DNA of 64,000 bases from Eledone cirrhosa. Its lineage: Eukaryota. Below are positions 1-64,000 of the stretch, in pieces; positions within the stretch are counted from its first letter, which is position 1, and each line of letters begins with the position of its first letter. The translations under genes were made by a program, and so were the position numbers. The notes beneath the pieces were generated by a model. The model saw only the letters and a list, made by a program, of their open reading frames with translations. It made no database searches and was not told the origin of the DNA. The stretch covers positions 23,684,001 through 23,748,000 of the forward strand of contig OZ024758.1 in NCBI GenBank assembly GCA_964016885.1, given 5' to 3'.

Positions 1-735
1 TGCTTTCCAGCATAGTTACGTCCCTTTACGATCTGAGTTCAAATCCCGCCGAGGTTAACTTTGCCTTTCATCCTTACGGGGATCGATAAAATCAAGTACC
101 AGTAATGCGCACTGGGTAACTGCTGGCCTTGTGCCAAACCAAAAGTAGAAACAATTATATTTTGATTGGCAGTATCGGTAGAGGGTCAGACACCATGCTT
201 TCCAGCATAGTTACGTCCCTTTACGATCTGAGTTCAAATCCCGCCGAGGTTAACTTTGCCTTTCATCCTTACGGGGATCGATAAAATCAAGTACCAGTAA
301 TGCGCACTGGGTAACTGCTGGCCTTGTGCCAAACCAAAAGTAGAAACAATTATATTTTGATTGGCAGTATCGGTAGAGGGTCAGACACCATGCTTTCCAG
401 CATAGTTACGTCCCTTTACGATCTGAGTTCAAATCCCGCCGAGGTTAACTTTGCCTTTCATCCTTACGGGGATCGATAAAATCAAGTACCAGTAATGCGC
501 ACTGGGTAACTGCTGGCCTTGTGCCAAACCAAAAGTAGAAACAATTATATTTTGATTGGCAGTATCGGTAGAGGGTCGGACGCCATGCTTTCCAGCATAG
601 TTACGTCCCTTTACGATCTGAGTTCAAATCCCGCCGAGGTTGACTTTGCCTTTCATCCTTACGGGGTCGATAAAATAAAGTACCAGTAATGCACTGGGTA
701 ATTGCTGGCCTTGTGCCAAAAGTAGAAACAATTAT
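1..735 (+). mobile_element. Tandem array of tRNA-derived SINE (family 1), 195-bp period, about 3.8 units
   Basis: TGCTTTCCAGCATAG recurs at 1, 196, 391 and 586. A-box-like TGGCAGTATCGG, B-box GAGTTCAAATCC, Nin/Deu-like core GCCTTTCATCCTTACGGGGTCGATAAAATAAAGTACCAG. Confidence 0.9.
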
Positions 736-1040
736 TTTTAACAACATTTAGTAAACGTACAAGTTAGAATAGAAGCATTTAACAGAAGAATTTAAGCAAC
801 TAACTACAACCAAAGAAATGTGCATACACTCGCTGTGATTACTCGATATCTGGTTATTGTATAAATATCAACTCACTTATTTGTCCTTATCGGTAGAATG
901 TTCTAAAACAAAGCAGCCATCCAAGGATTTAGGGGATTGATAACTCATCAGAACTATTTTTAACCCGTTGACGTACACTCAACTGAAACAGAAGCCAATT
1001 TTTACAAATGATTTCCAACAGTTTATTTAGATATTCTTAG

Positions 1041-1091
1041 ATCTGTCGGATCTGTTGGTTATCTTACACGACCTATACGGTATAATAACAG
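1041..1091 (+). CDS. Possible small coding exon (LSDLLVILHDLYGIIT)
   Basis: TTCTTAG acceptor, 51-nt open phase 1-1 frame, weak AG|GTATAT donor. Joins in frame to 2039-2084. Confidence 0.25.
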
Positions 1092-1102
1092 GTATATAAA
1101 AT

Positions 1103-1478
1103 ATAATTGTTTCTACTTTAGGCACAAGGCCAGCAATTACCCAGTGCATTACTGGTACTTTATTTTATCGACCCCCGTAAGGATGAAAGGCAAAGTCAAC
1201 CTCGGCGGGATTTGAACTCAAACCGTAAAGGGACGTAACTATGCTGGAAAGCATGGCGTCCGACCCTCTACCGATACTGCCAATCAAAATATAATTGTTT
1301 CTACTTTTGGTTTGGCACAAGGCCAGCAGTTACCCAGTGCGCATTACTGGTACTTGATTTTATCGATCCCCGTAAGGATGAAAGGCAAAGTTAACCTCGG
1401 CGGGATTTGAACTCAGAATGGCAAGGGTCGTAACTCTATGCGTCAAAGCATGGCGTCCGACCCTCTACCGATACTGTC
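1103..1478 (-). mobile_element. Two SINE family 1 copies, inverted relative to the 1-735 array
   Basis: Reverse complement of the SINE, including the same inter-unit junction as the array. Confidence 0.9.
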
Positions 1479-1496
1479 ATTATAATGTTATTTCGA

Positions 1497-1680
1497 CGGA
1501 TTGGCAGTATCGGTAGAGGGTCGGACGCCATGCGTTCCAGCATAGTTACGTCCCTTTACGATCTGAGTTCAAATCCCGCCGAGGTTGACTTTGACTTTCA
1601 TCCTTACGAGGTCGATAAAATAAAGTACCAGTAATGCACTGGGTAATTGCTGGCCTTGTGCCTAAAGTAGAAACAGTTAT
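1497..1680 (+). mobile_element. SINE family 1
   Basis: Full A box, B box, core and AGTAGAAACA tail. Confidence 0.9.
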
Positions 1681-1816
1681 TTCGACAACTAGGAATTGTT
1701 TATAAAAGGAAGAAAAAAAATGATTTTATTAACATAATCGTGATCTGTAACTTCTTTGCATAATTTTATCGAAAACATGCATTAATAAGCTTTTGAGGAA
1801 ACAGTCACAGAAGATA

Positions 1817-1998
1817 TTGGCAGTATCGGTAGAGGGTCAGACGTCATGCTTTGCAGCATAGTTACGTCCCTTTACGATCTGAGTTCAAATCCCGCCGAGG
1901 TTGACTTTGCCTTTCAACCTTACGGGGTCGATAAAATAAAGTACCAGTAATGCACTGGGATAATTGTTAGCCTTGTGCCAAAAGTAGAAACAATTATT
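1817..1998 (+). mobile_element. SINE family 1
   Basis: Same consensus. Confidence 0.9.
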
Positions 1999-2038
1999 TC
2001 ACATTGACTATCCCCTCTGGTCTTATGTAATTCTGCAG

Positions 2039-2084
2039 ACATCTACAGCATGTTGTCACATAGATTAGCTTCTCAGAGTTGCAG
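2039..2084 (+). CDS. Possible small coding exon (IYSMLSHRLASQSC)
   Basis: TTCTGCAG acceptor, CAG|GTAAAA donor, open frame. Confidence 0.3.
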
Positions 2085-2270
2085 GTAAAATATTCTTTTA
2101 CTATCAAGTTTTGGCCATCTTTATATCTTCCAATAGTATATATTAAACCTGTCAACTCTCCCCGTCCGACGAGATCTCCCACCCACTTTGGGGTGAGTGA
2201 AAGATGTCTTCTTTTATGTAAAAGGGTATAGCTTTCATTGTGTAAAATCTACCCATTTTGCATCATTTCT

Positions 2271-2405
2271 CCCCGTTTTGGGGCACTTTTTTTCATGGTA
2301 CTTCCGGTTTGGGGCACTTTTTTTCATGGTAATCCCGGTTTGGGGCACTTTTTTTCATGGTACTCCCGGTTTGGGGCACTTTTTTTCATGGTACTCCCGG
2401 TTTGG
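2271..2405. repeat. Minisatellite of about 31-32 bp, 4 copies
   Basis: CCGGTTTGGGGCACTTTTTTTCATGGTACT repeated. Confidence 0.9.
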
Positions 2406-3014
2406 GTTTTTAGAGGTTGGCAGGTCTGTACACCACACAGGCGCCAGAACATCCCTCTAATAATTTTTTAGATAAGGTCTAATGTATGGAGATGGAGATG
2501 GAACCTGCAGATGGTCGGGGTCCTAGATTTGTTAAGTCAGTTAAACACGAGAGTAATCGATAGAAGATGCCACCTTCTATTGTATCTGTATATACTCCCA
2601 ATGGATTAGAATTAAATTATTTAGTACCTGTTATGTGTTAGGGTATGAAAGCTAAAGCATAAGCCATAATAATGGTTTCTGATTTAGGCTCAAGGCCAAC
2701 AATTTTTTGGGAGGGGAAGTTCCTTAAATCGACCCCAGTGCATTACTGGTACTTTATTTTATCGACCCCCGTAAGGATGAAAGTTCTGATGATTTCTTAC
2801 GAATGAAAGACTACTAGTTCTGTAGAAGTTATTTCTATAATAAAAATAAATATACTTACACTCTAACGCACTGAGTAGCTTTACCTCTCCTCCTCCTCCT
2901 CCCTCCTCCCGCCGCCTCCCTCCTCCCTCCTCCCGCCTCCCTCCTCCCTCCTCCCGCCTCCCTCCTCCTCCATCCTCCCCCCTCCTCCCTCCTTCCCGTT
3001 TGACCTGTGCGTAA

Positions 3015-3428
3015 TTCTTTTCTTTCGCACGCTTGGCCAGGCCGGTCGGCATTTTTTCTCTCTCTCGTCTACGATTTCACAGAACTTATGTTTACCGAAT
3101 TCACAGACAAGACCCCTTCTTCCCCCCGTTAGACCTGTGCGAAATTCCTTCCTTGCTCACATTCCAACCAGGTTTGATGGTCTTTATTCTCTCTCGTTCA
3201 CGATTTCACCGAACTTATATTCATGGAAATTTTTGGACTTGACTCGCTCTTCCTCATTTTTCGTTGCTTCACCATCTTTGTTTGTTTACACTCTCGCTGT
3301 TCCCTTTATTTACATGTCCCAACGACTTTCTTTAGCCGTTGCTCGCACCAACCGGAGGTATATGGTCTTTAAAGCGAAGAAATACCGATGATGGTTGGAA
3401 GATCACTGATGAAGGACCACTTTATTCA
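3015..3428 (+). repeat. Dispersed repeat, with an inverted homologue at 9645-9970
   Basis: 9685-9968 is the reverse complement of most of this segment. Confidence 0.8.
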
Positions 3429-3500
3429 TATATATATATATGACGGCGATGAATTAGTTTTGCGAGGTTTTTGATATGAAATCGTGTGTCGAAACAAATA

Positions 3501-3973
3501 TTGTTATACTTGGGGAGGGTCATATTGTTGTAATAATATTGCCAGAAATAATAACAGAACACACTCACTGTTTGGTTGGTTTTCGCTTCTGTATCTTTTA
3601 TATCTCCACAGTTAATTCATTTGGTCCTCAATGTTTATCATTGACTGACCAGCGGTCAAAAATACAGATATAAACACATATATATAGTCTAACAAACTTC
3701 TTTCGTTGCACATCTGCAACATCATCAGTAGTACCACTGATGATGTTGCAGATGTGCAACGAAAGAACTTTGTTAGACTATATATATGTGTTTATATCTA
3801 TATTATATCTGTATTTTTGACCGTTGGTCAGTCAATGATAAACATTGAGGACCAAATGAATTAACTGTGGAGATATAAAAGATACAGAAGCGAAAACCAA
3901 CCAAACAGTGAGTGTGTTCTGTTATTATTTCTGGCAATATTATTACAACAATATGACCCTCCCCAAGTATAAC

Positions 3974-3975
<2 letters not shown>
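3501..3975. mobile_element. Fold-back palindrome (arms of about 230 bp) carrying an HHR; Penelope-like terminal remnant (family A)
   Basis: Arms 3501-3729 and 3736-3975. The terminus TTGTTATACTT(T/G)GGGAGGGTCAT is shared with 30108 and 52830. Confidence 0.8.
3732..3775 (+). ncRNA. Type I hammerhead ribozyme motif (mirror copy on - strand)
   Basis: CTGATGA-T-GTTGCA(GATG)TGCAAC-GAAA-GAAC-TT. Stem I is imperfect. Confidence 0.65.
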
Positions 3976-4010
<35 letters not shown>

Positions 4011-4218
4011 ACAGACACACAGACACACAGACACACACACACATACACACACATACAGACACACACACACACATACAGACACATACACACACACATACAG
4101 ACACACACACACACACATATAACATATATTCATTTATTGATTGACTTTTTATTTACTGTAAAATAGTAATCTGGCTAATGATTTCATTTAATTAATCTCT
4201 CGAGAGATATGAGAATGA

Positions 4219-4250
<32 letters not shown>

Positions 4251-4275
4251 TCTGGCACTGACAGACTGAGGCACT

Positions 4276-4342
<67 letters not shown>

Positions 4343-5175
4343 TTGTATATATATATATATAAAATTAAATGTCCGTTCTTATATCGATAGAGCTTCTCTC
4401 TTCTCCGTCGCCCACCTATTCTTGAGAGGGTTGTGGCGTCAGTCCTATAAAGCTATATTAAATTAAATTTCCTTGACGAGGACTTCTTTTATCAATATAA
4501 ACACACTTCACCCAGACAAACATTTTTTTTTGCTGAATCTCTCCAATTAAGTTAGTTGCCAACTGAATACATTAGTCTATTGAAATCATTTCTTTCCGAT
4601 GTACTTCAACAAACTCATTTGGACTGCTCTTCTGTTCATTGTTGCCTACACTATACTTATAATTTCTTCAATTGTTATTTGAATGACGGCTGAGGTATCC
4701 GAATCAGCGTTAATCGTTAATCTAGTCATATAAGTCTTCTTTCTGTAAAGGTTTTTTTGCCGCCAGACAAACCAGTTGTACAATCGATTGAATTTGAAAT
4801 CATCACGTTCTTATTACACGCATGAACATTTTCAAATTCTTTTAAATAAACTAAATGTGCAAATTCATCGATGAAAACTTTCATACGCAAATACGATACG
4901 GAATAAGAATACCTCGGTATTTAATCCGGCTAGCTGCGTCCTGAGTTCAAATCTCGCCGAGATCTACTTTGCCTTTCATCCTTTCAAAGTTGATAAATAA
5001 AGTTCCAGTCCAGTACAGGACTGAGATTGGTTCTTCCTCTTCTCTATTTCTCTGGAAGAAGTCGACTTTGTTCCGAATTGGAAAGGGATGGGATTCGTTA
5101 GATTTAAAATGTTGAAGACACGCCACGGTTTTTTGGACGATGCTTCTATGATTCCCTCAAGAATTAAGAACCGTT

Positions 5176-5539
5176 TAACCCTTCATCATTTAAACCCGCC
5201 ATATCTGGCCAGAATCCTCTTTTTGTTCAAACCGGCTGTAACTGACCAATTATACTGATGTATACTATAAAATAGTTTATAAAAGAGTGAAGACCCTAAA
5301 CCCTTTAGCATTTAAACCGGCCAGAATTCTCTCACCTCTTTGTTCAAACTGGCCGTAACTGGCCACTCGTACTGATAAGGTATTGTTCTCAAAATAAATA
5401 ACATAAAAATCTCATAGATTCGATATTATGTGAGATAAAGCCTTTACCATGAAAATACAATAGTATATATATAGAGTAATATAAATGGTAAAGCGTTAAC
5501 TTAAGTTTGAACAGCTGGTTACGGTTGGTAAGGGGTTAA
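5176..5539. mobile_element. piggyBac-like MITE cluster
   Basis: TTAACCCTT...AAGGGGTTAA ends. Homologous to 14299-14525. Confidence 0.55.
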
Positions 5540-5913
5540 GACAATAAGGTTTGAGTTGGATGAAATTGGCTGTCATTTCTAATAAGATACACGGTATACT
5601 GTTCTAACATCTAGGATGGAGCTGTTGCTACACATACATACATCATAGATCATGACCCCAAAAGCCACTCAAATGATTGGCATGGAGTCTTTCAGCAATA
5701 CATCTTAACCTTTGGTCCACAGGAGTTATGTCTCTTCTGCTTTTTCTACCATTCTCTCGTCTCTTCTCTCGTCATACATACCCTGTCTATTCTGAAGCCC
5801 CGCACGAAACCCTATACTCTGCTCTTTCCCCCTAGAATGCTAAATCTTCTTCGTTTCCCCTACCCCCACCCCATCTATGTTTTAACAGCATTTTTTAACT
5901 TGCATTATTTGCT

Positions 5914-6275
5914 TTGACACATAGAGTTACGGCCCTTGCCATTTTGAGTTCAAATCCCGCCGAGGTTAACTTTGCCTTTCATCCTTACGGGGTCGATAAA
6001 ATAAAGTACCAGTAATACACTGGGATAATTGCTGGCCTTGTGCCAAAAGTAGAAACAATTATTTGTTCAAACAAGGGCGGTGGATTGGCAGTATCAGTAG
6101 GGTCGGACGCCATGCTTTGCAGCATAGAGTTGCGGTCCTTTATGATCTGAATTCAAATTCCGCCGAGGTTAACTTTACCGTTCATCCTTACGGGGTCGAT
6201 AAAATAAAGCACCAGTAATACACTGGGGGTCGAAATTGCTGGCCTTGTGCCTTTAGTAGAAATCATTGTTTGTTC
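5914..6275 (+). mobile_element. Two SINE family 1 copies
   Basis: Consensus match. Confidence 0.85.
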
Positions 6276-7137
6276 AAACAAAATCACTTCACAAAAGCCA
6301 TATATACACACAAACACATATACAAACGCACATATGTACATACATAGGTACATACATGCATACATCCATACCTGGCTAAATGCATGGGCACACGCACGCA
6401 CACACACACACACACACAGGCACACACACACACACACATGTACTCATTATTTTGATAAATGGAGAAAAATGGCAGCCATATTGGCTACGATGAATCATAG
6501 CATTTTATTTATCAAAGGAAGCTTTCATAGCATGGATTTAACACAATACAGTTGTGCACTCATGTAACGTTGTAACGTTACATACGAGAGCAGAACGGTT
6601 CTTAACGAGATCTAACATCATGTCCTTTTGAATGTCATCTTAAACAAAGTAGAGAAAGTGAAATATGATAGAAACTGTTGAAGGTAGGAGGGTGGGGGGA
6701 CACAGAGATAGATAAATGTTGAGTAGCTTGTGTGTGTGTTTGTGTGTGTTTGAGCATGTTTGTTTGTGTGTGTTTATTTATGTGTGTGTTTGTGTGTTTG
6801 TGTGAGTGTTTGTCACTACGTATGTATGTGTGTATTTGTATGTTTCTGTGTCTGTGTATGCGCATGTGTGTGTCTGTGTGTTTGTATGTACGTATGTATG
6901 TATGTGTGTATGTGTATGTATTGATGAAAGGAAGAAGAAAAGAGAAATATAAAAGATGAAAGAAAGGTATGTTTTATCTCCGACCAGCCGACATCCCACT
7001 ATTTCATGTTAGTACGTCACTAAATATTGATCAACACTGACTTGGACATTATTATTGTAGAGTACCAGTAATACACTAGTATAATTGTTTCTACTTTTGG
7101 CACAAGCCAAAAGTAGAAACAATTATTATAGATTGGC

Positions 7138-7296
7138 GGTGGATTGGCAGTATCGGCAGAGGGTCGGACGCCATGTTATGGTGGTGGATTGGCAGTGTAG
7201 GCAGAGGGTCGGACGCCATGTTAGGGTGGTGGATTAGCAGTGTAGGCAGAGGGTCGGACGCCATGTTAGGGTGGTGGATTGGCAGTATCGGCAGAG
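7138..7296 (+). repeat. 45-bp tandem of the SINE head (A-box region), about 3.5 copies
   Basis: GGATT(G/A)GCAG at 7141, 7186, 7231 and 7276. Confidence 0.85.
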
Positions 7297-7425
7297 CATT
7301 AGTTATTCCAAGTGCTGGCTCTTTTAGTTTTTGAAATCATGGTTGGGGCACTATGTAGATTAGAATTGGCTTCCTTTAGCCAATTTGTTTTGTATTCCCC
7401 TCTCAAAGTGTCATTTGGGCTTAAA

Positions 7426-7476
<51 letters not shown>

Positions 7477-7580
7477 TATTTTCCCAAAATGGCTGACACA
7501 CCTGCTTTTTCTCCAGTATTTTTCCGTTCCTTTCTCTTCTCACTCACTATCTTTCTATTTCATATTTTATTTTTCATTCT

Positions 7581-7618
7581 ATCTTCTGATGAAAGACTAG
7601 TACCCGAAACGTAAAGAT
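7581..7618 (+). ncRNA. Minimal type I hammerhead ribozyme motif
   Basis: ATCTT-CTGATGA-AAGACTAGTACCC-GAAA-CG-TA-AAGAT. Perfect 5-bp stem I, palindromic ACGT stem III, decayed stem II. Confidence 0.75.
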
Positions 7619-8024
7619 TCTTTTCCTACTATATCTAACGTTAAACTAATATAATTCTTCATTGTATTGTGTTGTTTGCTTTTGTTGTTTCCGTTTACCT
7701 TTTGCATCCACACACACACACAGACGATTGCAAGGACAAATAATCAATAGCACAGAAGAGATTAATGATATTATTAAGGTGAGGTCGACACCCTGTTACT
7801 CAGGAGTTTTCCTGAATGTTTGCAATCAAATCTGCCTGATGGCCTTGTCAAATATATAATTTATTTTATTATAATGAGACACACACACGCACACGCACAT
7901 ATATATATGTAAATATATGCTAGTATATATAGGAACGATCGACTTTCGTCAAATCGGACCGAGGGAACAATGTTTCCGTTGGTCTTTCCAATTGCTAATA
8001 CTATCTATCGGTCGCAACTCCAGG

Positions 8025-8152
8025 TAGAAGGAGCAACGTGAAATAAAGTGTCTTGCTCAAGGACATAACGCATCGCCTGGTCCAGGAATCGAACTCACAA
8101 CCTTACGATTGCGAATCCAATTCTCTAACCACTCAGCCACACGCCTTCACGC
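8025..8152 (-). mobile_element. tRNA-derived SINE family 2 (other copies 14614-14895 +, 48520-48805 +, 53059-53175 -)
   Basis: On - strand: GTGGCTGAGTGGTTAGAG...GAGTTCGATTCC...TGTCCTTGAGCAAGACACTTTATTTCACGTTGCTCC. Confidence 0.85.
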
Positions 8153-8193
8153 CCCAGCATGGCCTCAGCCGGTTGGCTGAAACAGGTAAAAGA

Positions 8194-8325
<132 letters not shown>

Positions 8326-9019
8326 GTGAGAATGTATGTTTTAGTGTGTGTGTGTGTGTGTGTGTGTACATGCGTGTTACTATGTATTTCAGTCCATTTT
8401 CTATTTCATGTCTCTCTCTCCCCCGCTCTAGCCACTAAACCAAGAGTTGAAATCAATGCATGCAAGATTTCACAGCCCTAGCATCAATCCTCCATAGTCA
8501 GCCTATTATAAACTTATCAACCCGGCCCTCGTACTTGGCAGGATTTGAACTCAGAATATAAAGAGCCAGAAGAAATACCGCCATGACATATTATCCGACG
8601 CTCTACCGATTCTGCCATCTGCCAATCCTGCTACTGTCACAGTGAGACATTTTGCATGCTGTTATTATTTGATGTAAGGCAGCAGGCATTTCTAAAAACG
8701 TCAGCTCTGGTATTCTATACAGACGTCTCCACCTTAACTCCAACTCCACTCCACCCTACCACTCCGCCAATTCCCCTGACACACAATATCATGTTATAAA
8801 AGCATGCAGCAGAGGAAGATCAACGAATATGTTGTTATTGGTTTCGTGACTGATTTGTATCCCCCCCCCCCCCCCCACACTCCATCCCATCCTTCCGCCT
8901 ACACACTCATGCACGCACGCACACGCACGAACGCACGCGTGCGCGTGTGTCATATATGTGTTTGTTTGGTAATAGAGACTGAATAAACACTTGGCAAAAT
9001 GTATGCACTTACACATACA

Positions 9020-10299
9020 TAGCTATATATATAGTTATATGCATAGTTATATACATAGCTATATATATAGTTATATATATATAGTTATATATATATAGTT
9101 ATATATATATAGTTATATATATAGCTATATATATAGTTATATACATAGTTATATACATACCTATATATATAGTTATATACATAGCTATATATATAGTTAT
9201 ATACATAGCTATATATATAGTTATATACATAGCTATATATATAGTTATATACATAGCTATATATATAGTTATATACATAGTTATATAATATACCTATATA
9301 TATACCTATATATATAGTTATATATATAGTAATATAGTTATATATATATAGTTATATATATATAGTTATATATATATAGTAATATAGTTATATATAGTTA
9401 TATATATATAGAGGTGGATTGGCAGTATCGGTAGAGGGTCGGACGCCATGCTTTCCAGCATAGTTACGTCCCTTTACGATCTGAGTTCAAATCTCGCCGA
9501 GGTTGACTTTGCCTTTCATCCTTACGGGGTCGATAAAATAAAGTACCAGTAATGCACTGGGTAATTGCTGGCCTTGTGCCTAAAGTAGAAACAGTTATAT
9601 ATATATAGTTATATATAGTTATATATAGCTATAGTTATATATATGAGAATAAACGTGCTGCGTGGTTGCAAATGGGTTACATATAAATAAAGTGGTCCTT
9701 CATCAGTGATCTTCCAACCATCACAGGTATTTCTTCGCTTTAAATACTATATACCTCCGGTTGGTGCGAGCAACGGCTAAAAAAAGTCGTTGGGACACGT
9801 AAATAAAGGGGACAGCGAGAGTGTAAACAAACAAAGATGGTGAAGCAACGAAAAGTGAGGAAGAACGAGTCAAGTCCCAAATTTCCATGAATATAAGTTC
9901 GGTGAAATCGTGAACGAGAGAAAGAAAAAAAGGCGAACCAGTCTGACCAAGCGTGCGAAAGAAAAGAAGTTATATATATATATAGCTATATATATATAGC
10001 TATATATATATATAGCTATATATATATAGCTATATATATATATATATAGCTATATATATATATATATATATAGCTATATATATATATAGCTATATATATA
10101 TAGCTATATATATATATATATATATAGCTATATATATATATATATATATAGCTATATATATATATATATATAGCTATATATATATATATATAGCTATATA
10201 TATATATATAGCTATATATATATATATATATATAGCTATATATATATATATATAGCTATATATATATAGCTATATATATATATATATATATATATATAG

Positions 10300-10341
<42 letters not shown>

Positions 10342-10371
10342 CTATATATATATATATATATATATATATAG

Positions 10372-10407
<36 letters not shown>

Positions 10408-10437
10408 CTATATATATATATATATATATATATATAG

Positions 10438-10493
<56 letters not shown>

Positions 10494-10553
10494 CTATATA
10501 TATATATATATATATATATATAGCTATATATATATATATATATATATATATAG

Positions 10554-10589
<36 letters not shown>

Positions 10590-11095
10590 CTATATATATA
10601 TAGCTATATATATATATATATAGCTATATATATATATATATATATAGCTATATATATATATATATATATAGCTATATATATATATATATATATAGCTATA
10701 TATATATATATATATATAGCTATATATATATATATATATATAGCTATATATATATATATATATATATAGCTATATATATATATATATAGCTATATATATA
10801 TATATATATAGCTATATATATATATATAGCTATATATATATATATATAGCTATATATATATATATATAGCTATATATATATATATATAGCTATATATATA
10901 TATATATAGCTATATATATATATATATAGCTATATATATATATATATAGCTATATATATATATATATAGCTATATATATATATATATAGCTATATATATA
11001 TATATATAGCTATATATATATATATATATAGCTATATATATATATATATATAGCTATATATATATATATATATATATATAGCTATATATATATAG
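9020..11095. repeat. (TA)n tract punctuated by GC/GT, containing a SINE (9411-9597) and a dispersed repeat (9645-9970)
   Basis: Direct reading. Confidence 0.95.
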
Positions 11096-11668
11096 TTATG
11101 TATATACATGTATGCATAGTTACACATACTTGCACATTCACATACACCTACACACATTTATACACACACACACGGTATCACACACCTACACATTTACACA
11201 CACACACACACCACACATTTACACACACACGTCTTTACACACACACACACACAGGCCTTTACACTCACACACACACACGCCTTTACACACTCACACACGC
11301 CTTTACACACTCACACACGCCTTTACACACTCACACACGCCTTTACACTCATACACGCCATTACACACACACACACACACACACGCCTTACACTCACACA
11401 CGCTATTACACTCACACACGCCATTACACACACACACACACACACACACCTTTACACTCACACACGCCTTTACACTCACACACCTTTACACTCACACACG
11501 TCTTTACACACACAGAGCTAGACATATATTCACATTTACCCATACCTAAACACACGTATATTTCTATCTCTCTAACTATTGGTGACATACAGACAATGTC
11601 ATGTTGTACAACCAACAACTGTTTCACTAACAGAAACTAACATACCAGTAATGTTTCTTTAATTTTAA

Positions 11669-11817
11669 TTAATCTTGATAATTAAAGTAAATTGCATTAA
11701 AATCTGTGTCCAACGTTATTCCAACAAAGGAATGACTCTTCTCTTCATCTTGATAGAGTTCAGACTTGACATTCTCGTTGAATTGCAACGAAGCAACCAA
11801 GTATAAAAGTCTGAGGC
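11669..11817 (-). CDS. Possible terminal coding exon (LRLLYLVASLQFNENVKSELYQDEEKSHSFVGITLDTDFNAIYFNYQD*)
   Basis: Non-repetitive open frame preceded on - strand by a TTTTCTATAG acceptor. No homologue recognised. Confidence 0.3.
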
Positions 11818-11920
11818 TATAGAAAATTATATACAATAAATAAACAATTATACGGAGAACACAGTTAAGCTTCGGAATCGGTTTGGTGTTTAAGTTAATG
11901 ATATATACAGCTTTTGACAT

Positions 11921-12490
11921 TACGAGTGTCGGCTGAAAAGTTTAGGATAGGCCGACAACGAAGGAGTGATGTTAGAGCTATGAAATCTTGCATACATTAA
12001 TTTCAACTCTTCTTATTATTAACTGCATTGTTTCTTTCCAGGGACTATGTTGAAAAATAAGCCTCATTTGGTCATTCCATGAGAGTATCTTGGTCATAGG
12101 CCGACTACGAAGGAGTGATGCTAGGGCTGTGAAATCTTGCATACATTAATTTCAACTCTTCTTATTAGTCCCTGGAAAGAAACAATGCAGTTAATAATAA
12201 GAAGAGTTGAAATTAATGTATGCAAGATTTCACAGCCCTAGCATCACTCCTTCGTAGTCGGCCTATGACCAAGATACTCTCATGGAATGACCAAATGAGG
12301 TTTATTCTTCAACATAGTCCCTGGAAAGAAACAATGCAGTTAATATGTTGAAAAATAAACCTCATTTGGTCATTCCATGAGAATATCTCGGTCATAGGCC
12401 GACTCCGAAGGAGTGATGCTAGGGCTGTGAAATCTTGCATACATTAATTTCAACTCTTCTTATTAATAACTGCATTGTTTCTTTCCAGAG
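11921..12490. mobile_element. Mariner-like MITE with 149-bp internal units in direct and inverted orientation (related pieces 8445-8505, 20265-20296, 22866-23145)
   Basis: TACGAG(T/G)GTCGGCTGAAAAGTT terminus typical of mariner TIRs. Inverted block at about 12167-12345. Confidence 0.65.
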
Positions 12491-12587
12491 ACTCCTCAAG
12501 TGCTGTATAGAATCGTGTTCCTCTGTGGTTTGGGGCAGTACTGAGGAGAGTGTGTTTCTGTTTTTCAAAAATGAGGTATTGCGGGAT

Positions 12588-12780
12588 AATAATTGTTTCT
12601 ACTTATGGCACAAGGCCAGCAATTACCCAGTGCATTACTGGTACTTTATTTTATCGACCCCGTAAGGATGAAAAGCAAAGTTAACCTCGGCGGGATTTGA
12701 ACTCAGATCATAAAGGGAAGTAACTCTATGCTTCAAATCATGGCGTCCGACCCTCTACCGATACTGCCAATCCACCACCT
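12588..12780 (-). mobile_element. SINE family 1
   Basis: Consensus match. Confidence 0.9.
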
Positions 12781-12797
12781 TATTGCGGGATAATAAA

Positions 12798-14044
12798 AAT
12801 AATAATAATAATAATAATAATAATGAAATTGTTTACAGTGCTCAGGTGCACTACAACTCGTCAAAGGTGCATGTATAGTACATAGAATAATGTACAAATA
12901 TCAGGAAAGTGAACAGTGAATGAGTCATGTTATACATGTGTGTGTATGGAGGGGGAATATCAGGTGTAGTGTTGGTGAATTTCAGGAGGCATGGAGGTTT
13001 TAAAGGATGCAGTGCCTTGGCAGCTAACAACTGATGCAGGGAGTTTGTTCCATGGAGGTTTTAAAGGATGCAGTGTCTTGGCAGCTAACAACTGATGCAG
13101 GGAGTTTGTTCCATGGAGGTTTTAAAGGATGCAGTGTCTCGACAGCTAACAACTGATGCAGGGAGTTTGTTCCATGGAGGTTTTAAAGGATGCAGTGTCT
13201 CGACAGCTAACAACTGATGCAGGGAGTCTGTTCCATGGAGGTTTTAAAGGATGCAGTGTCTCGACAGCTAACAACTGATGCAGGGAGTTTGTTCCATGGA
13301 GGTTTTAAAGGATGCAGTGTCTCGACAGCTAACAACTGATGCAGGGAGTTTGTTCCATGGAGGTTTTAAAGGATGCAGTGTCTTGTCAGCTTACAACTGA
13401 TGCAGGTAGTCTGTTCCATGGGGGTTTTAAAGGATGCAGTGTCTCGACAGCTAACAACTGATGCAGGTAGTTTGTTCCATGAAGGTTTTAAAGGATGCAG
13501 TGTCTTGTCAGCTAACAACTGATGCAGGTAGTTTGTTCCATGGAGGTTTTAAAGGATGCAGTGTCTCGACAGCTAACAACTGATGCAGGTAGTTTGTTCC
13601 ATGGAGGTTTTAAAGGATGCAGTGTCTCGACAGCTAACAACTGATGCAGGGAGTCTGTTCCATGGAGGTTTTAAAGGATGCAGTGTCTCGACAGCTAACA
13701 ACTGATGCAGGGAGTTTGTTCCATGGAGGTTTTAAAGGATGCAGTGTCTCGACAGCTAACAACTGATGCAGGTAGTTTGTTCCATGGAGGTTTTAAAGGA
13801 TGCAGTGTCTCGACAGCTAACAACTGATGCAGGGAGTCTATTCTATGGAGGTTTTAAAGGATGCAGTGTCTTGGCAGCTAACAACTGATGCAGGTAGTTT
13901 GTTCCATGGAGGTTTTAAAGGATGCAGTGTCTCGACAGCTAACAACTGATGCAGGTAGTATGTTCCATGGAGGTTTTAAAGGATGCAGTGTCTTGGCAGC
14001 TAACAACTGATGCAGGTAGTTTGTTCCATGCTTCAGCAACTCTG
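12798..14044 (-). mobile_element. CR1-type LINE 3' end (second 3' UTR copy at 34145-34278 +)
   Basis: - strand reads RVAEAWNKLPASVVSCQDTASFKTSM..., the CR1/L2 C-terminal WNxLP..VV..FK motif, followed by a UTR and (TTA)n tail. Confidence 0.75.
12990..14030. repeat. 61-bp minisatellite, about 17 copies, derived from the CR1 ORF end
   Basis: CATGGAGGTTTTAAAGGATGCAGTGTCTCGACAGCTAACAACTGATGCAGGGAGTTTGTTC repeated. Confidence 0.95.
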
Positions 14045-14061
14045 ATGTTCTTTGCTCTGAC

Positions 14062-14237
14062 CAGTGACGGATTTAGGACAAATGAGGCCCAGTGCTGGTT
14101 TGGATATGAGGCCCTGTACTTGGGCCCTGAAGGAAGTACATTCGATAGTCCTACTCAGGCAGTCATCAGGAAGATGCCCCCGGCCAACGGGGCCCTATGT
14201 TTAAGCCCACCTAAGCACAATGGTAAATCCAGCACTG
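14062..14237. mobile_element. hAT-like MITE
   Basis: TIRs CAGTGACGGATTTA / TAAATCCAGCACTG. 8-bp TSD GCTCTGAC at 14054-14061 and 14238-14245. Confidence 0.8.
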
Positions 14238-14298
14238 GCTCTGACCCAAGTGTTATGTCGTCCCATGTATGCGGGCACCAATTTCACGTATCATCTCC

Positions 14299-14525
14299 TT
14301 AACCCTTTAGCATTCAAACCGGCCGTATCCGACCAGAAATGTCTCACCTCTTTGTTTAAATCAGCTATAACTGGCCACTCATACTGATGTTAAGGTATTG
14401 TTCTCAAGATAGATAACATCAAAATCTCATAGATTCAATATTATATGAGATAATTATGTAAGATAAAGTGTTTACTACCAAAATACAAAAGTAAATATAT
14501 AGTAATGTGAATGCTAAAGTGTTAA
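14299..14525. mobile_element. piggyBac-like MITE
   Basis: TTAA-CCCTTTAGCATTC ... GAATGCTAAAGTG-TTAA. Confidence 0.75.
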
Positions 14526-15423
14526 AGATTACTTTAGTCTCAGGCTGAAAAGATCTAAAACCTTCCTATACTGCTGAATGAGCATGATTTTAAATAAGTA
14601 CCACGAATAGAAGTGGAAGCGCGTGGCCTAGTGGTAAGGGTGTTGGGCTTATGATCAGAATGTCATGGGTCGATTCCTGGACTGGGTTACGTGTTGTGTT
14701 CTTGCGGAAAACACTTCATTTCACATTGCTCCAGTATACTAAGTTGAAAATGAGTACCAGCAATAGCTGGGGGGTTTAACCTTGCGATGAACTGGCGTCC
14801 TGTCCACTGGGGAGACTTGTACTCTCAGTCGCTTGATGCCATGAAACCAGGATAAGCACCAGCCAAATGAGCCTTCTGGCTCAAGACAGACTTTAGACTT
14901 AGAGACCACGAATAACGCTGGATTCCTCACTAATCGGTCCAATTCGCCCCAACCCCCAGGATTTCTATGGTATATATCCACGAATCTGGTACCCTCACTC
15001 TACATTAAATGGCTTCTTATATCTTCCTATTATTGATGAATATTTCTCTCGACACATTACAGTAATACTGAACATAAGTAAGGAAATTATCACACATAAG
15101 CAGAGGATATCAAACGATGTAGATATTTCCAATATTTTCAGAGTATAAGCAAGAAAAAGTATCTCACATCAAAAGATGCAGATATTTTCGATATTTTTGA
15201 TATTTTTCCATGTTAGATCTTTTCAGCGTGAGACTAAAATAATCTTTAAGATGATATGTATAATTTTATTTGACATTACAAGATACTATTCCCCAGACTT
15301 GATATCATTCAAGAAATATGTCTTACATCAGTCTGATATATTCTAGTGACTAGTTTTTTATAGACTCATTTCAGCAACTCTGTTGAATTCCCAGTTGAAA
15401 TTATATTAGATTTATCACTTTTG

Positions 15424-15517
<94 letters not shown>

Positions 15518-15522
15518 ATGTG

Positions 15523-17794
15523 TGATCCAGCTCTGTGTTAGCTGATCTAACCCTGTGTTATCTGATCCAGCTCTGTGGTAGCTGATCCAACCCTGTGTTA
15601 TCTGATCCAGCCCTGTAGTATCTGATCCAGCCCTGTGTTATCTGATCCAACCCTGTGTTATCTGATCCAACCTTGTGTTATCTGATCCAACCCTGTATTA
15701 TCTGATCCAGCCCTGTAGTATCTGATCCAGCCCTGTGTTATCTGATCCAACCCTGTGTTATCTGATCCAACCCTGTGTTATCTGATCCAACCCTGTGTTA
15801 TCTGATCCAACCCTGTGTTATCTGATCCAACCCTGTGTTATCTGATCCAGCCCTGTGTTATCTGATCCAGCCCTGTGGTATCTGATCCAGCCCTGTGTTA
15901 TCTGATCCAGCCCTGTGTTATCTGATCCAACCCTGTGGTATCTGATCCAGCCCTGTGTTATCTGATCCAACCCTGTGTTATCTGATCCAGCCCTGTGTTA
16001 TCTGATCCAGCCCTGTGTTATCTGATCCAGCCCTGTGTTATCTGATCCAGCCCTGTGTTATCTGATCCAGCCCTGTGTTATCTGATCCAACCCTGTGTTA
16101 TCTGATCCAACCCTGTGTTATCTGATCCAACCCTGTGTTATCTGATCCAGCCCTGTGTTATCTGATCCAGCCCTGTGTTATCTGATCCAACCCTGTGTTA
16201 TCTGATCCAGCCCTGTGTTATCTGATCCAACCCTGTGTTATCTGATCCAGCCCTGTGTTATCTGATCCAACCCTGTGTTATCTGATCCAGCCCTGTGGTA
16301 TCTGATCCAGCCCTGTGTTATCTGATCCAGCCCTGTGTTATCTGATCCAGCCCTGTGGTATCTGATCCAGCCCTGTGTTATCTGATCCAACCCTGTGTTA
16401 TCTGATCCAGCCCTGTGTTATCTGATCCAACCCTGTGTTATCTGATCCAACCCTGTGTTATATGATCCAACCCTGTGTTATATGATCCAACCCTGTGTTA
16501 TCTGATCCAACCCTGTGTTATATGATCCAACCCTATGTTATCTGATTCAGCCCTGTGTTATCTGATTCAGCCCTGTGTTATCTGATTCAGCCCTGTGTTA
16601 TCTGATCCAACCTTGTGTTATCTGATCCAACCCTGTATTATCTGATCCAGCCCTGTAGTATCTGATCCAGCCCTGTGTTATCTGATCCAACCCTGTGTTA
16701 TCTGATCCAACCCTGTGTTATCTGATCCAACCCTGTGTTATCTGATCCAACCCTGTGTTATCTGATCCAACCCTGTGTTATCTGATCCAGCCCTGTGTTA
16801 TCTGATCCAGCCCTGTGGTATCTGATCCAGCCCTGTGTTATCTGATCCAGCCCTGTGTTATCTGATCCAACCCTGTGGTATCTGATCCAGCCCTGTGTTA
16901 TCTGATCCAACCCTGTGTTATCTGATCCAGCCCTGTGTTATCTGATCCAGCCCTGTGTTATCTGATCCAGCCCTGTGTTATCTGATCCAGCCCTGTGTTA
17001 TCTGATCCAGCCCTGTGTTATCTGATCCAACCCTGTGTTATCTGATCCAACCCTGTGTTATCTGATCCAACCCTGTGTTATCTGATCCAGCCCTGTGTTA
17101 TCTGATCCAGCCCTGTGTTATCTGATCCAACCCTGTGTTATCTGATCCAGCCCTGTGTTATCTGATCCAACCCTGTGTTATCTGATCCAGCCCTGTGTTA
17201 TCTGATCCAACCCTGTGTTATCTGATCCAGCCCTGTGGTATCTGATCCAGCCCTGTGTTATCTGATCCAGCCCTGTGTTATCTGATCCAGCCCTGTGGTA
17301 TCTGATCCAGCCCTGTGTTATCTGATCCAACCCTGTGTTATCTGATCCAGCTCTGTGTTATCTGATCCAGCTCTGTGTTATCTGATCCAACCCTGTGTTA
17401 TCTGATCCAACCCTGTGTTATATGATCCAACCCTGTGTTATATGATCCAACCCTGTGTTATCTGATCCAACCCTGTGTTATATGATCCAACCCTATGTTA
17501 TCTGATTCAGCCCTGTGTTATCTGATTCAGCCCTGTGTTATCTGATTCAGCCCTGTGTTATCTGATCCAACCCTGTGTTATCTGATTCAGCCCTGTGTTA
17601 TCTGATTCAGCTCTCTGTTATCTGATTCAGCTCTCTGTTATCTGATCCAACCCTGTGTTATCTGATTCAGCTCTCTGTTATCTGATCCAACCCTGTGTTA
17701 TCTGATCCAACCCTATGTTATCTGATCCATCCCTGTGTTATCTGATCCAACCCTGTGTTATCTGATCCAACCCTGTGTTATCTGATCCAGCCCT
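15523..17794. repeat. 20-bp minisatellite TCTGATCCARCCCTGTGTTA, about 113 copies
   Basis: Direct reading. Confidence 0.97.
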
Positions 17795-18173
17795 ATATAT
17801 ATACACATTTTAGTGCAGCATCAACGAAGCTTTAGGTTGCAGCCAAGCTAACCAATGCAGTTTCGGTGTGCATCTAAGCACTCAATGGAGAATTTTACCC
17901 CAGAGTTATAACATTACGTCTAGACAGCTTTGCAAATCAAATACAGCGACCGATAGGCTGGCCGCTTAGACCATAGCGACGAAAAAAAACTGAACTCAGG
18001 AAAAATATTTGACTGACCTGGACCGTTGCGTAGACATTACATGCAACACATAATGTGTACCATACAATACACATCACATGCAACACATAATGTGTACCAT
18101 ACAATACACATCACATGCAACATACAACATTTCCGCTAGGTTTCTGTAAATCCGAAATCAACAATATGTATAT

Positions 18174-18352
18174 ACATGGACACACTAGAAGAGGAAGACC
18201 AAGGTTAACGTATGTTGATGCCCTAAGGACAGACACTGGTCTGTTGGAGACGCAGGACATGGCAGTGATAATGAGGGACAGAGACCGCTGGAGAGAACTC
18301 GTCCATGGATCTCGGGAATTTTACCCGCCTTAGATAGATAGATAGATAGATA
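18174..18352 (+). mobile_element. RTE-type LINE 3' fragment with (TAGA)n tail
   Basis: HGHTRRGRPRLTYVDALRTDTGL..MRDRDRWR; near identical to 26798-26955. Confidence 0.8.
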
Positions 18353-18615
18353 GATGTATATATGGATGGATATGTAAATATATATTTTTCTTAATTTGTT
18401 CTTAAATTGGGTCCAGCAAACCCCATTGTCTGTAGTTAGTATTTTTTCCACCTTAGCGATTTTGGTCCATTACGATTTGAACACATATATATATATATGT
18501 CTGCGCTCGTTTTTCCTTTTTGTTCAGTTATATACGGCTCGGAAAAGCCTTTTTCCTAGAGCTAATTTACTGTAATGAGACTATTTTGAGTTTCTAACTC
18601 AATACAAGCTTTTGA

Positions 18616-18694
<79 letters not shown>

Positions 18695-18721
18695 AAGTGG
18701 TTACACAACAGTTAGTTCACC

Positions 18722-18767
18722 ATACCGAGAACAATTGTTTCACCTTAGCGGATCCTCAGCTCGTTAT
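18722..18767 (-). ncRNA. Minimal type I hammerhead ribozyme motif
   Basis: On - strand: ATAACGAG-CTGAGGA-TCCGCTAAGGT-GAAA-CAATTG-TT-CTCGGTAT. Confidence 0.75.
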
Positions 18768-19075
18768 ACGGCATGGTTATACGGAACAGTTATATATATA
18801 GAGAGATATATATACACATATCCATCCATATATATATATAGATGGATATGTAAATATCTCGATATCAGGAATATATTAGCACCAGAGCAGAAAGGGTAGA
18901 GAGGATGAAATAAAGCCAGATAAAATCAATGCTACAGAAATAATATAGATATCTCATCGTGGTGTAAATCCAGTATAAGATGCCTGTGGCATAACTTTTC
19001 CTTTCTCAATGATAGATTAATTATAAATGGTGAGGATAGAGGAGACTGTAAACAGATCAACAAAGTAAACTGACA

Positions 19076-19938
19076 CTCCGTCGGTTACGACGATGAGTGT
19101 TCCAGTTGATCTGATCAATAGAACAGCCTGCTTATATACATCTCTCTCTCTCTCTCTCTCTCTCTGGCATTCCGTCGGTTACGACGATGAGTGTTCCAGT
19201 TGATCTGATCAACGGAACAGCCTGCTTATATACATCTCTCTCTCTCTCTCTCTGGCATTCCGTCGGTTACGACGATGAGTGTTCCAGTTGATCTGATCAA
19301 TAGAACAGCCTGCTTATATACATCTCTCTCTCTCTCTCTCTGGCATTCCGTCGGTTACGACGATGAGTGTTCCAGTTGATCTGATCAACGGAACAGCCTG
19401 CTTATATACATCTCTCTCTCTCTCTCTCTCTCTGGCATTCCGTCGGTTACGACGATGAGTGTTCCAGTTGATCTGATCAATAGAACAGCCTGCTTATATA
19501 CATCTCTCTCTCTCTCTCTCTCTCTGGCATTCCGTCGGTTACGACGATGAGTGTTCCAGTTGATCTGATCAATAGAACAGCCTGCTTATATACATCTTTC
19601 TCTCTCTCTCTCTCTCTGGCATTCCGTCGGTTACGACGATGAGTGTTCCAGTTGATCTGATCAACGGAACAGCCTGCTTATATACATCTCTCTCTCTCTC
19701 TCTGGCATTCCGTCGGTTACGACGAGGAGTGCTCCAGTTGATCTGATCAACGGAACAGCCTGCTTATATACATCTCTCTCTCTCTCTCTCTGGCATTCCG
19801 TCGGTTACGACGATGAGTGTTCCAGTTGATCTGATCAATAGAACAGCCTGCTTATATACATCTTTCTCTCTCTTTCTCTGGCATTCCGTCGGTTACGACG
19901 ATGAGTGTTCCAGTTGATCTGATCAATAGAACAGCCTG

Positions 19939-19945
<7 letters not shown>
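19076..19945. repeat. Tandem of about 90 bp (10 copies) of the SINE family 2 3' end plus variable (TC)n
   Basis: The unit is the reverse complement of 48740-48804. Confidence 0.9.
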
Positions 19946-19978
<33 letters not shown>

Positions 19979-19999
19979 AAAAAGTATAACCCCGAGGGG

Positions 20000-22735
20000 T
20001 TAAATCGACCCCAGTGCATGACTGCTACTTTATTTTATCGACCTCGTAAGGATGAAAGGCAAAGCTAACCTCGGCAGGATTTGAACTCAGAATGTAAAGG
20101 GCCATAACTCTGTGCTGTGAAGCGTGTTGTCTGACGCTCTACTGATACTGCCAAAGATATCTCACCATGGTGTAAATCCAGTATAAGATGCCAGTGGTAT
20201 AACTTTTCCTTTCTAAATGATCGATTACTTATAAATGGTGAGATACCAGAGACTGTATCATGGTCAGTCTCTAAAATTTTCAGCCGACCCTCGTAAAATA
20301 TCTTATGACAAACTAGATTATACTGTAAACTCTCAATCAATTTGAAAGCCTTCCTTTAACAAAACCGGAACAGAAAGCAACTATACAAATAAATCGCCTT
20401 GAATCAATTCCAGCTGGACGGCAACACTTCTCCAATATTCTTTTAAAATGTACACAATAACATCAATGAGTTGTGAGCAAAATTGTTTACCATGGAGAGA
20501 AAACTTATTTATATTTTTCTCGAAGAAATTTTCATTGAAAATGACACTTTCAGTCACATTCTACAGAAACCGTTCTTTTAAAACAAACTTCTAATACAAT
20601 TATATAAGAGAAATTTTCCATTATTGCGAATTATCTTGAGGCTTTTTCAGGCTTCTTTTGGAAAAATGTAAGTTTTTATGCCTGCTATGCAAGAAAATCA
20701 ATTCTCGTATAATGAGGAAAGCATTGAATTTTGTTAAATCTCATGCTATGATTTCATATTTTTTTTTCATTGATTCGTAAAAATAGAATAGATAATTGTA
20801 TATTTTGTTTTTGTTATTGTAATGTGGTGACATTATGAACTTGAACAGAAAATAAAGTATTTGGCTTCTTAATAAGAAGCATCTTTGAATCTTGTTACAT
20901 TCACTAGTCAAAAGCAATATTCACCAGTTAAAAAGCAAAAGTCCAAGATTCGCTTAAAAATGTAACTGCGACTACTGTCTGCCAAGTTTTCGATCGACAT
21001 GTCATACCAATGATTTCCTTTGAGCACAGGAGATCAATTCAAAATATAATCATTTAGATAGTTATTAAAAAAGCAATATTAAGAGTATATCTATAATTTA
21101 TTCATATATAAGGGCGTTGGATTGGCAGTATCGACAGTGTGTCTGACAACATGATTTGCAGCACAGAATGTCCCTTTATGTTCTGAGTTCAAATCCCGCT
21201 GCGATTAGTTTTGTCTTTTATCCTTACGGGGGTCGATAAAATAAAACACCAGTAATGCACTAGGGTCGATTTAATCGACTTACCCATCTTCCAAAACTGT
21301 TGACCTTGTGCCTAAACCAGAAGCCATGTACATGGTATATAACCAAATTAGTAATATATAATTGTTTCTACTTTTGGCACAAGGCCAGAAATTACCCAGT
21401 GCATTACTGGTACTTTATTTTATCGACCATGTAAGGATGAAAGGCAAAGTTAACCTCGGCAGGATTTGAACTCAGAATAGCAAGGGCTGTAACTCTATGC
21501 GTCAAAGCATGGCGTCCGACCCTCTTCCGATACTGCCAAATTAGCAATATATAATAATTACCTATAGCTATATTAGTACCAAAACAAAACCACCAAACGT
21601 TACACACTTAATGTTTAAAAAGATGTCTTTTAACGAATCTGGTGGAATTGGTAAACCCCCGAACAAAGCACAGTACGATATTTAGTTGCGTTTTTTAACG
21701 TTCTGAGCTTAAATTCCATTGGGGTCGACATTGTGTTTCAGTCTCCTAAGGTCGATAAAATAAGTTCCAGTAATATATTCAGGTAGATATTATCGACTTG
21801 ACGTTAATAGGAAATGTTTGAAATCTTAAGAAAATATTAACATTTGAAGGCATTCTCTGCTCTATTAACTATACGAAGATCGGCTGCAAAATTCTTAGGC
21901 TCTCCAAGATACTCTTTGAGATGTCACAGAACATTCAATACTGTTTTATCTAAAGTGATACTTTCTACGACAGTAGGGCGTGATTTAAGGCAGATTATGC
22001 TGCTATTTCTAGCAGGTCAAGTGATCGCATAAAGCCTCTCCTGTTGACTAGTTTTTCAGTCAAATTGTCCCAGCTGTGGTAAAGTTTAGTGTGTCGAATA
22101 CACTTGGCAGAAGAGATCCCGCTGTCAAAACAATCGATTCTTCCATAATTTTCCAACTTTCTAATAGTATACCGCTGTTTCTCACTTCACTCTGTCAACT
22201 CAATGTGCAAATAATTAGTTTTTTAAAAATTATTCCCATTGAAATTTCATTAATAAATTTAAAGACTTTGCATATTTTCTTGAAATGGAGTCTTATTTTT
22301 ATATTTTATTAATTTTTATTTCGTTTATTTTCTTGTTGAAATTATTGTTTTATAATTTAAACTAGTTTCTGAGTCATTTTCCACATTATCATCTGTTTCC
22401 AACATCAATGTCATAATCCTTTATAACAAATAATTGTTTCTACTTTTGGTACAAGGCCAGCAATTATCTCAGTGTATTACTGGTACTTTATTTTATCGAC
22501 CCCGTAAGGATGAAAGGCAAAGTTTACCTCGGCGGGATTTGACCTCTGAACATAAAGGGCTGTAACTCTTTGCTGCAAAGCATGGTGTCTGCCCTCTACC
22601 GAAACTGCCAATCCACCGCCCTTTATATCAAATAATTGTTTCTACTTTAGGCACAAGGCCTGCAATTACCCAGTGCATTACTGGTACTTTATTTTATCGA
22701 CCCCGTAAGGATGAAAGGCAAAGTTAACCTCGGCC
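20000..22735. mobile_element. Scattered SINE family 1 copies (20000-20153 -, 21111-21325 +, 21359-21538 -, 22430-22622 -, 22631-22735 -)
   Basis: Consensus matches. Confidence 0.85.
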
Positions 22736-23592
22736 CTTTATATCAAATAATGTTACATTACCAGTTTTCTTTCCTCCCGATGTTTTTCTTTCGTGGCAGT
22801 AGCACCAGAGCCAGACAAAAACACACACAAACATCTGAAACGCCAACTAAGTAAAGAAATTATTATGTGAGGGTCAGCTGAAAACTTCTTAAGTTAACCA
22901 AGATACTCTCATGGAATGACCAAATGAGGTTTATTTTTCAACAATAGTCCCTTGAAAGAAACAAAGCTGTTATTAATAAGAAGAGTTGGAATTAATGCAT
23001 GAACGATTTCACAGCTCTAGCATCACTCCTTCATAGGCTGACTAAGGTACTCTCATGGAATGACCAAATGAGGTTTATTTTTCAACAATAGTCCCTTGAA
23101 AGAAACAAAGCTGTTATTAATAAGAGCTTGAAATTAATGCATTCAAGGACCCCTGTATAACATTCTAATTACCACCAACATCTAATATTTCCCTACTCTT
23201 CTCTTATAATCAAAAATACTTAATACCTTAAGAAACAATTTAAACTGTTGCTTAGTGAACTACCTATCGAAATACAATAACAAAAGCATGCAAAACCTTC
23301 AGCTTCCCAACCGGTGTACCCCAAAATTCATTTCCTCTTCACTACATTTCCGCATCTTTACAATACATATATCTTGCTTCGTTATAGTCACATGTTTCTC
23401 AAATATCAAATACAGTTGCATACTCCGACTCTATATTAACCATCTAGAAACGTGACTCTAAAGAGATTTAAAGTAACATCTAATTTAGAACGCTGACGCT
23501 TAGTTAAAAAATGATGTTGATGGTGATAACGACGAGTATCTATCAACTTCGCCATATTTCTTCTTACCAGCAACAAAGACCCCCCCCCCTCC

Positions 23593-23692
<100 letters not shown>

Positions 23693-24604
23693 GTACACAC
23701 ACACGTACACACACACGTACACACACCTACCTACCTTCCTTCCTTCCTGCCTGCCTGCCTTCCTTCCTTCCTTCCTTCCTCCCTTCCTTCCTTCCGTCCT
23801 TCCTTCCTTCTTTCTTTCTTTCTTTCCTTCTTTCCTTCTTTCCTTCTTTCCTTCTTTCCTTCTTTCTTTCCTTCCTTCCTTTCTTTCTTTCTTTCTTTCC
23901 TTCTTTCCTTCTTTTTTTCCTTTCTTTCTTTCTTTCTTTCCTTCCTTCCTTCCTTCCTTCCTTCCTTCCTTCCTTCCTTCCTTCCTTCCTTCCTTCCTTC
24001 CTTCCATCCATCCATCCATCCATCCATCCAGCAACTTGCTACCATATTCAATTACAGAAACGTGCCACACATACATTCAACTAAAATACACTGAATTACA
24101 ATGTCTCAGTAGCATTCTCAGATCTGTATATTCACGATTTCATTCAATAACTGTTGTATTAATTAGCTTGTACTGCCATTGGCTTTTGATGATGATGCTA
24201 AATAATAATTCTTGTACTCAACGGTCGTATGCTTTAGTATGTTATCTCTACTACACTTTGAATATCTTAATTATGTAATCCAGACAATAATATATTAACT
24301 GGAAAAAATGAAACGATATTTCATTTCCCACTCTTAGTACGGCTGTTACTTAAATATAACCCTAACCCTAACTCTCTTATTAAATAAAATTCTTGGAAGC
24401 TATTTTAAATAAATACACCATCAAGTCTGTAGTACACGACTAAGCCATTTCGTGATGTCATTATGTTAAAATTGTCGTGTTACTTCTATCGATACTGAAT
24501 GGCAAAGGGAGATAATTTCGAGAAATTAAAAACAAATTTACAGTGAATTTACATGCTAAGAGAAAGTGAATCAGTGTTTTATTTTATTTATTTTTTTTTT
24601 GTTT

Positions 24605-25548
24605 AGGAGGTGAGAGGTAGACATGGTCGTGTGTTTCGGAGGAGGTGAGAGGTAGACATGGTCGTGTGTTTCGGAGGAGGTGAGAGGTAGACATGGTCGT
24701 GTGTTTCGGAGGAGGTGAGAGGTAGACATGGACGTGTGTTTCGGAGTAGGTGAGAGGTAGACATGGACGTGTGTTTCGGAGGAGATGAGAGGTAGACATG
24801 GACGTGTGTTTCGGAGGAGGTGAGAGGTAGACATGGTCGTGTGTTTTGGAGGAGGTGAGAGGTAGACATGGTCGTGTGTTTAGGAGGTGAGAGGTAGACA
24901 TGGTCGTGTGTTTTGGAGGAGGTGAGAGGTAGACATGGTCGTGTGTTTCGGAGGAGGTGAGAGGTAGACATGGACGTGTGTTTCGGAGGAGGTGAGAGGT
25001 AGACATGGACGTGTGTTTCGGAGGAGATGAGAGGTAGACATGGTCGTGTGTTTCGGAGGAGATGAGAGGTAGACATGGTCGTGTGTTTAGGAGGTGGTGA
25101 GAGGTAGACATGGTCGTGTGTTTCGGAGGAGGTGAGAGGTAGACATGGTCGTGTGTTTCGGAGGAGATGAGAGGTAGACATGGTCGTGTGTTTCGGAGGA
25201 GATGAGAGGTAGACATGGACGTGTGTTTCGGAGGAGGTGAGAGGTAGACATGGCCGTGTGTTTCTGAAGTGAGAGCTAGACATGGACGTGTGTTTCGGAG
25301 GAGGTGAGAGGTAGACATGGCCGTGTGTTTCTGAAGTGAGAGCTAGACATGGACGTGTGTTTCTGAAGTGAAAGCTAGACATGGACGTGTGTTTCGGAGG
25401 AGGTGAGAGGTAGACATGGCCGTGTGTTTCTGAAGTGAGAGCTAGACATGGACGTGTGTTTCTGAAGTGAAAGCTAGACATGGACGTGTGTTTCTGAAGT
25501 GAGAGCTAGACATGGACGTGTGTTTCTGAAGTGAGAGCTGGACATGGT
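24605..25548. repeat. 35-bp minisatellite grading into a 32-bp variant
   Basis: GAGGAGGTGAGAGGTAGACATGG(T/A)CGTGTGTTTCG repeated. Confidence 0.95.
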
Positions 25549-26148
25549 GTTCTTTAGTTCGAACTAAAGAACTTTAGTTCGAACTAAAGAACACCAGACT
25601 ACGATCTCTAACTGGATTGTCGTGGATTATGTGAAAGGCATATAATCAAAATATACACTCCCTTGACCATGAAAATGCCGAAGTACATGAATTACTTGAC
25701 ATCCCTGCGCTGTGCATCTCCAATACTTATAACACTTTTAATGCTTGCACTATCTTTAATGCTTATAATATTTCTCCACACACAGACTATATCAATCATA
25801 TAAAGATTTTGCCACCAGATCTACCAACCTAACACTCTTATCTACCTACCTAAGTGCCTCTACCACACATATCTCTCTGCCACACTATATAAACAAGACG
25901 CACATGCGTGCCACACATATAACATTTGCACTATATAACCACTTATCTTCATGTTGTACTTTAACCTATATCTTTGATTTTTGATTGTACCTATTAATAT
26001 AAATGTAATCTCGAAGTGTGTACTGCCACTCTAAATTCTGTAATGAATGTTGACCCACAATGTTTGAATATGTATCAATGTTTGAATATGTATTGGTATG
26101 TCTCTCGGCTGAAAAGGAGGTCATATAACTGTCCATGCATTAATAAAT

Positions 26149-26195
26149 TGCTCCGAAGAATCCAAACCTCGGTTTGGAGGAAACAGCTGTAAGCA
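26149..26195 (+). ncRNA. Type I hammerhead motif with U4C core change
   Basis: TGCT-CCGAAGA-A-TCCAAACC(TC)GGTTTGGA-G-GAAA-CAGCTG-TA-AGCA. Confidence 0.7.
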
Positions 26196-26270
26196 CAATA
26201 ATGTTTTGAACAGTTCTTTGATTCTTATATTTCATATATATATATATATATATATGTATGTAAGTATGTC

Positions 26271-26323
<53 letters not shown>

Positions 26324-26353
26324 GCACTCACATACACATATATGTGTATGTAA

Positions 26354-26420
<67 letters not shown>

Positions 26421-26423
<3 letters not shown>

Positions 26424-26609
26424 CGAAGGAAATGTGGTAAGGAACCAGGTGGACCATAACGCACCAAAGTACTCAATACTTGAGGTAGTAGAGTGGGTAA
26501 TAGGAACCAGTAAGACCCCGACAGCTGAGCTCAAGCCGTTTCGACGGCTAATTCTCAGAATTAGCCGTCGAAACGGCTTGAGCTCAGCTGTCGGGGTCTT
26601 ACTGGTTCC

Positions 26610-26614
<5 letters not shown>
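26421..26614. mobile_element. Family C element with terminal fold-back (copies 26986-27178, 35648-35815, 46000-46117)
   Basis: Shared TAACGAAGGAAATGTGGTAAGGAACCAG end. The palindrome is centred on GACGGCTA..TAGCCGTC followed by GAAACGGCTTGAGCTC. Confidence 0.8.
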
Positions 26615-26650
<36 letters not shown>

Positions 26651-26703
26651 TGTATGTATATGTATGCGTGTATATGTATATACATATATAAATGCATATA
26701 TGT

Positions 26704-26952
26704 ATGTCAAAAGTGACACAGAGGAGACTGAGGTTAGCTGGACATGCTCACCGACATCCAGAGTTGACATTGCACTCAGTGCTCCTGTGGGAGCCCCTAC
26801 ATGGACACACTAGAAGAGGAAAACCAAGGTTAACGTATGTTGATGCCCTAAGGACAGACACTGGTCTGTTGGAGACGCAGGACATGGCAGCGATAATGAG
26901 GGACAGACACCGCTGGAGAGAACTCGTCCATGGATCTCGGGAATTTTACCCG

Positions 26953-26955
<3 letters not shown>
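26704..26955 (+). mobile_element. RTE-type LINE ORF C-terminal fragment
   Basis: RRLRLAGHAHRH..LLWEPLHGHTRRGKPRLTYVD..MRDRHRWR matches the RTE-clade C-terminus. Confidence 0.8.
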
Positions 26956-26989
<34 letters not shown>

Positions 26990-27177
26990 AAAAAGTATGA
27001 CCCCGACGGCAGAGCTCAAGCCGTTTCGACGGCTATTTCTGGACTGAAATAGCCGTCGAAACGGCTTGAGCTCGGCCGTCGGGGTCATACTTTTTCCTAT
27101 TACCCACTCTACTACCCTAAGTATTGAGTACTCTGGTGCTTATGGTCCATCTGGTTCCTTACCACAACTCCTTCGTT

Positions 27178-27589
27178 ATTAATAAATGGAAACTATATTT
27201 ATAAAACCATATTTATTTCATTATACATATTTCAGGGATACCAAATTAAATTATGGTATGCCTTCATCAGACAAAATACAATATATAATAGTTTTACAAA
27301 TAAGCTTTAACGTACCCAGATGACTTCCAAAAACAATGGTTGCATTTTAATAGGGTACGTCAAAGCTTATTTGTAAAACTGTTATATATTGTATTTTGTC
27401 TGATGAAGGCATACCATAATTTAATTTGGTATCCCTGAAATATGTATAATGAAATAAATATGGTTTTATAAATATAGTTTCCATTTATTAATATCGTATA
27501 TCTACTCCAAATACTTGTCGAGTGCTTTATATCAGTTATAAAAATATTTACTTGTTGTATCCCAACAATTTTAAATAGAACTTTTGCAT
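27178..27589 (+). mobile_element. Family B Penelope-like terminal remnant with inverted duplication and HHR-like core (27400-27440)
   Basis: Arms 27178-27317 and 27353-27492. CTGATGA-AGGCATACCA..TGGTATCCCT-GAAA. Confidence 0.75.
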
Positions 27590-27626
27590 ATATATATATA
27601 TATATGTGTATATGTATGTATGTATG

Positions 27627-27658
<32 letters not shown>

Positions 27659-28010
27659 TGTATGTATATATATATATATGTATGTATATATATATATATG
27701 TATATATATATACACACACACACACACGGCTGTGTGTTTATGTATGCACCTGTTCATACAAGCGCCCTCTAGGTGCAACAGCTTGTAACAATGATTTGAT
27801 GCAGTGCTGTTTAGGCAAGATTTGGTAGATGTGTGTATATTGTTATTATTATATATGGAAGTCTACAAAAAAACCTTCGTGTGTATATGTATGTGTGTAT
27901 GTGTGTATATATATGTGTGTGTATGTCAACGTTTTTGTTTTCATATTAACGTAGAAATATACAATGTAATGGTATGATATATAGTATAATAATATAATAA
28001 TAATAATTAT

Positions 28011-28079
<69 letters not shown>

Positions 28080-28102
28080 GTGTATGTAAGTATGTCTGTG
28101 TG

Positions 28103-28147
<45 letters not shown>

Positions 28148-28401
28148 GCACTCACATACACATATATGTGTATGTAAATGTGTATATATATATATGCGTG
28201 TATGTATATGTATGCGTGTATATTTTGTATATATATATTTATACATACATATATACATATATAAATATATATATATATATATATTTATACATACATATAT
28301 ATAAATATATATATATATAAATATATATATAAATATATATATTTATAAATATATATATAAATATATATATATAAATATATATATATAAATATATATATAT
28401 A

Positions 28402-28438
<37 letters not shown>

Positions 28439-28447
<9 letters not shown>

Positions 28448-29000
28448 TAAAAAAATAATGAATAAAACAATGAAACAGTTCCTTATATTAAACAAAAAAA
28501 GTTCATTATTTAACGATCGTTTCTAGGATATATATGTGTTAGAATTGGCATGCATATTCAACAGATCTATGTACAAAATTATACAAAATTATACAAACTA
28601 TCAAGATTAAATATACATACCAACACATATATATGCCGTCTTCAGAAATAATTATTATTTCTGAAGACGGCATATATATGTGTTGGTATGTATATTTAAT
28701 CTTGATAGTTTGTATAATTTTGTATAATTTTGTACATAGATCTGTTGAATATGCATGCCAATTCTAACACATATATATCCTAGAAACGATCGTTAAATAA
28801 TGAACTTTTTTTGTTTAATATAAGGAACTGTTTCATTGTTTTATTCATTATTTTTTTAATATTTTATCTTGACTCTGTATTCCGTTTATCTTTCACCAAA
28901 AGTGATATTTCATTGCATCTCTTCTTTCCATGATATCCGGATTACATTGAGTTCTTCATACGGATTGGACACTACCGTAAACTCTTGGTAGATTTATCTA
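28439..29000. mobile_element. Element with a near-perfect 430-bp palindrome (centre 28653) containing two opposed HHRs
   Basis: Arms 28439-28652 and 28654-28867. Confidence 0.85.
28654..28801 (+). ncRNA. Type I hammerhead ribozyme with about 115-nt stem II domain
   Basis: ATTATTT-CTGAAGA-[GGCATATATATGTGTTGG..CTAACACATATATATCC]-GAAA-CGATCG-TT-AAATAAT. Confidence 0.75.
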
Positions 29001-29059
29001 CATATATATATATATATATATAAATATATATATATATAAATATATAAATATATATAAAT

Positions 29060-29134
<75 letters not shown>

Positions 29135-29143
29135 TATATAAAT

Positions 29144-29252
<109 letters not shown>

Positions 29253-29279
29253 TAAATATATATATATATATATATATTC

Positions 29280-29322
<43 letters not shown>

Positions 29323-29534
29323 AATATATATATTTATAAATATATATATATATAAATATATATATTTAAGTAACAGCCGTACTAAGAGTGGGAAATGAAA
29401 TTTCGTTTCATTTTTTCCGTGTATCGTTTTCGGTGTACCCGGCCGATTAACCCACTCGATATGCAAATTGGGCTACTCAGCCGTTAATATGCATAAGGTA
29501 AGTATATACGTTCAACAATCTGGCAGGAAGGTAT

Positions 29535-29577
29535 ACGTTGCTGACGATAGCTAATAAGCTTGAAACTAGTACAGCGT
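29535..29577 (+). ncRNA. Minimal type I hammerhead ribozyme
   Basis: ACGTTG-CTGACGA-TAGCT(AATA)AGCTT-GAAA-CTAG-TA-CAGCGT. Confidence 0.85.
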
Positions 29578-30045
29578 TCCTTTGTCAGTGTTGAACAAAC
29601 GAGCAACGATGGTTGCTGGACACTACGGCTTAATACGGGATGTTTGTTTACAAACACACCGAGCATTATAATAAATGTTCGGTGCATCCATACGTACATA
29701 TATATATGTGTGCATGTATGTATGTATGTATGTATGTATGTATATATATATATATATACATACTACTGTACGTCTGTATACATATATGTATGTACGTGTA
29801 CATACTTATATTTAAGTAACAGCCGTACTAAGAGTGGGAAATGAAATTTCGTTTCATTTTTTCCGTATATATTTATACATATATATATATATGTATAAAT
29901 ATATATATATATATATATAAATATAAATATATATATTTATACATATATATATATATATAAATATATATATTTATACATATATATATATATAAATATATAT
30001 ATTTATACATATATATATAAATATATATACTTATACATATATATA

Positions 30046-30107
<62 letters not shown>

Positions 30108-30112
<5 letters not shown>

Positions 30113-30340
30113 ATACTTTGGGAGGGTCATGTTGCCAATAAAGAACACACGCACCAGCTGCTTTCACTTCAATTTATTATAATAAATTTATAAATTGAGG
30201 AATTTATAAATTTCAGGTTGGTTGGTTGGTTCCACAACCGGATGGTTGTTTATATATTGTCAAAGTTCGTTTGTCACACATTCTGTGACCTCTTCAGTGA
30301 CTGGGGATTCTTTTCTTTGTTTTTGTGCCTCTCCTTTGTA
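30108..30340 (-). mobile_element. Family A relative with mutated HHR at 30259-30301 (sister copy 52830-53036)
   Basis: On - strand: GTCA-CTGAAGA-G-GTCACA(GAATG)TGTGAC-AAAC-GAAC-TT-TGAC. Confidence 0.7.
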
Positions 30341-30654
30341 TAAATATGTATAAATATATATATTTATATATATATATATGTATAAATATATATATTTATA
30401 TATATATGTATAAATATATATATTTATATATATGTATAAATATATATATTTATATATATATGTATAAATATATATATTTATATATATATGTATAAATATA
30501 TATATTTATATATATATGTATAAATATATATATTTATATATATATGTATAAATATATATATTTATACATATATATATGTATAAATATATATACTTATACA
30601 TATATATATGTATAAATATATATACTTATACATTATATATATATATATAATGTA

Positions 30655-31217
30655 CAACCTGTCACATGGTCGGGTCGTCGGTGACTAAACCGGCAACCCC
30701 ACCAAGTTTACTTGGTGTGGAGGGTGATGTTTGGACACCCTGCAGGACAAAAAGCCAAAACCTGATAAAGGGCAGAAGAACTCATAAGAGTCAACGGCTA
30801 TCCGAAAGTGTGTAAACATGTATATACACATGTACATATGTATGTATATGTGTATATACATATGTGTATGTATATGCGTGGGGACATAGAAATATTCGGG
30901 CTGGACACCCGATCGCGCGGTTAAACCACTGGGAGTGAAGGACCCCTAGTCTTTGTCAGGGCATTCTTCTAGGAGAAGGCAACTCAGGAAACTGGGATAA
31001 CTCCGATATAAAACCTGCGGCTCAGTAGTTACTGATGATGATGTTGATCTTTTCTTCTTTTCGGGTTATAGCTCAGAGAGTGGGATTGGCTCAGTCTTTC
31101 CTCACTTTAAAAATATCTTCACGCACAGGCAGGCATTGCAGGATAGAATGAATTAATAATTATTAATAATGGTATATCGTGCAATGGCCATACTCGATAA
31201 CGAGGGGGCAGCCATCA
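30655..31217 (+). mobile_element. Dispersed repeat family (related copies 47504-47914 and 58440-59049)
   Basis: Shared CATGGTCGGGTCG..GACTAAAC.GGCAACCCCACCAAG, TTCTAGGAGAAGG and a GGCAGCCA(C/T)CAT end before a microsatellite. Confidence 0.7.
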
Positions 31218-31237
31218 TATATATATATATATATATA

Positions 31238-31671
31238 TACGATATTAAATAAATGGAAACTATATTTATAAAACCATATTTATTTCATTATATATATTTC
31301 AGGGATATCATATTAACAATATGCTATGCCTTCCTCAGACAAAATACAATATAAACAGTTTTATAGATAAATAGATTTGACATACCGTACAACATCGACT
31401 TGTATCAACTTTTCAAATACAAGTCGATGTTGTACGGTATGTCAAATCTATTTATCTATAAAACTGTTTATATTGTATTTTGTCTGAGGAAGGCATAGCA
31501 TATTGTTAATATGATATCCCTGAAATATATATAATGAAATAAATATGGTTTTATAAATATAGTTTCCATTTATTTAATATCGTAAATATACTCCAAATAC
31601 TTGTCGAGTGCTTTTATATCAGTTATAAATATTTACTAGTTGTAACCCAACAATTTAAATATAACTTTCCA
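31238..31671 (+). mobile_element. Family B remnant with inverted duplication; HHR-like core 31484-31525
   Basis: Arms 31238-31405 and 31417-31584. CTGAGGA-stem-GAAA. Confidence 0.75.
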
Positions 31672-31679
31672 TATATATA

Positions 31680-31711
<32 letters not shown>

Positions 31712-31761
31712 TTATCCTTATCGAGCCCTTTTTGGATTTTAGTCTTCAAATTTATTATTAT

Positions 31762-31805
<44 letters not shown>

Positions 31806-32690
31806 GCATATAGAAAAAGTTAGAAAAGAGAGATAGCAAGCTAGATAAATCGAGAGAGAGAGAGAGATAATTAGATAGAGAGAGAAGGAGAGGTAGTTAG
31901 ATAGAGAGGGGGTGTGTATAGGTAAGGAGAGAGTATGTCACTGGAATGTCTTAATAGTGAAATAGCCAACTTGTTCATTAAATCGACACAAACATCTTTC
32001 ACAAACACTAAAATGTTTTTTTCCCTCAATTCCTTCCCTTCTATCTCTACTTCTTTCAATTTTACTGTCTTTATCTCTCTCTGTATCTTCCTTTATATCT
32101 TGTGTGTGTGTCTGTGTGTTTAGTGTGTGTGTGTCTGTGTGTGTGTGTCTGTGTGTGTGTGTCTGTGTTTAGTGTGTGTGTGTGTCTGTGTTTAGTGTGT
32201 GTGTGTGTCTGTGTTTATTGTGTGTGTGTGTGTGTCTGTGTTTAGTGTGTGTGTGTGTCTGTGTTTAGTGTGTGTGTGTCTGTATGTGTCTGTTGTGTGT
32301 GTGTTTAGTGTGTGTCTGTATGTGTGTGTTTAGTGTGTGTCTGTATGTGTCTGTTGTGTGTGTGTTTAGTGTGTGTCTGTATATGTGTATATTTTACATT
32401 TCTTACATATCACCATAGTAATCGCACACAAACGCGCACGCACGCACAAACACACGCTCTCTCTCCCTTTCCCTTACTCTCTCACACTCTCTCTCACTCT
32501 TTCACTGTATTACTCACTCTTACTCTCTCTCTCTCTCTATCCCTCCCACTCACTCTCTAGCTTTGGCCTTTCTTTCCTGTTTACCTTTATCCCCAAAATA
32601 CCTTTTGTCATTTCTCTATGATCTGTGTGTGTGTGTGTGTACATGTATATCTGCATATATCAGTTATATATATATATATATCTATATATC

Positions 32691-32719
32691 TATCAATGAT
32701 ACACCTTACTATATAACAG

Positions 32720-32757
<38 letters not shown>

Positions 32758-32839
32758 ATCAATGATACACCTTACTATATAACAGCTATATATATATATA
32801 TATATATATCTATCAATGATACACCTTACTATATAACAG

Positions 32840-32877
<38 letters not shown>

Positions 32878-32901
32878 ATGATACACCTTACTATATAACA
32901 G

Positions 32902-32935
<34 letters not shown>

Positions 32936-33083
32936 ATATCTATCAATGATACACCTTACTATATAACAGCTATATATATATATATATATATATATCTATA
33001 TCTATCAATGATACACCTTACTATATAACAGCTATATATATATATATCTATATCTATCAATGATACACCTTACTATATAACAG

Positions 33084-33124
<41 letters not shown>

Positions 33125-33147
33125 TGATACACCTTACTATATAACAG

Positions 33148-33190
<43 letters not shown>

Positions 33191-33225
33191 TATATCTATC
33201 AATGATACACCTTACTATATAACAG

Positions 33226-33301
<76 letters not shown>

Positions 33302-33360
33302 ATCTATCTATATCTATCAATGATACACCTTACTATATAACAGCTATATATATATATATA
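32691..33360. repeat. Tandem ATCAATGATACACCTTACTATATAACAGC + variable (TA)n, about 10 copies
   Basis: Direct reading. Confidence 0.95.
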
Positions 33361-33379
33361 TATAGTTTTAATATAGTTG

Positions 33380-33430
33380 AGATTCTACAGGACTAGAACT
33401 GTTTCATTCTTTAGAAATCATCAGGAATCT
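33380..33430 (-). ncRNA. Type I hammerhead ribozyme
   Basis: On - strand: AGATTC-CTGATGA-TTTCT(AA)AGAAT-GAAA-CAG(TTCTAGTC)CTG-TA-GAATCT. Confidence 0.85.
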
Positions 33431-33665
33431 GGGTATCGAAAAATAAATATGGTATTTATAGGTTTCTTCAGGTGGTAGGAGAGGGTAGGGAGTGGGATGG
33501 GTGTAGGTCATTGGTTGATAGAAATGGGAATTCATTAAAAGCTAATTCTTCAAAGCTATAGTTTATATTTAGAGTAACAAAGGCAGAAAGAATTCTATAA
33601 ACAAGTTCAGAATGGGGTGCCACTCCTTATTTTTAAGTTTCTCATATATATATATATATATATAT

Positions 33666-34103
33666 CATTTCGGAAGAAGGATCAGGATGGAGTGAGAGGT
33701 GCTGCACCCCAGTCGTTTTTATGAAAGGTGGGTGAAAGTGGCGAGAATGGCCCGTGTGAATGGGCCTTCTCTTTACATGAGCCTGTAGGTGGAAAAGAGG
33801 AAGGAACGAGGGAGCACCCCCTCTCTGTGCTCCTGAGGAAAAGGGTTGCCCACTTTTTTCGGGGGTGTGTGCGACCCCCCAAGGCGCCTCCTCTCTATTG
33901 AGGATTTTGTTATAAATTTTATTTTTTGTTATATTTTATAACAAAATCCTCTACTGAGGATTTTGTTATAATTCTATTTTTTGTTATATTTTATTTTATT
34001 TTTATATATTGTTATTGCCTCCTCCCTATTGAGGACGCCTTGTTTTGTAAACTCCCCCCATTGTACTTGTCCCACTTTTGATGCCCTTGTGGCAAATAAA
34101 AGA

Positions 34104-34105
<2 letters not shown>
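33666..34105 (+). mobile_element. Tx1/L1-like LINE 3' fragment
   Basis: Homologous to 49535-49880; ends GTGGCAAATAAAAGAAA. Confidence 0.8.
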
Positions 34106-34145
<40 letters not shown>

Positions 34146-34274
34146 TCCCCTCCGTACACATACACACATGTATATCATGACTCATACACTATTCACTTCC
34201 CTGACATTTGTATATTATTCTATGTACTATACATACACCTTTGACGAGTTGTAGTGCACCTGAGCACTTTACAC

Positions 34275-34326
<52 letters not shown>

Positions 34327-34466
34327 GTAGGTCCCGGGTTGAGTCGGGGATAACCACAGTAAGTAAGGTACTCAATACATGGCAGAGTAAAATTTTTTTT
34401 TTTATTTTTTTATTTTTTTTTTATTTTATAGAAGGAGCTTCTACAGGACTAGTACTGTTTCATCTG

Positions 34467-34515
34467 GCTTCCTGAAGATTTCATCTGAATGAAACAGTAC
34501 TAGTCCTGTAGAAGC
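34467..34515 (+). ncRNA. Type I hammerhead ribozyme inside fold-back element 34326-34555
   Basis: GCTTC-CTGAAGA-TTTC(ATCT)GAAT-GAAA-CAG(TACTAGTC)CTG-TA-GAAGC. Confidence 0.85.
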
Positions 34516-34543
34516 TCCTTCTATAAAATAAAAAAAAAGAAAA

Positions 34544-34574
<31 letters not shown>

Positions 34575-34579
34575 TAATA

Positions 34580-34762
34580 ATAATTGTTTCTACGTTTGGC
34601 ACAAGGCCAGCAATTACTCAGTGCATTACTGGTACTTTATTTTATCGACCCCGTAAGGATGAAAGGCAAAGTTAACCTTGGCGGGATTTGAACTCAGAAT
34701 GGCAAGGGCCGTAACTCTATACGTCAAAGCATGGCGTCCGACCCTCTCCCAATACTGCCAAA
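34580..34762 (-). mobile_element. SINE family 1
   Basis: Consensus match. Confidence 0.9.
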
Positions 34763-34853
34763 TAATAATAAATGTGAAGACTAAAATCCAAAGAGGGCTC
34801 GATAAGGATAAATATATATCAAATATATAAGAACCGTAGAGCAAATATATATT

Positions 34854-34954
34854 AAAATAACAGATTAAAGTTTAAGCAAAGAATCGCTGCTTTCACCCTT
34901 AACTGTTAAGGGTGAAAGCAGAGATTCTTTGCTTAAACTTTAATCTGTTATTTT
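34854..34954. repeat. Near-perfect palindrome of about 100 bp
   Basis: ..TTTCACCCTTAAC-T-GTTAAGGGTGAAA.. with arms of about 50 bp. Confidence 0.9.
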
Positions 34955-35010
<56 letters not shown>

Positions 35011-35095
35011 TGTGTGTGTGAATGAAGTAATTCCGTCGGTTACAGAGCTTAATTTTGTTTTTAAAATCCAATGTCAATAAATACACCACGATTTT

Positions 35096-35156
35096 TTTCT
35101 TTCTGATGATTGAAAGCAAAATTTGTTTGCTTTCAAGAAACCACTGGTAAATGAAA
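35096..35156 (+). ncRNA. Type I hammerhead ribozyme
   Basis: TTTCTTT-CTGATGA-TTGAAAGCAAA(ATTTG)TTTGCTTTCAA-GAAA-CCACTGG-TA-AATGAAA; perfect 11-bp stem II. Confidence 0.8.
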
Positions 35157-35181
35157 TAATTGCCTTATGTTGTTTATTACA

Positions 35182-35230
<49 letters not shown>

Positions 35231-35428
35231 AGATCAAAAGATGGTTAAAGGAGTTCCATGTATTTTATTATGCGCATTTCAAAAACAAACATCATCATGC
35301 AATAATATTTGTGTTTTCATCAGATAAAACAGGAGAACATGATATGAAGGCTAAAAAACACTTGTGGATAGTGCAGTTTTAAATCAACATATCACAAGTG
35401 TTTTTTAGCCTTCATATCATGTTCTCCT

Positions 35429-35497
35429 GTTTTATCTGATGAAAACACAAATATTATTGCATGATGATGTTTGTTTTTGAAATGCGCATAATAAAAT
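35429..35497 (+). ncRNA. Type I hammerhead ribozyme in fold-back 35223-35536 (mirror copy on - strand at about 35262-35330)
   Basis: GTTTTAT-CTGATGA-AAACACAAATATTATT(GCAT)GATGATGTTTGTTTTT-GAAA-TGCGCA-TA-ATAAAAT. Confidence 0.85.
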
Positions 35498-36027
35498 ACA
35501 TGGAACTCCTTTAACCATCTTTTGATCTTATATTATGCATACTCCAGTCCTACAAACTGTAGAGTGCTTCTTATCCGATATCTGCATTGCTTTATTGTAC
35601 TACAATAAAACTCACCTCCTACATATATATATATATATATATATATATAACGAACGAAGTGTGGTAAGATACCAGGTGGACCATAACGCACCAGAGTACT
35701 CAATACTTAGGGTAGTAGAGTCGGTAATAGGAAAATATTCAAGAGCTCAAGCCGTTTCGACGGCTATCTCTAGAAATAGCCGTCGAAACGGCTTGAGCTC
35801 TGCCATCGGGGTCTTGAACAATCTTCTATAATTCTACATTCTGTTTACTCTCTTCTCAGTACTGCCATTCCTATATCTCTTCTCTCTCTCTCTTCTCCCC
35901 CCCCTCTCTCTCCCTTTATCTCTCTCTCCCCCCTCTCCCCTTATCCTAATCTTAGTACTATCATGATCGATATTTTTACATTCAACTCTAACTGTTTATT
36001 TCTTATTTCATATCACTTCAGCTCCAT

Positions 36028-37020
36028 TGATGGTGGTGGTCGTGGTGGTGGCGGTGATGGGGTGGCGGTGGTGGTGGGGGTCGTGGCGGTGGTGGTGGGG
36101 TGGTGGTCGTGGTGGTGGCGGTGGTGGTGGGGGTCGTGATGGGGTGGCGGTGGTGGTGGGGGTCGTGGCGGTGGTGGTGGCGGTGGCGGTGGTGGTGGGG
36201 GTCGTGGTGGTGGCGGTGGTGGTGGGGGTGGTGGCGGTGATGGGGGTAGTGGTCGTGGTGGTGATGTGGTGGTGGGGGTCGTGGCGGTGGCGGTGGGGGT
36301 GGTGGCGGTGCTGGGGGTCGTGGTGGTGATGGGGGTCGTGGTGGTGGCGGTGGTGGTGGGGGTCGTGGTGGTGGCGGTCGTGGTGGTGGTGGTGATGGGG
36401 GTCGTGGTGGTGGCGGTGGTGATGGGGGTAGTGGTCGTGGTGGTGATGGGGGTCGTGGTGGTGGCGGTGGTGGTGGGGGTCGTGGCGGTGGCGGTGGTGG
36501 TGGGGGTGGTGGCGGTGATGGGGGTTGTGGTGGTGGGGGTCGTGGCGGTGGCGGTGGGGGTGGTGGCGGTGCTGGGGGTGGGGGTCGTGGTGGTGGCGGT
36601 CGTGGTGGTGGTGGTGATGGGGGTCGTGGTGGTGGCGGTGGTGATGGGGGTAGTGGTCGTGGTGGTGATGGGGGTCGTGGTGGTGGCGGTGGTGGTGGGG
36701 GTCGTGGTGGTGGCGGTGGTGGTGGGGGTCGTGGTGGTGGCGGCGGTGATGGGGGTAGTGGTCATCGTGGGGATGGTCGTGGTGGTGGGGATGATGGTAG
36801 TGGCCGTGGCGGAGATGGTGGTGGCGGTGGTGATGGGATTGGTGGTAGGCTACAGTGGTAGTGATGATGGTGGTGATGGTAATGATGATATTGGTGGTGG
36901 TGATGACAGGCTACTGTGCTTATGATGATGGTGCTAGTGGTGGTTGTGGTGCTTATGATGATGATGATGATGGTGGTTGTTGTGTTGATGATGATGATGA
37001 TGGTGATGGTGGTTGTGGTG
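36028..37020. repeat. G-rich (GGT/GGC/GAT)n triplet low-complexity tract
   Basis: Direct reading. Confidence 0.95.
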
Positions 37021-37065
37021 AAACACGATATACTGTGGGTTCTTATTATATCTGCAATACATTCA

Positions 37066-39380
37066 GGGCGGTGGATTGGCAGTATCGGTAGAGGGTCGGA
37101 CGCCATGCCTTCCAGCATAGAGTTACGCCCCTTTATGGTCTGAGTTCAAATCCCGCCGAGGTTAACTTTTACCTTATCGTTCATCTTACGGGGGGGGGGG
37201 TGTTTCGATAAAACAAAGTACCAGTAATGCACTGGGAGTAATTGCTGGCCTTGTGCCAAAAGTAGAAACGATTATGTACGCATGATATAAGAGAATATAA
37301 CAAAAAGAAACCCGATATACTTCTTATATCCTTATTATATCTTCATCATATAACAAAATATAGCGAAAGGGAAACACGATATCTCTGCAAAAAGTAGTTA
37401 CCGAGATAAAACAAAGTACCAGTAATGCACTGGGAGTAATTGCTGGCCTTGTGCCAAAAGTAGAAACGATTATGTACGCATGATATAAGAGAATATAACA
37501 AAAAGAAACCCGATATACTTCTTATATCCTTATTATATCTTCATCATATAACAAAATATAGCGAAAGGGAAACACGATATCTCTGCAAAAAGTAGTTACC
37601 GAGATAAAACAAAGTACCAGTAATGCACTGGGAGTAATTGCTGGCCTTGTGCCAAAAGTAGAAACGATTATGTACGCATGATATAAGAGAATATAACAAA
37701 AAGAAACCCGATATACTTCTTATATCCTTATTATATCTTCATCATATAACAAAATATAGCGAAAGGGAAACACGATATCTCTGCAAAAAGTAGTTACCGA
37801 GATAAAACAAAGTACCAGTAATGCACTGGGAGTAATTGCTGGCCTTGTGCCAAAAGTAGAAACGATTATGTACGCATGATATAAGAGAATATAACAAAAA
37901 GAAACCCGATATACTTCTTATATCCTTATTATATCTTCATCATATAACAAAATATAGCGAAAGGGAAACACGATATCTCTGCAAAAAGTAGTTACCGAGA
38001 TAAAACAAAGTACCAGTAATGCACTGGAGGTAATTGCTGGCCTTGTGCCAAAAGTAGAAACAATTATTTATGCATGATATAAGAGAATATAACAAAAAGA
38101 AACCCGATATACTTCTTATATCCTTATTATATCTTCATCATATAACAAAATATAGCGAAAGGGAAACACGATATCTCTGCAAAAAGTAGTTACCGAGATA
38201 AAACAAAGTACCAGTAATGCACTGGGGTAATTGCTGGCCTTGTGCCAAAAGTAGAAACGATTATGTATGCATGATATAAGAGAATATAACAAAAAGAAAC
38301 CCGATATACTTCTTATATCCTTATTATATCTTCATCATATAACAAAATATAGCGAAAGGGAAACACGATATCTCTGCAAAAAGTAGTTACCGAGATAAAA
38401 CAAAGTACCAGTAATGCACTGGGGTAATTGCTGGCCTTGTGCCAAAAGTAGAAACGATTATGTATGCATGATATAAGAGAATATAACAAAAAGAAACACG
38501 ATATACTTCTTATATCCTTATTATATCTTCATCATATAACAAAATATAGCGAAAGGGAAACACGATATCTCTGCAAAAAGTAGTTACCGAGATAAAACAA
38601 AGTACCAGTAATGCACTGGGAGTAATTGCTGGCCTTGTGCCAAAAGTAGAAACGATTATGTACGCATGATATAAGAGAATATAACAAAAAGAAACCCGAT
38701 ATACTTCTTATATCCTTATTATATCTTCATCATATAACAAAATATAGCGAAAGGGAAACACGATATCTCTGCAAAAAGTAGTTACCGAGATAAAACAAAG
38801 TACCAGTAATGCACTGGAGGTAATTGCTGGCCTTGTGCCAAAAGTAGAAACAATTATTTATGCATGATATAAGAGAATATAACAAAAAGAAACCCGATAT
38901 ACTTCTTATATCCTTATTATATCTTCATCATATAACAAAATATAGCGAAAGGGAAACACGATATCTCTGCAAAAAGTAGTTACCGAGATAAAACAAAGTA
39001 CCAGTAATGCACTGGAGGTAATTGCTGGCCTTGTGCCAAAAGTAGAAACAATTATTTATGCATGATATAAGAGAATATAACAAAAAGAAACCCGATATAC
39101 TTCTTATATCCTTATTATATCTTCATCATATAACAAAATATAGCGAAAGGGAAACACGATATCTCTGCAAAAAGTAGTTACCGAGATAAAACAAAGTACC
39201 AGTAATGCACTGGAGGTAATTGCTGGCCTTGTGCCAAAAGTAGAAACGATTATGTATGCATGATATAAGAGAATATAACAAAAAGAAACCCGACATACTT
39301 CTTATATCCTTATTATATCTTCATCATATAACAAAATATAGCGAAAGGGAAACACGATATCTCTGCAAGAAATAGTTACA
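37066..39380 (+). repeat. SINE family 1 followed by an 11-copy, 197-198-bp tandem of SINE tail plus flanking DNA
   Basis: GATAAAACAAAGTACCAG at 37207, 37405, 37603, 37801 ... 39185. Confidence 0.95.
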
Positions 39381-40057
39381 GAGGAACTACATCGTAAAAT
39401 AACATTTAAAAGGATAAAAAGAAGAAACTTAATGGCAAACGCAACTATACTATATAGAATAAGTAATGAAAATGGTAAATTGGACAAATATAATAGCTTA
39501 ACTCAACATTACAGATGAAAATAAATTTGAACAGTTAGACAATTTAAGTTCCGGAAGCGATCAATATAAAAAAAAAATGGAGAGACGGAAATCATGTCTC
39601 TTGGCTATCTCCCATTAAATAATATTCTGATAGCTTACTGTCAATTGTTTAAATGCACGAATGGCAGCCAAATAGGCGTTAAATCGTTCATATTTTCTAT
39701 AGTGTAAGTGTACTGTATATCTTTCTCTCTCTCTCTTCCTCCCCTCTCTCTCCCCCTCTCTCTTCCCCCACATCTCTCTCTCTCTTCCCCGCCCCCTCTC
39801 TCCCCGCTCTCTCCTCCACATTTAGCTCTCTCTCTCGCATATCACTCTCTCTCTCGTATCTCTCTCTCTCTCTCGCATATCTCTCTCTCGGCTCTCTCTC
39901 TCTCATATCTCTCTCTCGCATATCACTCTCTCTCTCTCTCGCATATCACTCTCTCTCTCTCTCTCCTCTCTCTCTCGCATCACTCTCTCTCTCAGTCGTA
40001 TTACTTCTGATAATTGATATACTGTATTAATATATAATTCTGTTTACTACTAAAGAT

Positions 40058-40102
<45 letters not shown>

Positions 40103-41615
40103 ATATATTAATAAATGGAAACTATATTTATAAAACCATATTTATTTTATATATATTTCAAGAGAAACCAAAGCAAATTATGGTGCGCTTTCATCAGATA
40201 AAATACAGATTTGTTTTATAAATAAATATTGACATACCCACAGACTTCAAATCTCGTTTCAATAACCATAAATGTTCCTTTACGAATATTCGTAAAAAAT
40301 CTTCAACTTGTCTATCCAACTTATTTTGGAACTTAAAAGCTAAGAATATTAACTATTCTTTATTTTGGGAAATTATCTCCAAAGCTCCTTCATACATGGG
40401 TCTATCCAAAATTGCTCCCTTTGCGTTGAAGAAATATTCTTTATACTAAAAAGTAAGAACTCTATTAATTTGCGAAATAATTTATTTGGTTCTTGTAAAT
40501 ATCGTTTAAATTCAACTTTTAAATATATATATAAAATGTAATGTATGGTTAATCTCCTTTACATAGTTTTCTATATCCAACCACCTACAACATCATCCTT
40601 CAGATTATATCTATATATGATTCATATATATTTAATTTAATTTACTTTCTATTATCTCTATCTCATAAATATATTATTACACTTATCAATAGATTATAAC
40701 CTTTTTTATATGACTACTTGAAATTCTTTTAAGGAAAATTTTCCTTGAAAAACTTTCGGAAGGTTTTAGAAAATTCTTTGAAAGTTCCTTTGAAAGATGA
40801 AAAAACCATTATTTTCATATCTTACAATATTTTTATATCTTCAAACATTTTAAATATATGTATTCAAATATTTATATATATGTGGAATAACATATGATTT
40901 TTATATATAGGTTTTTTATATATATGTGGAATAACCTATGGTTTATGTTTTAACTATATTGTTAAGATAACATTTTTAACTTTATAACATTTAATCCTTG
41001 GAATCATTTGAGATCATAAAAAATCACTTCTAACTTCCTTTATACTTCCTTACTGTTTTTATAATATAATTAAGTAGTTATTCCTTTGTAAACTCTCGTA
41101 AATTTTCATAAATTTAGAATTATTTGGATGTTTAAATTTTGACTTACAATTATTAATAAATATAATTTTGCCAAACTTACTTTAATAAAATAAACTATAC
41201 TAGATTTTCTATAATGTAAAATACTATATATTTATTTAAATAATTTATAATCTTTAACATAGACATCTAAACCAATATATTATTACTAATACATCTTAAT
41301 ATATTAAACCAATAATTTATTACTAATACATCTTAATATAATATAAATACTTTTATTTTAATTTTTAATATTAATATTAAATTATTAAGGCAAATTTTAA
41401 TCTTTAATTTTGATTTCTAATTTTTAATTTTAATACAATTTTTCAACCTATCATTATAAATATTATAATCACAATGTAATGAACCCTACATTCTAAATAT
41501 TATTCTTCCACGTTAATCTTATTTCTTCATTCATTCTGACTTTCTTCAATATCACTATGTATAATCGTTCTTTCTTTCCTGTGTATATATGTGTGTGTGT
41601 ATATATATATGTGTG

Positions 41616-41646
<31 letters not shown>

Positions 41647-41687
41647 GTGTGTGTGTGTATATGTGTGTGTGTATATATGTGTGTGTG

Positions 41688-41753
<66 letters not shown>

Positions 41754-41993
41754 TATATATATACGTGTGTGTGTGTATATATATCTGTGTACAAATATAT
41801 ATATGTGTGGATATATATATTTTTACGTGTGTGTGTATACAAACATGCATGCGCACACAAACGCATGTACACACAAACACGCACACACACACACATTCGC
41901 ACACACACATTCACACACACATACATTCACACACACACACATACATTCACACACACACACAAGCACACATACACAAACACACACATACACATA

Positions 41994-42032
<39 letters not shown>

Positions 42033-42993
42033 TCACGCACACGCACACACACATTCACACAAACACGCACACACATTCACACTCACTCACTCACTCACTC
42101 ACTCACTCACTCACTCACTCACTGTAAAGGCAATGTTAAAGTTCAATATCCTTTATATCTGATTTTTCTTATTTCTTTGTTAGTGATTTTAATGTTTAAT
42201 TGGGAACAATACAGTCGCTGCGTTAATTAGCGTTTCAAGACCTTCTCGGCTTCATCTTCTTAATGAACTATTGATGAAAGCATCGCTATAGAGACAGTAA
42301 CAGATTCCATTCTGCCTAATTTGATCATATTTGTATTATCTACACCTACCGATCAATAAAGTCTCTCAGCAATCAGGAAAGACTTTAGTTTGTGTCTATA
42401 GGTATGGATTTCTCGAAAAATAAAATATATTTTGTATATATTTTGTTTATATACATATATATATTTTTATATATAGAAAACGTGATCTGTATAGAACGTT
42501 TTTTAACGTCCAGACCTTTTTTGACAATATATATGTGTATATATTTTGTTTATACATACATATATATGTATAAACGGTTTGATCTCTTCCGTCGGGGTTA
42601 AACATTTTCCTATATATATATATATATATATGTAAAAGTTCTATTTAAATTGTTGGGATACAACAAGCAAATATTTTTATAACTGAACAAATATTTGGAG
42701 TATTTGTTAATATCTTATTTTTACTCCAAATATTTGTTGATGGTTTTATAAATATAGTTTCCATTTGTTAATATCTTATTTTTACTCCAAATATTTGTTG
42801 ATGGTTTTATAAATATAGTTTCCATTTGTTAATATCGTATTTTTACTCCAAATATTTGTTGAGTTTATTTATAAAACTGATCTATATTATATTTTATCTG
42901 ATGAAAGCACACCATAATTTAACTTGGTGTCCTTGAAATATGTATAATGAAATAAATATGGTTTTATAAATATAGTTTCCATTTGTTAATATC

Positions 42994-42996
<3 letters not shown>
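40103..42996 (+). mobile_element. Probable 5'-truncated Penelope-like copy: inverted family B end, endonuclease remnant, AT-rich UTR, direct family B end (HHR-like core 42898-42938)
   Basis: 40103-40238 is the reverse complement of the family B terminus, which recurs in direct orientation at 42865-42996. Continuity across the gap is inferred. Confidence 0.5.
40243..40541 (+). pseudogene. Penelope-like element GIY-YIG endonuclease C-terminal remnant, one frameshift
   Basis: Manual translation DFKSRFNNHKCSF..STCLSNLFWNLK..YSLFWEIISKAPSY, frameshift near 40410, then NCSLCVEEIFFILK..INLRNNLFGSCKYR..stop. Fits the PLE pattern FKxRxxNHxxSF..LS..W.LK..W.I..CxLCxxE..N.R. Confidence 0.75.
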
Positions 42997-43044
<48 letters not shown>

Positions 43045-43047
<3 letters not shown>

Positions 43048-43562
43048 ATGTAAATATAATGTATTTTGCAATACACTTTATGCTTAATTAAAAGCATTTT
43101 GAAGACCGTAAGCTATTGTTTTAAAGTAGTGACAAATTCACTCACTTCGATCTCAGCAAACAGGAGGAGATAAGCCGACATGACATGTTTCGCTTTTGTT
43201 GAAGCTTATCAAGGCCAACTACCCCGCCCGTCTGCTGAGATCAATGATGTTATATTCTTATAGAAATCTAGTAAATAATCAGGAGCTGATTATGCAGAGC
43301 GGTTGTTGGTCAGGCAGAAATTAAAAATTATTTACTAGATTTCTATAAGAATATAACATCATTGATCTCAGCAGACGGGCGGGGTAGTTGGCCTTGATAA
43401 GCTTCAACAAAAGCGAAACATGTCATGTCGGCTTATCTCCTCCTGTTTGCTGAGATCGAAGTGAGTGAATTTGTCACTACTTTAAAACAATAGCTTACGG
43501 TCTTCAAAATGCTTTTAATTAAGCATAAAGTGTATTGCAAAATACATTATATTTACATCCAT
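43045..43562. mobile_element. Fold-back palindrome with arms of about 235 bp, flanked by (TA)n
   Basis: Arms 43045-43279 and 43327-43562. Confidence 0.85.
43390..43433 (+). ncRNA. Type I hammerhead variant with U3-A8 core
   Basis: GGCC-TTGATAA-GCTT(CAACAA)AAGC-GAAA-CATGTCATG-TC-GGCT. Confidence 0.7.
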
Positions 43563-43589
43563 ATATATATTACTATTTCAGAGCTACAA

Positions 43590-43626
<37 letters not shown>

Positions 43627-43789
43627 ATATATATACACACAAACAAACATTTAATTTAATTTCCAATTTTATTTTTTAGAATACTACTCCATTCGAGGCG
43701 GACTGGTCATACTGTTATTTGGATAATTCTTGGTGGGTTACGAGATTAGGCTAAAATATAAAAAAATATATAGCTAAAAAAAGCCTTTA

Positions 43790-45612
43790 TTGAACGATGG
43801 GCTTACCTGAGAGGTGACGACTGCGCAGGTCAATTTTAAGACCCAGTCTGCTTCTCTATTCCATAGATTAGCCACGATTCTGAGCCAATAATAAACCACG
43901 GGCTTACCTGACAGGTGACGACTGCGCAGGTCAATTTAAGACCCAGTCTGCTTCTCTATTCCATAGATTAGCCACGATTCTGAGCCAATAATAAACGACG
44001 GGCTTACCTGACAGGTGACGACTGCGCAGGTCAATTTTAAGACCCAGTCTGCTTCTCTATTCCATAGATTAGCCACGATTCTGAGCCAGTAATAAACGAC
44101 GGGCTTACCTGACAGGTGACGACTGCGCAGGTCAATTTTAAGACCCAGTCTGCTTCTCTATTCCATAGATTAGCCACGATTCTGAGCCAGTAATAAACGA
44201 CGGGCTTACCTGACAGGTGACGACTGCGCAGGTCAATTTAAGACCCAGTCTGCTTCTCTATTCCATAGATTAGCCACGATTCTGAGCCAATAATAAACGA
44301 CGGGTTTACCTGAGAGTTGACGACTGCGCAGGTCAATTTTAAGACCCAGTCTGCTTCTCTATTCCATAGATTAGCCACGATTCTGAGCCAGTAATAAACG
44401 ACGGGCTTACCTGACAGGTGACGACTGCGCAGGTCAATTTTAAGACCCAGTCTGCTTCTCTATTCCATAGATTAGCCACGATTCTGAGCCAATAATAAAC
44501 GACGGGTTTACCTGAGAGTTGACGACTGCGCAGGTCAATTTTAAGACCCAGTCTGCTTCTCTATTCCATAGATTAGCCACGATTCTGAGCCAGTAATAAA
44601 CGACGGGCTTACCTGACAGGTGACGACTGCGCAGGTCAATTTTAAGACCCAGTCTGCTTCTCTATTCCATAGATTAGCCACGATTCTGAGCCAATAATAA
44701 ACCACGGGCTTACCTGAGAGGTGACGACTGCGCAGGTCAATTTTAAGACCCAGTCTGCTTCTCTATTCCATAGATTAGCCACGATTCTGAGCCAATAATA
44801 AACCACGGGCTTACCTGACAGGTGACGACTGCCCAGGTCAATTTTAAGACCCAGTCTGCTTCTCTATTCCATAGATTAGCCACGATTCTGAGCCAATAAT
44901 AAACCACGGGCTTACCTGACAGGTGACGACTGCCCAGGTCAATTTTAAGACCCAGTCTGCTTCTCTATTCCATAGATTAGCCACGATTCTGAGCCAATAA
45001 TAAACCACGGGCTTACCTGACAGGTGACGACTGCCCAGGTCAATTTTAAGACCCAGTCTGCTTCTCTATTCCATAGATTAGCCACGATTCTGAGCCAATA
45101 ATAAACCACGGGCTTACCTGACAGGTGACGACTGCCCAGGTCAATTTTAAGACCCAGTCTGCTTCTCTATTCCATAGATTAGCCACGATTCTGAGCCAAT
45201 AAACGACGGGCTTACCTGACAGGTGACGACTGCCCAGGTCAATTTTAAGACCCAGTCTGCTTCTCTATTCCATAGATTAGCCACGATTCTGAGCCAATAA
45301 TAAACGACGGGTTTACCTGAGAGGTGACGACTGCCCAGGTCAATTTTAAGACCCAGTCTGCTTCTCTATTCCATAGATTAGCCACGATTCTGAGCCAATA
45401 ATAAACCACGGGCTTACCTGACAGGTGACGACTGCGCAGGTCAATTTTAAGACCCAGTCTGCTTCTCTATTCCATAGATTAGCCACGATTCTGAGCCATT
45501 ATAGCTGAAAAACCCAATAATAAACCACGGGCTTACCTTGATAGGCGACGACTGCCCAGTCCAGTTTTAAGAACCAGCCCGCTTTTCTATTCCACAGATT
45601 TGCCACAAATAC
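43790..45612. repeat. 101-bp minisatellite, 17 copies plus one diverged terminal copy
   Basis: GGGCTTACCTGACAGGTGACGACTG..ATAAACCAC repeated. Confidence 0.95.
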
Positions 45613-45760
45613 TAAAATGCACATCCGTCATAGAACTCTCTTTTTCTCTTCTTCACGTTTAATATTTTTACTTTTCATCTCCATACATTCTATCTTAACC
45701 AAATCTTACAAATTTCTTAAAATAACTTCTATTTAATTTCTTTCAAGCACAAACACCTAT

Positions 45761-45797
<37 letters not shown>

Positions 45798-45805
45798 AAC
45801 GCATA

Positions 45806-45841
<36 letters not shown>

Positions 45842-45866
45842 AACATATGCATACACACACACATAT

Positions 45867-45965
<99 letters not shown>

Positions 45966-46249
45966 AACATATACATACAGACACGTGTTTATATATATAT
46001 AACGAAGGAAATGTGGTAAGGAACCAGATGGACCATAACGCACCAGAATACTCAATACTTAGGGTAGTAGAGTGGGTAATACTTGAGCTCTGCCGTCGGG
46101 GTCATACTTTTTCCTATATATATATATATGTTAAAACAATGAAATAAAAAAATCAAGTCATTAGAGATATACTTCACTGCTTTACGATCGTTTCTAGATG
46201 ATTATAATACAATATATTTTTCATAACTGACTATATATAAATATATATA

Positions 46250-46686
46250 TGCAAAAGTTTTATTTAAATTGTTGGGATACAACAAGCAAATATTTTTATA
46301 ACTGATATAAAGCACTCGACAAATATTTGGAGTAGATATATGATATTAATAAATGGAAACTATATTTATAAAACCATATTTATTTCATTATATATATTTC
46401 AAGGATAGCAAGTTACATTATGGTATGCCTTCATCAGACAAAATACAATATATAACAGTTTTATAAATAGACATTGACGTACCCCTTTAAAAATTGACCG
46501 TTGATTTGGAGGCCTCCAAAAACAACGGTCAATTTTTAAAGGGGTACGTCAATGTCTATTTATAAAACTGTTATATATTGTATTTTGTCTGATGAAGGCA
46601 TACCATAATGTAACTTGGTATCCTTGAAATATATATAATGAAATAAATATGGTTTTATAAATATAGTTTCCATTTATTAATATCGT
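46250..46686. mobile_element. Family B remnant with a spacerless palindrome centred on GGAGGCCTCC; HHR-like core 46589-46629
   Basis: Arms about 46341-46512 and 46513-46685. Confidence 0.75.
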
Positions 46687-46726
46687 ATAAATATATATAT
46701 ATATATATATATAATATATATATTTT

Positions 46727-47237
46727 TAATTAGAAAGTGAACAACACAAAATATAACTACTCCATTACTAAAGGTTTCTGGATCCCAGACAATATTAACA
46801 TACGTCTGGATCGGTCATCAGACATGTTATGGATAAAAAATATGAAATGAAATTTAAAATCTGTTAAAAATTGGAAGTGAGGCTGGAAAAATAACGGGAA
46901 ATATACCCTTCTTTTCTTATATATATTTCCCATTATTTTACGTCCCTTTACGATCTGAGTTCAAATCCTGCCGAGGTTGACTTTGCCTTTCATCCTTACG
47001 GGGTCGATAAAATAAAGTACCAGTAATGCACTGGGTAATTGCTGGCCTTGTGCCTAAAGTAGAAACAATTATTTTTCAAGCCTCACTTCCAATTTTTAAC
47101 AGATTTTAAATCTCATTTCATATTTTTTATCCATAACATGTCTGATGACCGATCCAGACGTATGTTAATATTGTCTGGGGTCCAGAAACCTTTAGTAATG
47201 GAGTAGTTATATTTTATGTTGTTTACTTTCTAATTAA
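46727..47237. mobile_element. Fold-back element with a degenerate HHR-like core (47142-47188) and a SINE in the loop (46938-47072)
   Basis: Arms 46727-46894 and 47069-47237. CTGATGA-CCGATCCAGACG..TGTCTGGGGTCCA-GAAA. Confidence 0.65.
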
Positions 47238-47453
47238 ATAGCTCTGTTTTATACATAGAGCACTCTTTTTTCCTTTGCTTTTCCTTTTCCTTTAGAATTA
47301 CGTAACACACACACACACACACACATATATATATTACTTTATATTATAATTTTCATTTGAAGATATACCTTTATATGATATTCACACACATAAGAATTCC
47401 ACTTGCATGGTTATTTGTTAATCTTTGTTTGCACATATTCATATGCATACGTG

Positions 47454-47504
<51 letters not shown>

Positions 47505-47911
47505 GGGAGAGATGACCCCTTAGCCTTTGTGAAGGCAGAATTCTAGGAGAAGGAAAACTCTGATATAACACCTGCAACCCTGATGGTATCCAATTATGTT
47601 GACTTGTTCTTCTTTTTGGTAAATATCATCTTGGTTAAGAGAGTGGGACTGGCTTTGTGCAGTGCCTTTGCTCCCTATAAAAGCTTCACGGCACAGGCAT
47701 TGCTTTATATCTGGAGATCTCTCTGCACTTGTCGTCATATGGTACCATGGGCCCAGCACTGTGTGTCAATAATTGTCACAAGTGTAGTGTTTGTACCAGA
47801 GTTTTTAAGTCGCTGGCTGGACTAAAAAGTCACACTCGTTCAGCGCATCGGTAGAGGTTCTCCTACATGGATATAAAGTAGTGGCCGTACTCGAAAACGA
47901 GTTGGCAGCCA

Positions 47912-47948
<37 letters not shown>

Positions 47949-48276
47949 TATATAATGTCATTGTGTATTGGGAACGAAAAGATTTTATTCTTAGCGTAGT
48001 GTAGCGGAAGTTTAAATCTTTGTTTAAACAAGCAGAGGTTTCAATATTTGTGCAGTTAGCCGGAAATTTCCGTCTTTGCGCAGCTAATGGGATTTTCGAA
48101 ATTTTGAATAATAAATCGGAAGTTCTAGTATTTGTGTATCTAATCATATTTTTTTCACAATTTCCGTAACCAAGAGGAAGTCTTCTCTATGTTCAAAACA
48201 AACCAAAACCTGTTCTCAGTATTCTATCAGGGCGCTGTAAAAAAAGACAAACATATATAAAAGGCTCAAACAAAGA

Positions 48277-48466
48277 TAATTGTTTCTACTTTAGGCACAA
48301 GGCCAGCAATTACCCAGTGCATTACTGGTACTTTATTTTATCGACCCCGTAAGGATGAAAGGCAAAGTCAACCTCGGCGGGATTTGAACTCAGATCGTAA
48401 AGGGACGTAACTATGCTGGAAAGCATGGCGTCCGACCCTCTACCGATACTGCCAATCCACCGCCCT
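48277..48466 (-). mobile_element. SINE family 1
   Basis: Consensus match. Confidence 0.9.
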
Positions 48467-48890
48467 GGCTCAAACAAAGATAATGGCATATGATATCTAT
48501 AACCTATAATATAACTTACTATCGTAAGGTCGTGAGTTCGATTCTTGGCGGCGCGCTGTGTCTTTAAACAAGACACTTTATTTCACGTTGCTCCAGTCCA
48601 CTCAGCTAGCAAAAATGATTTGTATCTGTAGTTCGAAAGGCTAGCCTTGTCATATTCTGCGTCACGCTGAATCTTCCTGAGAAATATATTGAAGGTACAC
48701 ATGTCTGTGGGATGCTCAGCCACTTGCACGTTAATTTCACAAGCAGGCTGTATCGTTGATCGGATCAATTGGAACACCCATCGTCGTAACCGACGGAACG
48801 CCAGTAATAATATAACTTATGGCATCAAATTGGCAGAGACGTTAGACTGTCCTCTGCCTGCCTGTCTGTCTGTCTGTTTGTCCGTCTGTC

Positions 48891-49880
48891 CTCACCGAGC
48901 TGCAGTCCTGGGTGAAGCAAAGACCGAGAAAACTGGGCGACTGGCACACCGAGTGTGCCCAGGCGCTCACGGCTCTCTGGCAGGCGGACCCGGCTATCGC
49001 TGGAGACTCCACCTCGTCATTCTATAGAGGGCTGGTGGTTAGCAGGTGCGACGACACCCTCGGAGAAACCCTAGGCATGGAGGAGGACGAACTGGCCAGC
49101 CTATTCGGTAGGACTTTCGGCCTGGCACCTATGGATAACTTCCAGAAGTCCTTTGCCTGGCAGTGCTACCGAGGGGCTCTGCCCGTTCGGGATATGCTCT
49201 ACAGACACGGGCGCCCGGGTAGGGACCCCTCGAAAAAGATCTGTCCCAGATGCGTGCGCGACGAGGAAACCGTCGCGCACGCATTGGTGCACTGCCCGGG
49301 CGTTGCCGATCTGTGGGGATATGTCGAACAACTGCTGTCACGGGTGGGACCAATTAGGTTGACCACCGAGTTCATTGTAACGATCAAGCCGCCTCCCCCC
49401 TTCAAAAATGAAGGAGAGGCGGTCTTCCTCTGTGTAATAGCCATGGTAAAAGAGTTTATATGGTGGACGCGTCTAAAAGGGCTGAGGTCGGACACCTTTC
49501 TCTCCGGCCAACAACTGGTCCTTTTCTTCCGATACCATTTCGGAAGAAGGATCAGGATGGAGAGAGAGGTGCTCCACTACAGCCAGTTTTATGAAAGGTG
49601 GGTGAAAGTTGCGAGAATGGCCCGTGTGAATGGGCCTTCTCTCTACCTCAGCCTGTAGGTGGAACAGAAAGAAGGGATCACCCTCTCTTTGTGCTCCCGT
49701 GGAGAAGGGTCGCACACTTTTTTTCGGGGGTGTGTGTGACCCCAAAACGATCCCTCCCTATTGAGGACCTTCTTGTTATTATTTTGTTTGTTATATTTTT
49801 CTTACTCGATTTTTATGTAAACTCCCCCCACCCATGTACATGTCCCTTTCTTTTGTGCCCTGGTGGCAAATAAACAGAAA
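48891..49880 (+). mobile_element. 5'-truncated Tx1/L1-like LINE: ORF2 C-terminal zf-RVT domain (open to 49658) plus 3' UTR
   Basis: SFAWQCYRGALPVRD..CPRCVRDEETVAHALVHCP..LW CCHC-type motif. AATAAA end; (TCTG)n flanks. Confidence 0.85.
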
Positions 49881-49942
49881 TTTGTCTGTCTGTCTGTGTT
49901 TCATCTCCGGACAACAACTTATCCTCTTCTTTAAGACCCACT

Positions 49943-51182
49943 ACAGAAGGAAGGTGAGAGTGGAGAGAGAGAGAGGTGTAAATTCGCTGAAAGGTGGGTG
50001 AATGTGGCGAAAATGGCCCGAGTGATTGAACCTTGTCTGTATATAAACCAGTAGGTTGAGGAAGACGGGAAGACCTTCAAAACGCGCTCCTGGTGTCGAG
50101 GGTTGTTCTATCCGCGGGGTGTAAAACAACTCCGCAGTAACATTCCCCTCTGTTGGGGATTTCGATTGCTTTATTTTGTTAGCCATTATTATTGTTTTGG
50201 CAGTATCGGTAGAGGGTGGGACGCCATGCTTTGCAGCATAGTGTTACGGCCCTTTATGGTCTGAGTTCAAATCCCGCCGAGGTTAACTTTGCCTTTCATC
50301 CTTGCGGGGTCGATAAAATAAAGTACCAGTAATACACTGGAATAATTGCTGGCCTTGTGCCAAAAGTAGAAACAATTATTGCTAAATGGGCGGTGAATTG
50401 GCAGTATCGGTAGCGGGTCGGACGCCATGCTTTGACGCCTAGAGTTACGGCCCTTGCCATTCTGAGTTCAAATCCCGCCGAGATTTACTTTGCCTTTCAT
50501 CCTTACGGGGTCGATAAAATAAAGTACCAGCAATGTACTGGGTAATTGCTGGCCTTGTGCTAAAAATAGAAACAATTATTATTGTTAAAGGGCGGTAGAT
50601 TGGCAGTATCGGTAGATGGTCGGACGCCATGCTTTGCAGCAAAGAGTTACGGCCCTTTACGGCCTGAGTTCAAATCCCGCCGAGGTTAACTTTGCTTTTC
50701 ATCCTTACGATGTCGATAAAATAAAGTACCAGTAATGCACTGGGGTAATTACCGGCCTTGTGCCAAAAGTAGAAATAATTATTGCTAAAGATTTTATGGA
50801 AAACCCCCGCCGTCACGTCTTATAACGTCCCATTTGTGTACGCCCCCTGTGGCAAATAAAGAAAGATATCTATCTAGGGCCTTCTCTGTATATAAACCTG
50901 TGATATTGAAGAAGATAAACAGAGGGAAGACGGGAACACCTATAAAACGTGCCCCTGGTGTTGAGGGTCGTTGTATCCACGGGGTATAAAACAACCCCGC
51001 AGTAACGCCCTCACCCCTATTGGGGATTTCGATTGTTATTTTATTATATATAGTTTATTGTTATTTATTAATGTTAAAGTTATATGATTTTTATGTAAAA
51101 ACCCCACCGTCACGTCTTGTAATGTCCCATTTCTTGTACGCCCTTGTGGCAAATAAAGAAAGATATCTCTCTGTCTGTCTGT
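49943..51182 (+). mobile_element. Further Tx1-like 3' UTR fragments interleaved with three tandem SINE family 1 copies (50197-50780)
   Basis: GTGGCAAATAAAGAAAGATATCT ends at about 50870 and 51165; SINE consensus. Confidence 0.75.
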
Positions 51183-51860
51183 CTGCCTGTTTGGCTGTCT
51201 ACTTCGCTACCTCCCTATCAACCAATCACCCCCCCCCCTTTCGCTCTACTCTCCTCCTTCGCTCTACCCTCCTGCTTCGTTCTACTCTCCTCCTTCGCTC
51301 TACTCTCCTCCTTCGCTCTCATTCTCTCCTCTCTCACGTTCACCTTCTCTCTGTCTCTCTCCATTCTCTCTGTCTCTCTTCGTTCTCTCTCTCTCTCCAT
51401 TCTCTGTCTCTCTCCATTCTCTGTCTTTCTTCATTCTCTCTGTCTTTCTTCATTCTCTCTGTCTCTCTTCATTCTCTCTGTCTCTCTTCATTCTCTCTGT
51501 CTCTCTTCATTCTCTCTGTCTCTCTTTATTCTCTCTCTCTCCATTCTATTTCTCCCTCTCCATTCTCTCTCTCTCCACATTAGTTTAGTATTTATGTTTT
51601 GAGTATGAATCCCACCAAAGTCAATTTATACATTCCATCATCTCCACTTTCTCCTCTACCCCCCCCCCCCCTCCACCCCCCTCCCCATCTCCTCATCTTC
51701 ATCTCCTCCTCATCATCTTCATCTCCTCCCTCCATCTCCGTTAAAATCCCTAACAGTCAAGTACTGCTTCGATATAATCAGCCAAATATTTTACCTCAAT
51801 ATCTGTGGAGTGGAGTTGTGGCAAATGAGAAATCAATATGATTCCACACTCTTTTAAAAC

Positions 51861-51895
<35 letters not shown>

Positions 51896-52271
51896 ATGTA
51901 TGTATGTATGTATGTATGTATGTATGTATGTATGTATGTGTATGGTCATTCAGGTATGTCTACCTATACTTAAGCGCTGAGTGTGTGTAGCGTGAGTGTG
52001 AGCATGTGTGTGTGTGTGTGTGAGAGCATGTGTATGTGAACGTGTCTGTGTGTATATGTGTGTTGTATAGAAAGGTATGTTTTCCTTGCAACACTATTTG
52101 TAATTATAAATGAGTAGTGCATGTTATTTCAAAGTGAGATGTTATTTCCAAGAGAGATTAATGGTTTCGTAATGAGACCTTACTACTTAGCGATTTCTAA
52201 ATGAGATTAACAGGAAAAAAGCCTTATTTAATAGAGAACATGTCATCAAACCATAACATCATTTGTATTGT

Positions 52272-52626
52272 CAATAACTGTTCCTACTTTTGGCACAAGG
52301 CCAGCAATTATCCCAGTGCATTACTGGTACTTTATTTTATCAACCCCGTAAAGATGAAAGGCAAAGTTAACCTCGGCGGGTTTTGAACTCAAACGGTAAA
52401 GGGCCGTAACTCTATGTTGCTAAGCATGGCGTCCGACCCTCTACCGATACTGCCAATCCAACGCCTTGTATTGTCTCAATAATTGTTTCTACTTTTGGCA
52501 CAAGTCCAGCAATTATCCCAGTGTATTACTGGTACTTTATTGTCAATAATGTGAACTTGCTTTGTTTTATTTAACCAACCAGTTTTTTTTTTAGTTCCAC
52601 GTCTAGTTGGTGCTGTTTCTGTAGGC

Positions 52627-52671
<45 letters not shown>

Positions 52672-53550
52672 CCGTATATAGATGACGGGCAAGAGAAAAG
52701 AGTGCTCAACACCGCAGTAGTTTAAATATTTTCATGTCTGATGACTCTGTGATAAACAGGCGAAATTCCCGAGTAACAAGACTCACTTCTCAACCTTAAT
52801 AAAATGTATGATATATATATATATATATATTGTTATACTTTGGGAGGGTCATGTTGCCAATAAGAAACACACGCACCAGTTGCTTTCACTTCAATTTATT
52901 ATAATAAATTTAGGAATTTATAAATTTCCGGTTGGTTGGTTCCACAACCAGATGGTTGTTTATATATTGTCAAAGTTCTTTCGTCACACATTCAGTGACT
53001 GGGGATTCTTTTCTTTGTTTTTGTGCCTCTCCTTTGTTCTGTCCTACGCCATTTTGTTTCACGTGAAATAAAGTGTCTTGCTCAAGGACACAACGCACCG
53101 CCCGGTCCAGGAATAGAACTCACAACCTCACGATTGCGAATCCAATTCTCTAACCACTCACCCACGCGCCTTCACATCTTTATTAACATCATCATAGTTA
53201 CGTCCCTTTAGGGTCTGAGTTCAAATCACGCCGAGGTTAACTTTGCCTTTCATCCTGACGGAGTCGATAAAATAAAGTACCAGTAATGTACCGGGTTATT
53301 TGCTGGCCTTGTGCCAAAAGTAGAAACAATTAATATCATCATTTATCATTATCTTTATCTAGGGCGGTGGATTGGCAGTATCGGTAGAGGGTCGGACGCC
53401 ATGCTTTGACGTATAGAGTTACCGCCCTTGCCATTCTGAGTTCAAATCCCGCCGAGGTTAGCTTTGCCTTTCATCCTTACGGGGTCGATAAAATAAAGTA
53501 CCAGTAATGTACTGGGGTAATTGCTGGCCTTGTGCCAAAAGTAGAAACAC
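52272..53550. mobile_element. SINE family 1 copies (52272-52466 -, 52478-52540 -, 53195-53332 +, 53362-53550 +)
   Basis: Consensus matches. Confidence 0.85.
52733..52780 (+). ncRNA. Type I hammerhead motif
   Basis: CATGT-CTGATGA-CTCTGT(GATAA)ACAGGC-GAAA-TTC(CC)GAG-TA-ACAAG. Confidence 0.7.

Positions 53551-64000: not shown

Follow-up and report, generated by a model that had tools for sequence, protein, structure and literature searches.

A fold-back element, likely the 3' end of a Hydra-clade Penelope-like retrotransposon, in the TA tract of one of two copies of a microsatellite patch

In the 64,000 bases analysed here (the window), which consist of AT-rich, repeat-dense, eukaryote-like DNA, a patch of ~140 bases occurs in two copies 1.8 kb apart. 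One copy holds a short TA tract. In the other copy, this tract is much longer and is interrupted by an element with a fold-back, named C1. Does this pair represent the same target with and without an insertion, to which class does the element belong, and did its insertion lengthen the microsatellite? The answer that we regard as probable is that C1 likely represents the 3' end left of a truncated Hydra-clade Penelope-like element (PLE), that it likely inserted into the TA tract of one patch, and that the other patch is a probable empty site.

The two copies of the patch

A sequence-only reading of this DNA had reported a segment that is present twice, with a short (TA)n in the second copy, and this was borne out. 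Each of the four anchors on which the observation was based has exactly two occurrences in the window, all on the plus strand and in the same order (copy A/copy B: 26260/28086, 26321/28145, 26346/28170 and 26647/28195). Alignment of the two segments, which the same reading had named as a check, gave a concordant result. When dinucleotide runs were collapsed first (a global MAFFT alignment had misplaced the right flank), the empty patch aligned to the filled patch minus the element with indels only, at a score of 170 of a possible 230, whereas the best score among 311 other windows of 400 nt was 77. The features of this region are as follows.

26235..26692 (+): copy A, likely the filled site, interrupted by element C1; from the anchors and the alignment
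26361..26422: (TA)31 next to the tail of C1, overlapping the TA-like terminus of the element with its last bases
26613..26646: (TA)17 at the short-arm end of C1
26704..26958 (+): 3' fragment of a LINE ORF between the patches, 72% identical to an RVT_1 protein
28079..28265 (+): copy B, the probable empty site, within a 464-bp TA array; from the anchors and the alignment

Copy B has (TA)6 as its target tract (28183–28194), where copy A has (TA)31, the element and (TA)17. A second TA tract within the patch serves as a control and is near-constant between the copies (46 and 48 nt, including TG units). Tracts of 31 and 17 units fall inside the range of the 62 isolated TA tracts in the window (5–37 units). 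Homology of the patch extends to ~26692/28265, beyond a 26-nt insert in copy B. Past ~150 nt, the flanks are unrelated and have no match elsewhere, which indicates a short local duplication rather than a duplicated haplotype.

The interval between the patches contains the LINE fragment, a second family C copy (C2), a family D fold-back (D1) and ~265 nt without a match elsewhere. Another copy of the LINE fragment lies at 18173–18329. We considered that the patch might be a long target duplication of the LINE, but found the fit poor: ~12 nt separate the patch from the LINE, 1.1 kb of other sequence separates the LINE tail from copy B, and each LINE copy has its own short duplication candidate of 9–10 nt, though these candidates are weak in low-complexity DNA. 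Since copy B is located inside a 464-bp TA array beside a young element of family E, our preferred guess is that the patch was duplicated by a templated local copy into this array.

Anatomy of the element and its likely class

Family C comprises six copies or fragments in the window, including C1.

26421..26614 (−): element C1, likely a 5'-truncated PLE 3' end plus its inverted copy; the sense strand is the minus strand
26421..26497 (−): 77-nt unpaired tail of C1, present on one arm only; same terminal base in C1 to C4
26471..26494 (−): bulged tail hairpin of C1, ~4–5 nt beyond the short-arm end point
26498..26555 (−): long arm of C1; of a hammerhead-like motif it has the 3' half (GUC triplet at 26522, stem III and GAAA at 26542)
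26557..26614 (+): short inverted arm of C1, with 0/56 mismatches to the long arm; ends at a TA microhomology
26985..27178 (+): C2, in opposite orientation to C1; (TA)16 at the short end; tail joins D1 directly, without TA
35648..35815 (−): C3; (TA)13 at the tail end; short end degenerate, without TA
46000..46117 (−): C4; the palindrome has lost its centre, and both ends adjoin TA
42572..42613 (+): C5, a fragment that stops at the short-arm site in (TA)10
19974..19995 (−): C6, a fragment that stops at the short-arm site in (TA)18

C1 is 194 bases long and consists of a 77-nt tail and a perfect palindrome with arms of 58 bp and a loop of 1 nt (z = −18). The earlier reading had placed a fold-back of 26421–26614 inside the tract. 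Its location is correct, but the fold-back itself spans only 26498–26614, and 26421–26497 is the unpaired tail. The termini of C1 are not inverted repeats, with a match of 3 bases only. Family C has two fixed end points, both TA-like: the tails of C1 to C4 terminate at one base, and the short arms of C1, C2, C4, C5 and C6 end within 2 nt of one site.

Within copies, the arms differ little (C1 0/56, C2 1/55, D2 0/166, D46 2/166, D1 3/141, E 0/212 and F 0/141 mismatches). Between copies, the differences are larger, with 6/55 mismatches between C1 and C2 and 9–17 mismatches over 140–160 nt among the D copies. Because the arms are closer within than between copies, each palindrome must have been made from, or homogenised to, a single template. 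In family D the arms are likewise homogeneous per copy, and the apex is variable. Three C copies have an identical apex, which also fits the amplification of a ready-made hairpin.

What kind of element produces such a structure? A type I hammerhead descriptor found 14 complete matches in the window, versus none in each of 40 shuffles. Complete cores occur in families D, F, G, L and N, most of them within sibling fold-backs, and variant cores were recognised by eye in families E, J and K. It is these sibling fold-backs with complete hammerheads that point to the class of the element. Their inverted arms end at stem II in families G and L, just 5' of the core in E and J, and 50–90 nt upstream in D and F. 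Family C keeps the 3' half of the hammerhead (GAAA, a stem III of 5–6 bp and the GUC triplet), and its apex sits at the expected position of stem II. The half-hammerhead of C1 and C2 was equalled by 0.4% of 5000 shuffles (p about 0.004); the test was not significant for C3 (p = 0.15), and the half-motif is absent in C5. The 5' core is missing from the long arm of C1, as from every other family C copy in the window, and none of these copies has an ORF. In folding, the C arm favours another local hairpin over the hammerhead half.

No hammerhead was present among the Rfam matches listed (150 of 422 and, separately, all 16), which were miRNA-like and all below the gathering score. A miRNA precursor was accordingly rejected, as no listed match exceeded this score. 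A non-LTR retrozyme was also rejected for family C, whose copies are dispersed and inverted and do not form head-to-tail units with a full hammerhead.

Three features in or beside the siblings bear on the class.

27174..27588 (+): D1, a family D fold-back; its type I hammerhead core is complete and lies at 27400; the tail has its hairpin at 27504 and ends next to (TA)n
28439..29001 (+): family E fold-back; arms identical at 212/212 positions, hammerhead-like cores, tail
40240..40540 (+): C-terminal part of a Hydra-type GIY-YIG endonuclease ORF, frameshifted and recognised from the motifs of its relatives

The family E element lies between TA arrays of 464 and 360 bp. The endonuclease fragment directly adjoins an inverted family D arm (D4, 40105–40239); it is linked to family D by this adjacency only, and it is not followed by a direct D copy. 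In a full HMMER search, the fragment had 788 relatives at E ≤ 0.001. Among the best 150 of these 788, a CxxCxxE motif was found in 108, an N..E..CxH pattern in 64 and CxCX5C in 29; one relative, P0076, combines an RT motif and the endonuclease in a single chain. According to Craig et al. (2021, PMC8557442), the CxCX5C linker, CxxC and CxH are motifs of the Hydra-clade endonuclease. The fragment itself retains CxxC. In tblastn searches with the same best 150 of 788 relatives, 40240–40540 was the only matching locus in the window. The fragment had no match in Pfam, Atlas, the PDB sequences or a word-index search, and a GIY-YIG match was obtained for 1 of the 15 relatives scanned, below threshold.

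The families share a further structure. A bulged hairpin occurs some 3–6 nt beyond the short-arm end point in families C, D, E, F, G and K, and is built from a conserved outer stem of 4 bp, a variable but paired inner stem of 3 bp, a loop and a 2-nt 3' bulge. C1 has this same arrangement of 4-bp outer stem, 3-bp inner stem and 2-nt bulge; in family E the hairpin has a long-loop form. There are four types of inner stem, and family K adds a G-C outer pair. A short-loop descriptor detected 14 cases, versus a shuffled mean of 0.52 (maximum 3 in 100), a contrast that is partly circular because the motif was defined on these sequences before counting. Pair counts were taken from the descriptor scripts, as the MAFFT alignment was out of register. 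Known families account for 11 of the 14 cases (four in C, four in D and one each in F, G and K), and the three others, at 17906, 18537 and 19075, are unassigned. The last of these lies in the first unit of an 88-bp tandem array (19070–19946). The minimum-energy fold shows the hairpin in the tails of D and F and a shifted register only in that of E; the hairpin is absent from the minimum-energy fold of C1, C2 and G.

Related hairpins can be recognised by eye in the six novel Hydra consensi of PMC8557442 File S7. The full motif is present in two of the six, Hydra-2_Amil from a coral and Hydra-2_Ajap from a sea cucumber, both with a G-C outer pair. Hydra-1_Crog has it with one mismatch and Hydra-1_Amil in part, and the Hydra-1_Obim and Hydra-1_Ajap consensi stop at a TA-like site ahead of any tail. 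Judged by eye, the inner stem of the coral hairpin is identical to that of family C; the tail hairpin of family K closely resembles that of Hydra-2_Ajap. In the literature searched, outside which fell most subscription papers and the Repbase reports, we found no description of the tail hairpin. The word 'hairpin' is absent from the main text of PMC8557442, and the supplements of PMC11167929 may show a related stem-loop. Covariation over six families in the window, together with recurrence in the coral and sea cucumber consensi, makes the bulged hairpin a candidate priming or recognition signal. As such, it offers a concrete, mutable candidate for the choice of the start site in PLEs, a step of their transposition that is still open.

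Because family C has neither a 5' hammerhead core nor an ORF, its class rests on its architecture and the shared hairpin; the tail hairpin is its best link to the Hydra clade. An inverted 5'-truncated copy, a one-sided tail and insertion in (TA)n are all present in family C. Hydra elements, as described in PMC8557442, likewise have (TA)n targets, hammerheads near the 3' end and inverted 5'-truncated copies with a one-sided tail; such copies and tails, like palindromes at junctions, count as standard features of PLEs (PMC8557442, PMC3846280). File S2 shows several Hydra hammerheads with one additional base on either side of stem II, as here. There are also differences: tails are 77–135 nt long here, compared with 30–40 nt published for the Hydra clade (PMC8557442), and, unlike Hydra elements, family C has neither an ORF nor a 5' hammerhead core in the window. 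Four motifs of 10–15 nt from the window have no exact match in the supplement of PMC8557442, which, within the reach of that test, places the window families outside its consensi. Families D and F share a palindromic short stem III with the minimal type I hammerheads that Cervera and de la Pena (2014, PMC4209133) describe in PLEs, and in the truncated PLEs of that paper motif pairs lie 100–700 bp apart on opposite strands, as here. Compared with those hammerheads, family C retains the 3' half only, with a stem III of 5–6 bp. Judging from these similarities, C1 likely derives from the 3' end of a truncated retrotransposon of the Hydra clade, and the best reading of family C is that of a new family within a type of element already described, with fragments of a Hydra-clade PLE lying in the target published for that clade.

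TA targets, proposed mechanism and rival histories

Insertion into TA tracts, as proposed from the sequence alone, is well supported for the fold-back elements. Ends of family C adjoin (TA)n in 8 of 10 cases, versus 4.8% of random positions; the two exceptions are the tail of C2, which is joined to D1, and the degenerate short end of C3. Across fold-back families C to G, 22 of 26 ends adjoin (TA)n, compared with 3 of 60 ends of SINE-like and LINE controls. These 26 ends share ~20 TA tracts and hence are not independent, and the control is a rough one, as its 60 ends are the ends of BLAST hits of a partial query and include tandem units. Enrichment of TA flanks was thus seen at the scale of the 64-kb window. 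It is consistent with File S1 of PMC8557442, where (TA)n is the target of 26 of 27 Hydra families. A target-site duplication of family C is not readable within (TA)n. Several fold-back families are chained end to end via common TA tracts (35186–35815, 42572–43044 and 46000–46880), which suggests repeated insertion into one another's flanks.

How might C1 have arrived? By analogy with the biochemistry of PLEs, a full-length copy located elsewhere would provide the GIY-YIG endonuclease that nicks the (TA)n of patch A. The freed TA 3' end would find a TAT/TA site to pair with in the RNA of the element, at the end of the tail or ~77 nt upstream, just before the bulged hairpin. The reverse transcriptase would then stall at stem II of the hammerhead. 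The palindrome could arise by fold-back self-priming of one cDNA or by the joining of two cDNAs primed on opposite strands, two routes that are indistinguishable from this sequence. A staggered cut would duplicate some TA units; the 41 extra units may or may not stem from the insertion.

Parts of this scheme have counterparts in other PLEs. For PAc, a Poseidon PLE from Anolis, Frangieh et al. (2024, PMC11167929) showed in vitro that reverse transcription begins at two adjacent internal sites, which define the tail, and that the protein cuts both strands of AT-rich DNA and extends them. Two start sites that define the tail, AT-rich cleavage, cleavage and extension of both strands, and a stem-loop at the start site are likenesses to our case. 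However, PAc belongs to a different clade, and its start site reportedly lacks homology to the DNA that is cut, in contrast to the TA microhomologies at both end points here; neither (TA)n specificity nor a stem II fold-back is reported in the available part of PMC11167929. In Penelope elements of Adineta vaga (Arkhipova et al. 2013, PMC3846280), inverted pLTRs occur, palindromes at inverted junctions are described and attributed to self-priming, and an empty allelic site was used as proof of insertion. Target duplications in A. vaga are 8–10 bp long in unique sequence, in contrast to the (TA)n found here, where a duplication cannot be read.

The events might also have run in the reverse order. 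The patch would then have been copied after the insertion, and copy B would have lost the element by slippage from one flanking TA tract to the other, across the 58-bp palindrome, in which case (TA)6 says nothing about the original site. The absence of substitutions in the non-repeat anchors and the 0/56 mismatches between the C1 arms mean that both events are too young to be ordered; moreover, C4 and C3 show deletions in such palindromes, and copy B is located within a rearranged TA array. We nevertheless think this order unlikely, for it needs one event more than a simple insertion and must remove the tail plus hairpin without leaving a remnant, while the control tract of the same patch kept its length. 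A further explanation might be that the fold-backs and the duplicate are artefacts of the library or the assembly, either inversion chimeras or two haplotypes placed in tandem. Perfect palindromes and long TA arrays are indeed error-prone in sequencing. Yet five or six independent copies have their end points at identical bases, several arms carry mismatches, and homology of the patch ends after ~150 nt with flanks that have no match elsewhere, so that an artefact seems very improbable.

TA-targeting MITEs derived from Tc1/mariner elements are short and have an inverted repeat and TA flanks, like family C, which is also non-coding. A class II MITE of the Tc1/mariner type or another TA-targeting type, with a TA target duplication, would therefore come to mind. 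This reading is largely refuted, and we give it next to no credence. Unlike MITEs, family C has no terminal inverted repeats (3 bases match only); one of its ends is a 77-nt unpaired tail, which makes the element asymmetric; and it carries a ribozyme remnant. Furthermore, its arms are homogenised per copy, and its tail hairpin is common to the hammerhead-bearing families. With insertion of a PLE fragment retained as the preferred history, the core event at this locus is ordinary for the element class, but in annotation, fragments of this kind are readily mistaken for MITEs or miRNA precursors.

Microsatellite growth and other repeats in the window

The earlier reading had coupled TA-targeted insertion to possible growth of the microsatellite. 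The targeting held (8/10 and 22/26 ends versus 4.8% and 3/60), but the link with growth did not find comparable support. That insertion itself lengthens the TA tract would be an addition to the preferred explanation rather than a replacement, and we consider it possible, though doubtful. A telomerase-related reverse transcriptase might reiteratively copy the TA start site, or a duplication might be followed by faster slippage. The contrast between 6 and ~47 units in the target tract, with 46 and 48 nt in the control tract, is suggestive of such growth. So is the observation that 7 of the 11 TA arrays of at least 200 bp adjoin ends of fold-back elements, including arrays of 1.3–2.6 kb, and that the arrays beside E consist of reiterated (TA)n-AA units. 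The proportion of long arrays that adjoin elements did not differ significantly, however, from that of shorter arrays (7/11 versus 16/43, p = 0.11), in a test whose library lacked two further families and at least two of the known ends. A rank test of TA length beside element ends was significant but confounded by the giant arrays, and we do not rely on it. In addition, the tail of C2 joins D1 directly, with no TA between them, no catalogued element lies beside certain tracts of 30 and 37 units, and long tracts are simply larger targets. It also counts against growth that assemblies do not give dependable lengths for TA tracts that adjoin a hairpin.

Growth caused by insertion is thus a suggestive hypothesis. 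If it held, a telomerase-related reverse transcriptase would be linked to the accumulation of microsatellites. In a broader version, which we deem rather unlikely, a clade-wide hairpin would set priming at TA microhomologies in Hydra PLEs and the reverse transcriptase would add TA units, each insertion lengthening the next target. Hydra PLEs would then be a driving force behind this genome's very long TA arrays, with the pair of 6 and ~47 units as a snapshot.

Matches of the fold-back families cover 5,544 of the 64,000 bases. At 54019–58433, a 120-bp remnant of family E (55709–55829) lies between TA-based arrays of 1.7 and 2.6 kb. Family L (60431–61736) has three hammerhead-bearing units 540 bp apart and resembles a non-LTR retrozyme array; the first unit has an inverted arm that adjoins a 1.3-kb TA array. 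In family K (46725–47240), two inverted hammerhead-bearing arms surround a SINE-like unit. Further hammerhead-like cores occur outside the fold-backs (7586, 18759, 29541, 30297, 63173 and 3406/9706), several of which run into TA arrays, and fold-backs without a hammerhead core occur at 12017–12345, 34845–34963 and 25545–25596.

Other repeats are frequent as well. ARAGORN found no tRNA in the window. A SINE-like dispersed repeat gives ~28 merged matches (1–720, 1098–1476, 37207–39383 and 50197–50783) and also builds tandem arrays of 195–202 bp. Minisatellite arrays are present at 12990–14030, 15523–17794, 24605–25548 and 43793–45498, with periods of 61, 20, 35 and 101. Finally, a 270-aa open frame at 48846–49658 (+) has a zf-RVT domain (Pfam PF13966, E = 6.5e-7) and is likely the 3' part of an L1/Tx1-type non-LTR element.

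Follow-up and report, generated by a model that had tools for sequence, protein, structure and literature searches.

Penelope-like elements (PLEs) of the Hydra clade, for which 27 families are described, have lost the CCHH motif and possess CxxC and CxH motifs around conserved E and N residues of the endonuclease; they insert into (TA)n targets, carry canonical hammerheads and generally measure less than 3 kb in total (Craig et al. 2021, PMC8557442). Penelope/Poseidon, Nematis and Neptune are represented by rows without CxxC and CxH in the accessible part of the published alignment (PMC8557442). An inverted 5'-truncated copy, optionally combined with a tail, is a known arrangement in PLEs (PMC8557442, PMC3846280). 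As mechanistic model we use the Anolis element PAc: its protein, a member of the Poseidon clade, cleaves both strands of AT-rich sites and extends them, and reverse transcription initiates at two internal start sites bounding the tail, the evidence for the latter coming from in vitro work on this one Anolis element and from genomic mapping of insertion ends (PMC11167929).

Here we describe a locus in a 64,000-nt window, i.e. the whole stretch of DNA that was analysed, where the remnant of a PLE endonuclease adjoins one arm of a repeat designated family B. With the Penelope/Poseidon elements D. virilis Penelope and Anolis PAc, family B has in common the inverted and partial-tandem copies, the optional tail, a (predicted) hammerhead in the terminal repeat and the AT-rich target, whereas the endonuclease of these elements is without the C-terminal CxxC and CxH and thereby unlike the remnant; in PAc, the ribozyme overlaps the start of the ORF (PMC11167929). 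The long helix II and the very short palindromic helix III of family B are those of the minimal hammerheads of PLEs, but helix I comprises 8 bp as compared to 4–5 bp (Cervera and De la Pena 2014, PMC4209133). Pairs of hammerheads on opposite strands, 100–700 bp apart, were already reported in the same work, and this is what the fold-backs are. Non-LTR retrozymes, i.e. non-coding hammerhead sequences proposed to derive from PLE pLTRs, form head-to-tail tandems, every unit of which carries a ribozyme (bioRxiv 10.64898/2026.07.22.740005), whereas the ribozymes of family B are found in inverted pairs or as single copies, and the 61-nt tandem units found in its copy at 42 kb are devoid of a ribozyme. 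As compared to the known Hydra elements, only the last ~100 codons are present at our locus, the His of CxH is replaced by Tyr, RT, linker, GIY and YIG are lacking, and no sense 3' UTR is attached.

Table 1. Features of the remnant locus and family B insertions in the window.
Feature	Position	Strand	Basis or remark
(TA)n run, left target flank (approximate bounds)	40064–40098		sequence
Inverted, tailless, 5'-truncated family B arm (pLTR/3' end)	40103–40239	-	nhmmer E 2.1e-24
GIY-YIG endonuclease remnant, piece 1	40240–40410	+	57 aa, Hydra clade; phmmer and profile, E 3.7e-27
Endonuclease remnant, piece 2	40413–40538	+	-1 frame; CxxC, E, N, CxH with Tyr for His; profile E 4.6e-6
Candidate right boundary	40483–40533	+	40 nt like last 43 nt of B tail, then (AT)5 at 40523
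AT-rich DNA, compound microsatellites, end of another repeat family	40542–42631		no B homology, no plus-strand hammerhead core
Inverted B tail, left end of separate B insertion	42632–42703	-	(TA)n on left
~2.6 tandem copies of 61-nt B 3' fragment	42702–42863	+	include first ~26 nt of tail
Direct tailless B copy	42864–42995	+	intact type I hammerhead motif, core 42898; (TA)n on right
Family B fold-back	27174–27587	+	tailless inverted arm and tailed arm
Family B fold-back	31240–31669	+	repeat comparison
Family B fold-back	46251–46685	-	centre perfectly palindromic

In the first-pass annotation, a frameshifted frame of about 99 codons had been placed at 40243–40541, directly behind an inverted family B terminus, and its motifs had been taken to fit the C-terminus of a PLE endonuclease. 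The frame turned out to be real, starting at 40240 instead: it consists of two pieces separated by a -1 shift (Table 1), and translation yields ~100 codons in total up to the stop of piece 2 at 40539–40541. A further -1 shift near 40506 would lead to xKF, as present after CxH in homologues, and to a stop at 40521–40523; K occupies position H+3 of CxH in 42 of 63 homologues. The remnant is absent from the list of stop-to-stop ORFs of the window comprising at least 90 aa.

An exhaustive phmmer search with the 57 aa of piece 1 against 1.84 billion proteins returned 659 matches with E ≤ 1e-3, the best reaching 5.5e-9. A profile was built from 149 of the 150 matches listed (of 659), one repeat protein of 1122 aa having been removed by a length cut at 600 aa, and searched against the 3078 stop-free six-frame segments of the window. 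Two plus-strand segments were detected, namely 40222–40446, which covers model positions 69–129, and 40353–40538, which covers positions 123–166 and is collinear with piece 1 (E-values in Table 1). As piece 2 played no part in collecting the profile sequences, its match represents an independent check. No other endonuclease remnant was found with this profile in the window, the third-best of the 3078 segments scoring E 0.31. When both pieces were joined with an X at the break, the eight best alignments listed displayed 40–48% identity over ~89 residues. Pfam and NCBIfam reported nothing at cut-off for either piece, word-index homologue searches with the remnant gave no match, a PDB sequence search returned nothing relevant, and a search of the ESM Atlas remained uninformative with a best score of 0.77. 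The empty Pfam/NCBIfam and word-index searches and the low Atlas score would suit a chance reading frame in AT-rich DNA. However, the 659 matches, the independent collinear match of piece 2 and the degree of identity leave this explanation a practically negligible probability, and we regard it as ruled out. The remnant is the C-terminus of a PLE GIY-YIG endonuclease, as had been proposed from its motifs.

GIY and YIG themselves are both missing from the remnant, while the C-terminal two thirds of the domain are kept; the RT was removed from this copy by 5' truncation. Among the 150 homologues listed, 91 exhibit a YIG-like motif ahead of FK, just upstream of the matched part, 63 contain CxxC..E followed by CxH, and 31 the CxC..CP linker pattern. 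YRDD upstream of the same endonuclease was seen in one of the 150, the sufficiently long protein P0070, which unites YRDD, the CxC..CP linker, YIG, CxxC and CxH in a single chain. Prokaryotic genome contigs were scanned with P0070 for contaminating full-length copies, and none of 72 pattern matches was confirmed. Since YIG is located five residues ahead of the FK motif in 90 of the 91 homologues, the remnant starts ~3 codons past the position of the lost YIG. Pfam GIY-YIG was matched by 7 of 67 homologues at E ≤ 0.1 (best 1e-5). Homologue P0003, and not the remnant sequence, served for modelling of the fold (67-row alignment, mean pLDDT 86.6); the top three structure matches of this model were I-TevI (Z 9.2, rmsd 2.4, 89 aligned), T4 EndoII (Z 8.4) and UvrC (Z 6.4). 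Foldseek with the same model detected no match with E ≤ 1e-3 and ranked T4 EndoII first (E 0.39).

The earlier label Penelope remains valid in the sense of a Penelope-like element, but does not apply to the clade. In the remnant, CxxC is located at 40413, E and N are in register, and the position of CxH is occupied by C-x-Y, Tyr being one base away from His. It aligns to the Hydra-type LSxxIWxLK stretch and has no His pair, indicating absence of the CCHH finger as far as its His half is concerned, the Cys half being truncated away. A CxxC, a CxH-like motif and no His pair are not what a CCHH endonuclease of the Penelope/Poseidon type possesses. Therefore, judged by the signature CxxC...E...N...CxH, the remnant belongs to the Hydra clade and not to Penelope/Poseidon. 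In addition, (TA)n adjoins the left end of the remnant insertion, as in Hydra-type targets. The regions bearing the other characters of the clade, namely the CxCX5C linker and the DKT and RWK motifs, lie outside the preserved sequence. Hydra-1_Obim, the Octopus bimaculoides consensus (PMC8557442 supplement), resembles the remnant in clade, in the spacing of its motifs, with G-S-C likewise ahead of the CxH position, and in its (TA)n preference. However, when compared by eye, merely ~26 of 88 residues (about 30%) are identical, and the hammerhead and 3' UTR of Hydra-1_Obim are unlike family B. This by-eye comparison, i.e. low identity combined with a different ribozyme, suggests that the remnant represents another family. 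A published description of this family was not found in the literature searched, which lies mostly outside subscription journals; Repbase/Dfam may hold the family. For Octopus vulgaris, 31 recently active Penelope-like families are described, the word "hammerhead" occurring nowhere in the accessible text (PMC13282606), and the accessible parts of PMC6962438 and PMC8969392 contain nothing specific on the family.

The inverted family B arm meets the coding remnant at 40239/40240 with zero spacer, which bears out the direct neighbourhood claimed before. The arm at 40103–40239 adjoining position 40240 corresponds to an inverted 5'-truncated copy of the 3' end located next to the 5' end, as in EN+ PLEs. 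A rough estimate of chance adjacency, considering five tailless arms, a tolerance of ±5 nt and 128 kb of strand positions, amounts to ~4e-4. The seamless junction and the orientation expected for the inverted copy indicate that family B is likely the 3' end of the remnant's family, and we hold it for highly probable that B forms the 3' end of the element encoding this endonuclease. Because neither sense-strand B homology nor a plus-strand hammerhead core could be detected after the coding remnant (40541–42631), the link between endonuclease and B rests on one junction; we read the missing sense B as a loss from a decayed copy. The link is limited to family B, strictly to the subfamily of the copies at 40 and 42 kb, and does not include the other fold-backs of the window.

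The lack of sense B after the remnant would also agree with a chimera, in which the inverted B arm and the endonuclease stem from different PLE families and were brought together by template switch or by subsequent deletion between neighbouring insertions, the autonomous partner of B being another element. At least four other hammerhead-bearing repeats reside in the window, and past the junction the first ~12 nt are similar to the beginning of the B sense arm at 27318, which could be a microhomology. However, the similarity lacks significance, its score being reached by 197 of 1918 background windows, orientation and seamless junction fit the usual inverted-copy layout, and the low estimate for chance adjacency speaks against a fortuitous contact. 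Moreover, no cross-mobilisation between PLE types was seen according to the accessible text of PMC3846280. A chimera is therefore very improbable in our assessment, and assignment of family B to the 3' end of the remnant's element remains the preferred reading.

Five insertions in the window carry family B: the three fold-backs at 27, 31 and 46 kb, the insertion spanning 42632–42995, and the arm at 40 kb (Table 1). A descriptor for type I hammerheads returned 14 sites for the window, 7 of which are in family B arms, and each of 30 block shuffles yielded no site. In the arm at 40 kb, the core (from 40197, minus strand) is kept, and a 3-nt deletion damages stem I, by which the descriptor failed. 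When seven distinct rows were aligned, one of them being the related repeat at 35 kb, 97.1% of 136 cells were paired and five pairs were changed on both sides; none of 500 shuffles reached this degree of pairing. Related rows entered this count and also yielded the structure, so that the covariation provides support, but not a probability. When six copies were subjected to free MFE folding, stem II was recovered in five, among them the 40-kb copy with a shifted register, and the full three-way junction in none. Local Rfam scans yielded no hammerhead or HDV-like family at the 40-kb or 42-kb copy; in the whole-window scan, all of the 150 matches listed (of 422) were miRNA families below cut-off, and there was no hammerhead among them. 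The hammerhead-like character that the first-pass annotation had ascribed to the family B end is backed by descriptor and covariation, i.e. the terminal repeat carries a predicted type I hammerhead.

In all four complete B insertions, one outer end has a tail and the other has none, and seven of the eight outer ends adjoin (TA)n. The tail comprises 86–91 nt (72 nt at 42 kb), which is longer than the 30–40 nt usual in PLE papers and counts against our reading. In three independent insertions, the tailed arm has a length of 270, 264 and 263 nt, the arms within each of the three simple fold-backs differ at 0–1 of 125 sites, and the inverted arms at 27 and 40 kb end at the same homologous base. 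A conserved GGTAYGT near the 5' end of the B arms (27354, 31436, 46543, 40238) resembles a 5' splice site, and both of these inverted arms end right at it; PLE terminal repeats can contain introns (PMC4209133). We also considered whether the B sense arm as a whole is a decayed endonuclease coding region and rejected this idea, as the middles do not align (125–233 of 500 shuffles as high). Derivation of the ~35 nt upstream of the GGTAYG anchor from the endonuclease was likewise unsupported (153–845 of 1918 background windows as high).

A direct B terminus at 42865–42996 had been noted before as following the remnant. Indeed, a B copy without tail is present ~2.3 kb downstream (Table 1), but it is probably not the other end of the remnant insertion. 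It is preceded by its own partial tandem and its own inverted tail, it belongs to an insertion with (TA)n flanks of its own, and its differences from the arm at 40 kb amount to 11 of 117 sites and 3 gaps, as compared to 0–1 of 125 within fold-backs. Because of its own tail, its own flanks and this divergence, we assign it to a separate insertion of the same subfamily. If both copies were nevertheless parts of one long insertion, inverted B and endonuclease would be followed by a 2.3-kb spacer, captured or inserted later, and by the direct B as the true 3' pLTR. Such an architecture has a parallel in Pen1_Av (Adineta), whose 3' pLTR lies 0.9–1.5 kb away behind captured host DNA (PMC3846280). 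It would account for the four diagnostic sites that the copies at 40 and 42 kb have in common and that are missing from the other six arms (27, 31 and 46 kb), as well as for (TA)n at both outer ends, and the excess of private changes in the 40-kb arm is only marginal (p 0.04–0.27 depending on site scoring). Yet a single insertion would have two tailless ends rather than one tailed and one tailless end, it disagrees with the divergence and the private tail and flank of the 42-kb copy, and the total size general for Hydra elements, as given above, also counts against it. Six-frame reading of 40523–41580 and 42125–42620 revealed nothing recognisable. We consider one long insertion distinctly unlikely and keep to two separate ones.

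Concerning the right end of the remnant, an end-anchored comparison with the B tails ranked the site at 40523 first among 982 (AT)n starts for three of four tails and 15th for the fourth. In this anchored test, which was designed post hoc after the match had been noticed, the score of the 42-kb tail was reached by none of 3000 shuffles and none of 2052 AT-rich 50-mers, and that of the 31-kb tail by 18 of 3000 and 38 of 2052, respectively. The unanchored test was weak (best tail, 40/1000 shuffles and 7/548; other three tails, 135–437/1000 shuffles), and the tail-like bases 40483–40522 are also explained by endonuclease codons. Microhomology deletions have been reported for PLEs (PMC3846280), and a deletion or template jump from one short homology to the other would account for the absence of the 3' UTR as well as for (AT)5 next to it. 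That 3' UTR and ribozyme were lost by such an event at the homology in 40483–40522 is a serious possibility, to which we give slightly less than an even chance.

Taken together, the region from 40103 to ~40530 can with good probability be regarded as one dead, 5'-truncated insertion of a Hydra-clade PLE into (TA)n, having family B as its 3' end. In the scenario that we envisage, the RT-endonuclease protein would nick AT-rich DNA and reverse transcription would be primed at the RNA's 3' end. One cDNA, initiated at the tailless site, would have halted after ~140 nt to give the inverted arm, while the other cDNA, or a fold-back continuation, would have reached the endonuclease coding region and halted just short of YIG. 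Joining of both cDNAs head to head at their truncated 5' ends would produce one tailed and one tailless end. The fold-backs at 27, 31, 42 and 46 kb may result from the same reaction with both copies halted early, and may have been made by sister subfamilies. The remnant would later have decayed, losing 3' UTR and ribozyme, possibly by the deletion or template jump between coding end and B-tail end, and the direct B copy at 42864–42995 would likely reflect a separate insertion of the same subfamily. Instead of the route via two start sites, the second arm could just as well originate from self-priming at a palindrome, as has been proposed (PMC3846280); this would fit the perfect centre of the 46-kb fold-back.

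The nearly constant length of the three tailed arms, the two inverted arms ending at one base and the single tailed end of each complete insertion allow for still another reading. The B fold-backs could have been copied from a short (~265-nt) non-autonomous hammerhead RNA whose 5' end is fixed, and their insertion could be due to a Hydra-clade enzyme that acts as a dimer and in every case employs both RT start sites, one for each target strand. The segment 40103–40533 would then be a fifth closed insertion, with 420 nt similar in length to the others, and the RT would have jumped there straight from the end of the tail to the coding region of the endonuclease. We deem this unlikely, though worth mention; if true, two-site priming in both directions would be recorded in the genome by the B fold-backs.

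The window is AT-rich and dense in microsatellites (masking of short-period repeats covers 15,405 of its 64,000 bases) and harbors many dispersed repeats and fold-backs. Fold-back families other than B are located at 3502–3974, 11947–12493, 26500–26612, 28442–28864, 35231–35528, 43046–43560 and 60436–60649. The long fold-backs at 3502–3974, 11947–12493, 28442–28864, 34854–34954 and 43046–43560 have arms that are 92–99% identical and produced no match to the hammerhead descriptor. The fold-back at 35231–35528, a different repeat weakly similar to family B (nhmmer E 0.0014), contains a related hammerhead with a palindromic stem III, the cores being located at 35323 (minus strand) and 35436 (plus strand), and is probably a second Hydra-type family. 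At 60436–61842, a 540-bp unit is repeated in tandem with one hammerhead-like motif per unit (cores 60513, 61053, 61593) and an inverted arm ahead at 60436; this may be a retrozyme-like array or a PLE partial tandem. Single hammerhead motifs have their cores at 29541 and 52738, the former between identical 54-nt direct repeats at 29366 and 29812 (region 29366–29865), a repeat that recurs inverted at 24301.

Another repeat family, characterized by a strong internal palindrome and (TA)n flanks, is present at 26423–26612, 26988–27176, 35650–35815, 45991–46081 and 42572–42613, and one of its copies has served, at its end, as the insertion site of the B fold-back at 27174. A repeat of ~186 nt occurs at 554–739 and in more than 30 further copies, which are dispersed, inverted or arranged in tandem (period 195–198 bp; arrays 1–739 and 37207–39383); it has what we take to be SINE-like internal box motifs, and ARAGORN detected no tRNA in it. 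An open frame of 270 aa at 48846–49658 matches Pfam zf-RVT (E 6.5e-7) and is what remains of the C-terminus of a non-LTR retrotransposon; shorter pieces related to it are present at 33666–33937 and 49899–50078. The short frame at 26692–26954, presumably an RTE-type LINE C-terminus, has no Pfam match and forms a pair of copies with 18173–18329 that are 98% identical over 157 nt. Tandem arrays at 12990–14030, 15525–17798, 19074–19940, 24600–25548 and 43782–45606 have periods of ~61, 20, 90, 35–70 and 101 bp, respectively.

The remnant is a real and well-supported, but ordinary, decayed insertion of a Hydra-clade PLE, from which no new enzyme or system emerges. The junction had originally been considered as in-window evidence for the autonomous element that makes the fold-backs. 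This holds for family B through the seamless contact, but not for the other fold-back families, which have no demonstrated partner; the junction thus likely names the element behind one local fold-back family. The value of this finding lies mainly in annotation, as family B, which automatic annotation might label a MITE or a miRNA-like hairpin, can be assigned to a Hydra-clade PLE. Should the rule of one tailed end and the fixed arm length hold genome-wide, the fold-backs would be natural products for testing the two-start-site model of PLEs.
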